Part shown: one piece after another, positions 1 through 64,000 of the stretch
How positions within the stretch are numbered: the stretch's first letter is position 1
Layout: each line of letters begins with the position of its first letter
From: a virus
Taxonomy: Duplodnaviria > Caudoviricetes
DNA length: 64,000 bases
Direction: 5' to 3' (one strand)
Virus record (IMG/VR): IMGVR_UViG_3300023048_000002
Location: 32,001-96,000 of that record
The notes under the pieces: model-generated
Database searches by the model: none
The model's input: only the letters and a program-made list of their open reading frames with translations
What the model was told of the DNA's origin: nothing
Position numbers and translations under genes: made by a program

Positions 1-366
1 TTCAAATACTTTACGTTCATAATTTAAATAACCTGCTGTACTGTATTTGATCTTATAACTACTTAATTCAGATATTGGTTGCTCAAATTTCTGTTCAATA
101 GCTTTGATTACACTATCGTATTCAGCATCAGATAATTTTACAGAGCCAAAGTTAGGTGCATACGTCCAAGCCAATCCCATTAACTCATGTGTTACTGGAC
201 TCATTATGTTGTCAGGCTGTTGCATGAAGATGACATCTTTCTGATCCATCTGACTCATATTAAACACTATTACATAACGACCTATACCATCTGCGTTCCA
301 GTTAGTTAAATAAGATACTTTACCATCTTCAATGGATTTAAAAATTTTCTCAAGTAAACTGTTCAT
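1..366 (-). CDS. hypothetical protein, runs off the left window edge
   Basis: Hand-translated open frame from ATG at 366 (MNSLLEKIFKSIEDGK...) to position 1; ATGA overlap with the upstream ORF. Confidence 0.7.
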   Translation of the reverse strand, partial: MNSLLEKIFKSIEDGKVSYLTNWNADGIGRYVIVFNMSQMDQKDVIFMQQPDNIMSPVTHELMGLAWTYAPNFGSVKLSDAEYDSVIKAIEQKFEQPISELSSYKIKYSTAGYLNYERKVFE

Positions 367-659
367 TCTCTTTCCTTATACCAATCTAGGTTCCAATCAA
401 ATGCTTCAATTTTATCGAAGACGATATGAACCTGCAAACCACATGGCCTACCATCTGTTACTGCCCTACCATCAACACTAGCGAGATTATATTCAATTCT
501 CTCTTGGTACATAAACTTAATAAAGTCGGTATATGCTCTACCAATGTATTCCTGATAGTCTGAAATTCGAATCATCTTTCTGAATTCTCTAATTTGTTCA
601 TCGGTTGGCGGCGGAAGATTTTTAATATGTTCTAGCAACTCTGCAAAACTCATAACCAT
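363..659 (-). CDS. hypothetical protein
   Basis: 98 aa ORF with stop/start overlaps with neighbours. Confidence 0.65.
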   Translation of the reverse strand: MVMSFAELLEHIKNLPPPTDEQIREFRKMIRISDYQEYIGRAYTDFIKFMYQERIEYNLASVDGRAVTDGRPCGLQVHIVFDKIEAFDWNLDWYKERE

Positions 660-925
660 TAGTATACTCGATATTTGTAAGGTCTACCAAAATCAGTCTT
701 TTGCTTTGGTAGAGGTGTGATGGAATCTACATATTCTTGTAAAGTTCTAAATGCTGAATCATGGTTATGCCAATACGCATGTAACATCAAAGGATGTCTA
801 ATACCAACCCATACCCACGCCAACTTCCTAGCAGAAAAGGTATTTTTCACTAGGAATTTATATCCTGTTAACCAATTACCTTTTCTTATACCAAATCTAT
901 CATCATTAAATATTACAATTTTCAT
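659..925 (-). CDS. hypothetical protein
   Basis: 88 aa ORF, AAGGG RBS-like sequence, TAATG overlap with the next gene. Confidence 0.65.
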   Translation of the reverse strand: MKIVIFNDDRFGIRKGNWLTGYKFLVKNTFSARKLAWVWVGIRHPLMLHAYWHNHDSAFRTLQEYVDSITPLPKQKTDFGRPYKYRVY

Positions 926-933
926 ATTATCCC

Positions 934-2808
934 TTACACATTAAACTCATCTTTGAACTCATCTACCGATAGTGTCTTGATACCCAACTCACGAGCCTTC
1001 ACGGCCTTTCCAGAGGTTGAGTTAGGCTCAGCCGTCACAAGGTGTGTGGTGTTCTTAGAGACCGAGCTACCGACCTTCGCACCAGCCTTTTCAAGCTTGG
1101 ACTGAAGGTCTTTGTCACGGAAGCCAGTGAACACGATATTCATACCCTTGAACTCATCAGTCTTCACTTCAACGATGAAGTTCAATCCTAGGCGATCTTT
1201 CAACTGTTTGGCGTTATACAAACCATTAACGAAAGATGTGGCTGTCTTCATTTCGAAACCATCAAAACCCATGACATCAGATAGCTTAAGGTTCCAGACA
1301 TCTGACTCATTAGTTAGATTCTTAATAAGAAGCTTTGACTTACGAACACCGAAGCCAGAACCAAAGTACATGACTGCACCAAGATAAGTAGGCAGAGTCA
1401 GGCCAGCAAGACGACGCTCAAGACTTGTGAAAATCTTGGAGCCATTGGAACCAATCACACCTTCCCATTCAATTTCCATTAGATTTAGAATGGTATCAAT
1501 AACTTCTTCATAGCTACGACTACGAAGCTTGAAAGCATCGAATACCTTAGCCATGCTTGATTCCTTAAGAAGATCGACTTCCAAGGTTTCAAAGAAATCT
1601 AGAACCTGCTTAAAGATTACATCTGAATCACTCTGATAGTTCTTACGAACGAAGTCAACCTTATTCTCATCCCACTCCCAATCACTATCAGGATATTGTG
1701 CAACGATCTTATCATCAGGAATCACGTCTGTGATGTATGGAATGACCTCACCTGAGCGAACTAGCTTGACAGTCTTACCCGGACCAATTTGGTTATCTAC
1801 AATAAACTTACCATTGAAACCAGTAGCAAAGGTAACAGTAACACCGCCGATCTTGACAGGTACGATTTCAACGCGTGGCTTCTCACGTCCCCACTTACTG
1901 ACTTCGTAGTGAATTTTTACAACCTTTGATTCCTTAATAGCGCTTGCATCCTGCACTTTGTACTTGACCGAATGCTCAGGGTTCAAACTAGAAGAACTTG
2001 AAAGCGTCTTCTGTGAATTCTTGTCATTGATGGTTACTACGATACCATCTAGCTCATAGTCTGATACAACGCGTGCATCACGGAGAGCCTTTGTCAGCGT
2101 AGGATCAGATACTTCAGAGCCAAAAATTTCATCATGTGCGACCACAGAAAATCCAAGGCTCTTCAATATAGCCAAGTCACCTTTCTGTGATGCAGTTAAA
2201 TATTCATCTGATCCATCGACAATTTGATAAGCAACGAAATCAATATCGTTAAGAACAGCATCATCAGTGGTGCTACGGTTCATTGCACCAGCGACCATGT
2301 TACGTGGGTTCGCGTAAGCACCTGACCAATTCTTTTCAAACTTATCATTAGACATGATCAACTCACCACGAATGGTAAGATGGCCGGTACCTGTGATTGA
2401 CAATGGGATATTAAGTTTCTTGACGTGACGTGAATAATCTGCACCTTCATAACCGTTACCACGGCTATAGGCGATCTGGAACTGACCATTCTTATACTGA
2501 AGCATGCAGCTTACGCCGTCCAGCTTATGACTGACGATGACCTCCTTAGTCTTGAGGCCATACTTTACGACCCAACTAGTGGCATCGCCTTCATAGATTT
2601 GCGTTAGCGAACCCATGGTATATGGAAGCTTGATCTTGCCGCCGCGAACGTCAGAGCCAACCTTCATAAAATAGGAATGGTTAGGCTGCATCTTCTGCGC
2701 CTTAACCTTCAATTGGTCATACTGAGCATCAGAGACCGATGGAATACCATTGGTATATTCATCGTCCCAAAGCTCAAGCTGTTCAACAATTGATTTAATG
2801 TTATCCAT
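934..2808 (-). CDS. ligA: NAD+-dependent DNA ligase
   Basis: SDAQYD, KLDG adenylation motif, SRGNG, RGE, NPRN, DGIV, SGEVIP and a C-terminal BRCT (VFTG...KAVKARELG). Confidence 0.95.
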   Translation of the reverse strand: MDNIKSIVEQLELWDDEYTNGIPSVSDAQYDQLKVKAQKMQPNHSYFMKVGSDVRGGKIKLPYTMGSLTQIYEGDATSWVVKYGLKTKEVIVSHKLDGVSCMLQYKNGQFQIAYSRGNGYEGADYSRHVKKLNIPLSITGTGHLTIRGELIMSNDKFEKNWSGAYANPRNMVAGAMNRSTTDDAVLNDIDFVAYQIVDGSDEYLTASQKGDLAILKSLGFSVVAHDEIFGSEVSDPTLTKALRDARVVSDYELDGIVVTINDKNSQKTLSSSSSLNPEHSVKYKVQDASAIKESKVVKIHYEVSKWGREKPRVEIVPVKIGGVTVTFATGFNGKFIVDNQIGPGKTVKLVRSGEVIPYITDVIPDDKIVAQYPDSDWEWDENKVDFVRKNYQSDSDVIFKQVLDFFETLEVDLLKESSMAKVFDAFKLRSRSYEEVIDTILNLMEIEWEGVIGSNGSKIFTSLERRLAGLTLPTYLGAVMYFGSGFGVRKSKLLIKNLTNESDVWNLKLSDVMGFDGFEMKTATSFVNGLYNAKQLKDRLGLNFIVEVKTDEFKGMNIVFTGFRDKDLQSKLEKAGAKVGSSVSKNTTHLVTAEPNSTSGKAVKARELGIKTLSVDEFKDEFNV

Positions 2809-2813
2809 AAAAA

Positions 2814-2847
2814 AGCCTCATGTAGATATTTAATTCTACATGAGGCT
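2814..2847 (-). terminator. 13-bp perfect hairpin plus U-tract immediately upstream of ligA; covers its GAGG RBS
   Basis: AGCCTCATGTAGA-N8-TCTACATGAGGCT followed by TTTTT then ATG on the minus strand. Confidence 0.7.
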
Positions 2848-2861
2848 ACAGGAGAAATCAA
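2833..2861 (-). promoter_or_regulatory. sigma70-type promoter for ligA
   Basis: TTGATT-N17-TAGAAT. Confidence 0.6.
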
Positions 2862-2867
2862 GGAACG

Positions 2868-4340
2868 TTAGATGAACTTACTAACCTTACCGCTTGGCAT
2901 GTACTTAGCAAATTTTGCTTCAGTAATAGGTGTCAAGCCATGGTGACGACTAAAATATTCTTTTGCTTCTTTTATGTCCGCTTTGTATAAAGCCTTAGGC
3001 TCAGGTAGTTCTACCTTAAGCTCAACACCAATCACACCCTCAACATCATAGGCTTTAATAATCGTTATTATTTGGTCAGCAGTAATACCTTTACCACCCT
3101 TGACGATATCGTAAACGATCTTATTTACAAAATCAATCTTTTCCTTAGTACCATCGGCTTTAAGGCGAGTAATCTTCAAATCTTCCCATCGGTTTGCATC
3201 AATTTCCCAAGCCATGAATAGAAGTCTATTGAACTGCGCTAGAATTTTGTCCGTAGCATATGACATATACTCACGCGTCATATACTCAAACAAACAATTA
3301 ATCAACTCTTGTGATGGTTCCCATTCTTGGTTGAATGAACGAATATACATTAGAAGAGCCGCCACGGTGTTTTCTTTTTTTACATCTACGTGGGCAAATA
3401 TACCTTCTAATTTCAAACGTAACTTGCGGCTATTGCGAAGGTCTTCTTGGAAAGAGAAAGGGTCTTCAATGTTTTTAGCCATAAAGCAATCATTATCGTC
3501 AACACCTTCGTAATGGGCGATATCCTTCAACATTCCCTTAATCTTTCTGCGGGAAGTTTCGTATTCAATAGCAGTGGTGACAGCACTAATAATTTCGTCC
3601 TGAGCTTTCTTGATATTGTCGTTCAATGCTTCAACGGCTGCATTCGCGGAGTCTACGATAATTTTAAATCTTTCGTAGTTCTCATGCTCCATAGATTCAA
3701 CATCATCCATGATCAAATCTTTGATCGCACTTCTTGATACCTGTTCTATTGCCATACTGATGAATTTGGAATCCAGTGTCTCATCATCATATTCAGGAAG
3801 AGTGAAATCGTAGAGGTAAGGAATCCACTTGAAGACAGGATATTCATCCGATGTGAAGTTATCTTTGTCATCATCTAGAATGCCTTTACCAATAAGCTCA
3901 GTTCTATTAAGTAATCTGTAGTTAGAGTATGCATTAGAATAGATTCCCGCATCATTTAGAGCATTATAAAAATTGTCTGTCTTGATCAGGACGTTTGAAC
4001 CGACATCTAAAACAAGTTCTTTGTTTAGTAGGTCTTTCTTAGGGAAGAAAGTATAGCTCTGGCAATGCTTGGTTAATTCCATAACAATGTCTTGGAATCT
4101 TCCTCTATGTACCCTAGTAAGGTCATAACTCATTTTACTTATAAAATCTTTACCAAATGACTCCAAGAATGAGTCTTTAACGTAAGGCAGTTTGGTAGCA
4201 AAATCATCAAGCTCACTTTCCATATCAAAATTTATTGAAATGAAAGAACCATAGATGAATTGCATCTTATCAAAATGTGAATGACTAATTATGTTGGAAA
4301 TTACTTTATAATCAGAGGGTTGTAGAACTTTTGAAAACAT
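2868..4340 (-). CDS. hypothetical protein, probably late/virion
   Basis: 490 aa ORF, AAGGA RBS, preceded by TATAAATA. Confidence 0.75.
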   Translation of the reverse strand: MFSKVLQPSDYKVISNIISHSHFDKMQFIYGSFISINFDMESELDDFATKLPYVKDSFLESFGKDFISKMSYDLTRVHRGRFQDIVMELTKHCQSYTFFPKKDLLNKELVLDVGSNVLIKTDNFYNALNDAGIYSNAYSNYRLLNRTELIGKGILDDDKDNFTSDEYPVFKWIPYLYDFTLPEYDDETLDSKFISMAIEQVSRSAIKDLIMDDVESMEHENYERFKIIVDSANAAVEALNDNIKKAQDEIISAVTTAIEYETSRRKIKGMLKDIAHYEGVDDNDCFMAKNIEDPFSFQEDLRNSRKLRLKLEGIFAHVDVKKENTVAALLMYIRSFNQEWEPSQELINCLFEYMTREYMSYATDKILAQFNRLLFMAWEIDANRWEDLKITRLKADGTKEKIDFVNKIVYDIVKGGKGITADQIITIIKAYDVEGVIGVELKVELPEPKALYKADIKEAKEYFSRHHGLTPITEAKFAKYMPSGKVSKFI

Positions 4341-4368
4341 TTTTAAATCCTTAATAGGTGTCTAAAAA

Positions 4369-4376
4369 TATTTATA
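4369..4376 (-). promoter_or_regulatory. T4-type late promoter
   Basis: Exact TATAAATA about 30 nt upstream of the 4340 start. Confidence 0.6.
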
Positions 4377-4405
4377 GTCCGTTAAAAAGCGTGAACCTGA
4401 GAGCC

Positions 4406-4903
4406 TTAGAAGTCTCTCAGTTCTTCCATGTATTCTTCCACGATTTCAATTTCTCCAATCTCATCGTCAATGTTTTTGATACTCTTAGGATCAAAGTCAC
4501 CACAATCATATGATAGAGATGTATGAATCTTATATTCAGGGAAGTCATAGGTTGCATCATATTCATCCATGATGTACTCATGACGCTTGACTAATTCATC
4601 ACAATCAAAACGAATGACTAAACAATTAGTTTCTTTGTCTTCATTTCTGGTCTTAAAAATTTCTAGCTTGGTTGGCTTACCGATCCATGGCTTTACTAGT
4701 TCACCATCAGGTTTAAAACCATCACAATGCTTTCTAGAATAGATCACAGTACAGTGGAACTCATCACTAGGAGTCGGGTTTGGGATATCATGTTTTTTGA
4801 TGAAATCCTCAAAACTCTTAATTGTCTCACCAGAGAATTTAACCGCAACGTAAGTTCCCGGCTGCTTCTCTTTCAATGCTTCATTCAAATCAACTAATTT
4901 CAT
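4406..4903 (-). CDS. acb1: 2H phosphoesterase, T4 gp57B/Acb1-like (anti-CBASS nuclease family)
   Basis: GTYVAVKFS, PNP...FHCTVIYSR and YDFPEYKIHTSLSYD give two HxT/S motifs matching T4 57B; start placed at 4903 (AAGGA RBS, MKLVDLNE). Confidence 0.85.
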   Translation of the reverse strand: MKLVDLNEALKEKQPGTYVAVKFSGETIKSFEDFIKKHDIPNPTPSDEFHCTVIYSRKHCDGFKPDGELVKPWIGKPTKLEIFKTRNEDKETNCLVIRFDCDELVKRHEYIMDEYDATYDFPEYKIHTSLSYDCGDFDPKSIKNIDDEIGEIEIVEEYMEELRDF

Positions 4904-4911
4904 ATAAATCC

Positions 4912-5415
4912 TTATATTTTTCGGGTCCATCTTTCAAAGCGTAGGTCTTCCGTTTCCTCAATAACCTCATCAAGCTTGAACGCATATTCCAACCATTCCT
5001 GATTAAAGAACGTATCACATTCATAATCTTTCTTGATTCTGGTTATATATCCATATTGTGCCCCAAATACTGGATGTTCTAGGGCATAATTATAAATTGA
5101 CGTACCGCCAATAAAGATAAATGGGTTAGACATTAGTGAAAAATTATCAATACGCGAATGTTTTGTAACCCATGTTGTCTCAGGAATGTCCCTTGATGTG
5201 ATTACATAGCACTTACGTTTGGGTAGAAGTTCTAATGTCTTCTCTGGATAGCCACGCATTTCAGCTATCTCTTTATAGGTATTGTAACCTAGGATGCAGT
5301 GACCATTGATAGTCACTTTTTTAAAGAAGGCAAAATCTTCTTTATAATGCCAAGGAATCTTATTATCCTTGGCGATACCCCATTTCTCATCGACTGCTAC
5401 GATAAAGAAATTCAT
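4912..5415 (-). CDS. frd: dihydrofolate reductase
   Basis: IVAVDEKWGI..IPW..EDFAFFK, IGG, YECDTFF. Confidence 0.93.
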   Translation of the reverse strand: MNFFIVAVDEKWGIAKDNKIPWHYKEDFAFFKKVTINGHCILGYNTYKEIAEMRGYPEKTLELLPKRKCYVITSRDIPETTWVTKHSRIDNFSLMSNPFIFIGGTSIYNYALEHPVFGAQYGYITRIKKDYECDTFFNQEWLEYAFKLDEVIEETEDLRFERWTRKI

Positions 5416-5603
5416 TCGTTCACCAAGAGCAGGTCTTTATCTTTATTGACCCACTTATTGTATTGACGGTTTTCAGGATCAGTAACAGATAGAGGACGAA
5501 TCTCATGGAGAACTTTTGATCTACCAGAACGTAGAGTTTTTTCAGCACTTCTTCCAGTGAGAACAACCTCTTCTCCATTATACACATATGTTTGCATTGA
5601 CAT
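5412..5603 (-). CDS. hypothetical protein
   Basis: 63 aa ORF, ATGA overlap with DHFR. Confidence 0.65.
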   Translation of the reverse strand: MSMQTYVYNGEEVVLTGRSAEKTLRSGRSKVLHEIRPLSVTDPENRQYNKWVNKDKDLLLVNE

Positions 5604-5702
5604 TTTATCTTCTCATTAAAGTTTACCATAAATAATTAGGTAATCGAAAGGTTTTTTTATTAAACAGCTATCAACCCCGATACACTCAACTACATACTCT
5701 TC

Positions 5703-5731
5703 AGTATATATGTCTCTTCCTATCGAGTCAA
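5703..5731 (-). promoter_or_regulatory. sigma70-type promoter
   Basis: TTGACT-N17-TATACT. Confidence 0.7.
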
Positions 5732-5825
5732 TTTTTAGGGAGTGCGTATGAATTCATAATTGTCCCTATCTTTCTGACAAACACCCCTCAAACGTTTTAA
5801 CTGAATTTCGGAGTATACAAAACCC

Positions 5826-6599
5826 ATGGCTAGAAAAATAACTAAGAAAAAAGCAAGATCAGAAAAAATGAGCTTCGTCCATGAAGTCACACATAGTAAT
5901 ATCGTAGCCATTCATCAGGGACCAAAAACAAAATCTTGGTCCCTACACGACTTGAAAGCCATCAAGCCAATGACTGCTAAGCAGGGTAGCTTAATTGAAT
6001 CATATTTTATGGATAATCATCTAGTCGCCAGCGGTTCTGCTGGTACAGGTAAATCATTCCTAGCTCTTTGGCTAGCATTGAATTCCCTACTAGATAAGGA
6101 TGAGCCACAGGACCACATCATCGTCGTCAGAAGCGCCGTTGCTTCCCGTGACATCGGTTTCCTACCGGGAACTGCGGAAGAGAAGCTAGAGCCATTTGAA
6201 GCCCCTTACAGGGACATCATGCATGAACTTCTAGGTCGCTCAAGCTCATATGATGATTTGAAGGATGCAGGTAAGCTTAAATTCATTCCTACATCATTCG
6301 TTCGTGGTTCCACTTGGGATGATGCTATTGTCGTTATTGACGAAGCTCAGAACCTAACCCTTCACGAATTGAATTCTGTGATTACCCGTGTAGGCGTAAA
6401 TACTCGTGTTATCGTTTGTGGTGACTACAATCAGAATGACTTGGCTAACAAGCGTTATGAAACCAGTGGATTCAAAGATTTCTTGAGAGTGGCAGAAGCT
6501 ATGCATGATTTCGATGTCGTCAACTTCACTAAGGAAGATATCGTTAGAAGTGAATTCGTCAAGGCTTGGATTTCAACCTTGGAAGATTTAGGACTTTAA
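5826..6599 (+). CDS. phoH: PhoH-family ATPase
   Basis: GSAGTGKS, IGFLPG, FVRG, IDEAQN, GD..QND, DIVRS. Confidence 0.93.
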   Translation: MARKITKKKARSEKMSFVHEVTHSNIVAIHQGPKTKSWSLHDLKAIKPMTAKQGSLIESYFMDNHLVASGSAGTGKSFLALWLALNSLLDKDEPQDHIIVVRSAVASRDIGFLPGTAEEKLEPFEAPYRDIMHELLGRSSSYDDLKDAGKLKFIPTSFVRGSTWDDAIVVIDEAQNLTLHELNSVITRVGVNTRVIVCGDYNQNDLANKRYETSGFKDFLRVAEAMHDFDVVNFTKEDIVRSEFVKAWISTLEDLGL

Positions 6600-6618
6600 T
6601 TCTAAAACGTAGATAAGC

Positions 6619-6644
6619 GAAAGGGACGCACATGCGTCCCTTTC
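6619..6644. terminator. bidirectional intrinsic terminator
   Basis: GAAAGGGACGCA-CA-TGCGTCCCTTTC between convergent genes. Confidence 0.8.
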
Positions 6645-7061
6645 TTATTTCATGGCCTTGAAAAGATCAACCAAATCTGGCAATTTACCGTGATCAGTAA
6701 ACTTGACTACTCGCTCAGGCTTACCAAGAATACGTGTAACCACTTCCCTTAATTCTTCAAAGTCGGATGCACGCTCTAATGTAAGAACCGTATCCGCATA
6801 TATTTCTTCATCACATTCACTATATTCATTCCACCAGTTACCATACTTCGTAAACTTTAGGTTGAGTATAGCATCAAACTTATACAATGACTTGGGGTCG
6901 AGGTCTTTAAACTCTTCCCAAATATAATCAGACCAATACATATCCATCGACTCACATGTGCCTGCCGGATCACCAGAGTAGCTAATGACTGAAAATATAT
7001 TTTCAAATACCTCTCTGGTAGATGGTCTTAGATATGCAGAAGCATAAATTTTAATCACCAT
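6645..7061 (-). CDS. hypothetical protein
   Basis: 138 aa ORF in the operon. Confidence 0.65.
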   Translation of the reverse strand: MVIKIYASAYLRPSTREVFENIFSVISYSGDPAGTCESMDMYWSDYIWEEFKDLDPKSLYKFDAILNLKFTKYGNWWNEYSECDEEIYADTVLTLERASDFEELREVVTRILGKPERVVKFTDHGKLPDLVDLFKAMK

Positions 7062-7554
7062 TACAAGTCTCCAACATTTTTTTAAACTTATCTATTTCTG
7101 CATGCTTAAAACGATTCGGACACAATAATAGCTTCTCTTTAGTATAGAAAATATAGTCTTCATCATCCACGGCAAACCATGCCACACCCGGATAATTTTC
7201 CGTCATATAATGACGACATTCATCTTCACGATTATATGTGAATGATGTATAAGTTACGCCATGGTGGGGTGTCTGACCTACGATCAAATCTCTGATGGAT
7301 TCTGGAAACTGTTCTACCAGCCATTCATGCTTATAGCTATAACGCCATGAGGTTGAGAATACAATCTTGATGTCATACTCATCAATAGAATTATTGATTG
7401 CTCTGGCAAAGTATGGAGTGAAGGAGAAATCTTTAAACTCTGCATCAGTCGTATCTTCATCACGAAAGAATGGATGCATACAACCATCGAAGTCAGTGAA
7501 AACAATTACCTGTTTCTTCATACCATTGGCAGCATTGTGTTCAAACGCTGCCAT
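7051..7554 (-). CDS. HAD-family phosphatase (Swiss-army-knife RNA-repair type)
   Basis: FTDFDGCMHP, IVFSTSWR, GQTP, WFAVDD. Confidence 0.8.
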   Translation of the reverse strand: MAAFEHNAANGMKKQVIVFTDFDGCMHPFFRDEDTTDAEFKDFSFTPYFARAINNSIDEYDIKIVFSTSWRYSYKHEWLVEQFPESIRDLIVGQTPHHGVTYTSFTYNREDECRHYMTENYPGVAWFAVDDEDYIFYTKEKLLLCPNRFKHAEIDKFKKMLETCNGD

Positions 7555-8089
7555 TAGTGTAACCTCTATATGTTAAAGAAATTCTACGACCACACATAAA
7601 CCCGGCCTTGGGAATCCTATGCTGGTGTGTATCCTGAAATCCTGCTGACATGATGCAAAGGCTTCCGTTCTCAAGCTTTAACTTGGTTACATCATCGTTG
7701 CTACCATTTTCTCTAAACCAAATCTCACGTTCAACCCCAAGGCTGACAATGCAGATTGGCCTAGAGTCATCCATTTCTGGACTGTCATCGGCATGCCAAC
7801 CCAAGTGGTCGGACTGATCTTCATAGCGATTCAAGAAGCAGACTTCATACGTGGATTCAGTCTCAATCTGAAGCGCATATTCAATGAATGTGATCATTGA
7901 ATGTTTGGCTTGTGATGGATACTCTCTTTCATATGGTGGTGTGCCATAGGTGTAAGCAAAGCCAAACTGACTTACATAATATTCCATACGTGGAGTGTTC
8001 CCACGCTTAACCCAATCCAGTTCAGTGACTAGAATTTCCAGAACCTTATCTGGCTCTGGTATAAAATTTGGTATGTACTTAATATCCAT
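7541..8089 (-). CDS. AlkB-like 2OG-Fe(II) dioxygenase
   Basis: LNRY..DHLGWHADD, IVSLG..R, HRIPK, RISLTYR. Confidence 0.9.
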   Translation of the reverse strand: MDIKYIPNFIPEPDKVLEILVTELDWVKRGNTPRMEYYVSQFGFAYTYGTPPYEREYPSQAKHSMITFIEYALQIETESTYEVCFLNRYEDQSDHLGWHADDSPEMDDSRPICIVSLGVEREIWFRENGSNDDVTKLKLENGSLCIMSAGFQDTHQHRIPKAGFMCGRRISLTYRGYTNGSV

Positions 8090-8343
8090 TACTTAATTCC
8101 TAGTTGTTCCTTTGTCATAGTCATGAAATCAACCCATGATGTGACCTTTGCTTTCTCACCATAATCAACACGATCATCTAGTGGAATGGGTCGATGTTCT
8201 TTTAGAAATGCATTAAGGTCTTCACTATCAGTGAACCATAGGCGACACTTGATGCGCTCTCGCTTAACAACTTCATACACGTTGCCGTCAGCATCCTTCT
8301 GTTTAGAAAGATAGCCTCGGTCGAATTCAAGTAGTAGTTGCAT
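8089..8343 (-). CDS. hypothetical protein
   Basis: 84 aa ORF, TAATG overlap. Confidence 0.6.
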   Translation of the reverse strand: MQLLLEFDRGYLSKQKDADGNVYEVVKRERIKCRLWFTDSEDLNAFLKEHRPIPLDDRVDYGEKAKVTSWVDFMTMTKEQLGIK

Positions 8344-8345
8344 AA

Positions 8346-8762
8346 TTAAAATTCTTTAATTTGAATTGAAAGACTTTTTAATACATTACTCATGCTAGTT
8401 GCAGTTGCTTCTAGCATTAAATCGAATGTAAATGGAGCATAGTAATCCATTTCAGGATCACCATTTTCAAGAAATGTCGTACACTTAAGGCCTGAAAAAT
8501 CAAGATTCTCAACTCGTGCAATGAAGATGACAATATCTTTCTTCTTTGTATAGTCAAATTTCCCAAGGAACTTAAGGTCTGATTCTTGAAAAACCAAACC
8601 AGATTCTTCCTGACATTCACGAAGGGCAGTCTGTACGAAAGTTTCACCTTCGTCCTGACGACCCTTGAAGATATCCCAATGTTTATTATTTGTGGCATGA
8701 CCTAGAGCATACTGATTGCTTTGAATCTTGACTAGGATACCAGCAGAAATTACCTTAGACAT
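8346..8762 (-). CDS. Nudix hydrolase, T4 NudE-like
   Basis: SAGIL..WDIFKG and Nudix box G..DEGE....ALRECQEESGL. Confidence 0.88.
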   Translation of the reverse strand: MSKVISAGILVKIQSNQYALGHATNNKHWDIFKGRQDEGETFVQTALRECQEESGLVFQESDLKFLGKFDYTKKKDIVIFIARVENLDFSGLKCTTFLENGDPEMDYYAPFTFDLMLEATATSMSNVLKSLSIQIKEF

Positions 8763-8926
8763 TAGAACTCTCCATTACATGCGAATGTCGCTACTTTTTT
8801 GCACTTAGTGCATACCTTATAGAAAATGAGACAGGGCTTACCCGTTAACATTTCCTGTACTCTTTTACCTCTTGCATCGTACACCCAATAATGAAAACAA
8901 AAGATTGATTTAAGTTTAAATATCAT
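8762..8926 (-). CDS. small Cys/His protein, 54 aa, not in the ORF track
   Basis: Hand-translated MIFKLKSIFCFHYW...VCTKCKK...; TAATG overlaps at both ends. Confidence 0.6.
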   Translation of the reverse strand: MIFKLKSIFCFHYWVYDARGKRVQEMLTGKPCLIFYKVCTKCKKVATFACNGEF

Positions 8927-9510
8927 TAGACTAACTTCAGCAATTGTGTTAAAGACGATATAGAATCATATTGATTATCGCCAGTCCTGTCAAGTAAGGT
9001 GCTATTCCATCCGAAGTTACGTGGACTTTCCACATCAGCTTTGAAGGTATCACCTACCATGTGAATATCGGTCCCATACATCCACAATGCTTTCTCAACG
9101 GCCATGTAAATTTCAATGTCCGGCTTTGTATAGCCCTCTGCGAAGCTCCAAACGTAATGGTCGAATACATCCCCAAAGATGTGCACAATGGGCTGTGCAT
9201 AAGGATGTGCGAGGTTTGAACAAACGACAAGCTTCATTCCTCGCTTCTTAAGAACTTCTAACGTCTGCTTGACATCAGCAAATTCCTTGATTGACTTCAA
9301 CTCAATTGAAAGCTGATCCATGAGATGTGGAAGCTTCAAGCTTCCACCAGCAAATGCCACGGTCTCTTCAAAGGTTACTGGATGTGTCAACGGGTTCAAA
9401 TGTTTGAACCCGTTGATGTCCGTCAAGTTTTTCAACTGCTTGTAGGGATACGTCCTTTCATGAATTTTTACGATAGTCCCATAAGCATCAAATACAACTG
9501 CCTTGGTCAT
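8926..9510 (-). CDS. HAD-family hydrolase
   Basis: VFDAYGT, CSN, KP, MVGD...D. Confidence 0.88.
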   Translation of the reverse strand: MTKAVVFDAYGTIVKIHERTYPYKQLKNLTDINGFKHLNPLTHPVTFEETVAFAGGSLKLPHLMDQLSIELKSIKEFADVKQTLEVLKKRGMKLVVCSNLAHPYAQPIVHIFGDVFDHYVWSFAEGYTKPDIEIYMAVEKALWMYGTDIHMVGDTFKADVESPRNFGWNSTLLDRTGDNQYDSISSLTQLLKLV

Positions 9511-10757
9511 TACCGTCTCCCCAGCAGTGCTTCTTCAAATGCCGAGATAAGATTAAAATGGATTCCATTCCAAAACTTACTCTGAGCAGCATCAACATTT
9601 TTAAACTTGATGTCTGCAATCATTTCTTTAATCTCTTGAGCATCAGGCTTCTTGCCTTCAGCCCATTCGAAGCGCTTCATTTCGCAAGACAAAAATTCCT
9701 TGGTGTCAAGGAATGCTTCCATCATATGAAGAATCTTCTCCAAGTTATCCTTGGTATTGACTTGCCATGCCAGCAGAATCGCGAACAGGTCTTCGAAGAA
9801 GTTAGGGTTCTTCTGGACCATGATTCGAATGTTCATCGCATCGAAAATATTAACAATTTTCTTGATGGAATCCTGCCAAATGTTATGCCCAAACGTGTCG
9901 CCGTACTCGCCAACGAAAGTAGCCAGTTCAATAACATCCACAGGCAACTTAGCTTCGCGCAAAGATTTAACAAAATTCTTCTTGTCTGCCATTCTATCCG
10001 GGGTTGCGTACCAATGGGTAGAGTAAAATGCAGCAGCACGAACCAGCACCTTTCGTTCATCTGAAAACGAATCCGTCAGTTCAACCACCGGTTCGAACAA
10101 ATCACTGTAGGCGTAAATCCCATGCTCCATGTTGGTAACGTATTTCAACGCACCACAATTAGCTAGCACTTTGAAGTATTTGGCCGGTTCCTCAGTTAGC
10201 AGACTTTTCTTGGTCTCAGCCCAAATGCGATCCTTGGAAACATGATTCAGCGCACCATCCAGCACCATTTTGTCCACCATGATCTTAGTCATGATGTCAA
10301 TCTTGAATTCAGGGAAGCGAGCATTGAAACGAGCCAGACGCAGGATACGCAGAGGGTCTTCAGCAAAAGCTTCAGACACATGACGCAGCACCTTGTTCTC
10401 GATGTCCTTCAGACCACCATAAGGGTCAACCATTTCACCTTCAAAATTATGCGGAACTGCGATAGCATTGATGGTCAGGTCACGACGACACAAGTCATCT
10501 TCAATAGAAACAGAAGAGTCAAACTTGGTTTCGAAATCCGTATGCTTCAAACCAGACTTGCGCTCGATACGAGCCAGAGCGTATTCATCATTGGTCTCTG
10601 GATGAAGGTATACTGGAAAGTCCTTACCAACCTGACTGAAGCCTTGAGCTTCCATTTCTTCTGGTGTAGAGCCGACGACAACGTAGTCATGGTCATGAGG
10701 AACCAGACCCATGAGAAAGTCGCGGACTGCGCCGCCAACTTGGTATACCTTCATCAT
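9510..10757 (-). CDS. cca: tRNA nucleotidyltransferase (CCA-adding, class II)
   Basis: VGGAVRD..DHD, RRDLTINA, EDPLRILRLARF; no HD motif seen. Confidence 0.93.
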   Translation of the reverse strand: MMKVYQVGGAVRDFLMGLVPHDHDYVVVGSTPEEMEAQGFSQVGKDFPVYLHPETNDEYALARIERKSGLKHTDFETKFDSSVSIEDDLCRRDLTINAIAVPHNFEGEMVDPYGGLKDIENKVLRHVSEAFAEDPLRILRLARFNARFPEFKIDIMTKIMVDKMVLDGALNHVSKDRIWAETKKSLLTEEPAKYFKVLANCGALKYVTNMEHGIYAYSDLFEPVVELTDSFSDERKVLVRAAAFYSTHWYATPDRMADKKNFVKSLREAKLPVDVIELATFVGEYGDTFGHNIWQDSIKKIVNIFDAMNIRIMVQKNPNFFEDLFAILLAWQVNTKDNLEKILHMMEAFLDTKEFLSCEMKRFEWAEGKKPDAQEIKEMIADIKFKNVDAAQSKFWNGIHFNLISAFEEALLGRR

Positions 10758-10767
10758 AATTAATTCC

Positions 10768-10977
10768 TTATTTTACAAGTAGGGCTATCTTTTCTCCGCT
10801 ACGCCATGGTGGAGAATGCATGAAACTTTCAATACCAATCACAATATGCTTAATACCATTGATAGAGACTTCAATGCCGATGAGGTGTTTGAAATTCTGA
10901 CATTCAGATGGGTTTGTTGTTACGTAGGCTGTACCTCTACAGACCTTGAAATTCTCTTCTGAAATGAATTCTAGCAT
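10768..10977 (-). CDS. hypothetical protein
   Basis: ORF, likely start at the TAATG overlap (MLEFISEE). Confidence 0.55.
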   Translation of the reverse strand: MLEFISEENFKVCRGTAYVTTNPSECQNFKHLIGIEVSINGIKHIVIGIESFMHSPPWRSGEKIALLVK

Positions 10978-11510
10978 TATGCCCAATCCTTTACAACAGC
11001 AGGGTCAACAACAACGCGTTCGATTGGGACAATCGTAACAACATTGTTCATAAAATCACACACTGCTGCAAAAGCATGAGGTCCATTTTTGTCATGGAGA
11101 ATTTTCATGACAATTTCATAAGTTTTCCTGTCTTCCTTGGCATCTTTGTGTTCATCCTTCATATTTTGAATACACTGTCTTGCATCAATTACGTAGGAGT
11201 TATTTTCTTTAAATTGTCCTTGATCAGCAAGCTTAACAATTTCAACAGAATGGTAATACTCAGCCTTCTGCCACTCATCAGCTTCATTAGCATACCCATC
11301 AATAGATTCGGGGATTTCAGCATTAACAAATGCTGAAATGAACACGGCCTTTTCAAGGATGTTATAACAAACCTGAAACATTTCTTGTATAGAACTTACG
11401 TAATAGATAACCTTATCATTGTCGTAATAGCCCAGCTTATGAACGACCTGCATAGGAAATTTAAGCTTCATACGCTTTATCAGCTTTTCTACATACTTGT
11501 CACTAAACAT
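10977..11510 (-). CDS. hypothetical protein
   Basis: 177 aa ORF, GGAG RBS. Confidence 0.7.
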   Translation of the reverse strand: MFSDKYVEKLIKRMKLKFPMQVVHKLGYYDNDKVIYYVSSIQEMFQVCYNILEKAVFISAFVNAEIPESIDGYANEADEWQKAEYYHSVEIVKLADQGQFKENNSYVIDARQCIQNMKDEHKDAKEDRKTYEIVMKILHDKNGPHAFAAVCDFMNNVVTIVPIERVVVDPAVVKDWA

Positions 11511-11529
11511 TTAAATTCTCCAAAAGAAA

Positions 11530-11558
11530 AAGATGCGACTTTATTAGAGTCGCATCTT
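11530..11558 (-). terminator. intrinsic terminator hairpin
   Basis: AAGATGCGACT-N7-AGTCGCATCTT followed by TTTCTTTT. Confidence 0.7.
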
Positions 11559-11582
11559 ATGTGTTAATAACGTAATTGTCAA
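11554..11582 (-). promoter_or_regulatory. sigma70-type promoter overlapping the hairpin 5' arm
   Basis: TTGACA-N17-TAAGAT. Confidence 0.7.
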
Positions 11583-11588
11583 GTTAAC

Positions 11589-11822
11589 TTATTCAAATCC
11601 TAGTGTGGTTAATACCGAACGATTAGCTGCAATCTTCTTCTTGAGAACGTCTGTGAACAGTGTGACATCATCTGGTTCTAGGTCAAGGTGAATACCATTG
11701 CTTAGGCGGATTGTCACTAGAACATCCATCGCAGCCCTTCCAAGGTGAGTCACTGCCTTCTCAAGAGCTTCGATCTTCTCTGCAAGCTTTACTGCTTTAC
11801 GTGCTGCTTCAATAGTATTCAT
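11589..11822 (-). CDS. hypothetical protein
   Basis: 77 aa ORF. Confidence 0.65.
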   Translation of the reverse strand: MNTIEAARKAVKLAEKIEALEKAVTHLGRAAMDVLVTIRLSNGIHLDLEPDDVTLFTDVLKKKIAANRSVLTTLGFE

Positions 11823-12289
11823 TATTCAAATAATCCATAGCCGGGAACTTTTACCAAATATTTTAATGATTTTGGTGCTTCACTTTTATAATATTCTAAT
11901 TTAAGCGTTGGGTCAATATAATTAAGAATCATAATCCAAAGCTGAAGTAGAAGCTCTGGTTCCTGAATATAGAAACCATCTTCATCCTCATTCTGTTCAA
12001 AGAATTGATCATCATTAATTCTTGTCTTAAACTTATCCCAAATTCCAGTAGCACGGAGTTGAACCATAATATCTGGATCAATCGTGCTTTCTTCATACAT
12101 ACTACAGATATCACCAATGGCGAATCCTAGAACCTCAGGCGAGCGCCAGTGAGCCTTTACGATATCATCAATAAGTGCTGGTGAATTAACCATAAAGCTC
12201 TCGCTTTGACCATGGCCATCCTTAGACCAGTCACCAATAGGGAATTCATATTCGTACATGTTTGCGTCTTGTGTATCTTCTTGTGTCAT
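11822..12289 (-). CDS. hypothetical protein
   Basis: 155 aa ORF (IGDWSKDGHG...GYGLF). Confidence 0.7.
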   Translation of the reverse strand: MTQEDTQDANMYEYEFPIGDWSKDGHGQSESFMVNSPALIDDIVKAHWRSPEVLGFAIGDICSMYEESTIDPDIMVQLRATGIWDKFKTRINDDQFFEQNEDEDGFYIQEPELLLQLWIMILNYIDPTLKLEYYKSEAPKSLKYLVKVPGYGLFE

Positions 12290-12291
12290 AA

Positions 12292-12630
12292 TTACATTCC
12301 AAATATATTGTTTAATTCAATTTCATCTAGGACTTTAACTATCATGTCACCATGGCACGATTTCTGAGGTTTACACCAACAACCTAAAGTCTTTCCACGC
12401 AATGATTCGATGTCATCCATTAATTCTTTATTTTCACGAAGGTAGCGTTCAAATAATTTGATGACCTCAGAACGGATAACACCACTGCCTTCACGGTGTG
12501 GCGATCCTAGATATTCTGCTTCTTCCTTCGTTAGGATGTGATCCCTTTTATAAGGATTTCCCCATTTAGAAGTTCGATCAATCATTACATCATATTTTTC
12601 TTTTCTATGATGAACCACTTTAGTTTTCAT
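12292..12630 (-). CDS. DUF4326-family protein
   Basis: YDVMIDRTSKWGNPY ... LRGKTLGCWCKP..CHGD. Confidence 0.85.
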   Translation of the reverse strand: MKTKVVHHRKEKYDVMIDRTSKWGNPYKRDHILTKEEAEYLGSPHREGSGVIRSEVIKLFERYLRENKELMDDIESLRGKTLGCWCKPQKSCHGDMIVKVLDEIELNNIFGM

Positions 12631-12803
12631 CGTCTCTTTGCCTTTAAATCTTTACGAGACGTTAGATGCCATTGATAACACCAATTGCATTTGTAGACAC
12701 GGAGGAAGGATGTACTCTTTCTATTAAGTTGATTATCGACAACCGAGAGTGCTTCACGCTCGGTTTCATAACCATTCTTTCCTGTATGCCTACACGTACT
12801 CAT
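12627..12803 (-). CDS. small zinc-binding phage protein, 58 aa, not in the ORF track
   Basis: Hand-translated MSTCRHTGKNGY...RVYKCNWCYQWHLTS; ATGA overlaps at both ends. Confidence 0.65.
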   Translation of the reverse strand: MSTCRHTGKNGYETEREALSVVDNQLNRKSTSFLRVYKCNWCYQWHLTSRKDLKAKRR

Positions 12804-13015
12804 TCACTTACACTTTCATAGTCTTCAGGTTTATCGCACCATTCCGGTAAAATCAATACAAAGATAAGGTAAGGAAAGATAATAAAAGATGACCAACAGA
12901 AATAAAGCATGATCATAGCGAAACGAACTAACCATGTTGGGATACGCAACCAGTAAGCAATGCCAGCACATACCCCAAACATACCAACAAATGGAATTTT
13001 CTTAAGAGAGCGCAT
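12800..13015 (-). CDS. PspC-domain membrane protein
   Basis: GMFGVCAGIAYWLRIPTWLVR ... YLIFVLILP PspC signature. Confidence 0.8.
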   Translation of the reverse strand: MRSLKKIPFVGMFGVCAGIAYWLRIPTWLVRFAMIMLYFCWSSFIIFPYLIFVLILPEWCDKPEDYESVSE

Positions 13016-14027
13016 TGATCTTTTCCTTTATGAGTTCATAATCTTTATACAGCGCTGGGTCAGATTCGCTAACCTTTGAGAACATGAATCCATAACCGAA
13101 TTCCCAGTTACTAAAAACCCTTCCATCGCCACCCCAATCTTCAATTAGACCATGAATGGTGTCATACATTTTTTCATCTTCTTTGGTTTCAATAGTGAAT
13201 CCATTCAAACCACGTTCAGCATAACTTGGGCCATCATTCCAATCAATTCTGTTGGCTTCAAGATAATGCCCAAGATGTAGATATTTGTTCTTCTCTAGAA
13301 TAGCATCAAGAATCTCACTAGCATCTGCATCGTATCTGGTCTCATATTTCACACGTAGATGCACTATAACCTTCTCTGCATCAACTTTAGCCTTTTCCTT
13401 GACTTCTTGACGTTTGATTTCCTTGATCTTGGCAATACGCTTAACTGATTCTTCCCTAGCAGCTACGAGACTTTTTTCCGCAGCAGACTTATGAAAATCA
13501 TATGAGTCAGTAGAAGAAATATTTCTTTGAAGATCACCGATATATCCAGCCGTGTGACCAATAGATTTTTTAGTTTTAGAACGTGTGGTAGGGTATTCAT
13601 ATGTTGTATAGCCTGCTGGAATACCTGCTGCACTCATCATGAATGATAGCTTTTCTTTAAGTTTCTTATTATTCTCAAGGGCAGCACCATTGTTAGCATG
13701 CATCAAATTGATCTTTTCAATATACTCAATAACAGTTTTTTCATGCTTTTCAAGGCACTTATTGATCTGTTCCTCAGTATTAGCCAGATGATCAGTTTTA
13801 TAATAACTGTCATACTTGACTTTAAAAATATAATCCATATGTGGAGAATTCCATGTTGGAATAGTCTCCACTTTCATGTTTGGAGGAAGGTTATCATTAG
13901 CCTTCTCTTCCAACTTGGCGATGTGATTGCGAAGAGACGTCAAAGTATCTTCGACTGTTTTTACGATGTCCATAAAAATGGCTCCACTATTGGGAGCCAT
14001 TCTAGGATAATTAAATTGTTTAGTCAA
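13002..14027 (-). CDS. hypothetical coiled-coil protein
   Basis: 341 aa ORF; start uncertain. Confidence 0.7.
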   Translation of the reverse strand: MTKQFNYPRMAPNSGAIFMDIVKTVEDTLTSLRNHIAKLEEKANDNLPPNMKVETIPTWNSPHMDYIFKVKYDSYYKTDHLANTEEQINKCLEKHEKTVIEYIEKINLMHANNGAALENNKKLKEKLSFMMSAAGIPAGYTTYEYPTTRSKTKKSIGHTAGYIGDLQRNISSTDSYDFHKSAAEKSLVAAREESVKRIAKIKEIKRQEVKEKAKVDAEKVIVHLRVKYETRYDADASEILDAILEKNKYLHLGHYLEANRIDWNDGPSYAERGLNGFTIETKEDEKMYDTIHGLIEDWGGDGRVFSNWEFGYGFMFSKVSESDPALYKDYELIKEKINALS

Positions 14028-14029
14028 GC

Positions 14030-14314
14030 TTAGTCGCGCAACTGATTATATTCAGCAGCCCAAATCTTTTCAAAGCCTAACTGTGCAGCATACATGTCAA
14101 CAGTTTTGATGTCAGCATCATCTACAAAATTTACAATTAGCACAAGAGGTTTTGTTTTATCAAATTTTAAAAAAGTATTGATAAAATTTTTGAGAGGTAA
14201 ATTCTTGGCTGACCCAAAGGTTCCATTTCTGAAATCAACTGGACTTCTTAAGTCGATCAACTGACCACCCTTATCTAGAAGGGCATTTACTTTACTTTTA
14301 TTTGCGAACTTCAT
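14030..14314 (-). CDS. rhodanese-like single-domain protein with no catalytic Cys
   Basis: LIDLRSPVDFRNG..GSAKNLPL, LGF..; no Cys anywhere in the protein. Confidence 0.75.
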   Translation of the reverse strand: MKFANKSKVNALLDKGGQLIDLRSPVDFRNGTFGSAKNLPLKNFINTFLKFDKTKPLVLIVNFVDDADIKTVDMYAAQLGFEKIWAAEYNQLRD

Positions 14315-14331
14315 TTATCTCTCCTGTTGTC

Positions 14332-14352
14332 AGCGAGAGATAAACTCTCGCT
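14332..14352. other. intergenic 8-bp hairpin without U-tract
   Basis: AGCGAGAG-ATAAA-CTCTCGCT. Confidence 0.5.
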
Positions 14353-14915
14353 TAATTTTTATCGAATACCTGTCCGATATCATAGATTCGCTTAAAGCTG
14401 GAATCGGTTACATTCCATGGCATATCCATAAGTATAGTGTTCTCAATTTTACTATGAGTTGAAAAATCGTTACAGTTGTCTATATTATCGTCTACGGCCA
14501 TAATCACGTTATCATAAATGTTTGCATAGTAAGATTTCTTGATCGTATGGCTTGACACATGAATGTTGTCATATGGAATACCATTACGGTCGAACCATTC
14601 CTTCGTCACGTTGTACGCGTCAGGGTGGTAGCCTCTGGACGTAATGATGACGATCTTATGGCCCTGATCCTTCAGTGCGGTGAGTGTCTTCAAAGAGTTA
14701 TCGTATGGCTCCATAGTAGTAAGAATATCGCTGTCAATGATCGCGTCAAATAGGTTCTCGATTGAGATACCATAAATGTCTGTAATATTGAAGCAATTCC
14801 ACTGCTGCCAAGGAACGCTCTTCTTTGAGTATTTATCCAGAACTTTTTGCATTGGAACCTTGAGATTACCTAGCGTATCGTCAAGATCGAAAATGCATAC
14901 TTTACCTGATTTCAT
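14352..14915 (-). CDS. 5'(3')-deoxyribonucleotidase-like HAD phosphatase
   Basis: FDLDDTL, ITSR, T..WF, AVDDN, PWN. Confidence 0.85.
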   Translation of the reverse strand: MKSGKVCIFDLDDTLGNLKVPMQKVLDKYSKKSVPWQQWNCFNITDIYGISIENLFDAIIDSDILTTMEPYDNSLKTLTALKDQGHKIVIITSRGYHPDAYNVTKEWFDRNGIPYDNIHVSSHTIKKSYYANIYDNVIMAVDDNIDNCNDFSTHSKIENTILMDMPWNVTDSSFKRIYDIGQVFDKN

Positions 14916-14989
14916 CTGTATTCCTTGAAATTTGGTGGAGTATATCTCACCAAGGGTGGGTTAAACGAGAAAAAACGCCTGATCAATGA

Positions 14990-15691
14990 TCAAGCGTTTA
15001 ATATGCTTTCTTTTGTTAGGATTTCTTTTACGAAATTCATACCATCAGTTGCTTTCATTTCCAGATGGAGAAAGTCTTGAATTGAATATAACATATTAGG
15101 ATCGATGATGACTCCTGTGGTACCCTTTGGCATGTACGTGTGCAAATGTGATGCTGGGAATACTTCTAAAGATGTTCCAACGATGATATATGCATGAGAC
15201 TTCTTGACTGCTGCTATGGCATCTTCATAACGCTTGACATTCTCACCGAACCATACAATGTCAGGACGCATAGGAAGTCCACTCGGTGAACGATCATCTT
15301 TAGTCAGGTCTTTCTCCCAACGGAATGACTTCTCTTCACCGGCAACTTCTCTAACCTTTAGAATCTCACCATGTAAATGAATCACATTGGTTGAACCACC
15401 ACGCTCATGAAGGTCATCAATATTCTGTGTTATAACAGTTACATCATAGAACTCTTCCAACTCAGCGATGATCTTATGTGCATCATTAGGTTGTGCGGCT
15501 TGAATGTCTTTGCGACGTTCGTTAAAGAAATGTAGAACCTTGTTAGCATCACGGTTCCAGCCATCAATGGATGAGACTTCTTCAATCTTATAATGGTTCC
15601 ATAAGCCATCTACAGAATCACGGAAAGTGGCGATACCACTTTCCTTTGAAATACCTGCACCAGTCATAAAGACTAGTGATTTGCGCTCCAT
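14990..15691 (-). CDS. Sir2/CobB-family NAD-dependent deacylase
   Basis: GAGISKESGIATFR, PNDAH, TQNIDDLHE, HLHG, RPDIVWFGE, VGTSLEVFPA. Confidence 0.93.
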   Translation of the reverse strand: MERKSLVFMTGAGISKESGIATFRDSVDGLWNHYKIEEVSSIDGWNRDANKVLHFFNERRKDIQAAQPNDAHKIIAELEEFYDVTVITQNIDDLHERGGSTNVIHLHGEILKVREVAGEEKSFRWEKDLTKDDRSPSGLPMRPDIVWFGENVKRYEDAIAAVKKSHAYIIVGTSLEVFPASHLHTYMPKGTTGVIIDPNMLYSIQDFLHLEMKATDGMNFVKEILTKESILNA

Positions 15692-16254
15692 TACTTATTA
15701 CCTTCTAGAATTTTACGCTCAACATCTAGATTACGGACTTCAGCATTTTCGTCAGAGTATTTCTCTGGATAACGTGCCTGAAGCTTTGCAATGTTACGAA
15801 CCAAACCTTCTTCCCAATCAAGGCCAAGGGCATCGTTTAGAATAGCGTTATACCAACTAGCATCAGCCATTTCTTCTTGAATGTTGACTGCATCAATAGT
15901 ACCACCAGTAATGTTCTTCTGTAATGCTGAAACAAGCTCAGCGGCTTCAGTAGCAACACCAATAACACCATGGAACACACGAGGGTTTACACCTTCAAGA
16001 ACTTCTTCCTTCTGTTCGCTGTGATGACGATCAGCACAATTATCAAAGAACTTCAAACTATCGGATAGCTCTTGAAACTTCTCATTATATTTCTTTGGAT
16101 TTTTGTAATAAATCTTTTTCTTAAGGCAGTCAAGCATTTCACCGGCAGTGACGAAGATTGCTAGAACATGTAGAAGTTCATTCTTATCAGCAATAACTTC
16201 ATCAACGATTGACTCTGTGCGTAATGCTTTTTCTTGGTATTCTATTAAATTCAT
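15691..16254 (-). CDS. MazG-like NTP pyrophosphohydrolase
   Basis: YQ..ALRT, GVATEAAEL, EEMAD..WY, NIAKLQARYP. Confidence 0.85.
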   Translation of the reverse strand: MNLIEYQEKALRTESIVDEVIADKNELLHVLAIFVTAGEMLDCLKKKIYYKNPKKYNEKFQELSDSLKFFDNCADRHHSEQKEEVLEGVNPRVFHGVIGVATEAAELVSALQKNITGGTIDAVNIQEEMADASWYNAILNDALGLDWEEGLVRNIAKLQARYPEKYSDENAEVRNLDVERKILEGNK

Positions 16255-16276
16255 AAATGGGTCCGTTTAAGCGGTT

Positions 16277-16305
16277 AGTCTACCATTCATGAATCTCTTA
16301 ATCAA
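16277..16305 (-). promoter_or_regulatory. sigma70-type promoter
   Basis: TTGATT-N17-TAGACT with a TGn extended -10. Confidence 0.55.
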
Positions 16306-16313
16306 TCTAAAAG

Positions 16314-16338
16314 AAAAAGGCCGGTTACCCGGCCTTTT
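16314..16338 (-). terminator. intrinsic terminator
   Basis: AAAAGGCCGG-GTAA-CCGGCCTTTTT on the minus strand after the HNH gene. Confidence 0.8.
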
Positions 16339-16348
16339 CTGTTTCCTT

Positions 16349-16984
16349 CTAAGAATTAAGCTTTCGCTCGTAATCCTTGTAGATTGGGGAGTTCTTGCTT
16401 ACACCCTTGATAAGGAAGTCAAGCTGGTCTCCAAGAATGTGTCTATTCTCAAGAATCAAATGTTCATAGAACGATGGCTTGTATGGAAGATAATGTAGCT
16501 CAAGCTCAGCATCTGCAAGAGTCTTATTATCCTTCCAACGGTTACATGCTCCACATGCTGTTACAACATTTTCCCAAATATCTGGTCCACCTTTAGAAAC
16601 TGGATGAACATGGTCGCGAGTTAACTTACCTTTTGGGTATATGGTATTACAATATGCACAAAGATAACGGTCACGTTCGAACAACATTGCATTAGAAAGT
16701 GTCGGGCTGTATCCAGCAAGGTCACGCTTCTTTGTACGTTTGCTCTTATCATGTTTTACAGCAACAATCGTGTCCATAACTAGCACAGACTGCTGTCCAG
16801 TTGAAGCATTCATTCCACCACGAAGTGTATGTGCATACTTACCTGTTGTCCAAAGGATACGATCCTTCGCCTGCAATGTTGCGAAGTCCTGATATGTAAT
16901 CCAACGCAATGGCTCTCCTGAATCGGAAAGCTGCAAAATTTTGGGGATGTGGGTTCGCTTTTCAATTTCATGTGCAGTCGTCAT
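16349..16984 (-). CDS. HNH endonuclease
   Basis: RD..LCAYC, TRDHVHPVSKGG, WENVVTACGACNRWK. Confidence 0.9.
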   Translation of the reverse strand: MTTAHEIEKRTHIPKILQLSDSGEPLRWITYQDFATLQAKDRILWTTGKYAHTLRGGMNASTGQQSVLVMDTIVAVKHDKSKRTKKRDLAGYSPTLSNAMLFERDRYLCAYCNTIYPKGKLTRDHVHPVSKGGPDIWENVVTACGACNRWKDNKTLADAELELHYLPYKPSFYEHLILENRHILGDQLDFLIKGVSKNSPIYKDYERKLNS

Positions 16985-17013
16985 AACATATTCCTTTGGA
17001 TATTTAGTTCGTT

Positions 17014-17490
17014 CTAACCCTGTCGGACTCTGTTGAATCCTTCTGATGTATCGGGTATTTCATAGGTTTCAATCATATTTATTACAATGCCAATTGGGAT
17101 GTTCTTACCAGTTTGACGAGCGCGCTCCTTCAAACGGCTTAACAATTCTTCCTGATCAACCATAAAATACACACATTCAGTGTGATAATCCTTAGGAAAA
17201 CGAGACAGAATTTCCTTGCGTTTCTTAGCCGTAAGATTGGTTTGATCCCAAATCACATTCTTACGATTCTTAATAGCTTCATCCAACTGAACATACATAC
17301 GCTTAGTAGCTTCCTTAACCGAAGTCTTCCAGACTTCAGAGTAAGTCTTACCCTGTTCCTTGGCAATCGTTTCTACAATATCATCGGTCGAGATGATGAC
17401 ACTATCGTGAGCCATAGTACCAATGTAAGTAGACTTACCGGACGCAGGTGGACCTACCAAGACAATCAATGTTGGGGTGTTAATATTCAT
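17014..17490 (-). CDS. P-loop kinase (polynucleotide kinase-like, AAA_33)
   Basis: GPPASGKST, ISTDD, IWDQTN...R. Confidence 0.85.
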   Translation of the reverse strand: MNINTPTLIVLVGPPASGKSTYIGTMAHDSVIISTDDIVETIAKEQGKTYSEVWKTSVKEATKRMYVQLDEAIKNRKNVIWDQTNLTAKKRKEILSRFPKDYHTECVYFMVDQEELLSRLKERARQTGKNIPIGIVINMIETYEIPDTSEGFNRVRQG

Positions 17491-17551
17491 TCTTTTGTTC
17501 CTTGTATATTATCAGTCTATAAAATTAATTCAAGCTAGAATATAATTATAT

Positions 17552-17998
17552 TCAGTCTGCATTCACAAACTCTACTTCAATTCCAGCTTCAGCAAACATA
17601 GCTTTAGCAAAATCAATTTCTTCACCCCATCGAGTACGAAACTCATCTGAAGGTTCTACAGAAACGACACGCTTAATGCCAGCAGTAATCATGCTTCCGG
17701 CACATGCAGAGCATGGAAAGGTTGATACTGCCATCGTCATACCTCTTGTTGGCAGACCTTCAGCAGCACAATAGTCAAGAGCATTCTTTTCTGCATGCTG
17801 AATTAGCTTATATTTGGTTGGACGATCTTTCAGACGTTCATCATCAGCAAATGCTTCAGGGAAGCCATTGTAAGCCAAGAGACGAATGCGCTTACCATTG
17901 GCAAGTACAGCACCCACTTTGGTTGATTCATCCTTAGACCATGATGCAGCCAATCTAGCAGCATCAATCAATCGTTTATTCCACTTATCATTATTCAT
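17552..17998 (-). CDS. dCMP deaminase
   Basis: SKD.STKVGA, YNGFP, HAEKNA, PCSAC. Confidence 0.92.
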   Translation of the reverse strand: MNNDKWNKRLIDAARLAASWSKDESTKVGAVLANGKRIRLLAYNGFPEAFADDERLKDRPTKYKLIQHAEKNALDYCAAEGLPTRGMTMAVSTFPCSACAGSMITAGIKRVVSVEPSDEFRTRWGEEIDFAKAMFAEAGIEVEFVNAD

Positions 17999-18014
17999 AA
18001 TTTCTCCGTCTTAA

Positions 18015-18043
18015 ATTGTATCTTTTGAGATGTATAATGTCAA
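18015..18043 (-). promoter_or_regulatory. sigma70-type promoter
   Basis: TTGACA-N17-TACAAT. Confidence 0.75.
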
Positions 18044-18049
18044 ATATCA

Positions 18050-18057
18050 TATAAATA
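18050..18057 (+). promoter_or_regulatory. T4-type late promoter
   Basis: Exact TATAAATA 18 nt before the 18076 start. Confidence 0.6.
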
Positions 18058-18075
18058 AAGAAAAAGAGAAAAACT

Positions 18076-18441
18076 ATGAAAATTCTGCAACTTTTAGAAT
18101 CCGTGATGGATTTTGATACTGATACACAATACAAATTAACTGGCGTTAATGCATTCTCAGAAGAGAATGGGATGATCGATGGATCATTTTCATTCGTTCA
18201 AGATAATGGTGTTGTTTACGCAGTGGATATCATGGTTAACCCTAAGACCCGTGGATTTAAGTTTGGTGATATTGATATTCAAGATCATGGTACTACTCAT
18301 GATGGGAACCCTGATGACCTTAAGATTGCTATTAGATTCTTTAAGGATAACTTCCAAGAAATTGTAGCCCAACTTAAGCAAGACCTTGAAGAAAACTCAG
18401 ATGGTCAGAAACCCTTCAATCGACCAACTGCAACAGCCTAA
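18076..18441 (+). CDS. hypothetical late protein, possible internal head protein
   Basis: 121 aa; own late promoter and terminator; MKILQLLE N-terminus. Confidence 0.7.
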   Translation: MKILQLLESVMDFDTDTQYKLTGVNAFSEENGMIDGSFSFVQDNGVVYAVDIMVNPKTRGFKFGDIDIQDHGTTHDGNPDDLKIAIRFFKDNFQEIVAQLKQDLEENSDGQKPFNRPTATA

Positions 18442-18444
18442 ATT

Positions 18445-18470
18445 AAAAAGCCCGCTTTCGCGGGCTTTTT
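18445..18470. terminator. bidirectional intrinsic terminator
   Basis: AAAAAGCCCGC-TTTC-GCGGGCTTTTT between convergent genes. Confidence 0.85.
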
Positions 18471-18474
18471 ATTA

Positions 18475-19449
18475 TTACCAATCACTACCAGATGATCCAC
18501 TATCGAAGCTGGAAGAACCAGAATCAAAGCTTGAAGATGAATCTGACCAGCTAGACGAGCTAGAAGAACCGCTATCCCAACTTGAGGATGAGCTTGACGA
18601 GGAACTGGAAGAACCAGAATCGAAGGTGTCAGTATCACCATCATCAAATGTGGTTGTAGTGGTGGTTGTAGTGGTTGAACCAGAATCAAATCCACGATCA
18701 ACATGGCCGACATATGGGTCACTATAATAGTGATCACGATGATGATCAGACAATGCTTCATTAAGAAGAACACCAGTCAGCATGCCATCGACATAACCAT
18801 TATTGGTATTACCGACGATAACAGTCTGTGGGACGACTGAAGGCTGGACGATAACTGGTGATACTGGTACCGTTGGGCGAGTAACATTAGCCGATGAGTA
18901 ACGTGGAACCGGCTGGCTAACACCAGCACCATAAGTACCACTGTTTGCGGTACGAGTTACCGGCTGACTATCAACAAGATCACGATAAGCACGTTCGGTC
19001 TTATCATCGATTTCCTGCTGGCGGCGCTGGATCGACTTATAGACCCAAACAATGATGCCGACGATAACAAGGACCGCAAGGGTGCCGAAGAAGTACGGAG
19101 CAACACTACCGGACTCATGTGCAGGCTGTACCGTTGGCTGACGAACAGTCGCAGTAGTAGTCGTAGTAGTTACAGACTTTGCGACATGCTGCGAAGTAAG
19201 CTTACCAACGAAATCATTATACTTTGAAAGGCTACCTGCATAACCATGCGATGGATCGATTGCATCAGCCTTGGACAGTGCTGTACGAGCTTCGCCAGTC
19301 TTGCCGAGATGCTGTTCAACCTGTGCAAGGTAATACCAACCCTTGGCTGATTCTGGATGTTCCTGAAGGCCTTGCTGAAGGTCTTTCTCAGCCTGTGCCC
19401 AATTACCATCGCGAGTGATTTCTGTCGAGATTTCAGCGAGTGACTTCAT
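18475..19449 (-). CDS. TPR-repeat single-pass membrane protein with a Ser/Gly/Asp-rich tail
   Basis: TPR (HPESAKGWYYLAQ...AR.AL.KA..IDP), one TM helix, low-complexity C-terminus; start at 19449 from an AGGA RBS. Confidence 0.8.
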   Translation of the reverse strand: MKSLAEISTEITRDGNWAQAEKDLQQGLQEHPESAKGWYYLAQVEQHLGKTGEARTALSKADAIDPSHGYAGSLSKYNDFVGKLTSQHVAKSVTTTTTTATVRQPTVQPAHESGSVAPYFFGTLAVLVIVGIIVWVYKSIQRRQQEIDDKTERAYRDLVDSQPVTRTANSGTYGAGVSQPVPRYSSANVTRPTVPVSPVIVQPSVVPQTVIVGNTNNGYVDGMLTGVLLNEALSDHHRDHYYSDPYVGHVDRGFDSGSTTTTTTTTTFDDGDTDTFDSGSSSSSSSSSSSWDSGSSSSSSWSDSSSSFDSGSSSFDSGSSGSDW

Positions 19450-19528
19450 TGTGTGTTTTCCTGTAGGGTTATAAAAGTTTGGACACCGTTGTGGTGTCCA
19501 CACAGAATACTTCTATTAATTCTTTCCG

Positions 19529-20056
19529 TCAATCAATTGTGATTGACTGGATTGGGACCGTAACCTGATTAGTGCTAAATCCAAAGATTAACATTCCATC
19601 CTTGTTGGAAGCATAGCACCAAGTATGGTCAACAGGGATAAAAAATTTTAAGTTAAATGGCTTAGCTGTAATTCCCTTATGAACAAAGAGTTCTCTGTTC
19701 ACCCCATTAGAAAAATCTTCTGGTCTATACAAAGACCAATTATGGTCACGTTCAACAAATTCGGTTTCTTCTTTAAGACCAAAATGGTTGTAGGTCGTGT
19801 AAACATTTAAATATCCACCTTGCAAGTCAGCCTTTATATCACTACTATTGTAACCAGTAACAGCAATCTCAATGCAAGCATTGTCGTCATTGTGATATCT
19901 AATATTGAATGGCAACATTGCTTCACCTCTTAAGTGAATAGCTTCCAATGGGTATTTTTTAATCTTATTGAAATAATTACCAACTTCTTGATGTCTCTGC
20001 TTATAGTGAAGCTTTTCAAGTTCAGAATCTTTGTTTTCAATTTTAATTTCTGACAT
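19529..20056 (-). CDS. small heat-shock protein (IbpA-like)
   Basis: PFNI...IEIAVTGY...DI...L.V, HKGI..KPF..KF, DGML. Confidence 0.75.
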   Translation of the reverse strand: MSEIKIENKDSELEKLHYKQRHQEVGNYFNKIKKYPLEAIHLRGEAMLPFNIRYHNDDNACIEIAVTGYNSSDIKADLQGGYLNVYTTYNHFGLKEETEFVERDHNWSLYRPEDFSNGVNRELFVHKGITAKPFNLKFFIPVDHTWCYASNKDGMLIFGFSTNQVTVPIQSITID

Positions 20057-20146
20057 ACTATTCTCCTATGTGTTATATCAGGATATGTCCTTTCGGCTAC
20101 ATAAGTAGCTATATTTCGACTAGCCATCAACAGTCTATCATTAAAA

Positions 20147-20806
20147 TTAAACAGACGCTAGCTTTCTGATCTTGGTGGAAGACATATCATTATTACCTTC
20201 AATAAAAATATGGCGGTCTGATTCCATCAATGTCTTGTATCGTTTAAATGAATCACTCTGACTTCTACCTGCAACGATGCACTTACCCTTGTCGATAAAG
20301 GCTAGTGAGAAGTTTGCACGGTCACCACCGCAAAGGAGGTATGCATCATTGTTAAGATCAATGAGTTCCTTATACAGGCGAGTGAAGTTACGCGAACAAC
20401 CATTTTCCATAGAATCTTCAAAGATCAATGAGAAGCTAAATCCACGATAGGGGAATCGACCCAAGAGAAGGCCGAATGCGGCGGTAAAACTCTTCTCGTT
20501 GAACTTACCTTTAGAGGTACGGTATTGCTGATGATCAACATGAATGATCACGATACCTTCTGTACCATGCTTTGCAATAGCATCAATGGCTTTGATGACG
20601 GTCTCAAGGTGACCTTCATGGAAAGGATAGAATGCACCAGAATACTGAATGACCGTCTTACCCTCGGGAAGACTGAAGGTCTTAGCATAAGATTCATTCC
20701 ATGCATGAGGCTCTTGGAAATATCCAGCCTGTAGACAGAAGTCATATCCATACTTAGCTTCAATGGTTTGAAACCAAGGGTCTAGACAATCAAGTTCAGT
20801 AGCCAT
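20147..20806 (-). CDS. HxGH nucleotidyltransferase (NadD/cytidylyltransferase-like)
   Basis: YSGAFYPFHEGH, CGGDR, MSSTKIRK. Confidence 0.8.
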   Translation of the reverse strand: MATELDCLDPWFQTIEAKYGYDFCLQAGYFQEPHAWNESYAKTFSLPEGKTVIQYSGAFYPFHEGHLETVIKAIDAIAKHGTEGIVIIHVDHQQYRTSKGKFNEKSFTAAFGLLLGRFPYRGFSFSLIFEDSMENGCSRNFTRLYKELIDLNNDAYLLCGGDRANFSLAFIDKGKCIVAGRSQSDSFKRYKTLMESDRHIFIEGNNDMSSTKIRKLASV

Positions 20807-20831
20807 AATTATATTCCAATGTCAATATCGT

Positions 20832-21665
20832 TCAAAAACCGTAAGCCACATCACCCCTGATGATATAACGGTGCCCATCACCCACATACTTCTCCACCTG
20901 ATGGCAGAGCCAGTGAGGGAAGATCAGCAAACGCCCCTGCTTAGGGGAAACACTCATGATAACCTCATTACTCATTTCTGTCCAGTCTGAGCGATCCTGA
21001 AACATAGGATGAATATGATGCTGATGATCCTTAACAAACTGGAAGTTACCGCCAGTACCACTAGGAGTATTGAGATACAGAACCCATGAGAAGAGAGTTG
21101 TATAACGCTCATCTGTGTTAACGAATGGTGCATCATAATGTGGAGTATGCATTCCACCATCAGCATACTTCATAAAACGAAGCCATGGTGTTGATCCAAG
21201 AAGTTCATAGCGTTCTTCAGGTTCAAACGGAGTTGCCATTACAGGCTGATATGAACCCGGACAATCCTTGCGCTCATACTTGTATGGCTGCATAAGAGTA
21301 TGCATACCACCGATCTTGGTACGAACAAATTCACGGATAGGAACCATATTGTGAATTTGCTTAGTAATGACATCTGCAAAGTCTGTACCCCAAGCCATGG
21401 CGCGATGCGACCCAGCATTCTCTTCAGTATTAGCAAAACCATCAATACCCACTGGATATTGAATTTGATCATCAAACTGACGGATCAGGCTTGCACACTG
21501 CTCAGCCGAGATAATGTCATCACCCCAAATAATAGGATATTCAGAATAATGATTGATGATTCGTTGCTCACGAATACCAAAACGCTTCTGTTCTTTGAGG
21601 ATAGATGGGTTCCATTCCGGCTTCGTATAGAGTCCACCAGTCTTATAAGCATTGAGGTTGTGCAT
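20832..21665 (-). CDS. 2OG-Fe(II) oxygenase (prolyl-4-hydroxylase-like)
   Basis: RFMKY..GG.HTPHYD, LYLN...GG, P.QG.LLIFPH..CH, RYIIRGD. Confidence 0.88.
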   Translation of the reverse strand: MHNLNAYKTGGLYTKPEWNPSILKEQKRFGIREQRIINHYSEYPIIWGDDIISAEQCASLIRQFDDQIQYPVGIDGFANTEENAGSHRAMAWGTDFADVITKQIHNMVPIREFVRTKIGGMHTLMQPYKYERKDCPGSYQPVMATPFEPEERYELLGSTPWLRFMKYADGGMHTPHYDAPFVNTDERYTTLFSWVLYLNTPSGTGGNFQFVKDHQHHIHPMFQDRSDWTEMSNEVIMSVSPKQGRLLIFPHWLCHQVEKYVGDGHRYIIRGDVAYGF

Positions 21666-21778
21666 GGGATGTCTCGTGATTTGATAACGCTATTATTTCT
21701 CAACTCCATTAGAAGTCAAGATTAAGTTTACTTTAAAGATGAATAGGTGTAAAATATAACGACTAATTGAGTAGTTGA

Positions 21779-22114
21779 ATGAAGTTACATCTTACACAAA
21801 GGGATTTCAAGGATATATGGAATCAGTTAAAGGCATCAGCAAAGAAACGTAATATTGAATTCACGTTGCTGCCATCTGACATAGACGAGATTGGCATTCC
21901 TATCACCTGTCCCATCCTTGGGATACCATTAAGCTTCCATCGCAATAAGGTACAGGCTGACTCTATAAGTTTTGATAGAATCGATTCAGCTAAAGGTTAT
22001 TCTATTGACAACGTGATAGTTGTATCGTACCGAGCAAATATGCTCAAGTCTAATGCAACGTTAGATGAAATGCGAAAAATCGTTAACTTCTATGAAGAAT
22101 TAATTAAAGATTAA
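21779..22114 (+). CDS. small HNH-like endonuclease, antisense to the operon
   Basis: CPILG, SFDRIDSAKGYSIDNVIVVSYRANMLK. Confidence 0.75.
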   Translation: MKLHLTQRDFKDIWNQLKASAKKRNIEFTLLPSDIDEIGIPITCPILGIPLSFHRNKVQADSISFDRIDSAKGYSIDNVIVVSYRANMLKSNATLDEMRKIVNFYEELIKD

Positions 22115-22964
22115 TCTGTGATATCGCTCCAATGATTTTCGAATATGCGTACTTACGGAATCCTTCCAGTCTCGGATATGCATGTTGACCGGGGAACGGC
22201 AGATTGTATTTGTGTCGATTGCGATGAATATTGTTAACCACAAATGTTGTAGGATCATCAACATTTTTAATCGCATTAATGAGATTGGTTCGATCATCAG
22301 TAGTGTCACTAACATTACTCGCTTCATAGGCAACCTTTTCAATCTGTGGATATGTTGCCCCAATCATCTTATAATCGTTAAGGTCACCTGACCACTGTAG
22401 ATCACCAGATGGTACCGCATCGATGATTTCCTGCGGAACGCCAAGCTCCTTAGCTAGTGCATATACTTCAGACTTGTGAAGATGGCTAATCGGATAGTAG
22501 TCCTGTGCAGCGTCAGAAGCCTTACCCCAAAATCCAAGGTAAGCAGCTTCATCGAAATTAACAGTACCAACAACCACTGGCTTCAAACCATGGCAGTGTC
22601 GCTCGGCAGCAATACCATAGAAGTAAGCATTACGGATGATGGGGAGTGCAGCTTCCTTGCCTGCTTCGTTCAGATATCGCGGATTCTCCATTTCAAGATA
22701 ATCCCAACGCATCATATAATCTTCATGATCGTGAGCTTCATGCATTGCAGCAACAAAATCCATGGCAATCATCGGTGATGAAAGCTTCTGACCTTTGAAG
22801 CACGTCTGAAACACTGTGGTTGGAATTCCTGCATGATGAAGAACAGCAGCGGTAGTAGCCGAATCGATACCACCAGAATAGCCTACGATTGCTTCGTTGA
22901 GACCACTGGTCTCAAACCATCGCTTAACGTGGTTGAGAAGCCTTTCTGTAGATGCACTGTACAT
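22104..22964 (-). CDS. nadE: NH3-dependent NAD+ synthetase
   Basis: GYSGGIDS PP-loop, VVGT.N.DE..LGF..K..D, PI.HL.KSEVY.LA..LGVP..I....PS.DL. Confidence 0.9.
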   Translation of the reverse strand: MYSASTERLLNHVKRWFETSGLNEAIVGYSGGIDSATTAAVLHHAGIPTTVFQTCFKGQKLSSPMIAMDFVAAMHEAHDHEDYMMRWDYLEMENPRYLNEAGKEAALPIIRNAYFYGIAAERHCHGLKPVVVGTVNFDEAAYLGFWGKASDAAQDYYPISHLHKSEVYALAKELGVPQEIIDAVPSGDLQWSGDLNDYKMIGATYPQIEKVAYEASNVSDTTDDRTNLINAIKNVDDPTTFVVNNIHRNRHKYNLPFPGQHAYPRLEGFRKYAYSKIIGAISQINL

Positions 22965-22966
22965 GA

Positions 22967-23560
22967 TTAACCCTTCAAAGTTTGATTGACGATTTCCTTC
23001 ATTGGAGCAAACAACTCTTCTGGCAATGAAGTGCGCTTCGAAAAGAATAACGGATTAATTAGATAGTTGCAAGCACTAATTCCATTATCGGTCTTCAGGA
23101 GTGAGTTGTTCATGAACAAGTCTTCCATGTCGATGAGGTCTTCATTCTTAAACAGACGTACCGGAACGGTGTAACTCTCCGTACCCAACAGCGACTTAGC
23201 CAGATGCATAGTCTGACCATGAACCATATCAGTATCAATGATATGAATCATGCCAGTATAAAGTATTTTCTTCCTGATTGGCATAGGCTCCCCAACAAGA
23301 CGGTTGACCACATCACCATGTTCATTGAACACTCGTGAAATCTGAAAATAATCTATACCAAATGCATCAGCAAGATGACGATCTAGAGACACATGAAGAT
23401 GTTCAAGAATTTGTGGTGGAAAGATACCAAAGTCTTCCTTATTAGGAACACGATGATCCACAACCCTAATCTCCGAACCAAGTTCCTTACGAATGAGACC
23501 GCTCACTTTGTCAAGATAGTGCATACCTTCTTCGGTATGCACTCTGAGAATGTATTTCAT
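22967..23560 (-). CDS. divergent phosphoribosyltransferase-like protein
   Basis: IHIIDTDMVHGQTM resembles the type I PRTase PRPP loop (hhhhDDhhxTGxT); sits between nadV and nadE. Confidence 0.45.
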   Translation of the reverse strand: MKYILRVHTEEGMHYLDKVSGLIRKELGSEIRVVDHRVPNKEDFGIFPPQILEHLHVSLDRHLADAFGIDYFQISRVFNEHGDVVNRLVGEPMPIRKKILYTGMIHIIDTDMVHGQTMHLAKSLLGTESYTVPVRLFKNEDLIDMEDLFMNNSLLKTDNGISACNYLINPLFFSKRTSLPEELFAPMKEIVNQTLKG

Positions 23561-23568
23561 AGCTATCC

Positions 23569-24969
23569 TTACTTAACGAAATAGGCATTAGCACGTTCAC
23601 GAACTTCATCAAAGGTCGTTTCTTTGACGATCATACCATGCTTAAACACGATTTCAAGCTCTTCTTTGCGTTCCAGTGGGTCTTCCAGACGAATAGTAAG
23701 GTAATTACCGTGATCATCCTTGACAAGACCTAGGCGGCCCTGCTTTGAGGTCTTACCATTATCATCAATCGGCTGTTTGTATACATCGACCCATTCATTG
23801 TTTACCAGAGCAGCAGAGCATTTCTGTGCAAACTTAAATGTATCACGATTGACCATCTGCAAAAGACCGCCACCCATTCCAAAGTTAAGATTTTCAGTGC
23901 TGAAACCTTCAGCCTTAAGATTCTCAAGAATCAAAGGAATCGTTTCAAGAGTGATACCATCACCCTGAATCACACGGATGTGATCAGGAAGCACTTTGTA
24001 TCCCTTGCTGTTAACTGTAAACCCTTCAAGTTCGGCAATCATCTTAACCAACTTGATAGGAACAAGAGTCGGATCACCAGAGTCAGGACGGATGACTACA
24101 CGAGCGCCAGCAGCCTTTACGCGGTCGAATAGACCACCCTTGCTCCACATGTTCTCAACAGCATTGTAGATGTTGTAACTATCAGAGACTACTGCAAAGA
24201 TTGCGCCCTTCTTGGCATACTGATCAACCATGTTCGAATAAGCGTCAAACTCATTCTCACGCTTCCAGCTAGTGATGGTTGAATGCTCTGCGGCAGGGAT
24301 CGAATATGCGCAAACATCAGAACCATAATAATTCATGGCACCAACGATGGCTTCAACGGTGTCAGAACCCATGAAGTTAACGATATGGCCCATACCACCA
24401 AGCATGGCGCTTTCTGCACTACTGACACCACGAGCGCCGAAGTCATGAAGCATGAAATTCAGACTATCAAGCTGGTCAGAGGTTTCAAGAAGATACTTGT
24501 GCATGATCTTCTTACAGGTATAAGAAAGAGTAGCAACCGTTGAAGGATACCAGATGGCACGAAGAAGTGCTGTTTCAATATATGAAGGAAGCCAGAAAAG
24601 GTTCGGGTCTGACGTGTGAACGGTGAGAAGGACATTGTGCAGTGGAATCACAGAACCTTCCTTTGCAGACTTGATCGTCAGTGGAAGATATCCATCATGC
24701 TTTTCTACAATGTATTTCCAACCATCATAGTTGAACGGTTCGCCATGCTTTGCTGCGAAGGTGTTAGCAAATTCAACATCAGCCATTGTGATGGGCTTGC
24801 TAAGGTATTCTTTGAGATAAGCCTGAAGGCCAAAATAAAGTAGTTCATCAGTGAACTTGCAGCCACGGGATTCAATATAGCTGAATACATCAGTGGTGCC
24901 TGCGGGATACTGAAGCCAATGAGACATCTTATAGCTATCAGCGCGTAGAATTGTGTGTAGTTTAATCAT
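23569..24969 (-). CDS. nadV: nicotinamide phosphoribosyltransferase
   Basis: DSYKMSH, HDFGARG, NFMGSDT (Asp of nicotinamide specificity), SIPAAEHS, VSDSY, RPDSG, IQGDG, GGGLLQ. Confidence 0.95.
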   Translation of the reverse strand: MIKLHTILRADSYKMSHWLQYPAGTTDVFSYIESRGCKFTDELLYFGLQAYLKEYLSKPITMADVEFANTFAAKHGEPFNYDGWKYIVEKHDGYLPLTIKSAKEGSVIPLHNVLLTVHTSDPNLFWLPSYIETALLRAIWYPSTVATLSYTCKKIMHKYLLETSDQLDSLNFMLHDFGARGVSSAESAMLGGMGHIVNFMGSDTVEAIVGAMNYYGSDVCAYSIPAAEHSTITSWKRENEFDAYSNMVDQYAKKGAIFAVVSDSYNIYNAVENMWSKGGLFDRVKAAGARVVIRPDSGDPTLVPIKLVKMIAELEGFTVNSKGYKVLPDHIRVIQGDGITLETIPLILENLKAEGFSTENLNFGMGGGLLQMVNRDTFKFAQKCSAALVNNEWVDVYKQPIDDNGKTSKQGRLGLVKDDHGNYLTIRLEDPLERKEELEIVFKHGMIVKETTFDEVRERANAYFVK

Positions 24970-25006
24970 GATCCTTAACTCCTAAGTGATTTCGATTATG
25001 TGTTGT

Positions 25007-25046
25007 ATTGTGCGTGACAAAGAAATATTTGTCAAGTTTATTTATG
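25007..25046 (-). promoter_or_regulatory. tandem late (CATAAATA) and sigma70 promoter of nadV, with an inverted repeat
   Basis: CATAAATA 25039-25046; TTGACA-N17-CACAAT 25007-25035; TGACAAA-N6-TTTGTCA 25015-25034. Confidence 0.55.
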
Positions 25047-25191
25047 TTTCATCTGGAACAATGTGGTACTTTGGTCTTTTACGTACAGGCTCTAAATTTT
25101 TTAGAAGCTTTATACTTTCAGAATCATATATAACAGTCTTCTCTATTTCAAAATCACTGTTAGGTAATGGTTTGACAATGAAATCTTCCAT
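25042..25191 (-). CDS. hypothetical 49 aa protein, not in the ORF track
   Basis: Hand-translated MEDFIVKPLP...; TAATG overlap. Confidence 0.5.
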   Translation of the reverse strand: MEDFIVKPLPNSDFEIEKTVIYDSESIKLLKNLEPVRKRPKYHIVPDET

Positions 25192-25382
25192 TACTGTTCC
25201 TGCGGCCACTTAACAGCATCGGCACGACCACGAAATACTTCCCATGCTGCCTTTAGCTTCTCAAACCTGAAAGCACCACTAGCTGGACGTGCTGGCACGT
25301 AACCATCTTTACCGTTGCTAGATTGCACTCCACCATTGTTGGCATATTCAACAAGGTCTTTTAGATTCCACATTGTACTCAT
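25191..25382 (-). CDS. hypothetical protein
   Basis: 63 aa, YVPARP...KAAWEVF.G.ADAVKW. Confidence 0.7.
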   Translation of the reverse strand: MSTMWNLKDLVEYANNGGVQSSNGKDGYVPARPASGAFRFEKLKAAWEVFRGRADAVKWPQEQ

Positions 25383-25383
25383 A

Positions 25384-25650
25384 TTAATCCTTGGTCTTTA
25401 CGTATGGTTTAGTTTGCATTGAATTAGAAGGATCAATGTAATAAACCTGTCCAACACTATGTGTGAATTCATTATATTGTTTCTGAATGCCTTCAACCGT
25501 AGCATATCGATTATAAAAATCTTGACCATTGCCAAGGTTCATCGGCCAACCACACAAGTATACAATTTGATTGTCAGGCGGGACAGGCACGTTGGCCTTG
25601 TCACCACCCCATAACTCTTTATAGAACTCTAAATCTAATGGGTAATCCAT
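25384..25650 (-). CDS. hypothetical protein
   Basis: 88 aa, AAGGA RBS. Confidence 0.65.
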   Translation of the reverse strand: MDYPLDLEFYKELWGGDKANVPVPPDNQIVYLCGWPMNLGNGQDFYNRYATVEGIQKQYNEFTHSVGQVYYIDPSNSMQTKPYVKTKD

Positions 25651-25674
25651 ACTGTTCCTTAAATGTGTTAGATA

Positions 25675-26913
25675 TTACTTACGCATGATAACCTTATCTT
25701 CAACCTTGGCAATCCAATAGTTGATCTGACACATGTGATCCTCAAAGATTTGATCGCGCATTCTACGGACTTCTGCCAAATTAAACCACCATGCTTCAGC
25801 AGCATCGTCCATACCCTTGACGCGAGGAAGACCACGCGAATCATCAAGAGCATAGCAATGAGACTGTGAGATAGTACGGCCAACCTTCTTACCACAGCGA
25901 CCACGAAGTGAACGGTCAGGATGATCGAAGGTCTTTTCACCAACATAACTACCGATAAGAACCTTATCTGGAATCTTCAAACCAGTCTCTTCCTCAAGCT
26001 CACGAAGTGATGCTGTGAAGGAATTCTCGTTGCCGTTGATGTGTCCACCCGGAAGTGCCCATAGACCCTTACCCGGATGCTTGGCACGTTTGATCAATAG
26101 GATATGTCCTGACTGAATAATTACATTGTCAGCGCAGTAGAAATTGGTAATGACCTCGTAGTCATGTTCCTCTTTGATCTTATCCTGAAGCTCTTCGAAT
26201 GGCTTCTGATATTCAAGATCGAAATCATACCAGTCCTTTACATACTGGAACTTCTCGGTCTTCATCCACTGTTCAATATAATTTGCCGTACCTTCAGGAA
26301 GAAACTTCTTAAAGTTAAGATCACCATCGTAGATCATCTTACGGATATCGGTTGCATTGACCAGAGTGCCTTCTTTGGTGTAGGCAAGAGTGGTCTCAAG
26401 CGGCCATTTCGGGAACATATTCAAATAGAAAGATGAATCGTCCTTTTCATAGCCAACGACACAAATCTTTGCGGTATGTGCTTCGTCACGACCATTAACG
26501 CGATACTTGGAATAGTCCATGACCACGGCATCGACAGCTTCATACATAAGTGCCTGCCATTCCTTATCCTGATAACGACGATCTTCTACGGCCTGAAAGT
26601 GAATACCTTCAAGCTCTTCTGGCGTTAGGCCAGCTTTGATCATTTCGATACGTTCTGCGGAAGTCCATGGATTCTTCCAGTCGATAGGCTGGTTGTGGGA
26701 ACCCAATGCAACGATGACATGATCGGCAAGGGTCTTCGCATGGAGAAGATTTTCACGATGAGCTTCAGTGAATGGTTCCATACGGCCAATAAGCACTGCG
26801 AAGTTATACTTCTTTGATGCCGGTACCCAAACATCTTTGGTTGGGGTCTTACTGATTTTAACGGCACGATTAAGTTCATCGTAACCAATGGTAATTTTCT
26901 TATTCATATCCAT
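25675..26913 (-). CDS. nadM: bifunctional NMN adenylyltransferase / ADP-ribose Nudix hydrolase (NadM-Nudix, NatV-like)
   Basis: IGRMEPFTEAH, GS...KNPW...ER, G.EKD.SS.YL..FP.W, NATDIR; Nudix WALPGG..NE....LRELEEETGL, DDA..A.W, FEDH. Confidence 0.93.
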   Translation of the reverse strand: MDMNKKITIGYDELNRAVKISKTPTKDVWVPASKKYNFAVLIGRMEPFTEAHRENLLHAKTLADHVIVALGSHNQPIDWKNPWTSAERIEMIKAGLTPEELEGIHFQAVEDRRYQDKEWQALMYEAVDAVVMDYSKYRVNGRDEAHTAKICVVGYEKDDSSFYLNMFPKWPLETTLAYTKEGTLVNATDIRKMIYDGDLNFKKFLPEGTANYIEQWMKTEKFQYVKDWYDFDLEYQKPFEELQDKIKEEHDYEVITNFYCADNVIIQSGHILLIKRAKHPGKGLWALPGGHINGNENSFTASLRELEEETGLKIPDKVLIGSYVGEKTFDHPDRSLRGRCGKKVGRTISQSHCYALDDSRGLPRVKGMDDAAEAWWFNLAEVRRMRDQIFEDHMCQINYWIAKVEDKVIMRK

Positions 26914-26936
26914 AACTCCTATGTGATAGTGATTGA

Positions 26937-26964
26937 ATTGTACTGCTAAACGTATTTATGTCAA
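26937..26964 (-). promoter_or_regulatory. overlapping sigma70 and late promoter of nadM
   Basis: TTGACA-N16-TACAAT with embedded CATAAATA (26953-26960). Confidence 0.6.
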
Positions 26965-26967
26965 GAA

Positions 26968-27231
26968 TTAATAGTGTGCATCAATGGCTAGTTCATGTCG
27001 GCCCTCACTATCTTTGAAGATAAGAGGTGACCAAGCTAGAATATAATTTGATTCACCACGAGGAATAGTCTTCCAATTTTGGTTTTCAAAATAGTGATCT
27101 TCGATTCTTTCGATTATAACTGGAACCTTCTGAATTTCTTCGTCAGAAAGTCCCTTATTCTTCAACCTGTCGATAGTTTCAAGTAGATCACCAACAGTAC
27201 AGTAATGCTTATAGAGAATATAATCACCCAT
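26968..27231 (-). CDS. hypothetical protein
   Basis: 87 aa ORF. Confidence 0.65.
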   Translation of the reverse strand: MGDYILYKHYCTVGDLLETIDRLKNKGLSDEEIQKVPVIIERIEDHYFENQNWKTIPRGESNYILAWSPLIFKDSEGRHELAIDAHY

Positions 27232-27620
27232 TAATCATTCCTCGCTATGTCTCTTGATTTTTCAAGAATTTCTTTGAATGTCGGCATATATTTAAAATTG
27301 ACACCCTTCTCCCATGGAGCCACAAGCTTCGTATACATATGGTGTTCATAGGCACAGTTGTAATCATTCTGACTAATAATGTCAACTTTACGTACTCCAT
27401 TACCATTCTCTTTTAAGATATAGGAGTGATGAGTTTTTTGGCCGGTATCAGTCCATGATGTATAAGCTGTAATATGACCAATGACATAGAACTTCTTAGT
27501 CATCTGGAATTCAATCTGATTCAAGAGTTCAAGTTCTTTTTCTTGTAGCTGACGATTTTCCCACCATCGTTTAATAAAATTAAACACATTAACTTCCTCT
27601 GATAGCTCTAATAGTTTCAA
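27231..27620 (-). CDS. hypothetical protein; true start probably near 27589
   Basis: ORF whose 5' end overlaps the upstream gene. Confidence 0.6.
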   Translation of the reverse strand: MKLLELSEEVNVFNFIKRWWENRQLQEKELELLNQIEFQMTKKFYVIGHITAYTSWTDTGQKTHHSYILKENGNGVRKVDIISQNDYNCAYEHHMYTKLVAPWEKGVNFKYMPTFKEILEKSRDIARND

Positions 27621-28254
27621 TCATTGCTAATTTACTGGCTACGGCAATATTTTGATTTGCCTTATCCATATAATCATGATGGTTAATTCCCATATGACCC
27701 TGTAGCAGGCTGATGGCATCCTTTATTTTCTTTGCATCCCTTTGAGTAGATTCTTTCCTGCGTATGTCTTCCAATAATTGAAACTTTGATTCTAGTTTGG
27801 GATTAGGTTTCGGTGGAAACTTTGGTGTCTGTTCCTTCTTCGAAGTAATCTCCAATTCTTCCTTGGTACTCTTATTAAAGAAGTTTTTCTTTTCAATAGT
27901 TCCCTGTACAGGCTGTTTGAAATCTTCTGGATTATGCTTCTTAACCGGAGGCTTAATGAACTGTTTGGTAGCTCTAGACTTTTGGTCATATTCATGCTCT
28001 GCAATGCGATCATTGATGATATCCAATGCTATCTGCTTATCACCATTCACACAACGACTGCACAAATAATCATAATCTGTTCCACGATAATCATAATCTG
28101 TTCCATGATAATATCGATTTTTTAAAAGAATCTTCCAACCAAGTTCAAAAGAAAATTCATTATTACAGAAATGACAAGTCTTCCACTTAAAGATCGGAAA
28201 GCAGCGGCTAGCCTCATCTGGAAATTTAATCTTTTCTTTCTTTAGACGATACAT
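27589..28254 (-). CDS. hypothetical protein with two CxxC motifs
   Basis: CHFC ... CSRC. Confidence 0.65.
   Translation of the reverse strand: MYRLKKEKIKFPDEASRCFPIFKWKTCHFCNNEFSFELGWKILLKNRYYHGTDYDYRGTDYDYLCSRCVNGDKQIALDIINDRIAEHEYDQKSRATKQFIKPPVKKHNPEDFKQPVQGTIEKKNFFNKSTKEELEITSKKEQTPKFPPKPNPKLESKFQLLEDIRRKESTQRDAKKIKDAISLLQGHMGINHHDYMDKANQNIAVASKLAMIETIRAIRGS
28066..28112. repeat. 21-bp tandem duplication, about 2.2 copies, in frame
   Basis: ATAATCATAATCTGTTCCA(C/T)G twice, encoding HGTDYDY/RGTDYDY. Confidence 0.85.
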
Positions 28255-28256
28255 TG

Positions 28257-28765
28257 TTATTCCTTTACTAGCTGCTCACGGACTTTCTCAAGGACTAGAC
28301 CTAGAAGATTGTCACCTTGCCACTGTGATTTATTAATTGCACGAGGATCATTGGCTGACATGCCAATTCCCCACACCTTATCATACGGTGAAGCTTCAAC
28401 GATTTCAAGACCAACGGTTGCAAGTAGAACCTTGGCTGCATCTGGATTCTGTTGGAACTTGGCTAGGCAACCCTCATAGACTGCATCAAAGCGAACCTTA
28501 GCCATGCTGCGTCATTATAATCCTTTACCTGACGACCAATGGCCTTAATTTTCTTTGGGTCTTTTGACTTGAGGATGCTGGCGGCTGCAACGGTGTCGTT
28601 GAACAGCATGGCTTTGCGATACATCATATAGTGTTCTGATGTATGAAAGAGAATGTCATCCACAAAGAAGGATGACTTATGCCAGTTGGAAAGGGGACTA
28701 CCCCAAAAGAACGCGAAGCCGCTATTAACGGAAATTCCGTAGTCGGAAAGATTTAGTGTGTTCAT
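28257..28765 (-). pseudogene. NADAR/YbiA-family ADP-ribosylglycohydrolase broken by a 1-nt frameshift near 28503 (real or sequencing error)
   Basis: N-half FFW..PLSNW..SEHYMMYRKA.LF.D..GRQV and C-half AKF.QN..EASPYDKVWGIG..W.G.NLLG..L are in different frames. Confidence 0.85.
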
Positions 28766-28767
28766 GA

Positions 28768-28816
28768 CAGTTATCCTTATCCAACAATGATAACTGGCAA
28801 TGGACTAGTTAATCAA
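28768..28816 (-). promoter_or_regulatory. sigma70-type promoter with an RBS-adjacent hairpin
   Basis: TTGATT-N18-TATCAT; CAGTTATC...GATAACTG 8-bp stem 28768-28796. Confidence 0.5.
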
Positions 28817-28979
28817 GGTTATATTCTGTTGACATCGTTATCGTGTCAACCGCCTTGATCGGACGGATCATAATGGATAGGGTACCGTCTTCTGCGGTTT
28901 CGATTGAATATCCTTCAATCATACGCTTTGCTACATATTCATCGAGGCAATTTTTAGCCTCTACAACATTTAAAAACAT
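28809..28979 (-). CDS. hypothetical 56 aa protein, not in the ORF track
   Basis: Hand-translated MFLNVVEAKNCLDEY...LSIMIRPIKAVDTITM; fills the gap. Confidence 0.5.
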   Translation of the reverse strand: MFLNVVEAKNCLDEYVAKRMIEGYSIETAEDGTLSIMIRPIKAVDTITMSTEYNLD

Positions 28980-28982
28980 ATA

Positions 28983-29168
28983 TTATTTTTCAACCTTAAC
29001 AAATTTTAACTTGGTAGAAGCAATAATGTTGGTTACTTCGTCCTCACAGCTTCCACAGATATTGGAGACGCCTAGGACTTCAGAAATCTTTTCAACAGTA
29101 TCACTACCTTTTTTAATCTCATCGATGATCATCTCATCAGTGATCGCGCTACACATGCAAACAAACAT
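28983..29168 (-). CDS. bfd: bacterioferritin-associated ferredoxin-like [2Fe-2S] protein
   Basis: MFVCMC.AITD ... LGV...CGSC. Confidence 0.85.
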   Translation of the reverse strand: MFVCMCSAITDEMIIDEIKKGSDTVEKISEVLGVSNICGSCEDEVTNIIASTKLKFVKVEK

Positions 29169-29175
29169 AAAAATA

Positions 29176-29216
29176 AACCTCGTTTATAGATATTTATGCT
29201 ATCCTAAAACGAGGTT
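29176..29216 (-). promoter_or_regulatory. RBS-sequestering hairpin with a late promoter in its loop
   Basis: AACCTCGTTT-N21-AAACGAGGTT; CATAAATA at 29191-29198; GAGG RBS in the 3' arm. Confidence 0.65.
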
Positions 29217-29227
29217 GTTAATCAATT

Positions 29228-29923
29228 TTATTTTATTATCGACTTGACATAGTTAGACAATGAATGATACTTAAATGGGTTGGAGAACTTTCCTTTCGAT
29301 TTAAGTTTAAGAGTATTGTTAGGCCTAAACCAGCGATAAAGTGGTATACTAAAGGGAATCCAAGTAACGAAGTCTTGCATTATACGATACGATGTGCTTG
29401 ATTCAGATAGAAACTTATCTTTAAATAATAGGTTAGGTGATGCAAAGCATACACACTTCGAAGACTTCGTATAGCTTATATTATACAGAGATGCTACCGC
29501 CGCACCCAACGAGTGTCCGGTGAAGATGATCTGCTTACCTTTGTCAATAGAGTTGATGTAATCCTTAATGAATTGCTCATATCTCTTATGATAAAGAACA
29601 AAGCCACCATGGGCTTTTAGATCATACATAAAATACTTCGGAACAAAGTTAAGAATGATCTTCCAGTTAGACCACATGGAAGGTTCCGTTCCCCTGAATG
29701 CAATATAGATTGCATCTGATGTTTCCCCAATAAGACACTTCATACCTTGATACTCAAGTATCTTATAAGGTATATCTAGCTTGTCTAAATTTTTTGCAAT
29801 GAATGAATTTGAGAAGTACGCTAACGAAGAAAGTCCTAACGCGTGCGTTAGGACTTTCTGGTCATCTTGCACATCAGCCATTCGCTTCAAAAGCGTTCTT
29901 ATGACTAAAAGTTTTGCTTTCAT
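29228..29923 (-). CDS. class 3 lipase (alpha/beta hydrolase)
   Basis: IAFRGTE, AHGGF, FTGHSLGAAVA, FASP, DFV..IP, HSL..Y. Confidence 0.88.
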   Translation of the reverse strand: MKAKLLVIRTLLKRMADVQDDQKVLTHALGLSSLAYFSNSFIAKNLDKLDIPYKILEYQGMKCLIGETSDAIYIAFRGTEPSMWSNWKIILNFVPKYFMYDLKAHGGFVLYHKRYEQFIKDYINSIDKGKQIIFTGHSLGAAVASLYNISYTKSSKCVCFASPNLLFKDKFLSESSTSYRIMQDFVTWIPFSIPLYRWFRPNNTLKLKSKGKFSNPFKYHSLSNYVKSIIK

Positions 29924-30430
29924 TTAAAACTCTGTTTTCTTAGTATCTTGTTTTGAGTGTAAAAATTTAACTAGCTGGCTTGGAAGCATATCTTGAATAG
30001 GGCTCATAAGAGTACCGTAGTAAACCTGTGCCATCTTGAAACCTTCACTATCACCCTTTGCTAGATGTTCTTTAAACTTCTCTAGAGCTTCGATTGCGTT
30101 ACCTTTCACTCCACTGTAAACAGCGCCAGTGTCATCATAACCCTTCTCATCATACTCATCCATTGAAGCCTTAATTTCACCGAGTCTCTTGGCAATCCAT
30201 TTAGTGACATCTGACGGTACTTCTACCTTTTCAGCCTGCTCAGTATCGATTCCCTGCTTGGCAATATTGACTTCCATCGTATCGGTATTAAATTCTTTAG
30301 TCAAAAGGTTATCACCTTCAGCAGGTTCAAGACCATTGGATGGAGTACCATTTGAAAACTTAATAACTGGAACCTCGGCTTCTACAACCGTCTCAACACC
30401 AGCTAATTTCAAAAGTCTCTGTAAGTCCAT
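29924..30430 (-). CDS. hypothetical late protein, possibly head-associated
   Basis: Likely start MDLQRLLKLAG at 30430 (AGGA RBS; AATAAATA at 30450-30457). Confidence 0.7.
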   Translation of the reverse strand: MDLQRLLKLAGVETVVEAEVPVIKFSNGTPSNGLEPAEGDNLLTKEFNTDTMEVNIAKQGIDTEQAEKVEVPSDVTKWIAKRLGEIKASMDEYDEKGYDDTGAVYSGVKGNAIEALEKFKEHLAKGDSEGFKMAQVYYGTLMSPIQDMLPSQLVKFLHSKQDTKKTEF

Positions 30431-30452
30431 AATAATTCCTAATTTCTTATAT

Positions 30453-30779
30453 TTATTGTTTAATAGACCAGTCCGCCTTAAAACCACGAGCATCAAATAA
30501 GTTCTTGATGGCATAGCCAAATAGCTGTGTATACTGAGCCCAACGTTCTTTTAGATTAGCTTTAGGGATAGGAATTTCAAGATTGTGAAATGCTGCATTA
30601 ACCACATCAATAGGACTACTCCAATTTACTGATAAGTCACGGCAAATCTTATTAATTTCTTTCTTAATATAAGAGATTGTATCATTAGGGAATGGCTCTT
30701 GTGGATCAGTCTCCACAAACTTTAATTCCTTCTTCTTTTCCTTCTCTTTCTCTAGGAGGATATCCTTAATTTTTTTCAT
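30453..30779 (-). CDS. hypothetical protein
   Basis: 108 aa; MKKIKDILLE N-terminus. Confidence 0.7.
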   Translation of the reverse strand: MKKIKDILLEKEKEKKKELKFVETDPQEPFPNDTISYIKKEINKICRDLSVNWSSPIDVVNAAFHNLEIPIPKANLKERWAQYTQLFGYAIKNLFDARGFKADWSIKQ

Positions 30780-31155
30780 TGCAATCCTTTGTTACATCAA
30801 CAGCTAATGTATAAACTGAAGATGCACCGAATACTAATGCCTGTGGTAATGGAGATACAGGAATTGGTGACTTCGCTGCAAGGTCATTATAGCCATCAAC
30901 GATTTTCTCAAGCTTACAAGCATACTGCATGGTCTGCTTTAAAGAGATAGCATAGGCCTTTGTCAACTCACCCTGATCATCCTTCTGAGCATCAGTCAAT
31001 TGAGTGATAGCCAATACTGGACGGGCATATGAGGGAGAATGAGGGACTACGTAAACTGGTACTTCCTTGGTGACTACACTGACAGGTTTGACACTGGTGT
31101 CAGCACATGCCGTAAGCATTACTAGGCCTAGGGTTAATAGAATATTTCTTACCAT
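30766..31155 (-). CDS. o-spanin (outer-membrane lipoprotein)
   Basis: Signal peptide with lipobox LTAC, Pro-rich, overlaps the upstream TM coiled-coil gene. Confidence 0.75.
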   Translation of the reverse strand: MVRNILLTLGLVMLTACADTSVKPVSVVTKEVPVYVVPHSPSYARPVLAITQLTDAQKDDQGELTKAYAISLKQTMQYACKLEKIVDGYNDLAAKSPIPVSPLPQALVFGASSVYTLAVDVTKDCNEKN

Positions 31156-31526
31156 TTGTACAACTCCAAATTATCTTTCAAGTATTTCTTAGAGTCATCA
31201 CAGGTCTTTGGTGCCGGTGCATTCTTCAATGCATTAATTAGAGTCGTGTTCTTCTGATCGTTCTTGGTAAGTGTATCGCCAATAGCATCAAGAGACTTTT
31301 GAAATCCTGCTGAGATGTTCTGTGCGGCATCAATCTGTTTGTTCTGTGTAGCAATTGTATCTGTCAGAGTCTTGTTGTTAGTCTGTGCAGTGGTGAGATT
31401 TGTGGAAGCCACAGCTAGGTCTTTTGCCAAGGAATCATTCTTGAAATGCTGATACACGTTGAATCCACCAGACGCAAGAAGTAAGACAGCAACCAAGATC
31501 AAACCAATTTTATAAATTAAACTCAT
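31149..31526 (-). CDS. i-spanin
   Basis: N-terminal TM helix, long coiled coil, C-terminal Cys. Confidence 0.75.
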   Translation of the reverse strand: MSLIYKIGLILVAVLLLASGGFNVYQHFKNDSLAKDLAVASTNLTTAQTNNKTLTDTIATQNKQIDAAQNISAGFQKSLDAIGDTLTKNDQKNTTLINALKNAPAPKTCDDSKKYLKDNLELYKW

Positions 31527-31885
31527 ACTGCTTGCCTCGATTTTTTCTTAATGTGTAGCTTATCATTTACTTCTCTCATATCAGAATGCAGGGAAGTTAC
31601 CTTTGTTTCAACTGTAGTAATCTTGTGCTTGGTCTCTGCCATAGCTTCCTTGTTTGCAAACAAGTCAGACTTAACTGTCTGTTCCAAGATAACCATTTCT
31701 TCCAGCTTCCTGTTTAGATAAAGATTTTGGTCTCTTATCTTTTTATGTTCAGCCTTAAGAATCTGTAGATCATTCCTCAACTGTCTATTTGCTTTCTGCA
31801 AATGAATGAGGTCAATTTTTACTGCTTCTCTTAATGAATGAAGCTCTTTAGAAAGAGCTTCATTGGAAATAGATTCCTTTGCCAT
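31523..31885 (-). CDS. coiled-coil hypothetical protein
   Basis: 120 aa, heptad pattern. Confidence 0.65.
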   Translation of the reverse strand: MAKESISNEALSKELHSLREAVKIDLIHLQKANRQLRNDLQILKAEHKKIRDQNLYLNRKLEEMVILEQTVKSDLFANKEAMAETKHKITTVETKVTSLHSDMREVNDKLHIKKKSRQAV

Positions 31886-31906
31886 ATATTTATCCAGTCA
31901 TTTTCT

Positions 31907-32488
31907 TTAGAGTGAAGTTTGAATAAGTGTCCTGAACATTCGGTATACTTTCAAATACTCTTTAATTATATATAGGGAACTCAATGGCTGCGACTGGTCA
32001 ATCTCAAGGAAATCAAACATGTCTCTGCTACTAAATTGGCCCATGACAGCCATTAATGGAAATAAGTCCAAGGCTCTGTCATCAAACTTGAAATGCAAGC
32101 CAACAGAATGGAATACTTTATTTAAGAATGGGATATGGAATGAGTTTGCACGATAACCGAACACTGGAATAGAGTCCTTGACTCCGAAGTGCTTATAGAT
32201 GAATTCACCTAGGATTGCGGCTGCATCCTCAAATGTCTCACCATCATCTCTCAAGTCTGATGTAATACCATGAATATCTTCTAGACGAGAATCCCAAGTA
32301 TACTTCTTAGAATCAAATTTTATCTGTACTGATACAGTCTCTTCAAACTTCAATGTGGATGTGTTCAGTAGGCCTAGAGCCACTGTTAATGGTTGGTTGT
32401 TTGCAGTGATGTCATCACCCTTACTGACACCTGTGGTGTGGCAGTGAATTGCTAATACTTTTTCAAACTTCTTACTTGCTGCTGTCAT
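31907..32488 (-). CDS. DnaQ/DEDD-fold protein with catalytic acids replaced by His
   Basis: LAIHCHTTG (cf. DxETTG), IHGIT, NSFHIPFL (cf. FDxxFL), ALDL. Confidence 0.7.
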   Translation of the reverse strand: MTAASKKFEKVLAIHCHTTGVSKGDDITANNQPLTVALGLLNTSTLKFEETVSVQIKFDSKKYTWDSRLEDIHGITSDLRDDGETFEDAAAILGEFIYKHFGVKDSIPVFGYRANSFHIPFLNKVFHSVGLHFKFDDRALDLFPLMAVMGQFSSRDMFDFLEIDQSQPLSSLYIIKEYLKVYRMFRTLIQTSL

Positions 32489-32756
32489 CTGTTAATTCCT
32501 CTTGAATATCTGACTTTTCTTCTGCGTTCATTTTTCTTGCCTTCCTGATAGCATCCTGAAACTGAAGCTGTGCTAGGAGTGCATATACTTTCTTATTAAC
32601 CTTTGCTAATTTCTTTCTAAAATACTCCTTCTTTAAACTCGTCTTGGCTGTATCAATTTCGTATTTAAGCGCCACAGCCTCTTTACTTAGAGTCTGTACG
32701 TTGATTGCATTCTTCCAGTCTGAGCGAGTAACAGGTGTGATCGGAGTGTCTTGCAT
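32472..32756 (-). CDS. hypothetical protein
   Basis: 94 aa ORF, AAGGA RBS. Confidence 0.65.
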   Translation of the reverse strand: MQDTPITPVTRSDWKNAINVQTLSKEAVALKYEIDTAKTSLKKEYFRKKLAKVNKKVYALLAQLQFQDAIRKARKMNAEEKSDIQEELTDDSSK

Positions 32757-32783
32757 TAGGATATTCCTTTGGGTTATCCTAAA

Positions 32784-32812
32784 ATTATATCATTCACCTC
32801 TTATACAGTCAA
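32784..32812 (-). promoter_or_regulatory. sigma70-type promoter
   Basis: TTGACT-N17-TATAAT with TGn. Confidence 0.8.
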
Positions 32813-32815
32813 TCT

Positions 32816-33565
32816 TTACTGAACCATACCTGTAATGTTTAAATACTGGACATTACCGATTGTTATTGTTTTTGCTTTCTGCTCACCGTCATCTGACATA
32901 TGCGTATTAGGATCGATGTCAGTACCAGCAAGAATTGCCTTTCTTACAGATGTTTCTTGTTTGATGTTGTCGCCAACGTTAAATACCCATAGTTCTTCAT
33001 AGGTTCCATTCTCAGTCTTTCTTTTATAGACTAAGCATGCTCCACGTACTGTGCGGATGGTGCCTTGGAAATCAGGATCACCTTCTTCACTTGTACCAAA
33101 GCCATCATCGTCGCCAAAGCTGAACTCATCATCCTGACCTTCGTCACCAAATCCCATATCGTCTTCAGCAGCAAAGCCATCATCATCCAAATCAAACTCT
33201 GTGGTTTGGTCATCTGGAATGTCAGGTGTGATTAAACGATTAACTGGTGCGTCAACGGTGGTTGGATCACTCCAAGATGCTTCTTCATCTTCTAAAGGAT
33301 AACGACTAGCATTAATGTAATGATCTTCGGCTTCATCATCAATCGAATCAAGGTCGAAAGCAGTGTCACCAGTTTTGTAGGCTCTACGGTTTTGTAAGCT
33401 TGAATTCTCATCTGGCGTCCCAGCAAATGGTTCATCATCAAACATCTTGAAATCATCATCAGAATCATCGAAAGAAGATACACCAGTCTTAAGATGATCA
33501 ATGTCATCTTGATTCTTGATGATGTAGGTTCTTCCTGTATTTTTATTAGTGATTCTAATGCTCAT
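32816..33565 (-). CDS. acidic hypothetical protein, probably late
   Basis: Asp-rich middle, folded C-terminal domain; GATAAATA upstream. Confidence 0.75.
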   Translation of the reverse strand: MSIRITNKNTGRTYIIKNQDDIDHLKTGVSSFDDSDDDFKMFDDEPFAGTPDENSSLQNRRAYKTGDTAFDLDSIDDEAEDHYINASRYPLEDEEASWSDPTTVDAPVNRLITPDIPDDQTTEFDLDDDGFAAEDDMGFGDEGQDDEFSFGDDDGFGTSEEGDPDFQGTIRTVRGACLVYKRKTENGTYEELWVFNVGDNIKQETSVRKAILAGTDIDPNTHMSDDGEQKAKTITIGNVQYLNITGMVQ

Positions 33566-33588
33566 TTAATGTTTCCGGCTTATTTTTA

Positions 33589-33621
33589 TATTTATCAACC
33601 TAGGAGGCTCTAGGATAAATA
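33589..33621. promoter_or_regulatory. divergent pair of late-promoter-like motifs
   Basis: GATAAATA on minus (33589-33596) and on plus (33614-33621). Confidence 0.55.
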
Positions 33622-33646
33622 TTAAAGTTATGGAAACCGGCTGAGT

Positions 33647-36600
33647 ATGAGCGATAATTATAGTGTAATTTATTTAGATATGGATACTGGCAATAAGCTG
33701 TATCTTGAAAAAGCATTGGGTAGTGGCATCGCTCAGTTTAAATACATCCAGAATGTTCCTGCTGCAACATGGACTCTCTTCCATCAACAGTTTTCTGATA
33801 AGTTTGTTATTTCAATTACAGATGAGAATAATGAAGAGATTGTTCCTGACAGCATTGTTGTCTTCGATCTAGATACTATTGCCATTCATTTCTCGGAACC
33901 AGTAATGGGTAAGGCTATCCTTATCATATTTGATAAGAGTAATGCACTCCCAAGTCCAACACCAACAACCACTGCAAGTAACACGCTGACCCCAACTCCT
34001 TCAGTGAGCAAGAGTGTGTCTGCAACTCCAACGCCTACACCTACTAATACACGCACAATTAGTGTAACCCCATCAATCACAGCTTCTATGCATGCTAGTG
34101 CAACACCGTCACCAACCGTTACATTGACTGCCACACCAACTCCTACTCTTACTGTAACACCTAGCGCATCCTCAGCAGTTATCCTGCTTGATGGTCATGT
34201 TGCTGATGCACTAATTAATGATTCCGTTGCCGGTTCATACATGATTGTAAATGGTGATGTTTCTGGAACATTTAGCATATCGAATGATATGGGTGACGAT
34301 GCAACCTTCAGCATTAATTCCGGTACGTTCCCAGCAGGTCTATCTTTGAATAGTGATGGTACCTTTGCTGGTGCATACAATACCGCAGGTAGCTTTACAT
34401 GGGTTGTAAAAGCTGTGGATTCTGAAGGCCGTGTTGGTATGCTTGAAGATAGTAACCAAGTTGCTACCATTGCTGGCTACATTAATGCCACCGCCGTTCT
34501 TGGTGCACAGGTACAATCAAGTAATGCATTAACCCCTCGTGGCCTATGGGCTTTCGTAATGGGTGATTTTGACTTTGTTAATAGATTAATTACTCTATAT
34601 GTGGATGATGTTAATAGAGGAACGGCTCCTGCTGAAGTCGGCCCACAGACAAACATTGATATCACCATCGGTGGTATCAATTATTCATCCGAAGGAATCT
34701 CTGGATGGAGAGGTGATATTTGGGGTGCTGGTATTGCGAATGGTGGTTTGACGGCTGATGAAAGAAGTCTACTATGGAATTCTGGTAACGGTATTCGCTT
34801 TGATGATTTGTCAACTAGAACAGATTCAGTATCTCAGTCACTTTGGGCAAAGATGGCATATGCTTGGCAGTTAGATGACGATGCTACTGGTGATACTTAT
34901 ATCGATTTGACCGGACACAAGAACCTAAGCAAATCTTATACACTAACAAATCGTGATGATAGTAAGTTTGGTAGAGTAACTAATTTCCCTAAATCTGGTA
35001 AGCTAACTGCTATCAACTCAAGTTCAGACGGTTTTGAAAGTAATGATCATTCAACATACTTCGCTTGGGTATTTGCGGAAGTTGAACAGACTGATGACTT
35101 CCCATCTGTAATTTCAAGATATAATGGCGGTGGTAACTTCCAAGGTATCCGTTGCTTCTGGACATCTGATGTCACAGACCCAACTCCAACTCCATCACCA
35201 TCTGTTACACCTTCGCCAGTGACCCCAACTCCTACACCATCTATTAGTATGAGTGTATCTTTAACTCCTTTAGTCACCCCCACGCCAACACCGAGTGTAT
35301 CTACAGGACCAATAATACCATACGAATCAGCTATTTTAAATAGAGGTCCATTAGTATTCTTAAAACTCAATGAGACTTCTGGCTTAATTGCAAAAGATTC
35401 AAGTGGCAATGGCCGTGATGGTACCTATAATAATACAACCATCATCGGTGCTAATGGTCTATATGGGTCACCGTACTCGGCGCGTACCAACTTTGCAGGG
35501 TTTAATATTCCTTGGGATGCTGGCTTAGATGTTACCGGTGATTTCACTATTTTCATGACTGCAAAGATATCTTCTGCAAGCAATAGTAATCAATATCCAA
35601 AATTGGTAAGCAAATATGCTGGTGATGCATCTTCTGGATATGCTACCTATATGCTACAGATGACTGGTAGCAGTGGTGATATGACTAGTCGTGTGAGTAC
35701 AACAGATAACTCATATAATGATATTACTACTTCATATCCCGTAAATGATGACATCACACGTCTATATGCAGTAAGACGCTCTGGTAATGAAGTATCATAT
35801 TTCATTAATGATACCTTGATTGGTAGTATTACTGTCAGTGGTAATAACAGTATTTCAAATTCCCCAATACAAATTGGTGGTGATAATAATGCCCGTGATG
35901 GAATGGATGCAAATGTGCAATGGTTTAGTGTATTTGATTACGCTATAGCTGATAATGATATTACAAGCCTATATTATCTAGCATCGGGTATTACTCCTAC
36001 ACCTACGCCATCAGTAAGCCCTTCCAGTACTCCTAATTTGACTTCAATTGATCCATATTTTAATAATGTTGTATCTCTACTACACTTGGATGGCGATAAT
36101 GGTTCACAAACAATCACTGATCAGATTTCAAGTAATCAATGGACAGCACGTTTAGCCGCAGGGTTGAGTAATGAAAAAACATTAGTATCTGGTACATGTG
36201 CTAGCTTACCCGGAACCGCATATAGTTATCTATCAACCCCATATAACCCAATCTATGACTTCGGTACTGGTGATTTTACTATCGAAATTACAGTCATGTT
36301 CAGAGCATTCAATGGTGAATATCAAATATTTGCATCAAGACAATGTGATAGTCCAGTTTCTATAGCAGTCCAACTTAGGTTAAATCCATCGAATATTATT
36401 GAAACAACCCTCCGTTCAGGAGATGGTAGCCAAGTATTGAATGTGGCAGGCACATCAGTATTATCTGAAAATACCAAGTATTCTATTGGTGTTCGTAGAT
36501 TAAATGGTATTGTAGAACTTTATGTAAATAATATCATGGAAGGCACTATTGCATGTGCATATGATATGTATGATGCTGCTCAAACCCATGGTTGGGTGCT

Positions 36601-37378
36601 TGGTACTGGTGATGGTAATGATCCGGGGAGTGGTAATAACCTCAATGGATGGCTTGATGAATTCCGTGTCACCAAGGGTGTTGCACGAGATTTAACCATT
36701 CCACAAGTTGGACCCTTCCCTGATGTATCAGGGACAACTCCTATGCCTACACCATCTGTAACACCAAGCCCATCAGTAGGCCAAAGAACCTATTTTGACC
36801 CAAATAACTCTTCACCAAGTATAACGACTACATCAAGTAATTCATATCGTGTAGCTACACGATCAACTGATCCTGACAATTATGTAAGTATCAAATCATA
36901 TGGTCATTCAACCGGGAAATATTATCTAGAGATTGTAACGAATACGGTAGGAAGTTGGGATGGTGGTATATTAGCCGGTTTTGGTTTTTCTAATGCTTTA
37001 AATAATACCTATGCTGGTGCAGATGCTTCAACCTCGATAAGTCTACAGAGTAATACCAGTGGCGATAATGCTAATGGATATGGTTTTAAAAATTGTACCA
37101 ATTCATCAGTTGATCGTATAGATGGTGTCAATAGATACTTCCGTCTGGCAATTGATTTTGATGCTGGAAAATTATGGATAGGCTCTGAGACGATATGGGC
37201 ATGTGGTGGAAGTGATCCATCTATTGGCAGTTCACCATTTGGAAACTTCACACCAAATACCATGATGTATGTAATGGCTTCCATGTATGACTCAGGTAAC
37301 AGTGTAACTATGAATGCATACTCTGATGAAATGATCGGAGCCATACCTACTGGTTTCTTACCATGGGGTGGTTCATGA
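33647..37378 (+). CDS. large virion surface/fibre protein: Ig-like, several LamG/ConA-like and a SPRY-like domain joined by Pro/Thr/Ser linkers
   Basis: FPAGLSL..DG; LKLNETSG..AKDSSGNGRDG; VVSLLHLDG..FGTGDFTIE..GWLDEFRVTKGVAR; TGKYYLE..AIDFDAGKLW; (PT)n tracts. Confidence 0.8.
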   Translation: MSDNYSVIYLDMDTGNKLYLEKALGSGIAQFKYIQNVPAATWTLFHQQFSDKFVISITDENNEEIVPDSIVVFDLDTIAIHFSEPVMGKAILIIFDKSNALPSPTPTTTASNTLTPTPSVSKSVSATPTPTPTNTRTISVTPSITASMHASATPSPTVTLTATPTPTLTVTPSASSAVILLDGHVADALINDSVAGSYMIVNGDVSGTFSISNDMGDDATFSINSGTFPAGLSLNSDGTFAGAYNTAGSFTWVVKAVDSEGRVGMLEDSNQVATIAGYINATAVLGAQVQSSNALTPRGLWAFVMGDFDFVNRLITLYVDDVNRGTAPAEVGPQTNIDITIGGINYSSEGISGWRGDIWGAGIANGGLTADERSLLWNSGNGIRFDDLSTRTDSVSQSLWAKMAYAWQLDDDATGDTYIDLTGHKNLSKSYTLTNRDDSKFGRVTNFPKSGKLTAINSSSDGFESNDHSTYFAWVFAEVEQTDDFPSVISRYNGGGNFQGIRCFWTSDVTDPTPTPSPSVTPSPVTPTPTPSISMSVSLTPLVTPTPTPSVSTGPIIPYESAILNRGPLVFLKLNETSGLIAKDSSGNGRDGTYNNTTIIGANGLYGSPYSARTNFAGFNIPWDAGLDVTGDFTIFMTAKISSASNSNQYPKLVSKYAGDASSGYATYMLQMTGSSGDMTSRVSTTDNSYNDITTSYPVNDDITRLYAVRRSGNEVSYFINDTLIGSITVSGNNSISNSPIQIGGDNNARDGMDANVQWFSVFDYAIADNDITSLYYLASGITPTPTPSVSPSSTPNLTSIDPYFNNVVSLLHLDGDNGSQTITDQISSNQWTARLAAGLSNEKTLVSGTCASLPGTAYSYLSTPYNPIYDFGTGDFTIEITVMFRAFNGEYQIFASRQCDSPVSIAVQLRLNPSNIIETTLRSGDGSQVLNVAGTSVLSENTKYSIGVRRLNGIVELYVNNIMEGTIACAYDMYDAAQTHGWVLGTGDGNDPGSGNNLNGWLDEFRVTKGVARDLTIPQVGPFPDVSGTTPMPTPSVTPSPSVGQRTYFDPNNSSPSITTTSSNSYRVATRSTDPDNYVSIKSYGHSTGKYYLEIVTNTVGSWDGGILAGFGFSNALNNTYAGADASTSISLQSNTSGDNANGYGFKNCTNSSVDRIDGVNRYFRLAIDFDAGKLWIGSETIWACGGSDPSIGSSPFGNFTPNTMMYVMASMYDSGNSVTMNAYSDEMIGAIPTGFLPWGGS

Positions 37379-37427
37379 TTTACAACCTCATTTTCGAAAA
37401 CATAAATAACAATAAACCGGCTTACAC

Positions 37428-37862
37428 ATGAAGAAACAGTTAAATTTTCAACCGCTTATCGTAGAAGAACATCCTAAAGATTATAATGGTTACGAGTTCA
37501 TTACTCTAATCAAATATAACGATCAGAATTTCTTGACAATTGTTGACAATATCACGAATAACCAAATAGTAGCCTATGTTCTAGACTACTGTAATTTGAT
37601 TAAGATTGATGAAGAAGAGATTATTTCTATTGCAAATAATTGGTATGAGAATCACAGAGCCGAACATCCTATCTCTATCGAGTTCTTTAAACATGGAATT
37701 GCTCAAGACATGTCTAAATTAATCCGATGCTTCTCAACAGATTATGTAGTAAGAGTCATCGGACCTATCTATAAGTTCAATATGAAGGGTCCAACAAAGG
37801 TTAGACGTAGAAAGAAGAAATCCATCCCAGCAGCAATGGATTTCGTTGACAGAACAATTTAA
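37428..37862 (+). CDS. hypothetical protein
   Basis: 144 aa; CATAAATA at 37401-37408. Confidence 0.75.
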   Translation: MKKQLNFQPLIVEEHPKDYNGYEFITLIKYNDQNFLTIVDNITNNQIVAYVLDYCNLIKIDEEEIISIANNWYENHRAEHPISIEFFKHGIAQDMSKLIRCFSTDYVVRVIGPIYKFNMKGPTKVRRRKKKSIPAAMDFVDRTI

Positions 37863-38218
37863 AGCATTGACTGAATTAGTTCATAGGATTCTAGATTAAC
37901 GTATTCCTGCTTGTTAGTCTCAAAATCCTTTAACTGAGTTTCACCTTCTGGTGTTAACTGTCCCATCTGATCTACCAGATTGTTATTATACAAAGCATCC
38001 TTTCCGCTAGGTGACAGAGCAAGCTGATTCGCGCTCTGTTGCACGAGTCCTAGTCTTACCAACTCATCCTTAGCCTGAATAGTGTTAGGAGAACCTGATG
38101 CCATATCAAAGGCCTGCTGTGGTGTTGCAGAAGCGAACACAGTTACTAGCATACCTTTCTGTGAATCGGTTAGATTCGTTGTTGGTGCTTCGCTTAGGAT
38201 ATCCCTAATCTTTTTCAT
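37859..38218 (-). CDS. hypothetical protein
   Basis: 119 aa; MKKIRDILSE N-terminus. Confidence 0.7.
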   Translation of the reverse strand: MKKIRDILSEAPTTNLTDSQKGMLVTVFASATPQQAFDMASGSPNTIQAKDELVRLGLVQQSANQLALSPSGKDALYNNNLVDQMGQLTPEGETQLKDFETNKQEYVNLESYELIQSML

Positions 38219-38784
38219 AGTCGTCCCATTTTGATTAAATGCAATTGAAGAACCACGAGAAGAGCGTATGCCAGAGCATGCGCTTTTTTCATATGCGACT
38301 TATCTCTGATCGTGTAAAGCTCTTTACGATGTTCTTTCTTATTCTTTAGATATTTATCCAATATCTTTTCTTTCATTGGTCTAATGAAAGCAATGGCATC
38401 AGCAATTTCTAGAACGGATGTTGGCTTGATGGCATAGACAATATCGAAGTGACCAGTTAGATGGAACAGTTTGTCCACATTAGATCGTTCAAGCAATAGC
38501 TTCCAGTCTGGTTCAATATCCAGAAGGTCATCCATTTCTTTCTTAGAACTGAACAGCTTCAATGTATTATTGTTAAGCATGTCAATCTTGAAATACCCTT
38601 CCTGCTCTGCATCCTCATAAGGAATAGCAGACAGCTTGGTCATCCGATCCTTCGGAATGTTTTGAAAATATATGCCCACAGGATGGGGCTTCAATTGTCC
38701 GTTCTGAACCATTGAAGCCTTTGTGGCTAAGTTGAAAAGTTTGAAGGGATTGACATCCGGTCGGATGTCGATGTCTATATCCAT
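38215..38784 (-). CDS. DNA polymerase III alpha (DnaE)-like fragment 2, catalytic palm
   Basis: MDIDID (cf. PDIDIDF), HPVGIY, GYFKIDML (cf. GLxKxDxL), KAHALAYA (cf. KSHAAAYA). Confidence 0.85.
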   Translation of the reverse strand: MDIDIDIRPDVNPFKLFNLATKASMVQNGQLKPHPVGIYFQNIPKDRMTKLSAIPYEDAEQEGYFKIDMLNNNTLKLFSSKKEMDDLLDIEPDWKLLLERSNVDKLFHLTGHFDIVYAIKPTSVLEIADAIAFIRPMKEKILDKYLKNKKEHRKELYTIRDKSHMKKAHALAYALLVVLQLHLIKMGRL

Positions 38785-39434
38785 TTTTTTGAGCCCAATA
38801 CTAGTAAGTCTCTTTTGAGTATATCACATTCTTCCAATGTTTCAATCTCATCAATTCTTTTCTTGTATTGGTTCTTGATCTGTTCGACGGATATGAGTCG
38901 CAACAAATAATTTTTTCTTGCCTTCACGAATATGTGAGCTACTGATTCATGTGAACGGCCACTATGCTTTGATTCTAATTCTATTAGAATATTATGTTCA
39001 GTCTTTCCATCAAAGAAACGAACCGCTTCTTCAAAACGCTCAAGCATCAAATCTCGGGAATCGAAATCATCTTGAATGCTACTGACAACATTACGAATGA
39101 TTTCACGAACCATTCGTCTTAGCTCTTCTTTATAATGTTCTATAGATTTGTAATCAGTACTCTTGTACTTGACCGGAGGAATATGTTTCTGTAAGTCAGC
39201 AAGAAACTCCATAGCTTTCCCAATATCATGGAAATCATCTACGGAGCGTACTTTGATTCTCCACTGTTTCCAGAGTTCCATGATGGATGGTTCAAGTTCA
39301 ACGTCTTTCACAAAAATCCAATCACTGTTGGATAACATGCGGTTACGTATTGACTTTACTTCATTCCAATCATTTTTTCTCTTTTCATCAGTGGTAGATA
39401 TCTTTAGACTTTTTATTCTTTTAATTTCAGTCAT
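38775..39434 (-). CDS. tail-fibre assembly chaperone-like protein
   Basis: W.EVK.IRN.ML..SDW....D......W.QWR..VR motif. Confidence 0.6.
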   Translation of the reverse strand: MTEIKRIKSLKISTTDEKRKNDWNEVKSIRNRMLSNSDWIFVKDVELEPSIMELWKQWRIKVRSVDDFHDIGKAMEFLADLQKHIPPVKYKSTDYKSIEHYKEELRRMVREIIRNVVSSIQDDFDSRDLMLERFEEAVRFFDGKTEHNILIELESKHSGRSHESVAHIFVKARKNYLLRLISVEQIKNQYKKRIDEIETLEECDILKRDLLVLGSKKWI

Positions 39435-40618
39435 TAGTCGGTGTGGATATATCTGTACTGGACAGTTACGTTGTTAGTGTAAGCTACAACGCCACGAGCA
39501 TCCGTGACTTTGTAACGGAAGATTGTTGTGTAGCGTGGTGTACCAGTACCATCATCATCCGCACCAATGGTTGCCTTAGGACCAATCCATGAAATGGATA
39601 GCGCACCCGGTGTTGCTGTGTTGAATGAACCAAATGTATTCAAGCTATCACCACTGATCAAATCATAACCATAAGTGTATGGACCAACACCACCTACAGC
39701 AGTCAATGTCGATGATCTTGATGGAGTGCACTGGTCAGTTGATAGACCATTACATGAAGATACAAAGGATGATGCTGGAACGCCGATAACTAGCGGTGCT
39801 GCTGATGCTGATGGCGTGTTGGACGGTGTTGGAGTAGGTGATGGTGAAATCGTTGGTGAAGGTGTCAATGACGTTGCTGGTGTGGCTGAAATTGAGGCCT
39901 GTGGTGTTGGGGTAGGTGTTACGGTAGGTACTGGTGTGGCACTTCGTGTAACCGTTGGAGTAGGTGTTGCAGACTGACCAACAGAAGATGTTGGTGTTGG
40001 TGACGGTGTTGGTGTGATCTGTACTGTAGGCTGTGACTGATTTACGTTACCACCAATACCCACAATCATATAGTTAGCCAAACCACCAACCACGTTTGAT
40101 ACGCCAACGTATCTCATCTTCATAGACACCAAACCATTATTATCAGTTTGGCATTCTAAGTAATCAATCTTTTGTGGAATGTTGAATGGACTTACAATCC
40201 AAACACATTCCGAGTATTCAAATGTTCTACCAGAAGACTCACTGACAGGCTTAGGAATGTACTGACCGTCTGAAATGATGCCCCAATTGGCAGCAACGTC
40301 ATCTTCACGGGCAATAGGAATCCACTTTGAACCATCATAATAATTCAATAGCTTCTTTGTACTATTCCACCACCATTGACCTTCAATCTTATCCTGAAAC
40401 AAACTATCTACGGCACGATTTTGATCGGGATTGCCGGGATTATTTGCATCTTCTGGACATGCGAAGTTCTCAAGGATATGAATTAGATTATCCTGAAGTT
40501 CCTTACCATAGGCAAGACGCTTACGACCGAACAATGTAATGTCAGTCGAGTTATTAACCTCAGTCTCATCAATCATGATAGGAAGTTTGGTCTTGTCAGT
40601 AAAGTTAATAGTATACAT
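39434..40618 (-). CDS. virion structural protein, paralog 3 (no Hint domain)
   Basis: Shared N-domain [33 protein letters not shown]; PT linker; beta-rich tip. Confidence 0.8.
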
Positions 40619-40621
40619 TAA

Positions 40622-40792
40622 TTAATCCCAAGTCTCAAAGTCTTCAATTTTACTGCCAATCAAATCTGGTGTGAATTCCTCATCAGGCATTTCACAGACG
40701 ATATAGCCGTTCTTTGAAGCATCTTCAATATTTATTGGCTTGATAGCACTACCAATGATTACATTATCTGTTTGTCTTACAATTAAAAACAT
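40622..40792 (-). CDS. hypothetical 56 aa protein, not in the ORF track
   Basis: Hand-translated MFLIVRQTDNVIIG...; AAGGA RBS. Confidence 0.6.
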   Translation of the reverse strand: MFLIVRQTDNVIIGSAIKPINIEDASKNGYIVCEMPDEEFTPDLIGSKIEDFETWD

Positions 40793-40801
40793 AGTTAATC
40801 C

Positions 40802-40975
40802 TTAAATTAGGCACTCTTGATACGTACCATCATTACAGAAGCATCCATCCATGATAGATGAACCTCCGCCATGACCTAAACATTGCTTATCACAAGTAGT
40901 GCAGCGCTTGATATCAATAGTCAAGTCTTCACGTTTAGGATATTTATTTTTCTTTGGCTTCTCGTTATCAGTCAT
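40802..40975 (-). CDS. small Cys-rich protein, 57 aa, not in the ORF track
   Basis: Hand-translated MTDNEK...RCTTCDKQCLGHGGGSSIMDGCFCNDGTYQECLI; AAGGT RBS. Confidence 0.65.
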   Translation of the reverse strand: MTDNEKPKKNKYPKREDLTIDIKRCTTCDKQCLGHGGGSSIMDGCFCNDGTYQECLI

Positions 40976-40984
40976 ATTATTACC

Positions 40985-42376
40985 TTAAACGTCGGAACAG
41001 CAGTTTGGTGGAATCCAAGTACCTGTACCATCTGCACAATAGCAGCACTTAATGTTATGGTGAAGAATAAATGCATCTGACTGTTCACCAGCCCAAAAAC
41101 ACTTATCGCCAACAGTGATATGCTGAACCCAAATATCACCCTCATCAGTTACGCTAATAGCTTCTTCCCACTTTGATTCACCGTCAACCATGACAGCTAC
41201 ATGCTTACCTAAAACGAATGGTGCTTCAATGACACCTTCAGTTGTAGGAATTGGTGCAGTAGTTGAACATACTAGCGAGATACCAGTTCTGGTAACAATT
41301 CTTACTGACGGCTGCAAGCTTGGTTCAGAATAAGTGACAATACCTGTACCCGGAGTCAAATCATCTTGATCGGCTAAGATCATAGAATCGCCCGGTTTAA
41401 TTTCACCAGCAATTCTTCCATCAGGCAGGAATGAGTTAACTGCTACACAGCAGTGAGCCTGTATCGCTTCACAACGCTGACATGCATTCAAGAATGGTGA
41501 TGGCGATGGCGTGATAGTTGGAACTGGTGTATTTGAAGGTACTGGTGTGTTAGATGGTGCCGGAGTATTTGATGGTGCTGGTGTTGGCGAAGGAACAGGT
41601 GTAGGTGTTCTTGTGCTAGTTGGCACTGGTGTATTAGTTGGAGCCGCTGTTCTTGTTGGGGTAGGTGTAGGTGTTCTTGTTACAGTAGCCGTTACTGACG
41701 GTGTTGGTGTAGCTGATGCCGTTGGTGTAGGTGTAGGTGTTCTTGAAACGAAAGGAGTTTGAGGAATAACATTCATATTACCTGCATTAACGTTTCCACT
41801 AATAGCAATAATCATGTAGTTAGCAATGCCTTTCGATAAAGCATCATCACCATAGGCTCTGTACTTCATTGAAACTATACCAGAGTTATCCGTAGTGCAA
41901 AGCATGTAAGTGAAAGCCTGTGGAAGCTTTGCAGGAGATACAGCCCAAATGCATTCACTATAATCATAAACGTAACCATTATAACGATTAACTGGACGTG
42001 GAATTTGCTGGCCGTCCTGAATCTGGCCCCAATTAGCTGCAACATCACCCTGTGTTCTTAAAATTTCCCACTGTGCACTATTGAAAACATACATCTTCTT
42101 ATCAGTGCTGTTAAACCATAACTGACCTTCTGTAGGAGTATCCAATGCACCACCATTGATCGTGGCGTCTGGAAATACATTTGAGTCAGTTGAAGCTGCG
42201 TCTTGAGGGCATGCAAATCTTTCAAGAAGATGTAGCATGTTTTCATTTAGCTCTTCACCATATTCAAGATCAACTCTACCAAACAATGAAATTGCAGTAG
42301 AGGTGTCATCCTTAGTACCTTCTTTAAGGGTAATAGGAGTTTTGTTGATATCTGTAAATCTTACGTTGTAATCCAT
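40985..42376 (-). CDS. virion structural protein, paralog 2, with a Hint domain flanked by Cys-rich segments
   Basis: Shared N-domain, PT linker, CVAVNS...ILHHN. Confidence 0.8.
   Translation of the reverse strand: MDYNVRFTDINKTPITLKEGTKDDTSTAISLFGRVDLEYGEELNENMLHLLERFACPQDAASTDSNVFPDATINGGALDTPTEGQLWFNSTDKKMYVFNSAQWEILRTQGDVAANWGQIQDGQQIPRPVNRYNGYVYDYSECIWAVSPAKLPQAFTYMLCTTDNSGIVSMKYRAYGDDALSKGIANYMIIAISGNVNAGNMNVIPQTPFVSRTPTPTPTASATPTPSVTATVTRTPTPTPTRTAAPTNTPVPTSTRTPTPVPSPTPAPSNTPAPSNTPVPSNTPVPTITPSPSPFLNACQRCEAIQAHCCVAVNSFLPDGRIAGEIKPGDSMILADQDDLTPGTGIVTYSEPSLQPSVRIVTRTGISLVCSTTAPIPTTEGVIEAPFVLGKHVAVMVDGESKWEEAISVTDEGDIWVQHITVGDKCFWAGEQSDAFILHHNIKCCYCADGTGTWIPPNCCSDV
41054..41449 (-). other. 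Hint (intein-like/BIL) domain, 132 aa
   Basis: Cys1 block A CVAVNSFLPDG..AGEIKPGD, block B VRIVTRTG.SLVCST, block F/G VQHITV...FWAG...ILHHN. Confidence 0.8.
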
Positions 42377-42378
42377 TG

Positions 42379-44253
42379 TTAATCCGATGCTTGATTTAAT
42401 TTGTTATGGTGTAGGATAAATGCATCTGCTGTTTCACCAGCCCAAAAACATCTATCATCTACAGTAATGTGTTGAATTTCTTTATCCCCAACACTCTCAA
42501 CCATGATGACAACTTCCCAATTGGTTAGATTGTTTCTCATTACTGGAATATTTCTATTTAACAAATCAGGTGCCATCATGTAACCATTATCATAGGTAGG
42601 GATTGGTGCTGTGGTTGAGCATACCAATGATGCGCCAGATTCAGTTACGATTCTTACGCAAGGCTGTACCTTTGTTGTGGAGTATGAGACATCACTAAGA
42701 GTTGTATCAAAGTAGTTATATGGATCAGCAGTTACCAACTGATCACCAACATTGACTGCCTGTGCTACAGAACCATCAGGGAATACGGAATCAATTGCTA
42801 CGCAACCTCCACCACTTGTTGATGTGCAGTTAGCAGTTGAGAACCAAGAGTCTGTATAGGAGCCCTGTGGAGTTGTATAGGAAGTACCGTATACATTACC
42901 CTGTAGACCAGATGGGGTGTATAGAACAAGCTGTTTGCCAAGAGCATCAGTGATGACGACATAGCTAGCACTAGAAACAGACAATGACCACTGACCATTA
43001 TCACAGTTGTTAAAGATACCTGTAATGCCGATAACTGCGGTTGCAGATAGTGAGCTAGATGAATCTGCACCTGTTCTTAGCGTGCTGGTTGATGCACCAG
43101 ATGCACCAGCATAGCTTCGTGTGGTTGTGGTTGCGATAGTTGCACCAGTTGTGGTGTCAACCAATGAGGAACCAAAATTAACGTTACCAAACTCTACACT
43201 ATATGGCGCTGAACCACCTGAAATTTCCTGTACGATAACACTCATATTGTTCAAGCAACTTACGCGAGTGGAAGCTGTTGTTGTACATGGTGAAGGAATT
43301 TCTGTGTTACCAGCCTGTGGATATCCCTTAGATGGTGAGATATACATCGTAGCTCTCAATGGTGCAATCGTCTTAGATGGCGTAATTGAAGGCGTTGGGG
43401 ACGGTGTGGTAGATGCCGTAGGGGTTGGCGTAGTAGATACGGCCGGTGTCGCTGTACGGGACACTGAAGGCGTTGGAGACGGTGTAGGTGTACGCGTTGG
43501 CGTAGGAGTTACTGTAATACCCGTAGTTGCTGACGGAGTAATTGTTGGTGTTGGTGATGCACCCACCGAAGGCGATGGATTTGGCATATTTGTTGGGGTT
43601 GGTGTTGGTGAAGGAATAGGTGATGGCTGACCATCGTCTGTTCCTTCATTCTGGTTAAACTTAACACCAATGATCTGGTAAAAGGCATAGCCTTCTGAGA
43701 CAGTTGTGAACTGTCCCATTCTATATTGTGCTGTTACCTTGGCTTGACTATCTGTATAACAAATCATGTAATCAACTTCATCAGGGAAGTTGAACGGGCT
43801 AACAATCCAGCTACATTCATCGTAGCTGAATTCATAACCTGTAGATGCTGAAATTGGTCGAGGGAGGTTTGCACCATGAGCGATAATGCCGCTATTACCA
43901 GCAATGTCACTTAATGAACTGTTAGCAATCCATTGAGAGCCATCATAAACATACAATTTCTTTCTAGTGGAGTTCCACCATAGCTGACCTTCAGTTGGTT
44001 GCTTAAGCACACCACCGTAAGCCTGATTGTAGTCTGGATAGTTAGGGTTTGAGGCATCTTCAGGGCAAGCAAAGTTTTCCAGCATGTGCAACATATTCTC
44101 ATCGAATACCTCGCCATACTCTTTACGTGACTTGCCCAAAAGGGTTATATCCAATACATTTTGAATCAGCGTTTGTTTGTTTACAATGATAGGATTTTTA
44201 GTATTATCAGTATACTGTAAATTGTACACGCCGTCAGCGCAATTGTTAGCCAT
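42379..44253 (-). CDS. virion structural protein, paralog 1, with a C-terminal Hint domain
   Basis: Shared N-domain, PT linker, Ser/Thr-rich beta domain, GGG|CVAIDS...ILHHN; TATAAATA at 44283-44290. Confidence 0.8.
   Translation of the reverse strand: MANNCADGVYNLQYTDNTKNPIIVNKQTLIQNVLDITLLGKSRKEYGEVFDENMLHMLENFACPEDASNPNYPDYNQAYGGVLKQPTEGQLWWNSTRKKLYVYDGSQWIANSSLSDIAGNSGIIAHGANLPRPISASTGYEFSYDECSWIVSPFNFPDEVDYMICYTDSQAKVTAQYRMGQFTTVSEGYAFYQIIGVKFNQNEGTDDGQPSPIPSPTPTPTNMPNPSPSVGASPTPTITPSATTGITVTPTPTRTPTPSPTPSVSRTATPAVSTTPTPTASTTPSPTPSITPSKTIAPLRATMYISPSKGYPQAGNTEIPSPCTTTASTRVSCLNNMSVIVQEISGGSAPYSVEFGNVNFGSSLVDTTTGATIATTTTRSYAGASGASTSTLRTGADSSSSLSATAVIGITGIFNNCDNGQWSLSVSSASYVVITDALGKQLVLYTPSGLQGNVYGTSYTTPQGSYTDSWFSTANCTSTSGGGCVAIDSVFPDGSVAQAVNVGDQLVTADPYNYFDTTLSDVSYSTTKVQPCVRIVTESGASLVCSTTAPIPTYDNGYMMAPDLLNRNIPVMRNNLTNWEVVIMVESVGDKEIQHITVDDRCFWAGETADAFILHHNKLNQASD
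42403..42804 (-). other. Hint (intein-like/BIL) domain, 134 aa
   Basis: GGG|CVAIDSVFPDG...VGD, VRIVTESGASLVCST, IQHITV...FWAG...ILHHN. Confidence 0.8.
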
Positions 44254-44300
44254 TAAACCCTCTAGGAACCTATTATCTTAACTATTTATAACCAAGACAA

Positions 44301-44978
44301 TTAAATACCTAGCTCGCGATTAATACTTTTAATCTCATGAACCTTCTCAGGGTTATTGATCAAATGCTGTTTCCAGACACTTACGTCAATAATTTGACTG
44401 AACAAAACACGTTCTTCCTTGTTAGTCTTGAAGGTCATGAAGTCCATGAATTTCTTACTTGGGAGAAGTAGCCATGGCGATAACTTACGAGATGTAATGT
44501 AACGAATAATCTGAATTGGTGTCACCTTGTTAAAGACTTCACCCGTCTCACAGCCTTGCTCAATTGAAATATCACGAATGGTTTCAATCGATAGATCAAT
44601 CTTGGTGTCAATAGGATATTCTTTATCGAAATTTTCGATGTAATAATCATATACATCATAATCACACCAGTTAAAAGGTAGTAAATCCTTCTTAATCATT
44701 AATTCAATATATCCAATCCTGTCAGGGATGGACTGAGACTTACAGAACTTAGAGAACTCTACGAAAGCATTAAAGTAACGGGAACTGGTGAAATTCTCCA
44801 CGGTAACTGGTGGTCGATTTGAAATCTTGCGCCACTGGTTAAACGTAAGGTATGCGATATGACCAATCGGTTTAGCGAATAGATCATAACGCTTCATTTT
44901 CTCGCACTTGTGCTTTAGATAGTTAGCTTCTCTTTTGAAGTTCTTTCCACAAAAATCACAAACTAGGTTCTTTTCCAT
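44301..44978 (-). CDS. zinc-finger-containing hypothetical protein
   Basis: CDFCGKNF.RE..YLKHKC at the N-terminus; LSPWLL. Confidence 0.75.
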   Translation of the reverse strand: MEKNLVCDFCGKNFKREANYLKHKCEKMKRYDLFAKPIGHIAYLTFNQWRKISNRPPVTVENFTSSRYFNAFVEFSKFCKSQSIPDRIGYIELMIKKDLLPFNWCDYDVYDYYIENFDKEYPIDTKIDLSIETIRDISIEQGCETGEVFNKVTPIQIIRYITSRKLSPWLLLPSKKFMDFMTFKTNKEERVLFSQIIDVSVWKQHLINNPEKVHEIKSINRELGI

Positions 44979-45438
44979 TTAATTCTTTCTTCAACTTGGT
45001 CATGGTTTCTTTATCAGTTCCGATATCTTCGGCCATCTGAATGATATCATCATTTGACAATATATTCAAATAGTCCAATGCAACGGAAGACGAACAGCCC
45101 GTGTTCTCTTTAATCACCCTGATAGTCTCTGAGTCTTTGTCCTTGGACTTTCTCTTGGTCCAGTAAGGTCGTTTACCCTTATCCACATGCGAGGCCATTA
45201 GAAGCTTATATAGAAGGTGAGGGTGCTTATACATCTGAAAGCAAACGGTGTTTACCAAGCCATTAATTAGCTTGATCTGATTTGCATTCTTTGTACCCGC
45301 TTCCCACTTCATCAAAACCAATGGTGCTAACTTGCGTGTCTGGTAATCCTCCAAACTATCGAAAAAGGCTACATTGCCTTTTTCGATGTGCTTGAGTACA
45401 TCAAAGATATCTGGTGTGTTCTCTGTCTTATCTGTCAT
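44956..45438 (-). CDS. clamp loader small subunit (T4 gp62-like)
   Basis: DIFD.L..I, KHP.LLY.L, W.K, ALDYL.ILS; near the large subunit; start set to MTDKTE. Confidence 0.65.
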   Translation of the reverse strand: MTDKTENTPDIFDVLKHIEKGNVAFFDSLEDYQTRKLAPLVLMKWEAGTKNANQIKLINGLVNTVCFQMYKHPHLLYKLLMASHVDKGKRPYWTKRKSKDKDSETIRVIKENTGCSSSVALDYLNILSNDDIIQMAEDIGTDKETMTKLKKELNGKEPSL

Positions 45439-45751
45439 AATTTCTGGTATCCACCACACCAATCTTGGCTAAACAAAACTTGCACTCAACATGAGTTCCG
45501 TAGTGTACCAATTGATCACGAGGATGGATACATTCTTTAATCATGACTGCACGTAGCTCTTCGACCTCATCAAGAAGAGGCTTTCTCTTCTCAATGATAA
45601 GGGTACGAATTTCATCCTCAATTGGTTCTAACTCTCTAGCCAAGGCTTCAATCTTATCCTTCTTACGCTTCCATGACAGGCGTTCATTTTTATCACGATA
45701 TGTTGTGATCTTGTCGATGTCACTCTTAATCTTGTCTTCTGAAATATGCAT
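45428..45751 (-). CDS. hypothetical protein with a C-terminal CxH...CxxC
   Basis: 107 aa ORF. Confidence 0.65.
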   Translation of the reverse strand: MHISEDKIKSDIDKITTYRDKNERLSWKRKKDKIEALARELEPIEDEIRTLIIEKRKPLLDEVEELRAVMIKECIHPRDQLVHYGTHVECKFCLAKIGVVDTRNYDR

Positions 45752-45754
45752 GGT

Positions 45755-46690
45755 TTAAATCTCTGATAGTTTAATTAGGCAAGATGCAAAGTTGATTTCA
45801 CGATCAGCTACAAATGCATGGCGATAAAGGTGATCGGCAATGACGACGATACCAGCTTTCCATTTCTTGGTTTCTGTGAATTTACCAATTTCATGTAGGT
45901 AATCGTAAAGGAACTTGTAGCAATCTTCCCACTTGTTGTCTGGAATATTTTCAGCTAGATAAGTGCGAGCCTTATCCCACTGGTCATTAGTAATGAATTC
46001 TACGATTCCTAGCATATGTTCCGATGCAGCAGTAAGGTTTGCAGAATCGAATGGCATCATCTTACCATTGCGAACTGCTGCCTGTGCTGTGGTCAACAAA
46101 CGGCGAAAGTCTGGATAACAGTTATTAACATAATCATCTAGAACTTCAATACCATCGAACTTCACCTTCTCTCTCTTAAGGATAGTAGCAAAGCGGATGG
46201 TCATCTCATCCTTATCTAGGCTATCGAATTTGATAGGAGTGAAACGCGAGCGTAGTTCAGGGGTGAGGTTGTTTGGATAATTACATGTAAAGATGAAACG
46301 TGCATTGTCCGAATACTCTTCAATCTTTGCACGAAGAATCTTCTGTGCACCAGCACTTAGACCATCAGCTTCATTGACGAATACAATCTTATAATCGAAT
46401 GACAGTGGCATGGCTGAAATGAAGTTGTGAACCTTATTACGCATGGTGTCCACATTGTTCTCATCAGAGCCATTGATGACTAAGAAGTCGGCATCATCCA
46501 TTTCAAAGATTTCCTTAATTAGGAAAGCTAGGCTGGTCTTACCTGTACCTGCTGATCCATGTAGTAATAAATGTGGGATGTCTTTATTTTCTAGATACGC
46601 AAGAATTTGTGCTTTGGTATCTTCGTTCTTGAAGATGTATTCTTCAATTGTCTTGGGGGTATGTTTTGTATACCAGAGTTGCTTTGACAT
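45755..46690 (-). CDS. clamp loader large subunit (T4 gp44/RFC AAA+)
   Basis: LW..KH.PK, PHLLLHGSAGTGKT, INGSDE, EAD.L...AQ..LR, FIFTCN, LRSR. Confidence 0.92.
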   Translation of the reverse strand: MSKQLWYTKHTPKTIEEYIFKNEDTKAQILAYLENKDIPHLLLHGSAGTGKTSLAFLIKEIFEMDDADFLVINGSDENNVDTMRNKVHNFISAMPLSFDYKIVFVNEADGLSAGAQKILRAKIEEYSDNARFIFTCNYPNNLTPELRSRFTPIKFDSLDKDEMTIRFATILKREKVKFDGIEVLDDYVNNCYPDFRRLLTTAQAAVRNGKMMPFDSANLTAASEHMLGIVEFITNDQWDKARTYLAENIPDNKWEDCYKFLYDYLHEIGKFTETKKWKAGIVVIADHLYRHAFVADREINFASCLIKLSEI

Positions 46691-46728
46691 GAAACAGTTG
46701 TCCTATGATTCATGCTATTATTTCACAT

Positions 46729-46756
46729 AAAAAAACGGGAGTCAATGACTCCCGTT
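46729..46756 (-). terminator. intrinsic terminator overlapping the stop codon
   Basis: AACGGGAGTCA-T-TGACTCCCGTT followed by a T run. Confidence 0.75.
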
Positions 46757-47929
46757 GATTATATGGTTTGCCTCTTCGGCAATTTCTCGTTTTATTCTAT
46801 CTATAACGTCTTGTCTAGTTGATGCTTCTTCCTCTGCTTTGAATTCCCGTACTGGTTCTTCGGGTTCATCTATAACAGGGATAGCAGCCTCAAGTTCATC
46901 ATGTAATTCTTCTAGGGATTGTGATTCCTCAGAGAAATCATTTGGGTACTCGGGTGGTAGTCTTTCACTAGGACCATCATAATCTTGAGGACTATAGTGA
47001 AATATATCTTCCTTTTCTTCTTTATCCTCAATAGGAGATAATTCTAAATGAACTGGTACTGGCTGTTCGACAACTTCTGGAACAATGTAAAGTTTAGGCT
47101 CTACGTAAGCTGCTTCAACTTGAATTGACTCTTCTGCAACTGGTTCCTCTACTTCAGGCTCAGACTCTTCTTCAAAGAGTTCAAGATCATCTAAATGTGC
47201 AACTGGTACAACCTTATCCTGCTTGGAAATTTTTGTCTCTTCTTTTAATCTCTTTCTTTCATCTATAGCAGTATTAATTGCTAGAGTGAATGAGACTGCT
47301 AAAGGATCGAATACAAAGATCAGGAGCATTGTTAGATAAGCAATGGAGTTGTTTGGGTCTTGGCGTAAAACCTTAGCAACATACATGATAGGACCAATTT
47401 TGGCTTCAACTGTCAACTGGTGGGATTGTAATTCACCAATCTCTTTGTTTAAGCGATCAATATTAGGACCAAGGGTCTTGTATTCCGTGTCGAAAGTCTT
47501 CATCAACTTTTGGCGTGCGGAAACCATGTTATTAGGAATCTTTTCAACCTGACTATCGATCTGAGCTTTACGGGTAGTTAGTCTCTCAACTTCGGCCTTG
47601 TCTGCTGTAATCTTCTGTGCGACTTCCGCCACTGGAATGTTTTCTTGTTGGTATGCAGCGGTTAGATAACCAAAGATACCAATCGATGTGATAAACATCA
47701 GAACACCTACAGCAAGTAACAAATAAGCTTTCAATGCAAATGAAATCTTATTCCAATACCTGTGTAGGAAAGATGCGGCAACAAGCTTAGCAAATTCTAA
47801 GCTTGCGCCCATTATAGTAACGGATATTGCGGAAGCAGAGTAGATCATAGCTAGACCGTAAACGCTGAAGAAACCAGCAGTACCAGATAGCGCTAATGCT
47901 GCAATGATTAATAACGCAATAAACATCAT
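46742..47929 (-). CDS. multi-pass membrane protein with coiled coil and acidic tail
   Basis: 3 N-terminal TMs, coiled coil, GPIMY..IFVFDPLAV TM. Confidence 0.8.
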   Translation of the reverse strand: MMFIALLIIAALALSGTAGFFSVYGLAMIYSASAISVTIMGASLEFAKLVAASFLHRYWNKISFALKAYLLLAVGVLMFITSIGIFGYLTAAYQQENIPVAEVAQKITADKAEVERLTTRKAQIDSQVEKIPNNMVSARQKLMKTFDTEYKTLGPNIDRLNKEIGELQSHQLTVEAKIGPIMYVAKVLRQDPNNSIAYLTMLLIFVFDPLAVSFTLAINTAIDERKRLKEETKISKQDKVVPVAHLDDLELFEEESEPEVEEPVAEESIQVEAAYVEPKLYIVPEVVEQPVPVHLELSPIEDKEEKEDIFHYSPQDYDGPSERLPPEYPNDFSEESQSLEELHDELEAAIPVIDEPEEPVREFKAEEEASTRQDVIDRIKREIAEEANHIINGSH

Positions 47930-47935
47930 AACTCC

Positions 47936-48265
47936 TTAGAATAAACCGGTTGGTTTGTCTGTGGATGTAGCCATAACTTTTTCAAAGCTAGTTGACCACT
48001 TCTTTACTTCGCCTACCTTGAAGCCTTCTGTCCACATTAGCTGTTCGATAAGAATATATGAACCAACACTAACGCGTTCAGGAACATCAGGGCCAACTGC
48101 TTCAACAAGAGCCCAACGTGGCGTCTTAATATCTTCAACCTGATTTCTTACTGTCAATCCCCAATCAGTCTCATTACTAAATGTACCTGTAGAAATGGTC
48201 TGAATGAAGCTAAAGACAATGTTCTTTCTTAAGGGCTTATAACTTTCAATATTATCGTAACTCAT
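47936..48265 (-). CDS. GroES-like co-chaperonin
   Basis: KPLR..IV, V.AVGPDV...V.VG..IL. Confidence 0.7.
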   Translation of the reverse strand: MSYDNIESYKPLRKNIVFSFIQTISTGTFSNETDWGLTVRNQVEDIKTPRWALVEAVGPDVPERVSVGSYILIEQLMWTEGFKVGEVKKWSTSFEKVMATSTDKPTGLF

Positions 48266-48280
48266 CTTATTCCTTACTGT

Positions 48281-48703
48281 TTACTTCTTGACTACGCGTG
48301 TCTTAGTAACTGTCTGTGACTTCTCAAGCTTAGGAGATACTAAAGGTGTAACTTCCTTTTCTGGTGCTGGATCGAATCCATCAGTATCAAATTCATCATC
48401 AACTGGTGTAGACATGAAGATTTCTTGTTCTGATTCTGACTCTGGCTCGTCACCATCATCCTGAGCCTTAGCCCTCTGTTCTGCAAGCTTCTGTCTTACA
48501 GCCTGTTCATTGGCAAGCATTTCACCAATACGCTTTGAGGATGCTCTACGGCGGCGGCTGTTTACATAGTTCTCACGCTGAATAGTTGGATCAGTCTTAT
48601 CTTTAGTGCCAGTCTCTAGCTGCCTTTTCATGCTGTTTAAATTTGCATGAAATTTATCTAGGTCTACAGTTTCGCCTCTCATGCTGACATATTTTTTACT
48701 CAT
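48281..48703 (-). CDS. hypothetical protein
   Basis: 140 aa, SMRGETVD N-terminus. Confidence 0.7.
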   Translation of the reverse strand: MSKKYVSMRGETVDLDKFHANLNSMKRQLETGTKDKTDPTIQRENYVNSRRRRASSKRIGEMLANEQAVRQKLAEQRAKAQDDGDEPESESEQEIFMSTPVDDEFDTDGFDPAPEKEVTPLVSPKLEKSQTVTKTRVVKK

Positions 48704-48711
48704 AATTCACC

Positions 48712-49269
48712 TTATCTGAAAAATTCTTTTAAATCTAGCTCGTATTCAACACTGTCTACACTATGTAGTCCAATCAAATACAAAACATACGAATTACATG
48801 AACTCCCACGACCAGTGCCCCAAACAACTTCGTTCTGTCTGAAGATATCAAGAATATAGATGATAGCACGCAAGATGATTTCCATATCGAAAGTCTTAAA
48901 CAACTCTAGTTCTTTTGAAACTCTTTCGATACGTTGATCAATTTGGCCTTCTGTGAATCTATATCCACCACTGGTATCCGGCTTCTCTACAATTTCAAGA
49001 AGCTTTTTATGGACGTAACTTTTTATATTTATCTGTTTATAAAAGTCGGGAATTTGCCATGTATGATCCAAGTGATCAAGATCACGTTTCACATTTACAG
49101 ATAATGGCTGATTCATTTTATTGAATAATTCAATATCCTCATTAAGCGCATTCACATGAATGCCACCCGTAATGGACCCACCATTCAAGATGTATTCCAT
49201 TAATTGATCTGACGTAAACGTAATATCTCCATCAAACCATAAAACTCTATCAGCTAGGACGGTCTTCAT
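48712..49269 (-). CDS. DNA polymerase III alpha (DnaE)-like fragment 1
   Basis: ERV..EL..F, VWGTGRGSS.NSYVLYLIG...VD...YEL...EF (cf. GPGRGSAAGSLVAY.LGIT..DP..Y.L.FERF); start set to MKTVL. Confidence 0.85.
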   Translation of the reverse strand: MKTVLADRVLWFDGDITFTSDQLMEYILNGGSITGGIHVNALNEDIELFNKMNQPLSVNVKRDLDHLDHTWQIPDFYKQINIKSYVHKKLLEIVEKPDTSGGYRFTEGQIDQRIERVSKELELFKTFDMEIILRAIIYILDIFRQNEVVWGTGRGSSCNSYVLYLIGLHSVDSVEYELDLKEFFR

Positions 49270-49276
49270 AACTTCT

Positions 49277-49660
49277 TTAAATGAATGGTGATGGTGCATC
49301 GGGGTCAATGATGCTTTGTCCAAATTCGTCACGGTCGATGGATCGTTGGACGGGCTGTGCTGGAAATCGCTGGACTGGTGCAGACGGTTGACTCACCGTT
49401 GGCACTGTCGTTACTCCATTCTGGTTTGGTAATGTTACTATGTGGGAACCTGAACTATACTGTGGAGCCTGATGATGTACAACTGTTTGTACAGATGTTT
49501 CTTCATCTAGCATATCAATACGATCACGAATTAGATTCCACTGATTTACATTTGGAACCCAATCATCATCTTGAAATTCTGATAGGCCTTGAATCCACAT
49601 CTTAAACTGAGAAACCGACATCTTTTGTGGCTTCTTATTCTTACTAACTTTCTTTGTCAT
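49277..49660 (-). CDS. hypothetical protein
   Basis: 127 aa, FKMWIQG...WVPN..QW. Confidence 0.7.
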   Translation of the reverse strand: MTKKVSKNKKPQKMSVSQFKMWIQGLSEFQDDDWVPNVNQWNLIRDRIDMLDEETSVQTVVHHQAPQYSSGSHIVTLPNQNGVTTVPTVSQPSAPVQRFPAQPVQRSIDRDEFGQSIIDPDAPSPFI

Positions 49661-49674
49661 GTATTTGCCTTTAA

Positions 49675-50163
49675 TTATGGGAGAATGTCACCAATAGTGG
49701 CATCTTTTAAATACTTATTGTAATTATCAATTGGTGAAATCATGATCCACATATCTTGACCTAGATGGTGACACAACATTTGTGACTTGTTTAAGGATGG
49801 GGTATGGATTTTTCCGCGTGGCTGGTATTCGGTTACACTGATGTAACCCGGAAGATGATTCAGTTTCTTATGGTTAAGAACAAATGCATCAAAGTGTCCG
49901 CGAGACACTTCGGAGACTTCAGCAATATCTAACTGTGAAGTCTCCATGTCAAACACCAGAATATACCAGTTTGCAGGTATTTCCACAGCGTATCCTAAAA
50001 TCTTTATAACAAGGATTGGTGTTGAGTGTTCCTCAAGGACTTCGATCTTTTGAAATCGAAAGTCCCTGTCTTCTAGATCAAGAACCCAAAAATAATCCAT
50101 CTTCAATGGCGTTGTGATACTGTCAATCAAGATTGGGGTTGAATTCTCATCTGAGATTATCAT
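49675..50163 (-). CDS. hypothetical beta-rich protein
   Basis: 162 aa, downstream of UvsW. Confidence 0.75.
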   Translation of the reverse strand: MIISDENSTPILIDSITTPLKMDYFWVLDLEDRDFRFQKIEVLEEHSTPILVIKILGYAVEIPANWYILVFDMETSQLDIAEVSEVSRGHFDAFVLNHKKLNHLPGYISVTEYQPRGKIHTPSLNKSQMLCHHLGQDMWIMISPIDNYNKYLKDATIGDILP

Positions 50164-50178
50164 TTAATAACGTTTCCT

Positions 50179-51669
50179 TTAATTCTTAGTGTATTCAATC
50201 TTCTGCTTTGAGAAAGGATATTCGTGCTTCTTATAATGCTCAACACGCTTTCTCTGGTGAATTCTACTATACTTTAAATTACTAGAAATGTCAATTACTT
50301 CAATGAAGTCTTTATCTGGTGCTTTACGTAATCCACGCCCGATTGCCTGAATGGTTCGAATATAACTTTTACCTAAATCAAGGAAGAATAGATAGAAGAT
50401 TCGTGGAATGTTCAAACCGGTGGCTGCAAGCTGTGACGTAGCAATAGCTACAACATCGTCGTGATCCTTGAATAGCTTATATACGCTTCTACGGAATGCC
50501 TTCTTATCCTTTGAATATACGAAGTACGAACCTTCAATTAATTCTGCTAGCTTCTGACCAACTTCGACTGAGTTTACAAGGATCAAGGTATTACCCTTAT
50601 CTTTTGCTCTCTTCTCCATGACCAGCTTTTTAACATAATTCAATCTACGTTCGTTCTTATTCAGTCTTCTCTTTTCAATGTCATATTCAGGGAATAGCAC
50701 TTCAAGGAAGTCATTATAAGATTTACCCTTCGATTCTTCAGGGAACTCAATCTGCCATATGGCATACTCTGGCTTATAGTCTTCAACCAACTCAAGCATG
50801 TAGATCATCAACTGTGCAAGCCAGCCATTTTCGATCAACTGCTTAGAGGTTACCGTAAACTTGACATCACCCAATGTAACACGCACTGACATTCGATCAA
50901 CATCTGGCTCTGGAAGTGTTCCAGTTACACCGATTTTAACGTAAAGATGTGATCCGTAGTTATTGAGGATTTCCTTCAATATCTGTCCTGTAACACCATG
51001 ACATTCATCCACAATGGCTACTTGGAACATACCCATCATCTCAGGATTGTTTTGAAGTGCCTGCCACGTACTAATGATAATAGGATGATTAATATCCTTA
51101 ACATCACCACTGTATTCACCAACATCGATATCTAGGTCTTTAAAGTCTTCAACACCCTGACTAACAAGGTCGGATGTAGGAACGATCATGATAACCTTCA
51201 ATCCACATACGTCATTGTATAGCTTAGACAGTGCAGCACACATGATTGACTTACCAGCACCAGTACCAGCTAGGATGATTCCACCATTATCTTGTGTAAT
51301 GGCATTAACACCTTTGACCTGATGGTCACCCAATGTGATACCTACAGTTTCAAGATAATTCTCATCAATAACAGGGATGTCTAGAGTGAATGTTTCTCTA
51401 TTATCCATTAGAGAAATCTTGTATCCCCATCGTTTAATGATAGGTAGCATTTCTTCTAATAGATTATTGTAGGTCTTACCACCCTTGGAGTAGAACGATA
51501 TTCTACCGTCCCACTGACCAAGCTTGTACTTCTTACTGAAACGATAATTCTCCGCATAAGGAGAATACTTATCAACCATCCATTTGTTGTCTTTTGGGTC
51601 AAGACCAATGATAACGCAGTTGACTTCATCTAGAACTTTAATGATTACTTTCTTTTCAAGCGTCGTCAT
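50179..51669 (-). CDS. uvsW: SF2 DNA helicase, UvsW-like
   Basis: GTGAGKS, STWQ, VDECH, TGT, TGLNIP, QAIGRGLR. Confidence 0.92.
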   Translation of the reverse strand: MTTLEKKVIIKVLDEVNCVIIGLDPKDNKWMVDKYSPYAENYRFSKKYKLGQWDGRISFYSKGGKTYNNLLEEMLPIIKRWGYKISLMDNRETFTLDIPVIDENYLETVGITLGDHQVKGVNAITQDNGGIILAGTGAGKSIMCAALSKLYNDVCGLKVIMIVPTSDLVSQGVEDFKDLDIDVGEYSGDVKDINHPIIISTWQALQNNPEMMGMFQVAIVDECHGVTGQILKEILNNYGSHLYVKIGVTGTLPEPDVDRMSVRVTLGDVKFTVTSKQLIENGWLAQLMIYMLELVEDYKPEYAIWQIEFPEESKGKSYNDFLEVLFPEYDIEKRRLNKNERRLNYVKKLVMEKRAKDKGNTLILVNSVEVGQKLAELIEGSYFVYSKDKKAFRRSVYKLFKDHDDVVAIATSQLAATGLNIPRIFYLFFLDLGKSYIRTIQAIGRGLRKAPDKDFIEVIDISSNLKYSRIHQRKRVEHYKKHEYPFSKQKIEYTKN

Positions 51670-52129
51670 ATAGAGTGATATCCTCCAATGCGGCAGTTCT
51701 GATCTTGATGATGTTGTTCAACATAAACGCTCTATTCTTGAACTGTTCTGATATAGATGAAAGCATGTTATACATTTCATAAACATCAAGATAGATTTGT
51801 TTATACTTCAAGAACGTTTTATCAGAGTCGATCATCTTATCCTTTTCCATGGAATTATGATCCTTTACAGAATACTTGTTTATGTTATGTAATGCTTCGC
51901 TGCGAACCTGCTTAACCTTCATCTCATAATATTCTAAGAGTGACTTGGTATCGACTCTTATTTCATCATAATAAGAAAGTAGTGATACTTGCTCAACGTT
52001 TGCCAACTGAATGTTCTTGGCATTGAGTGAAAGGTCTTTCTTCCAATCTTTTATTTTTTTATCTATTTCTTTGAGAACATCATCAACATAGTCATCGACG
52101 TTCTCCCCTCTTAGTTTTCTTAAAATCAT
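51656..52129 (-). CDS. recombination mediator, UvsY-like
   Basis: Helical; IDSD...F..R.FML.NI.K.R; between uvsW and uvsX. Confidence 0.65.
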   Translation of the reverse strand: MILRKLRGENVDDYVDDVLKEIDKKIKDWKKDLSLNAKNIQLANVEQVSLLSYYDEIRVDTKSLLEYYEMKVKQVRSEALHNINKYSVKDHNSMEKDKMIDSDKTFLKYKQIYLDVYEMYNMLSSISEQFKNRAFMLNNIIKIRTAALEDITLYDDA

Positions 52130-52695
52130 TAGTTCAATACCCTTGGTATATTCTTTGAGAATATCATATATTGAAACTTCTGTAAATCATCAAACTCATC
52201 AATGATAGCTGATATTGGATTATCAGTCACATCTAGGTCTTTGACTGCATCTGTCTTGTAAGTGATATTTTCAAGTTCTTCGATACCTGAAGCCAAATAC
52301 TTATGGTATGACTGGATTCCGTATTCTTTTATGAATGCATCTATCTTGTTGATATAATCGCAAAGTTCTATGGCATTCATAGTTTCGACTGCTTTAATAG
52401 ATAACACAATTTTAATTGGTTCTACCTGAAATGAATCAATGTTTTCTTCAGTTACCGTGTATGTAGTTCCATCGGATGTCTTAATGACATCACCGATAGT
52501 GAAGGTAGCAACGAAATCAATAACCACGAAGTTTTTATTGTTTGGATAATACTGGATTTCTGACAGACGAATATCTTTGTCTGTCTTGCTGTAATGCCTT
52601 AGAGCTTTAACAAGGTTCACTTGAAAAAGCTCTAAGATTTCCTTAGTGGTGGATTCATACTCAGAGGTTCTTTTTTCCAAAAGTTCTTTGAGCAT
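52129..52695 (-). CDS. hypothetical protein
   Basis: 188 aa ORF. Confidence 0.7.
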   Translation of the reverse strand: MLKELLEKRTSEYESTTKEILELFQVNLVKALRHYSKTDKDIRLSEIQYYPNNKNFVVIDFVATFTIGDVIKTSDGTTYTVTEENIDSFQVEPIKIVLSIKAVETMNAIELCDYINKIDAFIKEYGIQSYHKYLASGIEELENITYKTDAVKDLDVTDNPISAIIDEFDDLQKFQYMIFSKNIPRVLN

Positions 52696-52701
52696 ATTTA
52701 A

Positions 52702-53793
52702 TTAATCCTCTGTGTCAGATGAAGCTTCATCCATCATCTCTAGAATCTTTGCCTTACGAGAGACTTTATCAGTACTTAGGTCAAGTTCTTTTGAATCAAT
52801 AACCACATCAATGACTTCATCTTCTTTAGCAATCAATGCTTCTAGAACTCTCTGCTGGAACTTATGGAAGTTGCCTTTCTGGAACTTCTCATCACCGTAC
52901 ATATACCAGCTACCATTACGTGTCACTACACCAAGAGACTCAGCAACCTCTAGCAAACCTGTGAATGGGTCCATACCAGTTTCATATGGAACTTCAATCT
53001 TTGCTGCTTGGAAGGGTTTGGTGAAACGAGTTTTGTAACCCAATACCTTCATTGTAATACCTTCATAGCGAGACTTATCTTCACTCTTAAGCATCAACTT
53101 CATTACCATCAGCATCTGTGAGAATGCAAACTTGGTAGCCTCAGTGACAACGAATGGCATAGACAATGCTGCGATAGGGTCTTGTTCTTTGTAAGCCTGC
53201 TTTGTGCATAGGCCAACGAATGGGAGATTCTTGATGTCCTGTACGAACGTCTGTAGAAGCTTCTTCAACTGCTTAGCCTGCTGGCCCTGATCACCCTTCT
53301 GATCACCCTTATCATAATTCTTTAATTCAGAATCAGTCATTAGCATGTCTAGGGAGTCGATGACAATTAGCATACGGTCAGTCATGCCATGCTTACGGTA
53401 CAAACGAGTGAACGTTGAAAACTGTTCAGATGCCTGTACGATGGTCTTAACACCTCTGTAGAAGAAGTTAGGTGCATTGATATCAATACCTAACTTAGCG
53501 AGGTAGCCTTCATCTAGTGCGTTCTCAGAGTCGATGACAAGAATACCACAACCCTGATCTTGTGCAGCCTTAATAACGTTGGCTACTACGAATGATTTAC
53601 CTGCACCAGATGGTCCGGTTACAGCACCCCAGCGACCCTGTGCAAATCCTTCTAGGTACTTACCTGATACGATCTTATTTAAAACGTAATTGCCTGTGGT
53701 AATAAAGAACTCAGGTGCATTATTCGTCATCGAAATGCCCTCAGCCTTTGAACCTTCTTTTTGGAACTCTTTTGAAAATGCTTCAAAACCCAT
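52702..53793 (-). CDS. uvsX: RecA/UvsX recombinase
   Basis: TG.Y.LN..SG, GPSGAGKS, IDSENALD, VIDSL, KTRF. Confidence 0.92.
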   Translation of the reverse strand: MGFEAFSKEFQKEGSKAEGISMTNNAPEFFITTGNYVLNKIVSGKYLEGFAQGRWGAVTGPSGAGKSFVVANVIKAAQDQGCGILVIDSENALDEGYLAKLGIDINAPNFFYRGVKTIVQASEQFSTFTRLYRKHGMTDRMLIVIDSLDMLMTDSELKNYDKGDQKGDQGQQAKQLKKLLQTFVQDIKNLPFVGLCTKQAYKEQDPIAALSMPFVVTEATKFAFSQMLMVMKLMLKSEDKSRYEGITMKVLGYKTRFTKPFQAAKIEVPYETGMDPFTGLLEVAESLGVVTRNGSWYMYGDEKFQKGNFHKFQQRVLEALIAKEDEVIDVVIDSKELDLSTDKVSRKAKILEMMDEASSDTED

Positions 53794-53840
53794 ATTAGTT
53801 ATCCTGTACTATTATTCTTAAAAATACTTCTTGCGGGAAC

Positions 53841-53872
53841 AAAAAAGGGGAGCTATAAAAGACTCCCCCTTT
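53841..53872 (-). terminator. intrinsic terminator after ssb
   Basis: GGGGAG...CTCCCC followed by TTTTTT on the minus strand. Confidence 0.7.
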
Positions 53873-53890
53873 CTCGGGACCACTGTTACA

Positions 53891-54859
53891 TTAGTCTTTC
53901 TTTGAACGACGCTTTAGCAAAGCAATGTAGTCGTCTTCTTCATCTTCGTCTTCAGTAGGAGTTTCTTCCTTTACTGATTCACGAACCGGAGTTGACTCTT
54001 CTACTGGTGTGCTGACCTTTTCAGTCTTCTCCACCTTTGCTTCAACCTTCTTCTCTTCCTTAGCTGGCTCTGACTGTGCAGGAGTATCAGATGGCGTACC
54101 ATCTTCATCTTCTACGTAATCTTCACCAGTAAGGTGAGCTTCAAGCATACGCTGAACCTTCTCTGCACCTAAGTCCTTTGGAAGGTACTTAGACAAATCA
54201 ACTGGTTCAAAGTTTTCGATGAAATCTTCAGGTAAAGAAGTTGAACGTCTTGCGAAGTCACTTGCTGTACCATAGTTAGCATAATCACCCTGCTTTGATT
54301 TGACGATGATGAAGTTCAAACCATTACGCAAGTCCCATGGAAGGTCTTCTAGCTCACCCTTGGTTAGGAGTGCTTTTTGACGGCTTTCATACTTGCTACT
54401 GATCTGGTAACCAAGTTGTACAACCTTGATCTTACCTTCATCATTTTCTTTGGTTTCTTCGTTTAGTGGGAGCGGATCAGATACAATGAATACGCTAGCT
54501 AGAGCCTTGGAATCACGGTAGTAATACTTACCCTTTTCTGAGGTCTTGCCTTCGCTCTTGTAGTACTTTGCGGATATCGCACAGATTGGGCAATCAGCAC
54601 CATACATCTTGCGGCATGGGATTTTCTTATCTTCGCCGTTGATTGATAGAACATGTTCCAACTTAGCTACGAAGGGAACAGTATCTTCAGCGGTCATACC
54701 CTTGAATGGTAGCATTCTCATTTCTGATTCTGCACCGAATTCCATGTTCCAGAATGGGTATGTGTCACCAAAGGTTCTTGACTTGCCACCTTCGGTTTTC
54801 TTCTCGGACTTTTCGTTCATCTTTGCAAGCAATGCTGCTAGCTGTGGCTTATTTGACAT
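53891..54859 (-). CDS. single-stranded DNA-binding protein (T4 gp32-like)
   Basis: YPFW, RMLP, PC..MYG..CPIC, acidic C-terminal tail. Confidence 0.85.
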   Translation of the reverse strand: MSNKPQLAALLAKMNEKSEKKTEGGKSRTFGDTYPFWNMEFGAESEMRMLPFKGMTAEDTVPFVAKLEHVLSINGEDKKIPCRKMYGADCPICAISAKYYKSEGKTSEKGKYYYRDSKALASVFIVSDPLPLNEETKENDEGKIKVVQLGYQISSKYESRQKALLTKGELEDLPWDLRNGLNFIIVKSKQGDYANYGTASDFARRSTSLPEDFIENFEPVDLSKYLPKDLGAEKVQRMLEAHLTGEDYVEDEDGTPSDTPAQSEPAKEEKKVEAKVEKTEKVSTPVEESTPVRESVKEETPTEDEDEEDDYIALLKRRSKKD

Positions 54860-54960
54860 TTATGGTCTCCTTAATTTCATCTATAAAGTCATCTTGTTTC
54901 ATCTTAGATAGAAGTGTTTCTATCTTTAACTATTTATTGTCTCTCTACGAAACTGAACCC

Positions 54961-54989
54961 ATAATAAATGGTTTTAAATAATTAGTCAA
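54961..54989 (-). promoter_or_regulatory. sigma70-type promoter of ssb; AATAAATA also at 54931-54938
   Basis: TTGACT-N17-TATTAT. Confidence 0.65.
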
Positions 54990-54994
54990 TCTCT

Positions 54995-55507
54995 TTAAGC
55001 AAAGAAGTTATTTGCTCTTAGATCATCCATCATTTTCATGATATGTTTGCACGCACCCGGAGACTGCATTGGGTTCACAGGTGGGCGGTTGCCTTTACTT
55101 ACGTATGGTGGCGGTGGGTTTCCGTCAAGAGATTTGAACTTGTTATTCCATACCGCGAAACGATAATGGAAGTCCAAACATGAGCAATTGACTTTTACCT
55201 GAGTATTGTGTGGTACACGCTGGATAAAATACTCGGTGTTATCTGAACCCGTAAAATTAAATGATTGAGGCTCTTCAGCTTCAAGATAATTTACGTTATC
55301 GAATACGAGAGTGGTCCAATAGTCATGACCATTATGTGATGTTGTGTTTGAGCCGATTTTCAGCTTGGCGTTATTCGCCATAGGTATATATGTTAAATTA
55401 TTTAACTGCACCTGTCTAGATTTTTCTGTGCGTTCTGGACCCATTGTACTCTTGGTACGTGATTCCAAATCATTTGCACTTAGTTCTAATAAAATCATTT
55501 CTTTCAA
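54995..55507 (-). CDS. SWIM-type zinc-finger protein
   Basis: VKVNCSCLDF..RF ... GACKH; GATAAATA at 55529-55536. Confidence 0.75.
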   Translation of the reverse strand: MKEMILLELSANDLESRTKSTMGPERTEKSRQVQLNNLTYIPMANNAKLKIGSNTTSHNGHDYWTTLVFDNVNYLEAEEPQSFNFTGSDNTEYFIQRVPHNTQVKVNCSCLDFHYRFAVWNNKFKSLDGNPPPPYVSKGNRPPVNPMQSPGACKHIMKMMDDLRANNFFA

Positions 55508-55537
55508 AACAGGTTCTCCAATTCCTAATATTTATCC

Positions 55538-57112
55538 TTAACCCATTAGGAAAGGCATGTATCCTTCATCTTCGTCATCTCCATCCTTCAAACGAACTTC
55601 CTCATTTTCATATGACCAGTTCTCAGCTTTAACATGCTGGAAGGAATACATCTTTGCATAAGCGTTAACGTCATGCTGTGCCATATCTTCCACAATTCTA
55701 ATACAGATTAGAGTTGCGAACACCGTGTCATCCGTTCCACCCGTCTTAGCTTCAAACGTATTACCTTTACGAACAAGGTTTTTCAACTCTGCGATTAACT
55801 GTTTAGAGTTGATCAGCAAGTGACCGCGTTCAAACATTTCCTTGAACGCGATTAGACCCAAGTTCTTAGTTTTAATGTTTGAGTTGTAGCCCAATGTATC
55901 CTTACCTTCTTCAGACATAAAGATACCCTTTTCAATAGGATCAACGTCAGCCTCATACAATGAAGTGATTGCCTGACCCAAGGCATTATTTTCAACAGAG
56001 AAATAAGTTCTTGCTGAGTTCCTTTCCAAGAATCTGATAAGAGTCTTTAAATAAGAATATAATTCAGTTGGGGATTCTTGGTTTGTACGGTATTCCATAA
56101 CCTGTTCCATACTAGGGAACTCAAATACCTGTACTACGCTGTAGTCATTACCTGTTCCCTGTGATGGGTCAACACCAACGATATATGTGTGATTGCGTGA
56201 AGGAATCTTCCAGAAGGTTTGATTGATAGAGTTACCAAAGATTTGAAATGTCTGGATACCATCAATACGATTCTCAGCAGCAGTAAGCTTGTCTGGATCG
56301 ATAAGCGTATGCTCGGAAGTAAGCATTTCGCATTCGTATTCCTGTCTCCAACGTCTTTCACCAATAAGCTCAATTGTCTTAACTCTAAACTCTTCATCAC
56401 GTCCGGGAATTTCATTCCATCTTACGCTTACTGGAAACCATTCCTTGCCTGATTCAGCTTTACGCCAGAAATCTGCAAAGAGGTCACTATCACCATTTGG
56501 CGTAGACGATACTATACAGGAACCACCTGTTGATAATACGGGCTGTAGGGATGTCCACATTTCTTTTTGAATATGTGGTGGTACGAATGCTAATTCGTCC
56601 ATGTATAGAAGTGAAATGGCAAGACCACGACCCGTGTTTTGGCTAGTAGCCTGCGCAGTGATTTTGGTCTTGTTTTCAAATGCTAATGTAGTCTTGTTGA
56701 ATTCCTTTTCGTCAATACCCGGCTTCAACCAGTTTGGCAATTCTTCATAGATACCTTGAATACGATTGACGATTTCCTTTGCACCAGCAAGTTTGTTAGC
56801 TGCTACAAGGATGTTCTTTTCCTCATGGAAAATAGCAAACCATGTCAAGTATGCACAAGTCGTTTCTGTCTTACCTGACTGACGTGCGATCTTGGAGATA
56901 CACCAACGGTTAGACTGATATGCGCGAATCAATTTTATCTGATATGGTCTAAGTTTAAAGGGAATTCTTCCCAGCGTAGGATGTCGGATATGCACGTAGT
57001 TGTTGATAAAATATACAGGATCAAGCACACATTTGCGCATTTCATCCAACATTTGTTGTGTATATTCAGTTGTTGTATTTGGTTTCTTTAATCGTGGGTT
57101 CTTAATAGCCAT
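55538..57112 (-). CDS. terminase large subunit (T4 gp17-like)
   Basis: DPVYF..NY, ARQSGKT, LYMDELAF, STPNG, QEYEC, GVDPSQG.G.DYS, DD; CATAAATA at 57133-57140. Confidence 0.95.
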   Translation of the reverse strand: MAIKNPRLKKPNTTTEYTQQMLDEMRKCVLDPVYFINNYVHIRHPTLGRIPFKLRPYQIKLIRAYQSNRWCISKIARQSGKTETTCAYLTWFAIFHEEKNILVAANKLAGAKEIVNRIQGIYEELPNWLKPGIDEKEFNKTTLAFENKTKITAQATSQNTGRGLAISLLYMDELAFVPPHIQKEMWTSLQPVLSTGGSCIVSSTPNGDSDLFADFWRKAESGKEWFPVSVRWNEIPGRDEEFRVKTIELIGERRWRQEYECEMLTSEHTLIDPDKLTAAENRIDGIQTFQIFGNSINQTFWKIPSRNHTYIVGVDPSQGTGNDYSVVQVFEFPSMEQVMEYRTNQESPTELYSYLKTLIRFLERNSARTYFSVENNALGQAITSLYEADVDPIEKGIFMSEEGKDTLGYNSNIKTKNLGLIAFKEMFERGHLLINSKQLIAELKNLVRKGNTFEAKTGGTDDTVFATLICIRIVEDMAQHDVNAYAKMYSFQHVKAENWSYENEEVRLKDGDDEDEGYMPFLMG

Positions 57113-57265
57113 AAAATAAATCCGTTTGAATTTATTTATGTAGCCTAAAAAACAGTGAATTCAACCACTTGAGACCTATAGGTATATTTCTAGATTATTC
57201 AAAAAAGATATCGGTCTCGTGTTTCTACAATAAATATACGTTATAATTAAGGAAATAGTACTCCC

Positions 57266-57523
57266 ATGAAATCCCTGCTAGCTCAGTCTGTAAATGCACT
57301 AATCAACAAGGATATGGCTTCTGCCAAGACTTTGTATAAAGAATACATCACTCAGAAGAGTCGTGCAGTTCTTGAAGAAGTTGAAAAGGAGAAGCTTGAA
57401 AAAGATATGGTTCATGGTCACTGCGATGGGTGCGGTGAATCATCTACAACATCTGAATCCGTTCTCACTTCTAAGAAGTGGGTGTGTGGTCATTGTGACG
57501 CCAAAAAGTTCGTAAGAGCCTAA
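57266..57523 (+). CDS. small late protein; N-half like T4 gp67 prohead core, C-terminal zinc ribbon
   Basis: ALINKD..SAK.L..EY...K...VLEE; CDGC...CGHC; AATAAATA at 57229-57236. Confidence 0.55.
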   Translation: MKSLLAQSVNALINKDMASAKTLYKEYITQKSRAVLEEVEKEKLEKDMVHGHCDGCGESSTTSESVLTSKKWVCGHCDAKKFVRA

Positions 57524-57526
57524 TTA

Positions 57527-57552
57527 AAAAAGCCCGCGAAAGCGGGCTTTTT
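57527..57552. terminator. bidirectional intrinsic terminator
   Basis: AAAAAGCCCGC-GAAA-GCGGGCTTTTT between convergent genes. Confidence 0.85.
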
Positions 57553-57553
57553 C

Positions 57554-59248
57554 TTATGCTCTCCATTGTCCTTCAATTACCGTTATCAATGTAACGTTAC
57601 CATCAGGATAAACTAGTGCTGCTGTATTCAACCATGAACTTGGACCCTTGTTGTAGTCGAGTCTTAGTTTAGATGTTGTACCAACCTGATAAGACCCATT
57701 TGAAATACCCGGCGTGTGGGAGTGACCAATAATCAATCTCTGGCCCATCTTTGCAAGGCTCTTCAAACTTCCTCTTGATCCATTCGGACCAACATCACCA
57801 TGTAGTGACAATTCAAGGCCACCAATCTCCAAACTTTCGCTTCTTGTTAAGAAGTGCGTTCTATTGAAAACCAATGGGTCCATACCACGATATTCATCAG
57901 GGTTAACACACCAGAACTCAATCGCATCAAAGCGCTTGTTTTCATACACTGCCCTATACTGATGATACTTCAGATAGTGATAGAACTTAGCATTCTCTGG
58001 ATCAATTGCTGGGTCAGCTTCCTTTAACCAACGGTCAATATGTTCATCATGGTTTGACTTAACAATATGATTCTCTGTATCTGCTCTGCTTACCGACTCA
58101 ACAAAGTCAGCAACGATCTGCATTGATTGTTCAACATTATTATTATCATTATAAAGATGTTTTCTATAACGCCCTAGAGCATCACGGATGTTGTGATGTG
58201 ATCTTGCAGAACCATCAATTAAATCATGAAACACAAAGTGTTTAGGATTACAGATTTCAGCTACAGAATCGATACCAGTAAATAGAGCCTTTACCGCAGA
58301 CTTACTCACAACTTCAGCATGAATGTCACCCGCTACAAGAGCTAGGGCACGCTGTGAGGATGTGATTGTATTGTGCGTATAATGAGTATCCAAATCATAG
58401 AATGCACCCTTCTCATTAGCAGTGATATGACGAATGTGGAAACGCTCTTCATCATCAATTTCTAGAATGACAGCAGAATATGTATGATGATACGCACCCT
58501 TGTGACCAGCCTTGGAATCCGTATAGTTAGGGACAGTTACTGCACCTGTTGTGGTTAAAATCTTTGGTGACTTATCTGCTGCTGATGAAATTGTTTTCCA
58601 CTCAACATTAGGATGCCCAAAGATTGCAGAGTCCAATCCTGATACAGTATCAAAACCAGATAGTGGGCTTACTGCTGTTGGTTGAATCTTGATGTTTCCC
58701 ATGATTCGAATGTACTTACCAACCTTAAGTTCATCAAAGGTTAGATATTCTACAATCGATGGGTGCCAATAATCGATTTCCTTTTCAGTCCATACCGAAG
58801 TAGGGTTCTTATAACGATAAGGGATGACTACTAGCTCAGCATCATTATGTTTAGAGTAGCTTTCCAAAGCTTTTAGGAATGGTAGGAATACTGGTGTTGC
58901 ATTCTGTGCTGAGGTGATTACATAAGTCTTGTTCTTCTCAATTCTTACTTTTGTCTTCTCTGCAACATTGTTTACCTTCTCTGATTTTCTTGTGACTTCT
59001 GCCATAGCATCTAGAATATTTTCAAAATGTATTAGTGTCTGTCTGTCTAATGCAAGATTTGCATTGCTTTCTAAGAAGGGAAGAGAAAGGCCATTGAATT
59101 GCTCAACAGCCTGTTTACGTCTTAGAACCGACTTTGGCTTGATATCAAGGTATTCAGCTAACTGTTCTCTTGATAACTTGGCCTTGACTGCCGCCTTATA
59201 CTTTAAAATAAAGTCTTCAGTAGCATTCGAAAGTAATTGTTTATTCAT
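57554..59248 (-). CDS. metallophosphoesterase, T5 A1-like, with an N-terminal HTH
   Basis: ITSAQN, GDIH, HDLIDG, SNHD, LHGD.GPNGSRG, GHSHTP, YNKGPSSW. Confidence 0.75.
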   Translation of the reverse strand: MNKQLLSNATEDFILKYKAAVKAKLSREQLAEYLDIKPKSVLRRKQAVEQFNGLSLPFLESNANLALDRQTLIHFENILDAMAEVTRKSEKVNNVAEKTKVRIEKNKTYVITSAQNATPVFLPFLKALESYSKHNDAELVVIPYRYKNPTSVWTEKEIDYWHPSIVEYLTFDELKVGKYIRIMGNIKIQPTAVSPLSGFDTVSGLDSAIFGHPNVEWKTISSAADKSPKILTTTGAVTVPNYTDSKAGHKGAYHHTYSAVILEIDDEERFHIRHITANEKGAFYDLDTHYTHNTITSSQRALALVAGDIHAEVVSKSAVKALFTGIDSVAEICNPKHFVFHDLIDGSARSHHNIRDALGRYRKHLYNDNNNVEQSMQIVADFVESVSRADTENHIVKSNHDEHIDRWLKEADPAIDPENAKFYHYLKYHQYRAVYENKRFDAIEFWCVNPDEYRGMDPLVFNRTHFLTRSESLEIGGLELSLHGDVGPNGSRGSLKSLAKMGQRLIIGHSHTPGISNGSYQVGTTSKLRLDYNKGPSSWLNTAALVYPDGNVTLITVIEGQWRA

Positions 59249-59783
59249 CTACTATTTTTCCTGATTCATCGGTTATCTCGATGACTTCTCCATCTACAAC
59301 ATTATTTGATTTTAGAATGTCTTTGATGGCATCCCTTGTATTCATAATAAGTGTCTGGTTTAAGGTTTTAGTTATATTACCGTTTCCAGAAGTGGTTTTA
59401 GCCGTCAATTTATCCTTATGTTCTTTCATCTTAGCACGTTCGTGGATTGCACTCAAGCCAATGTTTAAATAATTTGCAGCAACTTCATACATTCTTGCTC
59501 GTTTGCTTCCCTCTATATCTTCAATATCATCAATGATGGTTTGATGGACCACAATGGCGTCATTGTGAATCTTTGAATATGCGGCTTCAATGTCATCGTC
59601 TTTTTCATCATAAGCGTCAATGGGATTTACATTTACGCTAGGCTGAACTGGTTTTAATACTTGTTCTTCTTTTTCTTCTTTTTCATCTTCCACAACATCT
59701 GGAAGGTTGAAGAAATTTTCTAAGGGCCTTCTCTTAGTGGTAGTGGTAAGACCCTTCGATTCTTTAGATTTTTTGGCTGGCAT
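59241..59783 (-). CDS. terminase small subunit (T4 gp16-like)
   Basis: ARMYEVA helix pair, NQTLIM.TRD..K; near TerL; AATAAATA upstream. Confidence 0.65.
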   Translation of the reverse strand: MPAKKSKESKGLTTTTKRRPLENFFNLPDVVEDEKEEKEEQVLKPVQPSVNVNPIDAYDEKDDDIEAAYSKIHNDAIVVHQTIIDDIEDIEGSKRARMYEVAANYLNIGLSAIHERAKMKEHKDKLTAKTTSGNGNITKTLNQTLIMNTRDAIKDILKSNNVVDGEVIEITDESGKIVDE

Positions 59784-59816
59784 TGTTGGTATTCCTAGGT
59801 TTTCTAAGGATATTTA

Positions 59817-60041
59817 TTATCCTTTAGAACCTCTGACTGCCGAGTACCACTCCCTAGGGAATTCCTTGTTAGTGGTCATTTCGTACCAAGCATCTAAATC
59901 TAAAATCTTCTTAAGATGAAGATCAATATATTTGTTATATTCACTAATGTAGTTGGTGAGGTCTGCTTGGCTTTTATCAGTTATCATGGATTCAACTTTA
60001 TGTGCTACTAGTTTCATTGGTCTGGCTGTCCGGCTCTTCAT
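59817..60041 (-). CDS. hypothetical protein; start possibly 59987
   Basis: Short ORF filling the gap. Confidence 0.45.
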   Translation of the reverse strand: MKSRTARPMKLVAHKVESMITDKSQADLTNYISEYNKYIDLHLKKILDLDAWYEMTTNKEFPREWYSAVRGSKG

Positions 60042-60267
60042 TTTTCTGAGGGAATAGTCCCTTTAGGATATCGTTAATCTGGCTACGCTTAGCTAGTATA
60101 GCTAACTCAATTATTTCCATTTCACCAAAAAGGTCTAATTTCTTTTGAGTATAGCGTTGAAGTGTTTCAACTTCAAAACGAACGTCTTTTGGAAGACTCT
60201 CAACTTCGATCTTCTGATCATTAATTTGCAAGAAAATAATTTTCTCGGCTATAGGTGATTGATTCAT
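59998..60267 (-). CDS. hypothetical protein
   Basis: 89 aa, AAGGA RBS. Confidence 0.65.
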   Translation of the reverse strand: MNQSPIAEKIIFLQINDQKIEVESLPKDVRFEVETLQRYTQKKLDLFGEMEIIELAILAKRSQINDILKGLFPQKNEEPDSQTNETSST

Positions 60268-60275
60268 ATTTTTCC

Positions 60276-61715
60276 TTATGAGTTTGCAAATGCCATTAAA
60301 TCTAACAAATCGTTAGAGTTTGATTCTTCTTGGGGTATATCTGAGTCATCTATCGGTAACCCTTCAATATTCCTATCAATTACACTAAACGATGCTCTTG
60401 GTGGAGCTTCATCAGCTTCAGGTTTTACCTTCTTACCATACTGATTATTTGATTGCTGTACTTCTTTCTGCAACCTAGTCAGTGCGGCTCTAACCTTACC
60501 TTCATCTTCAATGTCAGTAATCTGTAGATTGTCCCTATTGAATTTGACTGGAACGTTCTCGCCTACGGCTGAAGAGGATCGAGTCTTTAGGAAGTACAAT
60601 AACATAATACCTTCTATTCTCATCTTAGGTGTCATATACAATGAAATGTAGTTGTCAACGATATTAATCTTTGAAAAACCACCGGCGATGACTGCTTGGT
60701 TAGGTGATGCTTCGGTAATGCCTGCACGATTCTGCTGTGAAGCAGACACCATTACAGCATTATAATCAACACCAATTTCATACAACTGCTCGGACTTGGC
60801 CTTATCTTGTTCTGAAATAGATATATTATTTGTTCCACCAATAGGTGACATAAGATCAAGGTAGTCAACAAGCATTACATCAGGCTTGACACCATACTCC
60901 ATTTCATACTGTTTTAAGTATCCACGAATATCATTAGCATTTGAACCATTAGGTAAACGCACCATGCGGTACGACCCACCACCCTTCTCTTTAATTTGAT
61001 TTAGCTTGCTTGCTATGGTTGGGATGTTTTCTTTCCAACCACTGATAGGCACACCAGTTGCAATAGATGCAAGACGGGTGTAAATCATATTTTCTGGAAG
61101 TTCTAACGAAATGTAGAGTACGTTATAACCCTGTGCGGCATAGTTGTCACCAATGTTCGACATGACCACTGATTTACCAACACCGGAGTTGGCAGAGAAT
61201 AGGGTTAGCTGTTTGCGTACAAGACCACCACCAAGCTTATCATCAATAATTCTGATACCAGTTGGCATGAATTCCAAACTATCGATACATTCCTGTAAGC
61301 GTGCTTCAGGATTATCATATAGATCGATACCTAGATTTCTGTTAAGCGAAATCTTAGCAGCTTCAAGAATGGCTTGGGTTACTTTATCAAAGTTACCTTC
61401 GGCCATGTCTTTCATGGAACCCTGCATAGCTTCCTTGATGGCAGATTCCTTGGCAAACTTCTCACATTCATCTGAGATGTAAGGAACATCATCATACTTG
61501 ACTTCGCGGTGGCTCAATTTAACATCACACTCCACTTCGATTTTATTAAAATCGGGGAGTGCGGAATACTTTTCATAATAGTTTTGAAAGAACAGAACTG
61601 CCTTTCTTAACTCAGGATCAAAAAAACTTGGCTTGATGATCGACGCACATCTAGCATACAAGTCCTTCGATGATAACAGATATTCAATTACCATCTTTTG
61701 TTTAGCAAAATTCAT
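60276..61715 (-). CDS. replicative DnaB-like helicase (T4 gp41-like)
   Basis: PTG...D..LGGG, ANSGVGKS, YISLEL, LVDYLDLM, ASQQNR, LKTR. Confidence 0.92.
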   Translation of the reverse strand: MNFAKQKMVIEYLLSSKDLYARCASIIKPSFFDPELRKAVLFFQNYYEKYSALPDFNKIEVECDVKLSHREVKYDDVPYISDECEKFAKESAIKEAMQGSMKDMAEGNFDKVTQAILEAAKISLNRNLGIDLYDNPEARLQECIDSLEFMPTGIRIIDDKLGGGLVRKQLTLFSANSGVGKSVVMSNIGDNYAAQGYNVLYISLELPENMIYTRLASIATGVPISGWKENIPTIASKLNQIKEKGGGSYRMVRLPNGSNANDIRGYLKQYEMEYGVKPDVMLVDYLDLMSPIGGTNNISISEQDKAKSEQLYEIGVDYNAVMVSASQQNRAGITEASPNQAVIAGGFSKINIVDNYISLYMTPKMRIEGIMLLYFLKTRSSSAVGENVPVKFNRDNLQITDIEDEGKVRAALTRLQKEVQQSNNQYGKKVKPEADEAPPRASFSVIDRNIEGLPIDDSDIPQEESNSNDLLDLMAFANS

Positions 61716-61761
61716 AGATACTCCAACTTAGGGTGGATTCTCCTACGAATGACCGTTTAAG

Positions 61762-63489
61762 TCAATTCTTGTTCAGAATTGTATCTTCACGTCTCGGATC
61801 AGTTACAGTCGATGTATCAGGATCAGTAAAATCTTGAAGGAATGGCATAGTCTTTCTGAAAGCATAACGTTTGTCATCTTCAATAAAGAACCAAATACCT
61901 TTACGCTTTGAGAAACGATATAGCTTAGGTGCGATATCTTTACCGTTACCAAGTTTGACGTAAGTCAATCTATGGTAATCACCATTTTTAGGTTTGGCTG
62001 GGAAATCATCACCTTCCGTGAATGGGAGGCCGTTCGGAGGAAGTCCGTCCTTACTATATATGTTCTTGCTCACATTGAGCTTGTTCATGTTTAGATTAGG
62101 ATGTTTCTTACCGAATTCGATAGCTTCCGGGGAAAGTGTTCCAATATCAGCATGATCTTCACCGCGCTCTGGAACATTATCATTAGCTTTAGCTTTGATC
62201 GTATCATTGATCGGCATAATGTCCTGATACTTCTTAGATGACCCATCATTGATATCCACAAGACCACTGGAATCAATATCTTCAGTTAGCTTACCAAAGA
62301 TTTGCTGAGTTTCCTGAGACGCAATCGCTGGAACTGCTAAAAGACGAAGCATCGTTGGAATCCAATTTGCAGTGTAACTTGTAACAGCCCACGATACATC
62401 GATAATTTCCAAATATTTCTTAGCCATCGATAGTGTAGGAGTCAACTGTGCTAGTGCTGGAATTTCAACGATATCACCAATGACGAAAGGACGACCCAAG
62501 AAGGCCACCGATTGGTGGGTTGAAACTTCAATCGTATAAGTTTCAGTCTGATAAAAACCATACTTGGATGCAGCAGACTGTACATCGATTGGTGTGAAAT
62601 ATGATTTCATTTTAAGAGGCACAGTCAAATAGTCTCTGTCTCTATTTTCTAACAGAATTTTATCTTGGATGTTGTTGATGGCAGTCTTTTCATATTCCAT
62701 CATCTGGATAGCTTGGATGGTCCAATAGTCATCTGGTCCACCGTTAAATGCAACCGGACGAACTCTCCAAAATCTTGAAGGGACCGTTCTAGGAAATGAT
62801 AACGTTACAAGGCCATCACAATCCTGTGATGAGACTGCACCAGCACCATACCATTTAACTCCGTCTTCAGAATGCTCAAGACGAACCTTTGTTGCACGGT
62901 TCTGAGCATCACAACCCTGTTTAATTTTAATTAGAGAAATATCACGCTTGACTGATGTTTCAATGCCATAACGATCACGACCATTACTCAATTTAATTGG
63001 GCCAAAGTCAAAACCAATAAAAGCTTTACCAACAACAGCAGTACCGGTCTGAGCGGAACGCCACTCAGTTTTATATTTTGTGAAAGCATTAGATGCTGGG
63101 AAATTTGAAAGATTACCAGATGAGATAGCAGTGCCTGATGTGGTCAAGTCCGTTAGGGAACCTTGCTCATGAATACCAAGAAGCTTGTATACGTTTAAAA
63201 CCGCACCAGCGATGTTAAGCTGCTCATCTACATAATTATCGACCAGACATGTATCAGTGTTCTCCGTCAAGTCCCACGGGCTGCACACGTCGTTCTGTGG
63301 GCAAACGATGCCGTACTCAGTCTGCACACATCCACCACCGATATCTTCGGTTGGTGGAGTTACAGGAGTACCATCATCATTAAGATCACAATCACCGGCA
63401 GTGCTATTGTCTATTCCACAATCCTTACCGGTTTTGATTTCAGCCTCAGTATTTACTTTATTAATTTCGCACGGAATACAAGTTGCCAT
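61762..63489 (-). CDS. neck/head-closure protein (gp14-like) with an inserted discoidin (F5/8C) domain
   Basis: EQLNIAG..LNVYK, IQD.ILLENRDRDY, LGRP..IGDIVEIP; discoidin W.S...IGFDFG...L.HS.DG.KW...RFWRV; follows a gp13-like gene. Confidence 0.65.
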   Translation of the reverse strand: MATCIPCEINKVNTEAEIKTGKDCGIDNSTAGDCDLNDDGTPVTPPTEDIGGGCVQTEYGIVCPQNDVCSPWDLTENTDTCLVDNYVDEQLNIAGAVLNVYKLLGIHEQGSLTDLTTSGTAISSGNLSNFPASNAFTKYKTEWRSAQTGTAVVGKAFIGFDFGPIKLSNGRDRYGIETSVKRDISLIKIKQGCDAQNRATKVRLEHSEDGVKWYGAGAVSSQDCDGLVTLSFPRTVPSRFWRVRPVAFNGGPDDYWTIQAIQMMEYEKTAINNIQDKILLENRDRDYLTVPLKMKSYFTPIDVQSAASKYGFYQTETYTIEVSTHQSVAFLGRPFVIGDIVEIPALAQLTPTLSMAKKYLEIIDVSWAVTSYTANWIPTMLRLLAVPAIASQETQQIFGKLTEDIDSSGLVDINDGSSKKYQDIMPINDTIKAKANDNVPERGEDHADIGTLSPEAIEFGKKHPNLNMNKLNVSKNIYSKDGLPPNGLPFTEGDDFPAKPKNGDYHRLTYVKLGNGKDIAPKLYRFSKRKGIWFFIEDDKRYAFRKTMPFLQDFTDPDTSTVTDPRREDTILNKN

Positions 63490-63492
63490 TTA

Positions 63493-64000
63493 TTATCCTA
63501 TTACAAAGTGACCACCAAGACCAACGTCCTGATAGTTCGCCATTGCTGGGTCGTTCAATTCTTCCATCAATGCCTGTCTTTCTGTGTCAGCCTGAGAAGA
63601 CAATTCTTGTGAGTTAAGTGTTGTACTACCATTTGGTCCCGGTAGAGTCTGATACTTACCTCTAACGTGTGATAGCATCATCTTGGCTTCAGCTAATGCA
63701 TATTTCTTAATCCATAGTGCAGATTCACGGCTAGTGAACAAGTCCTGTTCTGTCTTCTCAATGGTCACATCAAGAAGCATTCTTTCATGCATTGTAATTC
63801 TGCTAAACAATCTCAACTCACGGCTCTCTTCTACCCATTGGTGCATGATACGAGTAGCAAATAACTGTTCCAATTCCTTCATGTAAGAAGACATTAAGTG
63901 ATAGCTCAACATGTCAAATGTGCCAACAGTGTACAACTGCTGAAGTGCAGCTACACCAAACAAACCGTTGCCTGCAAGTCCAGCGGTGATCCAACCCGCT
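63493..64000 (-). CDS. neck protein (gp13-like), start lies outside the window
   Basis: WIKKYALAEAK..L...RGKY..LPGP.G..TLN. Confidence 0.8.
   Translation of the reverse strand, partial: AGWITAGLAGNGLFGVAALQQLYTVGTFDMLSYHLMSSYMKELEQLFATRIMHQWVEESRELRLFSRITMHERMLLDVTIEKTEQDLFTSRESALWIKKYALAEAKMMLSHVRGKYQTLPGPNGSTTLNSQELSSQADTERQALMEELNDPAMANYQDVGLGGHFVIG

Follow-up and report, generated by a model that had tools for sequence, protein, structure and literature searches.

A four-part gene module around a NadE-like enzyme lies beside a NARP2-type pair in a phage genome and may form a Preiss-Handler-like route to NAD+

Introduction

Depletion of NAD+ is a major anti-phage strategy. Three phage pathways that reconstitute NAD+ (NARP1-3) have reportedly been shown experimentally, all of them starting from nicotinamide or its riboside. 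The DNA studied here, a 64,000-nucleotide stretch of a phage genome (the window), contains genes for NadV and NadM-Nudix close to those for a NadE-like protein and for a second nucleotidyltransferase (NT). Why should a phage that has NadV and NadM also carry these two? The region is best explained as two separate units: a NARP2-type pair and, downstream of it, a module of four parts to which the NadE-like protein and NT belong.

Results

The NARP2-type pair and the other NAD genes of the window

The named NAD genes were all found in the 64-kb window, on the minus strand (Table 1). A first-pass annotation had placed NadV and NadM-Nudix near NadE and a NadD-like transferase with HxGH and SSTxIR motifs, and all four were confirmed. 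The sirtuin, NADAR, extra Nudix and NAD-dependent ligase that it had also listed are indeed present, the NADAR gene being split.

Table 1. Features of the NAD-related region and other NAD-related genes of the window
Feature	Position	Strand	Basis or remark
NadM-Nudix	25675-26913	-	Pfam CTP_transf_like 41-111 and NUDIX 265-386; NCBIfam PRK05379 models, E 7e-78
Two small ORFs (88 aa, 63 aa) between NadM and NadV	25191-25650	-	no assigned function
NadV, Nampt-type nicotinamide phosphoribosyltransferase (NARP2 Nampt part)	23569-24969	-	NAMPT_N and NAPRTase domains
Module gene 1: PRTase-like, candidate type I phosphoribosyltransferase, 197 aa	22967-23560	-	motifs and weak fold match
Module gene 2: divergent NadE-like PP-loop amidotransferase, 286 aa	22104-22964	-	PF02540, TIGR00552, PP-loop
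HNH/EndoVII-like homing endonuclease, 111 aa (insert)	21779-22114	+	PHROG 3322 'endonuclease', E 2.9e-33
Module gene 3: prolyl-4-hydroxylase-type 2OG-Fe(II) oxygenase, 277 aa	20832-21665	-	PF13640
Module gene 4: NadD/NMNAT-fold nucleotidyltransferase NT, 219 aa	20147-20806	-	HEGH and SSTKIR motifs, fold
SIR2	14990-15691	-	NAD-related gene
NAD-dependent ligase	934-2808	-	NAD-related gene
Further Nudix	8346-8762	-	NAD-related gene
NADAR	28257-28765	-	broken into two ORFs

NadV matches PF18127 (E 7e-27) and PF04095 (E 5e-49), and scores 616.8 bits against NCBIfam PRK09198, for which the cut-off is 405. It lies on the same strand as NadM-Nudix with ~700 bp between the genes, and a NadM homologue is present in 476 phage records. 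NARP2 consists of Nampt and Nmnat (Osterman et al., 2024, bioRxiv 10.1101/2024.02.11.579819), with NadV/NatV of vibriophage KVP40 as an example (Lee et al., 2017, as cited in PMC9503650). The pair in the window has the same domain architecture, adjacency and shared strand, and is ~35% identical to its homologue in the KVP40-like vibriophage nt-1. Judged from their sequences, NadV and NadM-Nudix are an ordinary NARP2-type pair, which would convert nicotinamide and PRPP into NMN and then NAD+, with the Nudix domain of NadM recycling ADP-ribose.

The two small ORFs between these genes gave no match in Pfam and PHROG searches, and the 63-aa ORF recurs at the equivalent position in two related phage contigs, L003 and L007, with 51-70% identity. 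The Adps/Namat pair of NARP1 is absent from the window. PADLOC found no defence-system membership, and a promoter and terminator scan returned counts no higher than chance.

A conserved module of four parts

The NadE-like protein, NT, a PRTase-like protein and a 2OG oxygenase constitute a conserved, self-contained four-part module. Many large phages and some bacteria have it, and we observed it in ~18 loci. The cultured phages that carry it are X1 and BUDD of Xanthomonas and V45v66 of Variovorax; other loci are on contigs of Streptomyces, Burkholderia and further bacteria, and on a metagenome contig of Gram-negative origin. The four parts occur together in all 10 distinct loci reached through NT homologues, and the match lists of NT and of the NadE-like protein have the same long contigs in common. 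Gene order is conserved in related phage contigs despite only ~40-60% protein identity, so that the clustering is not due to chance. The genes mostly overlap or abut, and some parts are fused. NT is joined to the PRTase-like domain in X1, V45v66, Streptomyces, the Gram-negative metagenome contig and phage contig L046; the PRTase-like domain is joined to the NadE-like one in L030 and L032/L033. A minimal variant comprises the oxygenase and the PRTase-like::NadE-like fusion, with no transferase found nearby.

How is the module related to the NARP2-type pair? It adjoins NadV and NadM in the window, in L001, L003, L007 and L009, and in X1, and a complete 516-kb phage has both the module and a NadV-like/NadM-like pair in its genome. 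In L030 its neighbours are instead a NARP1-like pair, Nampt-like and Prs-like. At some loci NadV and NadM are far off or were not found in the record, and the complete genome of V45v66 contains the module with no NadV or NadM match; the module can thus stand alone. Conversely, Stenotrophomonas phage CM1, which has NadV and the closest NadM, has no module within the 12-kb flanks of NadM. A Pseudobdellovibrionaceae MAG with the module also encodes a canonical long NadE.

Within the module of the window lies an ORF on the opposite strand. We considered it as a fifth part but did not accept it, since it encodes an HNH/EndoVII-like homing endonuclease and is missing from half of the module loci. 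The ORF is 73-82% identical between loci where its neighbours are ~50% identical.

Megablast of positions 20000-27000 of the window against phage records gave no match, nor did tblastn of NT against phage records at 1e-5; NT relatives of the X1 type were found by profile only. A pattern scan based on the NT alignment, run over one genome per prokaryote species, returned 1 locus only.

The NadE-like amidotransferase

This protein scores 80.3 bits against PF02540 (cut-off 21, E 1.6e-22) and passes the family-level model TIGR00552 with 85 bits (cut-off 63.65). Its PP-loop reads GYSGGIDS, and the SGGxDS and GTxNxxE motifs are retained. It falls far under the equivalog cut-offs (PRK13980, 95 bits vs 255; PRK00768, 55 vs 250), belonging to a distinct subfamily of ~66 clusters. 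The substrate loop is GKASDAA compared with the canonical TKYGDGG of E. coli NadE, and is changed in all variants.

Full-length alignments in the PDB were to NAD synthetases only, Francisella NadE (3fiu, E 1.2e-16) being best and the Pyrococcus NAD synthetase (2e18, 1.3e-15) tied with it. The Francisella match was considered as a sign of NMN synthetase activity and rejected as such, given the tie and that the short NadE of archaea is a genuine NAD synthetase (PMC3376133). From tied matches the conversion of NaMN via NaAD to NAD and a Francisella-style conversion of NaMN to NMN cannot be told apart.

The nucleotidyltransferase

The NT motifs, FHEGH at 62-66 and SSTKIR at 209-214, are both invariant across 50 members of a family of 49 clusters. 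NT scores 19.0 bits against PF01467, under the cut-off of 21, and 20.3 against TIGR00482 nadD (cut-off 112); fused relatives score above the PF01467 cut-off. A single-sequence PDB search gave nothing useful, and the family profile against PDB sequences matched NadR NMNAT domains best (E 0.009). In a Foldseek search with the AlphaFold model (pLDDT 94) the top 40 matches were all NadD/NMNAT (E 1.7e-7). VIA superimposed the model on NMNAT3 with Z 12.6 and rmsd 3.1 over 162 aligned residues, and ranked 45 NMNAT/NadD entries (Z 12.6-9.5) ahead of PPAT (Z ~9). The fold of NT, as modelled, is nearest to NadD/NMNAT. Since the NadE-like protein matches NAD synthetases only, the module appears to contain two consecutive NAD-specific enzyme types.

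The PRTase-like protein

The PRTase-like family has ~40 clusters at 50% identity, in which SR...G and IIDTD..G.T motifs are invariant. A PRPP-loop pattern (hydrophobic run, two acidic residues, G-x-T) is found in the window protein as IHIIDTDMVHGQT, where D109, D111 and G115 are invariant or almost so. Bacterial fused relatives have the classical PRPP loop VLVDDDIWTGAT, and DDDSASGET also occurs in fused relatives. The window protein has no Pfam match, PF00156 included, and its relatives match PF00156 weakly (15.6-15.7 bits vs a cut-off of 26.3). Searches with the model (pLDDT 84) gave type I PRTases as the best matches, with PRTases in most of the top rows, at the weak level of Foldseek E 0.03 and VIA Z 5.9. 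Alignment of the family by hhalign to E. coli Gpt, Apt and PyrE was not significant, the PRPP loop alone aligning with probability <2%; a single-sequence PDB search gave nothing useful, and no similarity to Prs was detectable. The protein is therefore a candidate type I PRTase, weakly assigned. No type II PRTase of the PncB kind was found: in the 171-kb record, which covers about half of the genome of the phage, NadV alone matches PF04095. For this reason the PRTase-like protein is the candidate for the otherwise missing first step.

The 2OG-Fe(II) oxygenase

The oxygenase matches PF13640 at 42.4 bits (cut-off 27, E 1.4e-10). With P4H-type enzymes (PF13640; Bacillus anthracis P4H, 5hv0) it shares the HxD...H triad and the 2OG-binding arginine; across 12 sequences, H176, D178, H251/H255 and R266 do not vary. 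The family profile finds 5hv0 as the best PDB match, at a weak E of 5e-4, where a single-sequence search gave nothing useful. The oxygenase is present in every variant of the module, the minimal one included, and is linked as tightly as the other parts. We know of no P4H-type enzyme in NAD metabolism, and of no place for a 2OG oxygenase in the established NAD routes; its obligatory presence counts against a Preiss-Handler-like reading of the module.

Discussion

What might the module make? We put at about even the chance that it is a Preiss-Handler-like route running alongside NARP2, from base to mononucleotide to dinucleotide to amide, with non-canonical enzymes. Its substrates, order of steps and end product are predicted from the observed gene content, folds, motifs, synteny and fusions. 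The PRTase-like protein would join PRPP to a pyridine base that bears a carboxylate, nicotinate being the likeliest; NT would adenylylate the mononucleotide; and the NadE-like enzyme, whose presence is the reason for proposing a carboxylate intermediate, would convert carboxylate to carboxamide. The oxygenase would supply a fourth step, with no assigned position in the route. Once NAD+ has been cleaved in an infected cell and nicotinamide has been deamidated, NARP2 would take nicotinamide, and the module would use the deamidated ring to restore NAD+. The weak PRTase assignment, the loss of the canonical TKYGDGG loop, the sub-equivalog scores of the NadE-like protein and the canonical NadE of the module-bearing MAG also weigh against such a route.

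The first-pass annotation had proposed that the NadE-like protein and the NadD-like transferase give NadV and NadM a second route, which might recover rings deamidated by host PncA/PncC. Both proteins are real and NAD-linked, and a route through a carboxylated pyridine is plausible. They are, however, not extras to NadV and NadM but half of a four-part module that occurs also without NARP2, so the source of mononucleotide is likely the PRTase-like enzyme of the module itself and not host NaMN.

That only these two proteins matter, acting on host NaMN (via NaAD to NAD, or to NMN for NadM) beside an unrelated PRTase-like protein and oxygenase, would fit the restriction of clear NAD-family similarity to the pair; we regard it as very improbable, because the four parts lie together in each examined locus, with translational overlaps, and both kinds of fusion involve the PRTase-like domain. 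A function outside pyridine metabolism, such as amidation of a nucleotide-activated sugar or acid, or protein modification around the P4H-like enzyme, is also improbable. HIGH-motif transferases serve many substrates, P4H relatives hydroxylate proteins, and cyanophage PP-loop 'NAD synthetase' homologues occur in glycosyltransferase clusters. Against this stand the ranking of NMNAT/NadD over PPAT, the restriction of full-length NadE-like alignments to NAD synthetases, and neighbours that are NAD salvage and not sugar genes. The location of some phage 'NAD synthetase' genes in sugar clusters, as in cyanophage S-SSM7, is a further point against the Preiss-Handler-like reading.

Less easily set aside, while still unlikely, is a module that does not simply turn nicotinate into NAD+ but produces a modified pyridine dinucleotide, such as an NAD analogue hydroxylated on the ring or altered in another way, or handles an uncommon precursor. 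The oxygenase would then add or remove the modification, and private enzymes would be needed as host NadD and NadE refuse the intermediates. This would account for the tight linkage of the oxygenase and the altered NadE-like substrate loop throughout, and for the MAG with its canonical NadE, where a private PRTase, transferase and amidotransferase are redundant unless the intermediates are not NaMN and NaAD. A P4H-type oxygenase reveals no chemistry, however, its nearest solved relatives acting on proteins, and restoration of NAD+ is the simplest account of why the module repeatedly adjoins NARP2 and NARP1-like genes.

Clusters of pncB, nadD and nadE are annotated in jumbo phages (PMC11662467), so that a deamidated phage route has already been published at the level of annotation. 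The module is predicted to have three formal activities in common with PncB, NadD and NadE (phosphoribosylation, adenylylation and amidation), but PncB is type II and the module candidate type-I-like, NT and the NadE-like protein fall far under the nadD and nadE equivalog cut-offs, and the module has its obligatory oxygenase and, in some lineages, fused parts. The NMN synthetase route of Francisella is NadE* plus NadM (Sorci, 2009, as cited in PMC3376133). It likewise has a short single-domain NadE homologue, which in the window lies beside NadM, and the minimal variant would suit amidation at the mononucleotide level; a NadD/NMNAT-like transferase, absent from Francisella, is encoded at most of the module loci found. 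NARP3 is PnuC plus NadR (PMC13464706). NadR, kinase plus NMNAT, resembles the NT::PRTase-like fusion in joining a mononucleotide-forming enzyme to an NMNAT domain, but the module has neither ribosylnicotinamide kinase nor PnuC, and its input would be base plus PRPP, not riboside. NARP1 (Adps and Namat) also draws on a PRT-fold enzyme and a Nampt homologue, and the L030 variant of the module has the Nampt-like and Prs-like pair as its direct neighbours. For NARP2, none of the NadE, NadD-like, PRTase-like and oxygenase genes is required. Our literature searches found no paper describing the module or a 'NARP4', and the four-part module is seemingly undescribed.

It is possible, with a chance we place somewhat below even, that the module is a fourth NAD+ reconstitution pathway of phages, also present in some bacteria, with an oxygen-dependent step and a nicotinate-type PRTase from a new family, either opening a pyridine pool closed to NARP1-3 or making an analogue of NAD that resists cleavage by defence NADases. 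Phage 'NadE' and 'NadD' labels may conceal non-canonical chemistry, and the module is directly testable, as it is carried by cultured phages (X1, BUDD and V45v66) and by bacteria. If the proposal is true, two unannotated enzyme families would be added, the PRTase-like and the divergent NMNAT/NadD-like; a 2OG oxygenase would enter NAD metabolism; and the start from a carboxylated pyridine would be a new branch of the NAD arms race.

Results

The window spans bases 32001-96000 of one viral contig, 171,340 bp in length (G+C 39%; completeness ~49% by CheckV). One protein of this contig has a letter-identical copy on a 346-kb contig, which makes a jumbo phage of ~350 kb the probable source. With one exception, the long ORFs between 20147 and 26913 are on the minus strand.

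Features of the window
Feature	Position	Strand	Remarks
Nucleotide-metabolism island	14352-20056	-	downstream of module
NT5C	14352-14915	-	island gene
SIR2	14990-15691	-	island gene
MazG-like	15691-16254	-	island gene
HNH endonuclease	16349-16984	-	island gene
AAA_33 kinase	17014-17490	-	island gene
dCMP deaminase	17552-17998	-	island gene
TPR protein	18475-19503	-	island gene
Hsp20	19529-20056	-	island gene
Nucleotidyltransferase (NT), 219 aa	20147-20806	-	FHEGH and SSTKIR motifs; Pfam match below threshold only
2OG-Fe(II) oxygenase	20832-21665	-	HxD...H and 2OG-binding Arg kept; closest to prolyl-4-hydroxylases
HNH/EndoVII-like homing endonuclease	21779-22114	+	between NadE-like and oxygenase; PHROG 3322, E 2.9e-33
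NadE-like	22104-22964	-	PP-loop GYSGGIDS; above PF02540 and TIGR00552 cut-offs
PRT-like, 197 aa	22967-23560	-	no Pfam match
NadV	23569-24969	-	NAMPT_N and NAPRTase domains; NCBIfam PRK09198, 616.8 bits (cut-off 405)
63-aa ORF	25191-25382	-	between NadM and NadV; no family match
NadM-Nudix	25675-26913	-	cytidylyltransferase-like and NUDIX domains; bifunctional PRK05379 models, E 7e-78
NADAR domain	28257-28765	-	divided over two overlapping ORFs
Class 3 lipase/alpha-beta hydrolase	29228-29923	-	PF01764, E 1.6e-10; close to NADAR remnant

The first-pass annotation had described a cluster of NadV, NadM-Nudix, NadE and NadD-like genes, and profile scores, motifs and a structural model of the NT bear this out. 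The SIR2, NAD-dependent ligase, additional Nudix and NADAR genes that it placed nearby are all present in the window. NadV and NadM-Nudix constitute the published NARP2 pair, which is common and ordinary; a homologue of NadM-Nudix is present in 476 phage records. The small ORF between them occupies the same position in two related loci (L003 and L007, 51-70% identity). The NADAR domain is split, with ORF 28463-28765 covering profile positions 11-87 and ORF 28257-28505 positions 87-162. Either a frameshift or a sequencing error could account for this, or the gene may be broken. The nucleotide-metabolism island is largely syntenic with the related loci L001 and L003.

The NT was modeled from an alignment of 50 homologues (pLDDT 94). 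The top Foldseek matches are all NadD/NMNAT proteins (E 1.7e-7). VIA-align superimposes the model on NMNAT3 over 162 residues (Z 12.6, rmsd 3.1), and 45 NMNAT/NadD entries rank above phosphopantetheine adenylyltransferase (Z ~9). The NadE-like protein scores far under the equivalog cut-offs. It retains SGGxDS and GTxNxxE, and the canonical TKYGDGG loop, kept by E. coli NadE and a cyanophage homologue, is replaced in every variant. The subfamily is sharply delimited, E-values dropping from 1e-49 to 1e-30. In Synechococcus phage S-SSM7 an annotated 'NAD+ synthetase' gene (3983-4744 of that locus) lies within an epimerase, methyltransferase and glycosyltransferase cluster; its product may act on a sugar, amidating that instead of NAD, and hence not every phage gene labelled 'NadE' concerns NAD.

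Two motifs stand out in the PRT-like protein: an invariant S-R...G, and an IIDTD..G.T that we read as the PRPP loop of a type I phosphoribosyltransferase. Fused bacterial relatives have the classical loop form VLVDDDIWTGAT, with a weak match to PF00156. Using a model of the PRT-like protein (pLDDT 84), both structure searches were topped, weakly, by mostly type I enzymes (E 0.03; Z 5.9), and an Atlas lookup, taken as a lead only, ranked a phosphoribosyltransferase cluster first (0.87). Profile comparison with E. coli Gpt, Apt and PyrE aligned the PRPP loop alone, with no significance. The protein is probably a phosphoribosyltransferase, and we treat it as a candidate.

The neighborhoods of NT homologues comprise ten distinct loci, and in all ten the NT occurs together with the PRT-like (181-206 aa), NadE-like and oxygenase genes, even though the module proteins of most are only 30-58% identical to those of the window. 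The same long contigs appear in both the NT and the NadE-like match lists. The PRT-like and oxygenase genes, unannotated neighbors overlooked in the first-pass annotation, thus belong with NadE-like and NT. NadV and NadM adjoin the module in only five of the ten. In the other five the module flanks yielded neither gene: these are a Burkholderia stagnalis contig, a Pseudobdellovibrionaceae MAG, two phage fragments and a complete 516-kb phage whose NadV-like/NadM-like pair is ~16 kb distant. On the B. stagnalis contig (L004, 3065-9220) the module adjoins genes for a Tle3-family type VI lipase effector and a KorA-like protein, surroundings that hint at a mobile or conflict-related island.

The opposite-strand endonuclease ORF was considered as a module component and rejected as an insert, because it is more conserved than its neighbors (73-82% identity among phage loci, against ~50% for the flanking genes) and is missing from half of the loci. 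Its conservation suggests recent mobility.

The module genes are also found fused. A single protein unites NT and the PRT-like family in the cultured Xanthomonas phage X1 (86% identity to phage BUDD) and in Variovorax phage V45v66; the fusion is supported by the NT profile (E 4.7e-17) and by hhalign over the two hallmark motifs (E 2.7e-5). The oxygenase and NadE-like genes come after it. In X1, NadM and Nampt lie a few kb downstream; the complete circular genome of V45v66 gave no PF04095 match, and its sole nucleotidyltransferase match was that of the module. NadE-like and oxygenase genes also accompany an NT::PRT-like fusion on a Streptomyces contig, a Gram-negative metagenome contig and a further phage contig. 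A third form has the PRT-like family at the N-terminus of NadE-like and the oxygenase ahead of the fusion, and its flanks showed no NT. Oxygenase, PRT-like and NadE-like thus make up the constant core, to which most loci add NT. In one locus of the third form (L030, 2627-7488), genes for a Nampt-like (586 aa) and a Prs-like (286 aa) protein, the NARP1 signature, are located immediately upstream of the oxygenase and the PRT-like::NadE-like fusion. Nudix and Band_7 genes are close by.

Discussion

The described phage NAD+ pathways are NARP1 and NARP2 (bioRxiv 10.1101/2024.02.11.579819) and NARP3, comprising PnuC and NadR (PMC13464706); a review of November 2026 lists none beyond these (PMC13728456). 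As NAD-synthesis enzymes of phages, a survey of NAD systems in viruses names only NadV, NadM and NadR (PMC9503650). In jumbo phages, pncB-nadD-nadE clusters were annotated in a metagenomic study (PMC11662467), and thus a phage deamidated route is not new in itself. We found nothing on the four-part module in the literature searched.

The simplest reading of the module is a Preiss-Handler-like route parallel to NARP2, in which a pyridine carboxylate would be converted to an amidated dinucleotide. The PRT-like protein would plausibly form the mononucleotide, and NT and NadE-like would perform the subsequent steps. NT and NadE-like resemble the two NAD-specific enzymes acting downstream of mononucleotide formation, and the module repeatedly adjoins NAD+ reconstitution genes. 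In its core this reading agrees with the deamidated route proposed in the first-pass annotation, whose interpretation is partly supported. The reading is limited by the obligatory oxygenase, which has no place in any known NAD route, by the altered substrate loop of NadE-like, and by the canonical long NadE also held by at least one module-bearing bacterium. A private enzyme set is most easily explained by intermediates differing from NaMN and NaAD. Speculatively, the oxygenase might make or unmask the base, oxidative N-dealkylation being one way, or oxidize a substituent to a carboxylate that NadE-like then amidates; it might also modify the ring to give an analogue, or hydroxylate a protein.

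The NT::PRT-like fusion suggests that the PRT step precedes NT, whereas the PRT-like::NadE-like fusion and the variant lacking NT suggest PRT followed by NadE-like. A PDB search with NadE-like was set aside as a guide to step order, Francisella NadE and Pyrococcus NAD synthetase being tied (PMC3376133).

The interest lies not in the ordinary NARP2 pair but in a separate, recurrent and fusion-linked module that brings two unannotated families together with an unexplained oxygenase.

Follow-up and report, generated by a model that had tools for sequence, protein, structure and literature searches.

Two short genes lie 9.9 kb apart on the minus strand of a 64,000-nucleotide stretch of DNA (the window; positions 32,001 to 96,000 of IMG/VR record IMGVR_UViG_3300023048_000002) from an uncultured phage, and each resembles a piece of the α subunit of bacterial DNA polymerase III. 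The locus raises the question of whether their products, here called fragment N and fragment C, form one enzyme and, if so, what that enzyme does. The split arrangement was confirmed as real and under strong purifying selection. Fragments N and C are probably the subunits of a split minimal Pol III α, a non-covalent heterodimer serving as an accessory, dNTP-selecting DNA polymerase. Coordinates are given in Table 1.

Table 1. Position and assignment of the two gene fragments, their motifs and the neighbouring genes (window coordinates)
Feature	Position	Strand	Assignment
Fragment N	48712..49269	minus	185 aa; N-half of the palm (NTP-binding, GS-motif) of minimal Pol III α, after a small N-terminal domain
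Fragment N, residues 1-66	49072..49269	minus	Small β/α domain, motif WFDGD
Fragment N, G153-R154-G155-S156	48802..48813	minus	Pol-β-like nucleotidyltransferase G[GS] motif, equivalent to E. coli G-R-G-S 361-364; invariant
Fragment C	38215..38784	minus	189 aa; metal-binding C-terminal half of the palm and reduced finger domain
Fragment C, D2-I-D4-I-D6	38767..38781	minus	Equivalent to E. coli D399/D401/D403; D4 and D6 are two catalytic Asp
Fragment C, K66-I-D68	38581..38589	minus	Equivalent to E. coli K553-F-D555; D68 is the third catalytic Asp
Fragment C, H169-A-L-A-Y173 in KAHALAYA	38266..38280	minus	Counterpart of E. coli KSHSAAYA 758-765, with H169 in the position of the proposed steric gate H760
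Tail-fibre-assembly-like gene and three PHROG 15511 paralogues	38775..44253	minus	Variable cassette, context only
Clamp-loader small-subunit-like gene	44956-45462	minus	PHROG 225; between the halves
Clamp-loader large subunit	45755-46690	minus	PHROG 168 (E = 3.5e-72); between the halves
Helicase, UvsY-like and UvsX-like genes	50179..53793	minus	Upstream of fragment N; T4-type replication/recombination module

The initial annotation had described two genes about 10 kb apart, split at the active site, and both ORFs were found where it had placed them, on the minus strand. Together the two polypeptides comprise 374 aa (about 375 aa had been estimated), whereas E. coli Pol III α is one chain of 1160 aa. 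Fragment N could also start at a GTG (49332), which would make it 206 aa long. The better candidate is the ATG at 49269, lying 3 nt past an AAGAAG purine run and 7 nt past the stop of the upstream gene, and the family alignment agrees with it.

The C-terminus of fragment N reads ...GTGRGSS...KEFFR and the N-terminus of fragment C reads MDIDIDI. Because E. coli DnaE reads ...ERFL-NPERVSM-PDFDVDF across this point, the break was assigned to the seven-residue loop right before catalytic D401/D403, in keeping with the earlier remark that the GRGS...LLFERF and DID motifs are a few residues apart in cellular DnaE. As this loop lies at the surface, the split leaves every secondary-structure element intact. 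The E. coli equivalents at the junction are 393 for the end of N and 398 for the start of C, with no extra residues. A split mediated by inteins, already discounted in the first reading of the locus, was rejected on protein lengths and junction mapping, which leave no room for an intein half in either fragment. Since neither protein has extra junction residues, association of N and C must be non-covalent. In cyanobacteria (Synechocystis, Nostoc) the catalytic subunit, DnaE, likewise comes from two distant genes, but there the two halves carry intein halves and are ligated into a full-length protein, and the place of the split differs.

Fragment N matched Pfam PF07733 over profile positions 14-93 (E = 1.4e-9, above the cut-off) and is a member of PHROG 11127 (E about 8e-46). 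Like the N protein of the split enzyme in general (about 170-205 aa), fragment N corresponds to the initial third of PF07733 and stops directly past the helix after GRGS. Its profile aligned residues 106-182 with E. coli DnaE 316-392 (GPGRGSG...LLFERF; E = 7e-5). The AF2 model (pLDDT 91.6) was aligned with E. coli α, residues 66-185 corresponding to 275-393 (Z 12.7, rmsd 2.9, 116 residues aligned), and a structure search of 48,161 PDB representatives returned Z ≥ 5 for C-family polymerases only. Invariance in fragment N was judged across 67 homologues; in the N-terminal domain, D13, G14 and K61 are invariant. This domain occupies the place of the PHP domain in the cellular enzyme. It matches no protein family, and residues 1-65 gave no fold match in a wide PDB search (best Z 3.1) and no usable lead in the ESM Atlas.

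Fragment C is a member of PHROG 11778 (E about 6e-59). Its AF2 model (pLDDT 95.4) was aligned over residues 1-189 with E. coli α 401-782 (Z 9.9, 181 residues aligned) and also superposed on Taq 462-840 and PolC 971-1297; by sequence, residues 58-156 were aligned with E. coli 545-661. The family profile had no true match among PDB sequences, and hhalign against E. coli DnaE aligned the right region with a probability of 5%. Since sequence similarity to solved DnaE is weak, fragment C was assigned by fold, PHROG 405 and motif matches. PHROG 405 is the full-length DnaE (about 1190 aa) of group 3.2 jumbo phages, which the two halves match weakly but significantly at profile positions 322-429 and 578-702; this DnaE is host-like and single-chain, has a PHP domain and acts as main replicase (Iyer et al., 2021; PMC7824862). 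All three catalytic Asp (D4, D6 and D68) are in fragment C, as had been proposed, and every one of 120 homologues has D2, D4, D6, K66 and D68. H169 and Y173 occur in all 120 as well, within the family consensus [RK]KSHAxxY. The best local alignment of this helix lands on E. coli 758-767, concordant with the structural range; taken alone it is not significant (21/300 shuffles). The steric-gate role is that described for E. coli H760 (PMC8485763). FQLES-like and RPGP-like finger motifs are retained, and DNA_pol3_finger matches in the record and four relatives were confined to fragment C.

The pair thus has in common with E. coli DnaE (PDB 2HNH, 4JOM, 5FKV) the palm fold, the GRGS loop, the DxD + D triad, the KxD lysine, the FQLES and RPGP finger motifs and the KSHxxxY steric-gate helix. 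It differs in having no PHP domain, thumb, distal fingers or parts beyond residue 782, and in the added 65-aa N-terminal domain. No Pfam match to PHP (PF02811) or HHH_6 (PF14579) was found in the record or in four relatives, three of them 98-100% complete. The structural alignment of fragment C skips E. coli 433-510, the thumb, whose place is taken by a hairpin; the finger segment at about 662-756 is absent; and nothing extends past about 782, where the HhH/beta-binding, OB and tau-binding parts would follow. The Pfam searches and the end of the structural alignment bear out the reported absence of PHP and clamp-binding regions. Compared with a C-family polymerase, the Pol-β-like palm with its G[GS] loop and three Asp is present, but spread over two chains.

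Both AF2 models matched C-family polymerases only, and the ranges covered by N and C on E. coli α abut (275-393 and 401-782), which supports one rebuilt palm. Fragment N would bring the helical N-half of the palm and the invariant G-R-G-S phosphate-binding loop, and fragment C would bring the D4/D6 metal-binding strand, K66/D68 and the shortened finger domain. By associating non-covalently the two may rebuild one Pol-β-like active site, and the complex would extend a template-bound primer with dNTPs, using two Mg2+ ions. Because the thumb and duplex-binding domains are missing, the enzyme would be distributive or poorly processive unless other phage proteins hold the complex on DNA, and for the same reason ordinary primer extension is uncertain. 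The heterodimeric mini C-family nucleotidyltransferase of the initial annotation is now backed by structure mapping, invariant residues, co-occurrence and selection, and we infer its assembly and activity.

Survival of the nucleotidyltransferase core alone, with the parts that bind duplex DNA gone, would also suit a non-templated enzyme of the Pol-β type, acting as a terminal transferase or in end tailing, in de novo priming, or in nucleotide signalling or modification. The Pol-β superfamily has many non-templated nucleotidyltransferases, and the N-terminal domain in fragment N could serve to bind a different substrate. Such an activity is considered unlikely, as the C-family finger motifs and the invariant His-x3-Tyr helix are kept under strong selection. 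In cellular enzymes these elements touch the nascent base pair on the template and the sugar of the dNTP (PMC8485763). The retained finger motifs and steric-gate His point to dNTP-selective templated synthesis. Among the roles first suggested for the pair, repair (or other accessory synthesis) may still apply, and priming and end modification have become less likely in view of the finger motifs and the steric-gate His.

An exhaustive profile search yielded 349 strong representatives of fragment N, the top 150 of which all measure 114-205 aa and share the same end point. For fragment C, 303 homologues were listed, the best 120 spanning 188-197 aa. Genus counts of N and C in cultured phages agree. 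Exactly one N was present in 9 of 10 large relatives carrying C, and in relatives the two genes always lie on one strand, spaced 0.76 to 189 kb. No fused N-C form was found in a search for longer fragment C homologues or among the top 150 N representatives, a weak negative. The dN/dS ratio was 0.049 for fragment N (dS 0.42) and 0.05-0.10 for fragment C, level with the neighbouring clamp loader (0.048).

These values bear on whether N and C are decaying or non-catalytic remnants of a full-length DnaE, or proteins acting independently. The fragments are small and far apart and are probably transcribed as separate units, since a strong terminator-like hairpin lies between them at 46756-46734. Decay was nevertheless rejected on the dN/dS values and the invariance of all catalytic residues; lengths are constant over hundreds of clusters and N and C co-occur. 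Either fragment acting alone would be without the phosphate loop or without the metal ligands, and we hold this whole reading to be very improbable. Co-occurrence and dN/dS, two of the checks proposed with the initial annotation, thus both came out in favour of a maintained pair, with no sign of the relaxed selection typical of remnants.

Clamp loader, helicase, UvsX and UvsY genes are present in the window. Family B polymerase ORFs (882-1004 aa) were found in 5 of 5 relatives and none in the 171-kb record that contains the window and is roughly half complete. Since complete relatives all have a full-length T4-type family B polymerase together with clamp loader, helicase, UvsX and UvsY, an accessory polymerase is favoured over the main replicase, and its tasks may be gap filling, repair or recombination-linked synthesis. 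Alternatively, the heterodimer might be one of two replicases and synthesise one strand, for example the lagging strand, alongside the family B enzyme, a role that Iyer et al. (2021; PMC7824862) put forward as one of two. In XacN1 and many relatives, as in the window, fragment N lies inside the T4-like replication module, between helicase and clamp loader, and the pair is conserved as widely and constrained as much as core replication genes. A replicase lacking thumb, HhH, OB and a recognisable clamp-binding tail seems improbable, however, and what is conserved at the C-terminus of fragment C is a structural element, the steric-gate helix. In T4-type replisomes, moreover, one family B polymerase serves both strands.

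Partners for the presumed accessory polymerase were sought among its neighbours. A DnaQ-like gene near fragment C has lost the canonical catalytic residues in this phage (they are kept in XacN1), which leaves the pair without an evident proofreading partner. The conserved neighbours orf119, orf144, orf109, orf140, orf395, orf127 and orf162 had no meaningful Pfam match, and orf144 had none in the ESM Atlas; a third subunit with thumb or DNA-binding function was therefore not found among them. The fibre cassette accounts for roughly half of the 10 kb between N and C, and in XacN1 a comparable series of hypothetical proteins takes its place. Fragment C follows the cassette directly and has its own promoter-like site, sigma-70-like matches being not above shuffles (54 versus 46 ± 7). 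In L016, the two ORFs between the halves match no PHROG, and nothing therefore points to a homing endonuclease as cause of the split. Searched by megablast, the 12-kb region had no match in phage records, and relatives are thus visible at the protein level only.

The sequence-level description of the split is already published. A "split minimal DNA polymerase III alpha" was reported for group 2.2 (Rak2/XacN1-like) jumbo phages by Iyer, Anantharaman, Krishnan, Burroughs and Aravind (2021, Viruses 13:63; PMC7824862; section 3.4.1 and Fig. 3b), who put forward the same roles as the initial annotation. The group 2.2 enzyme (XacN1 ORF245/ORF228, CBB_328, Atu_ph07 gp316) has the same two proteins (PHROG 11127 and PHROG 11778), break point and T4-like replication context. 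Among cultured phages its nearest relatives are Xanthomonas phages Xoo-sp13 and XacN1, with 46-57% identity and identical local gene order. There is no difference in kind, the phage of the window being an uncultured one from IMG/VR, and its pair is a further member of the known split enzyme, from an XacN1-like phage. New here are the residue-level map onto E. coli DnaE, the evidence of strong purifying selection, and the counts showing the split to be universal over hundreds of sequence clusters, with spacings from <1 kb to 189 kb.

Placement of the phosphate-binding loop and the metal ligands on separate polypeptides is unusual for a polymerase. The pair is a putative auxiliary enzyme, widespread in jumbo phages, and, as argued by Iyer et al. 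(2021; PMC7824862), a naturally occurring minimal model for the core of the bacterial replicase. There is a slight chance that the split is a control device, or that the two proteins, 374 aa in all, suffice by themselves as a minimal C-family polymerase. Control gated by assembly is suggested by the location of N with replication genes and of C after the fibre cassette with its promoter-like site; the active site would then form only when both halves are expressed, giving timed, assembly-gated DNA synthesis. A self-sufficient pair would show how small the catalytic unit can be in the bacterial replicase lineage.

The initial annotation proposed a minimal DnaE split at the active site into two genes without inteins, a description that was borne out. 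Both ORFs, encoding fragment N (the N-half of a minimal Pol III alpha palm, with GRGS) and fragment C (the metal-binding palm half with reduced fingers), are intact, and the junction between them was mapped on E. coli DnaE. GTG at 49332 is an alternative, longer start for fragment N; the ATG was preferred because it is preceded by an AAGAAG purine run, an upstream stop lies 7 nt away and the start in the family alignment agrees. The C-terminus of fragment N reads ...GTGRGSS...KEFFR. In the family profile alignment its residues 106-182 match E. coli DnaE 316-392, through GPGRGSG...LLFERF (E 7e-5), in agreement with the end point first read from the sequence. E. coli DnaE continues as ...ERFL NPERVSM PDFDVDF. 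Since fragment N ends at the ERF equivalent and E. coli reads on to PDFDVDF, the phage break was placed in the short loop that leads into the D401/D403 strand. Fragment C begins with MDIDIDI, matching the reported MDIDID, and carries KID at residues 66-68; the catalytic Asp equivalents assigned to its DID and KID (D4, D6 and D68) are all invariant in 120 homologues. At the junction no surplus residues are present in either protein, and halves joined by an intein were therefore rejected.

Features of the window (window positions)
Feature	Position	Strand	Description
DnaQ/epsilon-like protein	31907-32488	-	syntenic with XacN1 ORF223 (32% identity, E 6e-26)
1243-aa ORF	33647-37378	+	also with a PHROG 15511 segment
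PHROG 11637 protein	37428-37862	+	144 aa, unknown function
119-aa ORF	37859-38218	-	4-nt overlap with fragment C stop
Fragment C	38215-38784	-	intact ORF, 189 aa
Cassette	38775-44253	-	three tandem PHROG 15511 paralogues and a tail-fibre-assembly-like gene
Promoter-like site	38845-38818		consensus match only
PHROG 11058 homologue	44301-44978		C2H2-like N-terminus; last gene before the cassette
Terminator-like hairpin	46756-46734		strong; consensus match only
orf109, orf395	46742-48265	-	orf109 with weak PHROG 931 match
Fragment N	48712-49269	-	intact ORF, 185 aa from ATG at 49269

The two proteins are almost certainly members of split minimal Pol III alpha families. Fragment N was matched by Pfam DNA_pol3_alpha (PF07733, positions 14-93 of 260, E 1.4e-9), and for fragment C Pfam yielded only a sub-threshold DNA_pol3_finger match. 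Each falls in a dedicated small-protein family, PHROG 11127 for fragment N (profile 171 aa, E 8e-46) and PHROG 11778 for fragment C (profile 197 aa, E 6e-59); PHROG 405 (full-length phage DnaE) was matched weakly by both, at consecutive positions. AlphaFold2 models were generated from family alignments (pLDDT 91.6 for fragment N, 95.4 for fragment C), and the top Foldseek ranks of both contained only Pol III alpha, DnaE1 and PolC chains, with probabilities of 0.5 to 1.0. A Foldseek-independent search of 48,161 PDB representatives with fragment N returned seven C-family polymerases only at Z>=5, the next match having Z 4.1. Using VIA-align, residues 66-185 of the fragment N model were aligned to E. 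coli alpha 275-393 (Z 12.7, rmsd 2.9, 116 aligned), and residues 1-189 of the fragment C model to E. coli alpha 401-782 (Z 9.9, 181 aligned), Taq 462-840 and PolC 971-1297. In the E. coli structure the two matched ranges adjoin each other and jointly cover one palm with proximal fingers. A further match of fragment N, through its last 80 residues, is to positions 325-408 of the profile of PHROG 13169, a 'DNA polymerase' family of 463 aa; further phage C-family polymerases may be truncated or split near the fragment N end point.

Invariant residues in 67 fragment N homologues are R116, E120, W150, G153, R154, G155, S156, H169, D172 and F183, with D13, G14 and K61 in the N-terminal domain. Among 120 fragment C homologues D2, D4, D6, H34, G37, D46, P55, K66, D68, W94, P121, D129, K138, Y145, H169 and Y173 are invariant, and R135 is unchanged in 119. 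GYFKIDML, LFHLT and AFIRP of fragment C align to E. coli GLVKFDFL (K553, D555), FQLES and ALFRP. The score of fragment C 58-156 against E. coli 545-661 was reached by 1/300 shuffles, and that of 96-150 by none of 300. KAHALAYA (167-174) falls on E. coli KSHSAAYA (758-765), a short match not significant alone (21/300 shuffles), at the site predicted by the structural alignment; the family consensus there is [RK]KSHAxxY, in which His and Tyr never vary. E. coli H760 is a proposed steric gate against ribonucleotides, reported invariant in Pol III alpha (PMC8485763). By these conserved motifs, the pair retains the elements for binding two metals and both the sugar and the triphosphate of an incoming dNTP.

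The 189 residues of fragment C span 382 residues of E. coli, which shows the parts that are absent. In place of the thumb (E. coli 433-510) there is a beta-hairpin near residues 27-30, about ten residues remain of the finger segment (E. coli ~662-756), and nothing follows the equivalent of E. coli ~782. PHP and HHH_6 Pfam models were not found in the window's record, XacN1 or three IMG/VR relatives (98-100% complete), control genomes being positive, and finger-model matches were confined to fragment C. In the AlphaFold2 model the first 65 residues of fragment N fold into a small beta/alpha domain, for which fold and family searches gave no match.

The split is universal and stable, as judged from lengths, counts, co-occurrence and the lack of a fused form. 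By tblastn, fragment C was found in 96 and fragment N in 102 cultured phage records with matching genus counts (Rak2-like, PA5oct-like, XacN1, Atu_ph07 and similar), the halves always at separate places; Xanthomonas phages Xoo-sp13 and XacN1 come closest (46-57% identity). Clustering at 90% leaves 303 homologues of fragment C, of which those listed (120) are uniformly 188-197 aa, and >574 IMG/VR loci encode the fragment. When fragment N was used in an exhaustive profile search, 349 representatives of 50% clusters reached E<1e-30; the best 150 are without exception 114-205 aa long and stop at the last profile positions. No fused form was found among these 150 or in a search for longer homologues with fragment C. 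Co-occurrence held in relatives: exactly one fragment N was present in 9/10 large IMG/VR records with fragment C, and in the exception fragment C sits at a contig terminus (estimated completeness ~90%). The halves are on the same strand in every case, spaced by 0.76 kb (L016), 4-43 kb, or up to about 189 kb (G003). In L016, the locus of a distant relative, one tightly packed row (8005-10567) comprises a PHROG 11058 gene, fragment N, an 81-aa Cys-containing ORF, a 192-aa ORF (both small ORFs unannotated) and fragment C, the halves being 756 bp apart; the two may originally have lain close together.

Against close metagenomic relatives, dN/dS was 0.049 for fragment N (dS 0.42) and 0.05-0.10 for fragment C (dS near saturation), close to the 0.048 of the neighbouring clamp loader in the same comparison. 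Both are thus constrained genes under purifying selection, and decaying remnants, which would show relaxed selection, were rejected.

Fragment N lies within a T4-type replication/recombination module, with UvsX, UvsY and a helicase upstream and clamp-loader subunits downstream. The module is interrupted by the cassette, which occupies roughly half of the 10 kb that separate the two fragments; XacN1 has the same gene order with a longer cassette. The hairpin and promoter-like site suggest separate transcription units for the two halves. orf109 and orf395 accompany fragment N in 16 related loci, normally just downstream and in L016 upstream; the hairpin, with a promoter-like site, comes after orf395, immediately ahead of the clamp-loader gene. 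Among the neighbours of fragment C, the PHROG 11637 gene is the most conserved; it converges on fragment C in 28/80 related loci (25-76% identity), usually within ~3 kb downstream and up to ~9 kb; Pfam and Atlas searches gave no lead. The overlap of the 119-aa ORF suggests translational coupling to fragment C. This ORF (dN/dS ~0.10) is downstream of fragment C in 10/80 related loci, abutting it directly in the closest, and XacN1 ORF227 overlaps in the same manner. In 6/7 related loci the DnaQ-like gene lies downstream of fragment C at a distance of 3.3-9.2 kb; in the seventh it is on the opposite strand. The window protein has only a weak PHROG 192 match and no Pfam match at E<=0.1. Canonical exonuclease residues are lost from it (AIHCHTTG, ANSFHIPFL, SSLYIIKE), whereas XacN1 ORF223 keeps them (AIDCETSG, AASFDKFFL, HNALEDI), so the mini Pol III of this phage may be without a standard proofreader.

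Split minimal Pol III alpha is real and, having been published by Iyer et al. 2021, already known; the window adds one more member. That paper suggests that the enzyme takes part in synthesising one strand or in repair (PMC7824862), and earlier genome papers had noted a truncated alpha-like ORF (CBB_328, PMC5259590; Atu_ph07 gp316, PMC6102473). Literature searches found no experimental work on it. New here are the residue-level mapping onto E. coli DnaE, including steric-gate conservation, the explicit loss of the thumb, the dN/dS estimates, and the metagenomic family size, constant lengths and range of gene spacing.

Only together do the co-occurring fragments N and C contain a complete C-family nucleotidyltransferase active site with dNTP-binding elements. 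They would assemble non-covalently. In the full-length enzyme the segment before GRGS would pair with the DxD strand; in the AlphaFold2 model of fragment N alone it is coil, at lower confidence. E. coli Pol III alpha is a single chain with a thumb, whereas the phage pair is two chains without one. The complex would probably perform two-metal, template-directed dNTP addition and, as thumb and duplex-binding domains are absent, would be distributive unless partner proteins keep it on DNA. A full-length family B polymerase ORF (882-1004 aa) is present in 5/5 relatives including XacN1; none was seen in the window's own IMG/VR virus record (171 kb, estimated ~half complete). Because relatives carry this replicase, an accessory role in gap filling, repair or recombination-dependent synthesis appears most likely. 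Any single physiological role is unlikely when taken by itself, and the overall picture of a non-covalent heterodimer that adds dNTPs on a template in an accessory role is reasonably probable.

Follow-up and report, generated by a model that had tools for sequence, protein, structure and literature searches.

A-type BILs are described in PMC7765530, which cites Amitai 2003 and Dassa 2004, as cleaving at either end and as splicing (Dassa 2004), and the features of their junctions are summarised in the same article. The Hint domain described herein, which lies near the C-terminus of a 463-aa jumbo-phage fibre-like protein, resembles them in its fold, its N-terminal Cys, its C-terminal His-Asn without a +1 nucleophile, and its residence in the hypervariable part of a non-conserved, putative surface protein. 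It differs from A-type BILs such as that of C. thermocellum (PDB 2LWY) in that the Pfam Hint models give no sequence-profile match, the block B His is replaced by Ala, the host protein is phage fibre-like, a conserved [IL]K follows the Asn and, in the clade considered here, the Hint lies inside a putative Cys knot. Mini-inteins (Ssp DnaB, gp41-1 and Npu DnaB) provide its best structural matches (TMt 0.79–0.81), are comparable in length (~130–140 aa) and share a block F/G-like motif (VQHITV...FWAG...ILHHN). Unlike these mini-inteins, however, the domain lacks a +1 Cys/Ser/Thr, does not occupy a conserved site of a housekeeping enzyme, and has neither a homing endonuclease nor, in the searches given below, an empty allele.

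Hedgehog Hog/Hint domains and the Tetrahymena BUBL BIL share with the present family a C-terminal position, a G/C junction that is found in most members (a stroke marks the junction here and below), and, by prediction for this family, a thioester available for transfer to an outside nucleophile, but the domain described here has no sterol-recognition region and no ubiquitin-like N-extein, and its terminal Asn is present. The PT-HINT domain of polymorphic toxins (PF07591) likewise precedes a variable C-terminal module, which it is thought to release; in the fibre-like protein, by contrast, there is no PF07591 match, the C-extein is only 22 aa long, and neither a toxin domain nor an immunity gene was seen. 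The known self-cleaving domain of phage fibres and spikes is the peptidase S74 intramolecular chaperone (PMC12143355). As a C-terminal fibre domain that removes itself, S74 is the nearest functional analogue, although its fold and chemistry (a Ser-Lys dyad) are unrelated; the 463-aa protein has no Pfam match to S74, and its predicted fold is Hint instead. Literature searches turned up no description of a phage fibre that carries a Hint domain.

Layout of the fibre-like locus

The window, a stretch of 64,000 nucleotides, is contained in a 171 kb IMG/VR virus contig with an estimated completeness of ~49%; it has a GC content of 40% and its replication genes are T4-like. The original prediction held that a Hint domain in the 463-aa protein interrupts a Cys-rich module that also exists as a free-standing mini-gene immediately downstream. 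Its observation was partly confirmed and its reading partly supported: the placement of a Hint between two Cys-rich segments stands, with the junction residues (Cys1 and HHN) and both flanks conserved, as does the mini-gene, whereas the proposed sameness of the two modules does not. The features of the locus, in the order of transcription, are as follows.

44283..44290, (-) strand: TATAAATA, matching the consensus of T4-type late promoters and lying 30 nt ahead of the first fibre gene; the count of this motif in the window is not above chance.
42379..44253, (-) strand: fibre-like paralog 1, 624 aa, with a plain Hint of its own at 42403-42804 (GGG/C...HHN/KLNQASD, a 7-aa tail) and no Cys flanks.
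40985..42376, (-) strand: fibre-like paralog 2, 463 aa, beginning with an anchor (approximately residues 1-205, phrog_15511), continuing as a stalk rich in Pro and Thr, and tipped by a Hint between Cys flanks.
41450..41488, (-) strand: N-extein Cys segment NACQRCEAIQAHC, whose CxxCx6C is unvarying in 17 orthologues; the -1 residue is Cys.
41054..41449, (-) strand: Hint-fold domain of paralog 2, putatively autoprocessing, 132 aa (CVAVNS...ILHHN), residues 310-441, running from Cys1 to ILHHN; block B is CSTTAP.
40988..41053, (-) strand: C-extein IKCCYCADGTGTWIPPNCCSDV, 22 aa, IKCCYC...W.PPNCC, Cys-rich and conserved; at +1 stands the non-nucleophilic Ile.
40802..40975, (-) strand: mini-gene, 57 aa, whose Lys-rich N-tail (25% K) precedes a 6-Cys+His module with its core at 40811-40903; the fibre TAA is overlapped by an AAGG.
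40622..40792, (-) strand: acidic 56-aa protein, pI 4.1, directly upstream of fibre 3 in every relative examined.
39434..40618, (-) strand: fibre-like paralog 3, 394 aa, with anchor and stalk as in the other paralogs and a Hint-less tip.
38775..39434, (-) strand: 219-aa protein that matches Phage_tail_APC (tail assembly chaperone; PF16778, E 4.8e-4) below the threshold.

The three paralogs have in common an N-domain of ~200 aa (phrog_15511, E 1e-99 to 1e-108) and a Pro/Thr-rich stalk, and their tips are unrelated. Jumbo phages XacN1, CM1, RAS14 and Xoo-sp13 encode 6–7 copies of this N-domain in tandem, and in a library of 1.8 billion proteins the domain has 250 representatives at E ≤ 1e-30 whose C-termini are highly varied. 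A fibre context is favoured by the chaperone-like neighbour gene, whose Phage_tail_APC match is clearer in the orthologue of the 219-aa protein at locus L025, and by the presence of homologous Hints at the C-termini of baseplate/tail proteins in cultured phages and near gp25. Visible tail fibres have not been reported for XacN1 (PMC5852040), and the location of the paralogs on the virion is putative; nor are they listed in the XacN1 virion proteome given in that paper and its supplement. The position of TATAAATA ahead of the fibre genes is suggestive of a late promoter.

The Hint domain of the second paralog

Searches at E ≤ 1 with the Pfam Hint models (PF01079, PF07591, PF13403 and PF14890) gave no match, either to the 463-aa protein or to 57 members of its family. 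Residues 290-463 were modelled with AF2 from an alignment of 57 rows, and the Hint core of the model has a pLDDT >90. Foldseek returned 57 PDB matches to this model at E ≤ 1e-3, all of which are inteins, BILs or Hedgehog. Among them were the mini-intein of Ssp DnaB (TMt 0.79, E 3.5e-8), gp41-1, Npu DnaB, Tetrahymena BIL2 (of BUBL1), the C. thermocellum BIL and Hedgehog Hog. E-values against mini-inteins and BILs were in the range of 1e-7 to 1e-8, and the match to the C. thermocellum BIL (E 4e-7) was not better than those to inteins. At the sequence level, a profile of the Hint family found the gp41-1 intein among PDB sequences (E 0.0045). The model, its structural matches and the profile search together identify the tip of paralog 2 as a genuine, intein-like Hint-fold domain.

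Cys1 is unvarying in 57 of 57 aligned sequences, as are the terminal H150 and N152, at identities of 35–68%; a C-S-x-x-A-P block and F138 are also unvarying in this alignment, and Cys1 and the terminal HHN remain so across more than 65 homologues. The conservation of Cys1, H150 and N152 at this level of divergence suggests that Hint chemistry is in use. The His of the block B TxxH motif, by contrast, is absent: in an HMM alignment against gp41-1 (CSEEH) its column is occupied by Ala, which is unvarying in the whole family. This His is normally required for the N-S acyl shift. The residue that follows HHN is Ile in paralog 2 and mostly I, L, V, A or K in the family, occasionally S or T, and is usually followed by K.

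When set against the features of class 1 inteins, the domain has the terminal His-Asn but not the +1 Cys/Ser/Thr, and rather than interrupting a conserved host protein with intein-less alleles, the Hint is found in all 17 orthologues. Its C-terminal His-Asn without a +1 nucleophile, in the hypervariable tip of a non-conserved protein, agrees with an A-type BIL. Since these BIL-A-like junctions (Cys1...His-Asn, no +1 nucleophile) are combined with Ala at the canonical block B His, we assign the Hint of paralog 2, on sequence grounds, to a distinct subfamily.

This subfamily is large and comes mostly from phages that have not been cultured, although a few cultured phages also have copies, which lack annotation. 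In Xanthomonas phage PhiXhv-12 a subfamily Hint ends a hypothetical protein of the baseplate gene region, and in Stenotrophomonas phage DLP_6 it ends a large protein annotated as 'VlrC protein'. One further member adjoins a gp25 baseplate gene, another (P0052) carries a tail-collar fibre domain, and a bacterial contig encodes small members beside a C39-peptidase ABC exporter. Most members have a poly-Gly/Cys junction (GG/C to GGGG/C) followed by a non-conserved tail of 3–25 aa, and the Hint of such GGGG/C short-tailed members probably only cleaves. Cys flanks of a different kind surround the Hint of P0072, a fibre-3 protein without a mini-gene of its own.

Loss of the block B His would be accounted for if the Hint does not process at all and is instead kept on the virion as a structural head or receptor-binding domain, a role that would also suit its presence in the tip slot where other paralogs have binding-type heads. 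However, inactive Hints normally lose the Cys1 and HHN residues, which here are retained in all homologues, including the bacterial ones beside the C39-ABC exporter, and we consider a non-processing domain improbable.

Cys-rich flanks and the fate of the Hint domain

We compared the segments on either side of the Hint in 17 orthologues, namely the window protein, P0001–P0013, P0078, and the fibre-2 genes of loci L009 and L023. All conform to the pattern ...PSPF..CxxCx6C/C[Hint]HHN/IKCCYC...C.W.PPNCC.C, with variation in individual Cys of the C flank. In 17 of 17 sequences the N flank has three Cys, and the C flank has three, five or seven, such that the total is 6, 8 or 10 and never odd. The Cys before Trp and the terminal Cys have been lost together in three or more lineages of the orthologue tree, independently at least twice: in the window/L009 pair, P0006 and P0008, and independently in P0009, which is sister to the 7-Cys P0010. 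Likewise, the first and last Cys of CCYC were lost together in P0003 and P0008. Pairwise loss of Cys is a signature of disulfide partners or paired ligands.

The even total and the pairwise co-loss argue that both flanks form one joint disulfide or metal knot, which agrees with the original prediction that the flanks make up a single module from both sides; as the unvarying remainder is 3+3, at least one link would cross from the N- to the C-extein if all Cys are paired. This knot is not visible in the AF2 model, where the flanks have a pLDDT of 41–60. Parity and co-loss are silent on whether the Hint departs. The C-extein is conserved in the 17 orthologues and therefore does not appear to be a throw-away tail. 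A Hint-less allele of the paralog 2 knot, proposed as a check on the original prediction, was not found among the best 150 of 4088 family representatives, and a scan of IMG/VR for CxWx[PA]PNCC tails returned Hint-bearing orthologues only.

One possibility is that the Hint cleaves at its N-terminus alone, acting as a removable C-terminal maturation or folding domain similar to S74 in function, with the timing of cleavage set by the flanks through a redox or Zn switch, and the C-extein discarded along with the Hint. Such simple release fits the GG/C junctions and short, non-conserved tails of most homologues, and the Cys at -1 and at +3/+4, beside the catalytic residues, resemble the disulfide and Zn traps known for inteins. 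Nevertheless, conservation of the C-extein and pairwise change of its Cys are unexpected for a discarded tail, and HHN is unvarying even though C-terminal chemistry would be needless. We find N-terminal cleavage alone rather unlikely.

Instead, as Cys1 and HHN are both unvarying, both junctions are likely to react, and the conservation and pair-evolving Cys of the C-extein suggest that it stays with the fibre; together, reactive junctions and a retained C-extein favour excision of the Hint. We suggest, no more than tentatively because the block B His is absent, that this would occur either by BIL-type splicing or by double cleavage with retention through disulfides. In the first route, which proceeds without a +1 nucleophile, Asn441 would cyclise and the freed amine of Ile442 would attack the Cys310 thioester. 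In the second, both junctions would be cleaved and disulfides across the flanks would hold them together. Either route would leave a knot of ~35 aa at the end of the fibre.

We propose that three fibre-like paralogs of the virion, with a common anchor, a Pro/Thr stalk and swappable tips, make up a late operon at this locus; that the Hint of paralog 2, from a subfamily missed by Pfam, is embedded between Cys segments that jointly form a small disulfide or metal knot; that this Hint is excised after folding; and that the 57-aa protein is a separately encoded tip module, either a tip/cap subunit or an adaptor. The proposal as a whole, with its excised Hint, its two-extein knot and its separate mini tip module, is tentative, and we place its probability at roughly 45%. 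Counted against it are the block B Ala, the low confidence of the AF2 flanks, the failure to find a Hint-less allele, the relatives, most of which probably only cleave, and P0072, which has no mini-gene.

If the Hint is processed in this manner, it would represent a second, chemically distinct route of self-maturation for phage fibre-like proteins besides S74, carried by a family that Pfam misses and that has neither the block B His nor a +1 nucleophile. Such a route bears on how receptor-binding tips are built and swapped and on the annotation of structural genes in jumbo phages. For protein engineering, it would offer a compact domain (132 aa) that may cleave or splice and is unusual in what it requires at its junctions. 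The Cys parity makes the testable prediction of a knot made from the two exteins.

The mini-gene and its module family

The 57-aa ORF falls below the default ORF cut-off of 60 aa and was absent from the ORF track. It is nonetheless real, as originally predicted: each of the 11 loci examined has a gene of 53–70 aa directly after its Cys-flanked Hint fibre, and at one of them (L019) it is missing from the source annotation. Synonymous sites of the mini-gene are near saturation (pS 0.5–1.0) with a pN of only 0.07–0.29, and the core has a dN/dS of ~0.1–0.3 (full range 0.08–0.36) in pairs with unsaturated dS, which points to purifying selection. In the window, its ribosome-binding site is an AAGG that overlaps the TAA stop of the fibre gene, ~6–7 nt before the ATG. 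The same arrangement, with the TAA inside a TAAGG[TA] ribosome-binding motif 6–9 nt before the mini-gene start, was found at six of nine loci examined, and because the fibre stop forms part of this motif it suggests that translation of the two genes is coupled. Stop-codon read-through from the fibre into the mini-gene, which are in frame in the window, was dropped as an explanation, as only six of 11 loci are in frame.

The mini-protein has an N-tail that varies in sequence but contains 24% Lys in 11 of 11 loci, compared with 7% in window ORFs, followed by a core with the consensus C..C..QC..HGGG(5-7)C.C[ND][DN]G....C. In 13 of 13 mini-family sequences, including one copy fused to a stalk (P0165) and one downstream of another Hint (P0219), C2, C5, Q8, C9, H12, G14, C22, C24, G27 and C32 are unvarying. 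HGGG is the best-conserved motif of the family. The original prediction had set the Hint at about the site of the GGGSS loop of the mini-protein; this GGGSS belongs to HGGG and is not a variable loop.

It had also been suggested that the mini-protein and the spliced exteins share the pattern CxxC...H...C[YF]CxDGT...C, and hence that the mini-protein is the Cys module in its intact form, unsplit by a Hint, in the role of an alternative cassette or equivalent tip. Both are Cys-rich, begin with CxxC and have a core of 3+3 unvarying Cys; C[FY]CxDGT is common to the window pair, and P0010 has CYCND. In a Smith-Waterman comparison the window pair scored 37 against 27.5 ± 5.5 for composition-preserving shuffles (p = 0.06). 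Across all extein-by-mini pairs, however, the mean score was 29.4 against a null of 30.0 ± 3.0 (z = -0.4, p = 0.6–0.7; 0.59 in one run), and hhalign of the spliced exteins with the mini-protein, the alignment proposed as a check, gave a probability of 0.6%. The same shuffle test detected true mini relatives at z = 5–10 and is thus sensitive enough for kinship of that degree. Spliced exteins were equally unrelated to the tip of P0165 and to P0142-type tips (z ~0). Of the claimed pattern, the H and DGT are specific to the window and not conserved in the 17 fibre orthologues, where GG, GD, ND or DH is found; the spacing differs between mini and extein (CxxCx3C versus CxxCx6C, and CxC...C versus C...CC), and the exteins lack the HGGG and Q of the mini family. 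An identity of the two modules is thus highly improbable, and by these comparisons the mini-protein is not a copy of the Hint-interrupted knot, their likeness being one of Cys content only.

By sequence, the mini-protein instead belongs to a separate family of 6-Cys+His tip modules (CxxCxxQCxxHGGG...CxCNDG...C), as defined here. In a search for known relatives such as zinc-ribbon or DnaJ-type CxxCxGxG fingers, it gave no Pfam, PHROG or NCBIfam match; its AF2 model (pLDDT 67) had no Foldseek or VIA match, and a protein atlas search returned nothing. Pattern scans of DNA for further modules gave only known relatives or off-frame chance matches in GC-rich DNA. In shuffle tests, the mini core matched the C-terminal 42 aa of P0165 at z = 10.5 and the Hint-less 6-Cys tips of P0142, P0145, P0213 and P0199 at z = 5.1. 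P0165 (locus L024), a fibre-1 paralog of 334 aa in a sister phage, runs from the anchor through a PT stalk to a C-terminal mini-like module; the same contig also encodes P0012, a Hint fibre with Cys flanks, and a free mini-gene of 53 aa. The only longer database match to the module is at the C-terminus of P0219 (E 1.3e-4), where a canonical PT-HINT/Hint domain recognised by Pfam comes first, then a Cys-rich stretch of 73 aa, and finally a mini-like module. Co-linearity of this 73-aa stretch with the fibre C-extein was considered and was not significant. Given the free genes, the P0165 fusion and P0219, the module exists in three forms: it stands alone, is joined to a stalk, or comes after another kind of Hint. 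These forms make a natural series on tip attachment.

The P0165 fusion and the PT-HINT arrangement of P0219 support the part of the original prediction that saw the mini-gene as a cassette or partner, while its description as a free-standing copy of the interrupted module fails, the similarity being at the level of shuffled sequences. We infer that the mini-protein is most likely a tip/cap subunit or adaptor of this fibre set. A complex prediction for the fibre C-terminus with the mini-protein scored 0.00, which is evidence neither way.

A covalent version of this partnership can also be envisaged, in which the Cys310 thioester passes to a Lys in the basic tail of the mini-protein, as in ciliate BUBL/BIL conjugation, such that fibre 2 is capped in a manner that mimics the P0165 fusion. 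The Lys content of the N-tails, the invariable position of the mini-gene immediately downstream with AAGG over the fibre stop at six of nine loci, the stalk-fused and post-Hint forms of the module, and the rank of BUBL1 BIL2 among the top structural matches are all consistent with such conjugation. On the other hand, it gives no reason for the conservation of the C-extein, a mini-gene is lacking for P0072 and other Hint fibres, and the basic tail may merely pair with the acidic 56-aa neighbour; we regard it as a long shot. Equally slim, in our estimation, is the chance that the Hint thioester is a ligase-free conjugation device that joins the stalk C-terminus to a lysine of the tip module or to a nucleophile on the host surface, although it would imply receptor-binding fibres that are post-translationally assembled or that adhere covalently. 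Among the Hint-less relatives of the mini module, P0142 places its Cys tip in the fibre-3 slot, with the chaperone-like gene directly after it.

Junction between fibre gene and mini-gene

In six of the 11 loci that carry the mini-gene, the fibre gene and the mini-gene share a reading frame, with a lone TAA between them (SDV*GNNM...).

Window 40976-40990: in-frame fibre/mini-gene junction; also in the related loci L009, L017, L019, L021 and L022

An equivalent layout is found on one polypeptide in the PT-HINT protein P0219, where the Hint domain is followed by a Cys-rich stretch and then by a mini-like module. The in-frame arrangement could be a trace of an old gene fission; read-through of the fibre TAA into the mini-gene seems unlikely.

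Neighbours of the fibre operon

The gene for the third, 394-aa fibre paralog is always directly preceded, on its upstream side, by that of a small acidic protein, and the operon is flanked by the other window genes listed here.

33647-37378, + strand: 1243-aa protein; Laminin_G_3 domains of the concanavalin-like lectin kind, plus a PT-rich segment
38215-38784: 189-aa protein, weak DNA_pol3_finger match
40622-40792: 56-aa very acidic protein (pI 4.1), highly conserved
44301-44978: 225-aa protein, N-terminal C2H2-like zinc finger (sub-threshold match)
L054 (XacN1 118026-132628): seven tandem anchor-domain paralogs, ORF231-237

The charge of the acidic 56-aa protein is complementary to that of the mini-protein's basic tail. 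In XacN1, ORF231-237 are followed by the small ORF230 and ORF229, a gene order that matches the window, and ORF230 (55 aa) is the positional counterpart of the acidic protein. The XacN1 paper reported neither tail-fibre homologues nor visible fibres (PMC5852040).

Immediately upstream of the operon, the 225-aa protein is conserved in all relatives. The Laminin_G_3 protein, whose gene lies beside the operon in divergent orientation, may be another surface adhesin. Among the upstream genes of the related loci L015, L016 and L024 are separate genes of ~180-207 aa with DNA_pol3_alpha matches; these lie several kb away, on the opposite side of the operon from the gene of the 189-aa protein. The arrangement is consistent with a minimal DnaE split on either side of the fibre operon.

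Cys-rich tips and the Hint subfamily elsewhere

In many other anchor-family paralogs, represented by P0082, P0099, P0137, P0138, P0163, P0124 and P0139, the C-terminus is a Cys-rich tip of another kind, and the last 70 aa hold 4-7 Cys. A small Cys knot seems to be a tip design that phages of this group often use. Outside phages, in the bacterial region L053:4001-8650, a 265-aa protein also carries the window's Hint subfamily (GSFG|C...HHN|IK...). Its neighbours are an ABC exporter with Peptidase_C39 and a protein resembling HlyD; its position beside the exporter suggests that secreted bacteriocin-like substrates also use this subfamily.
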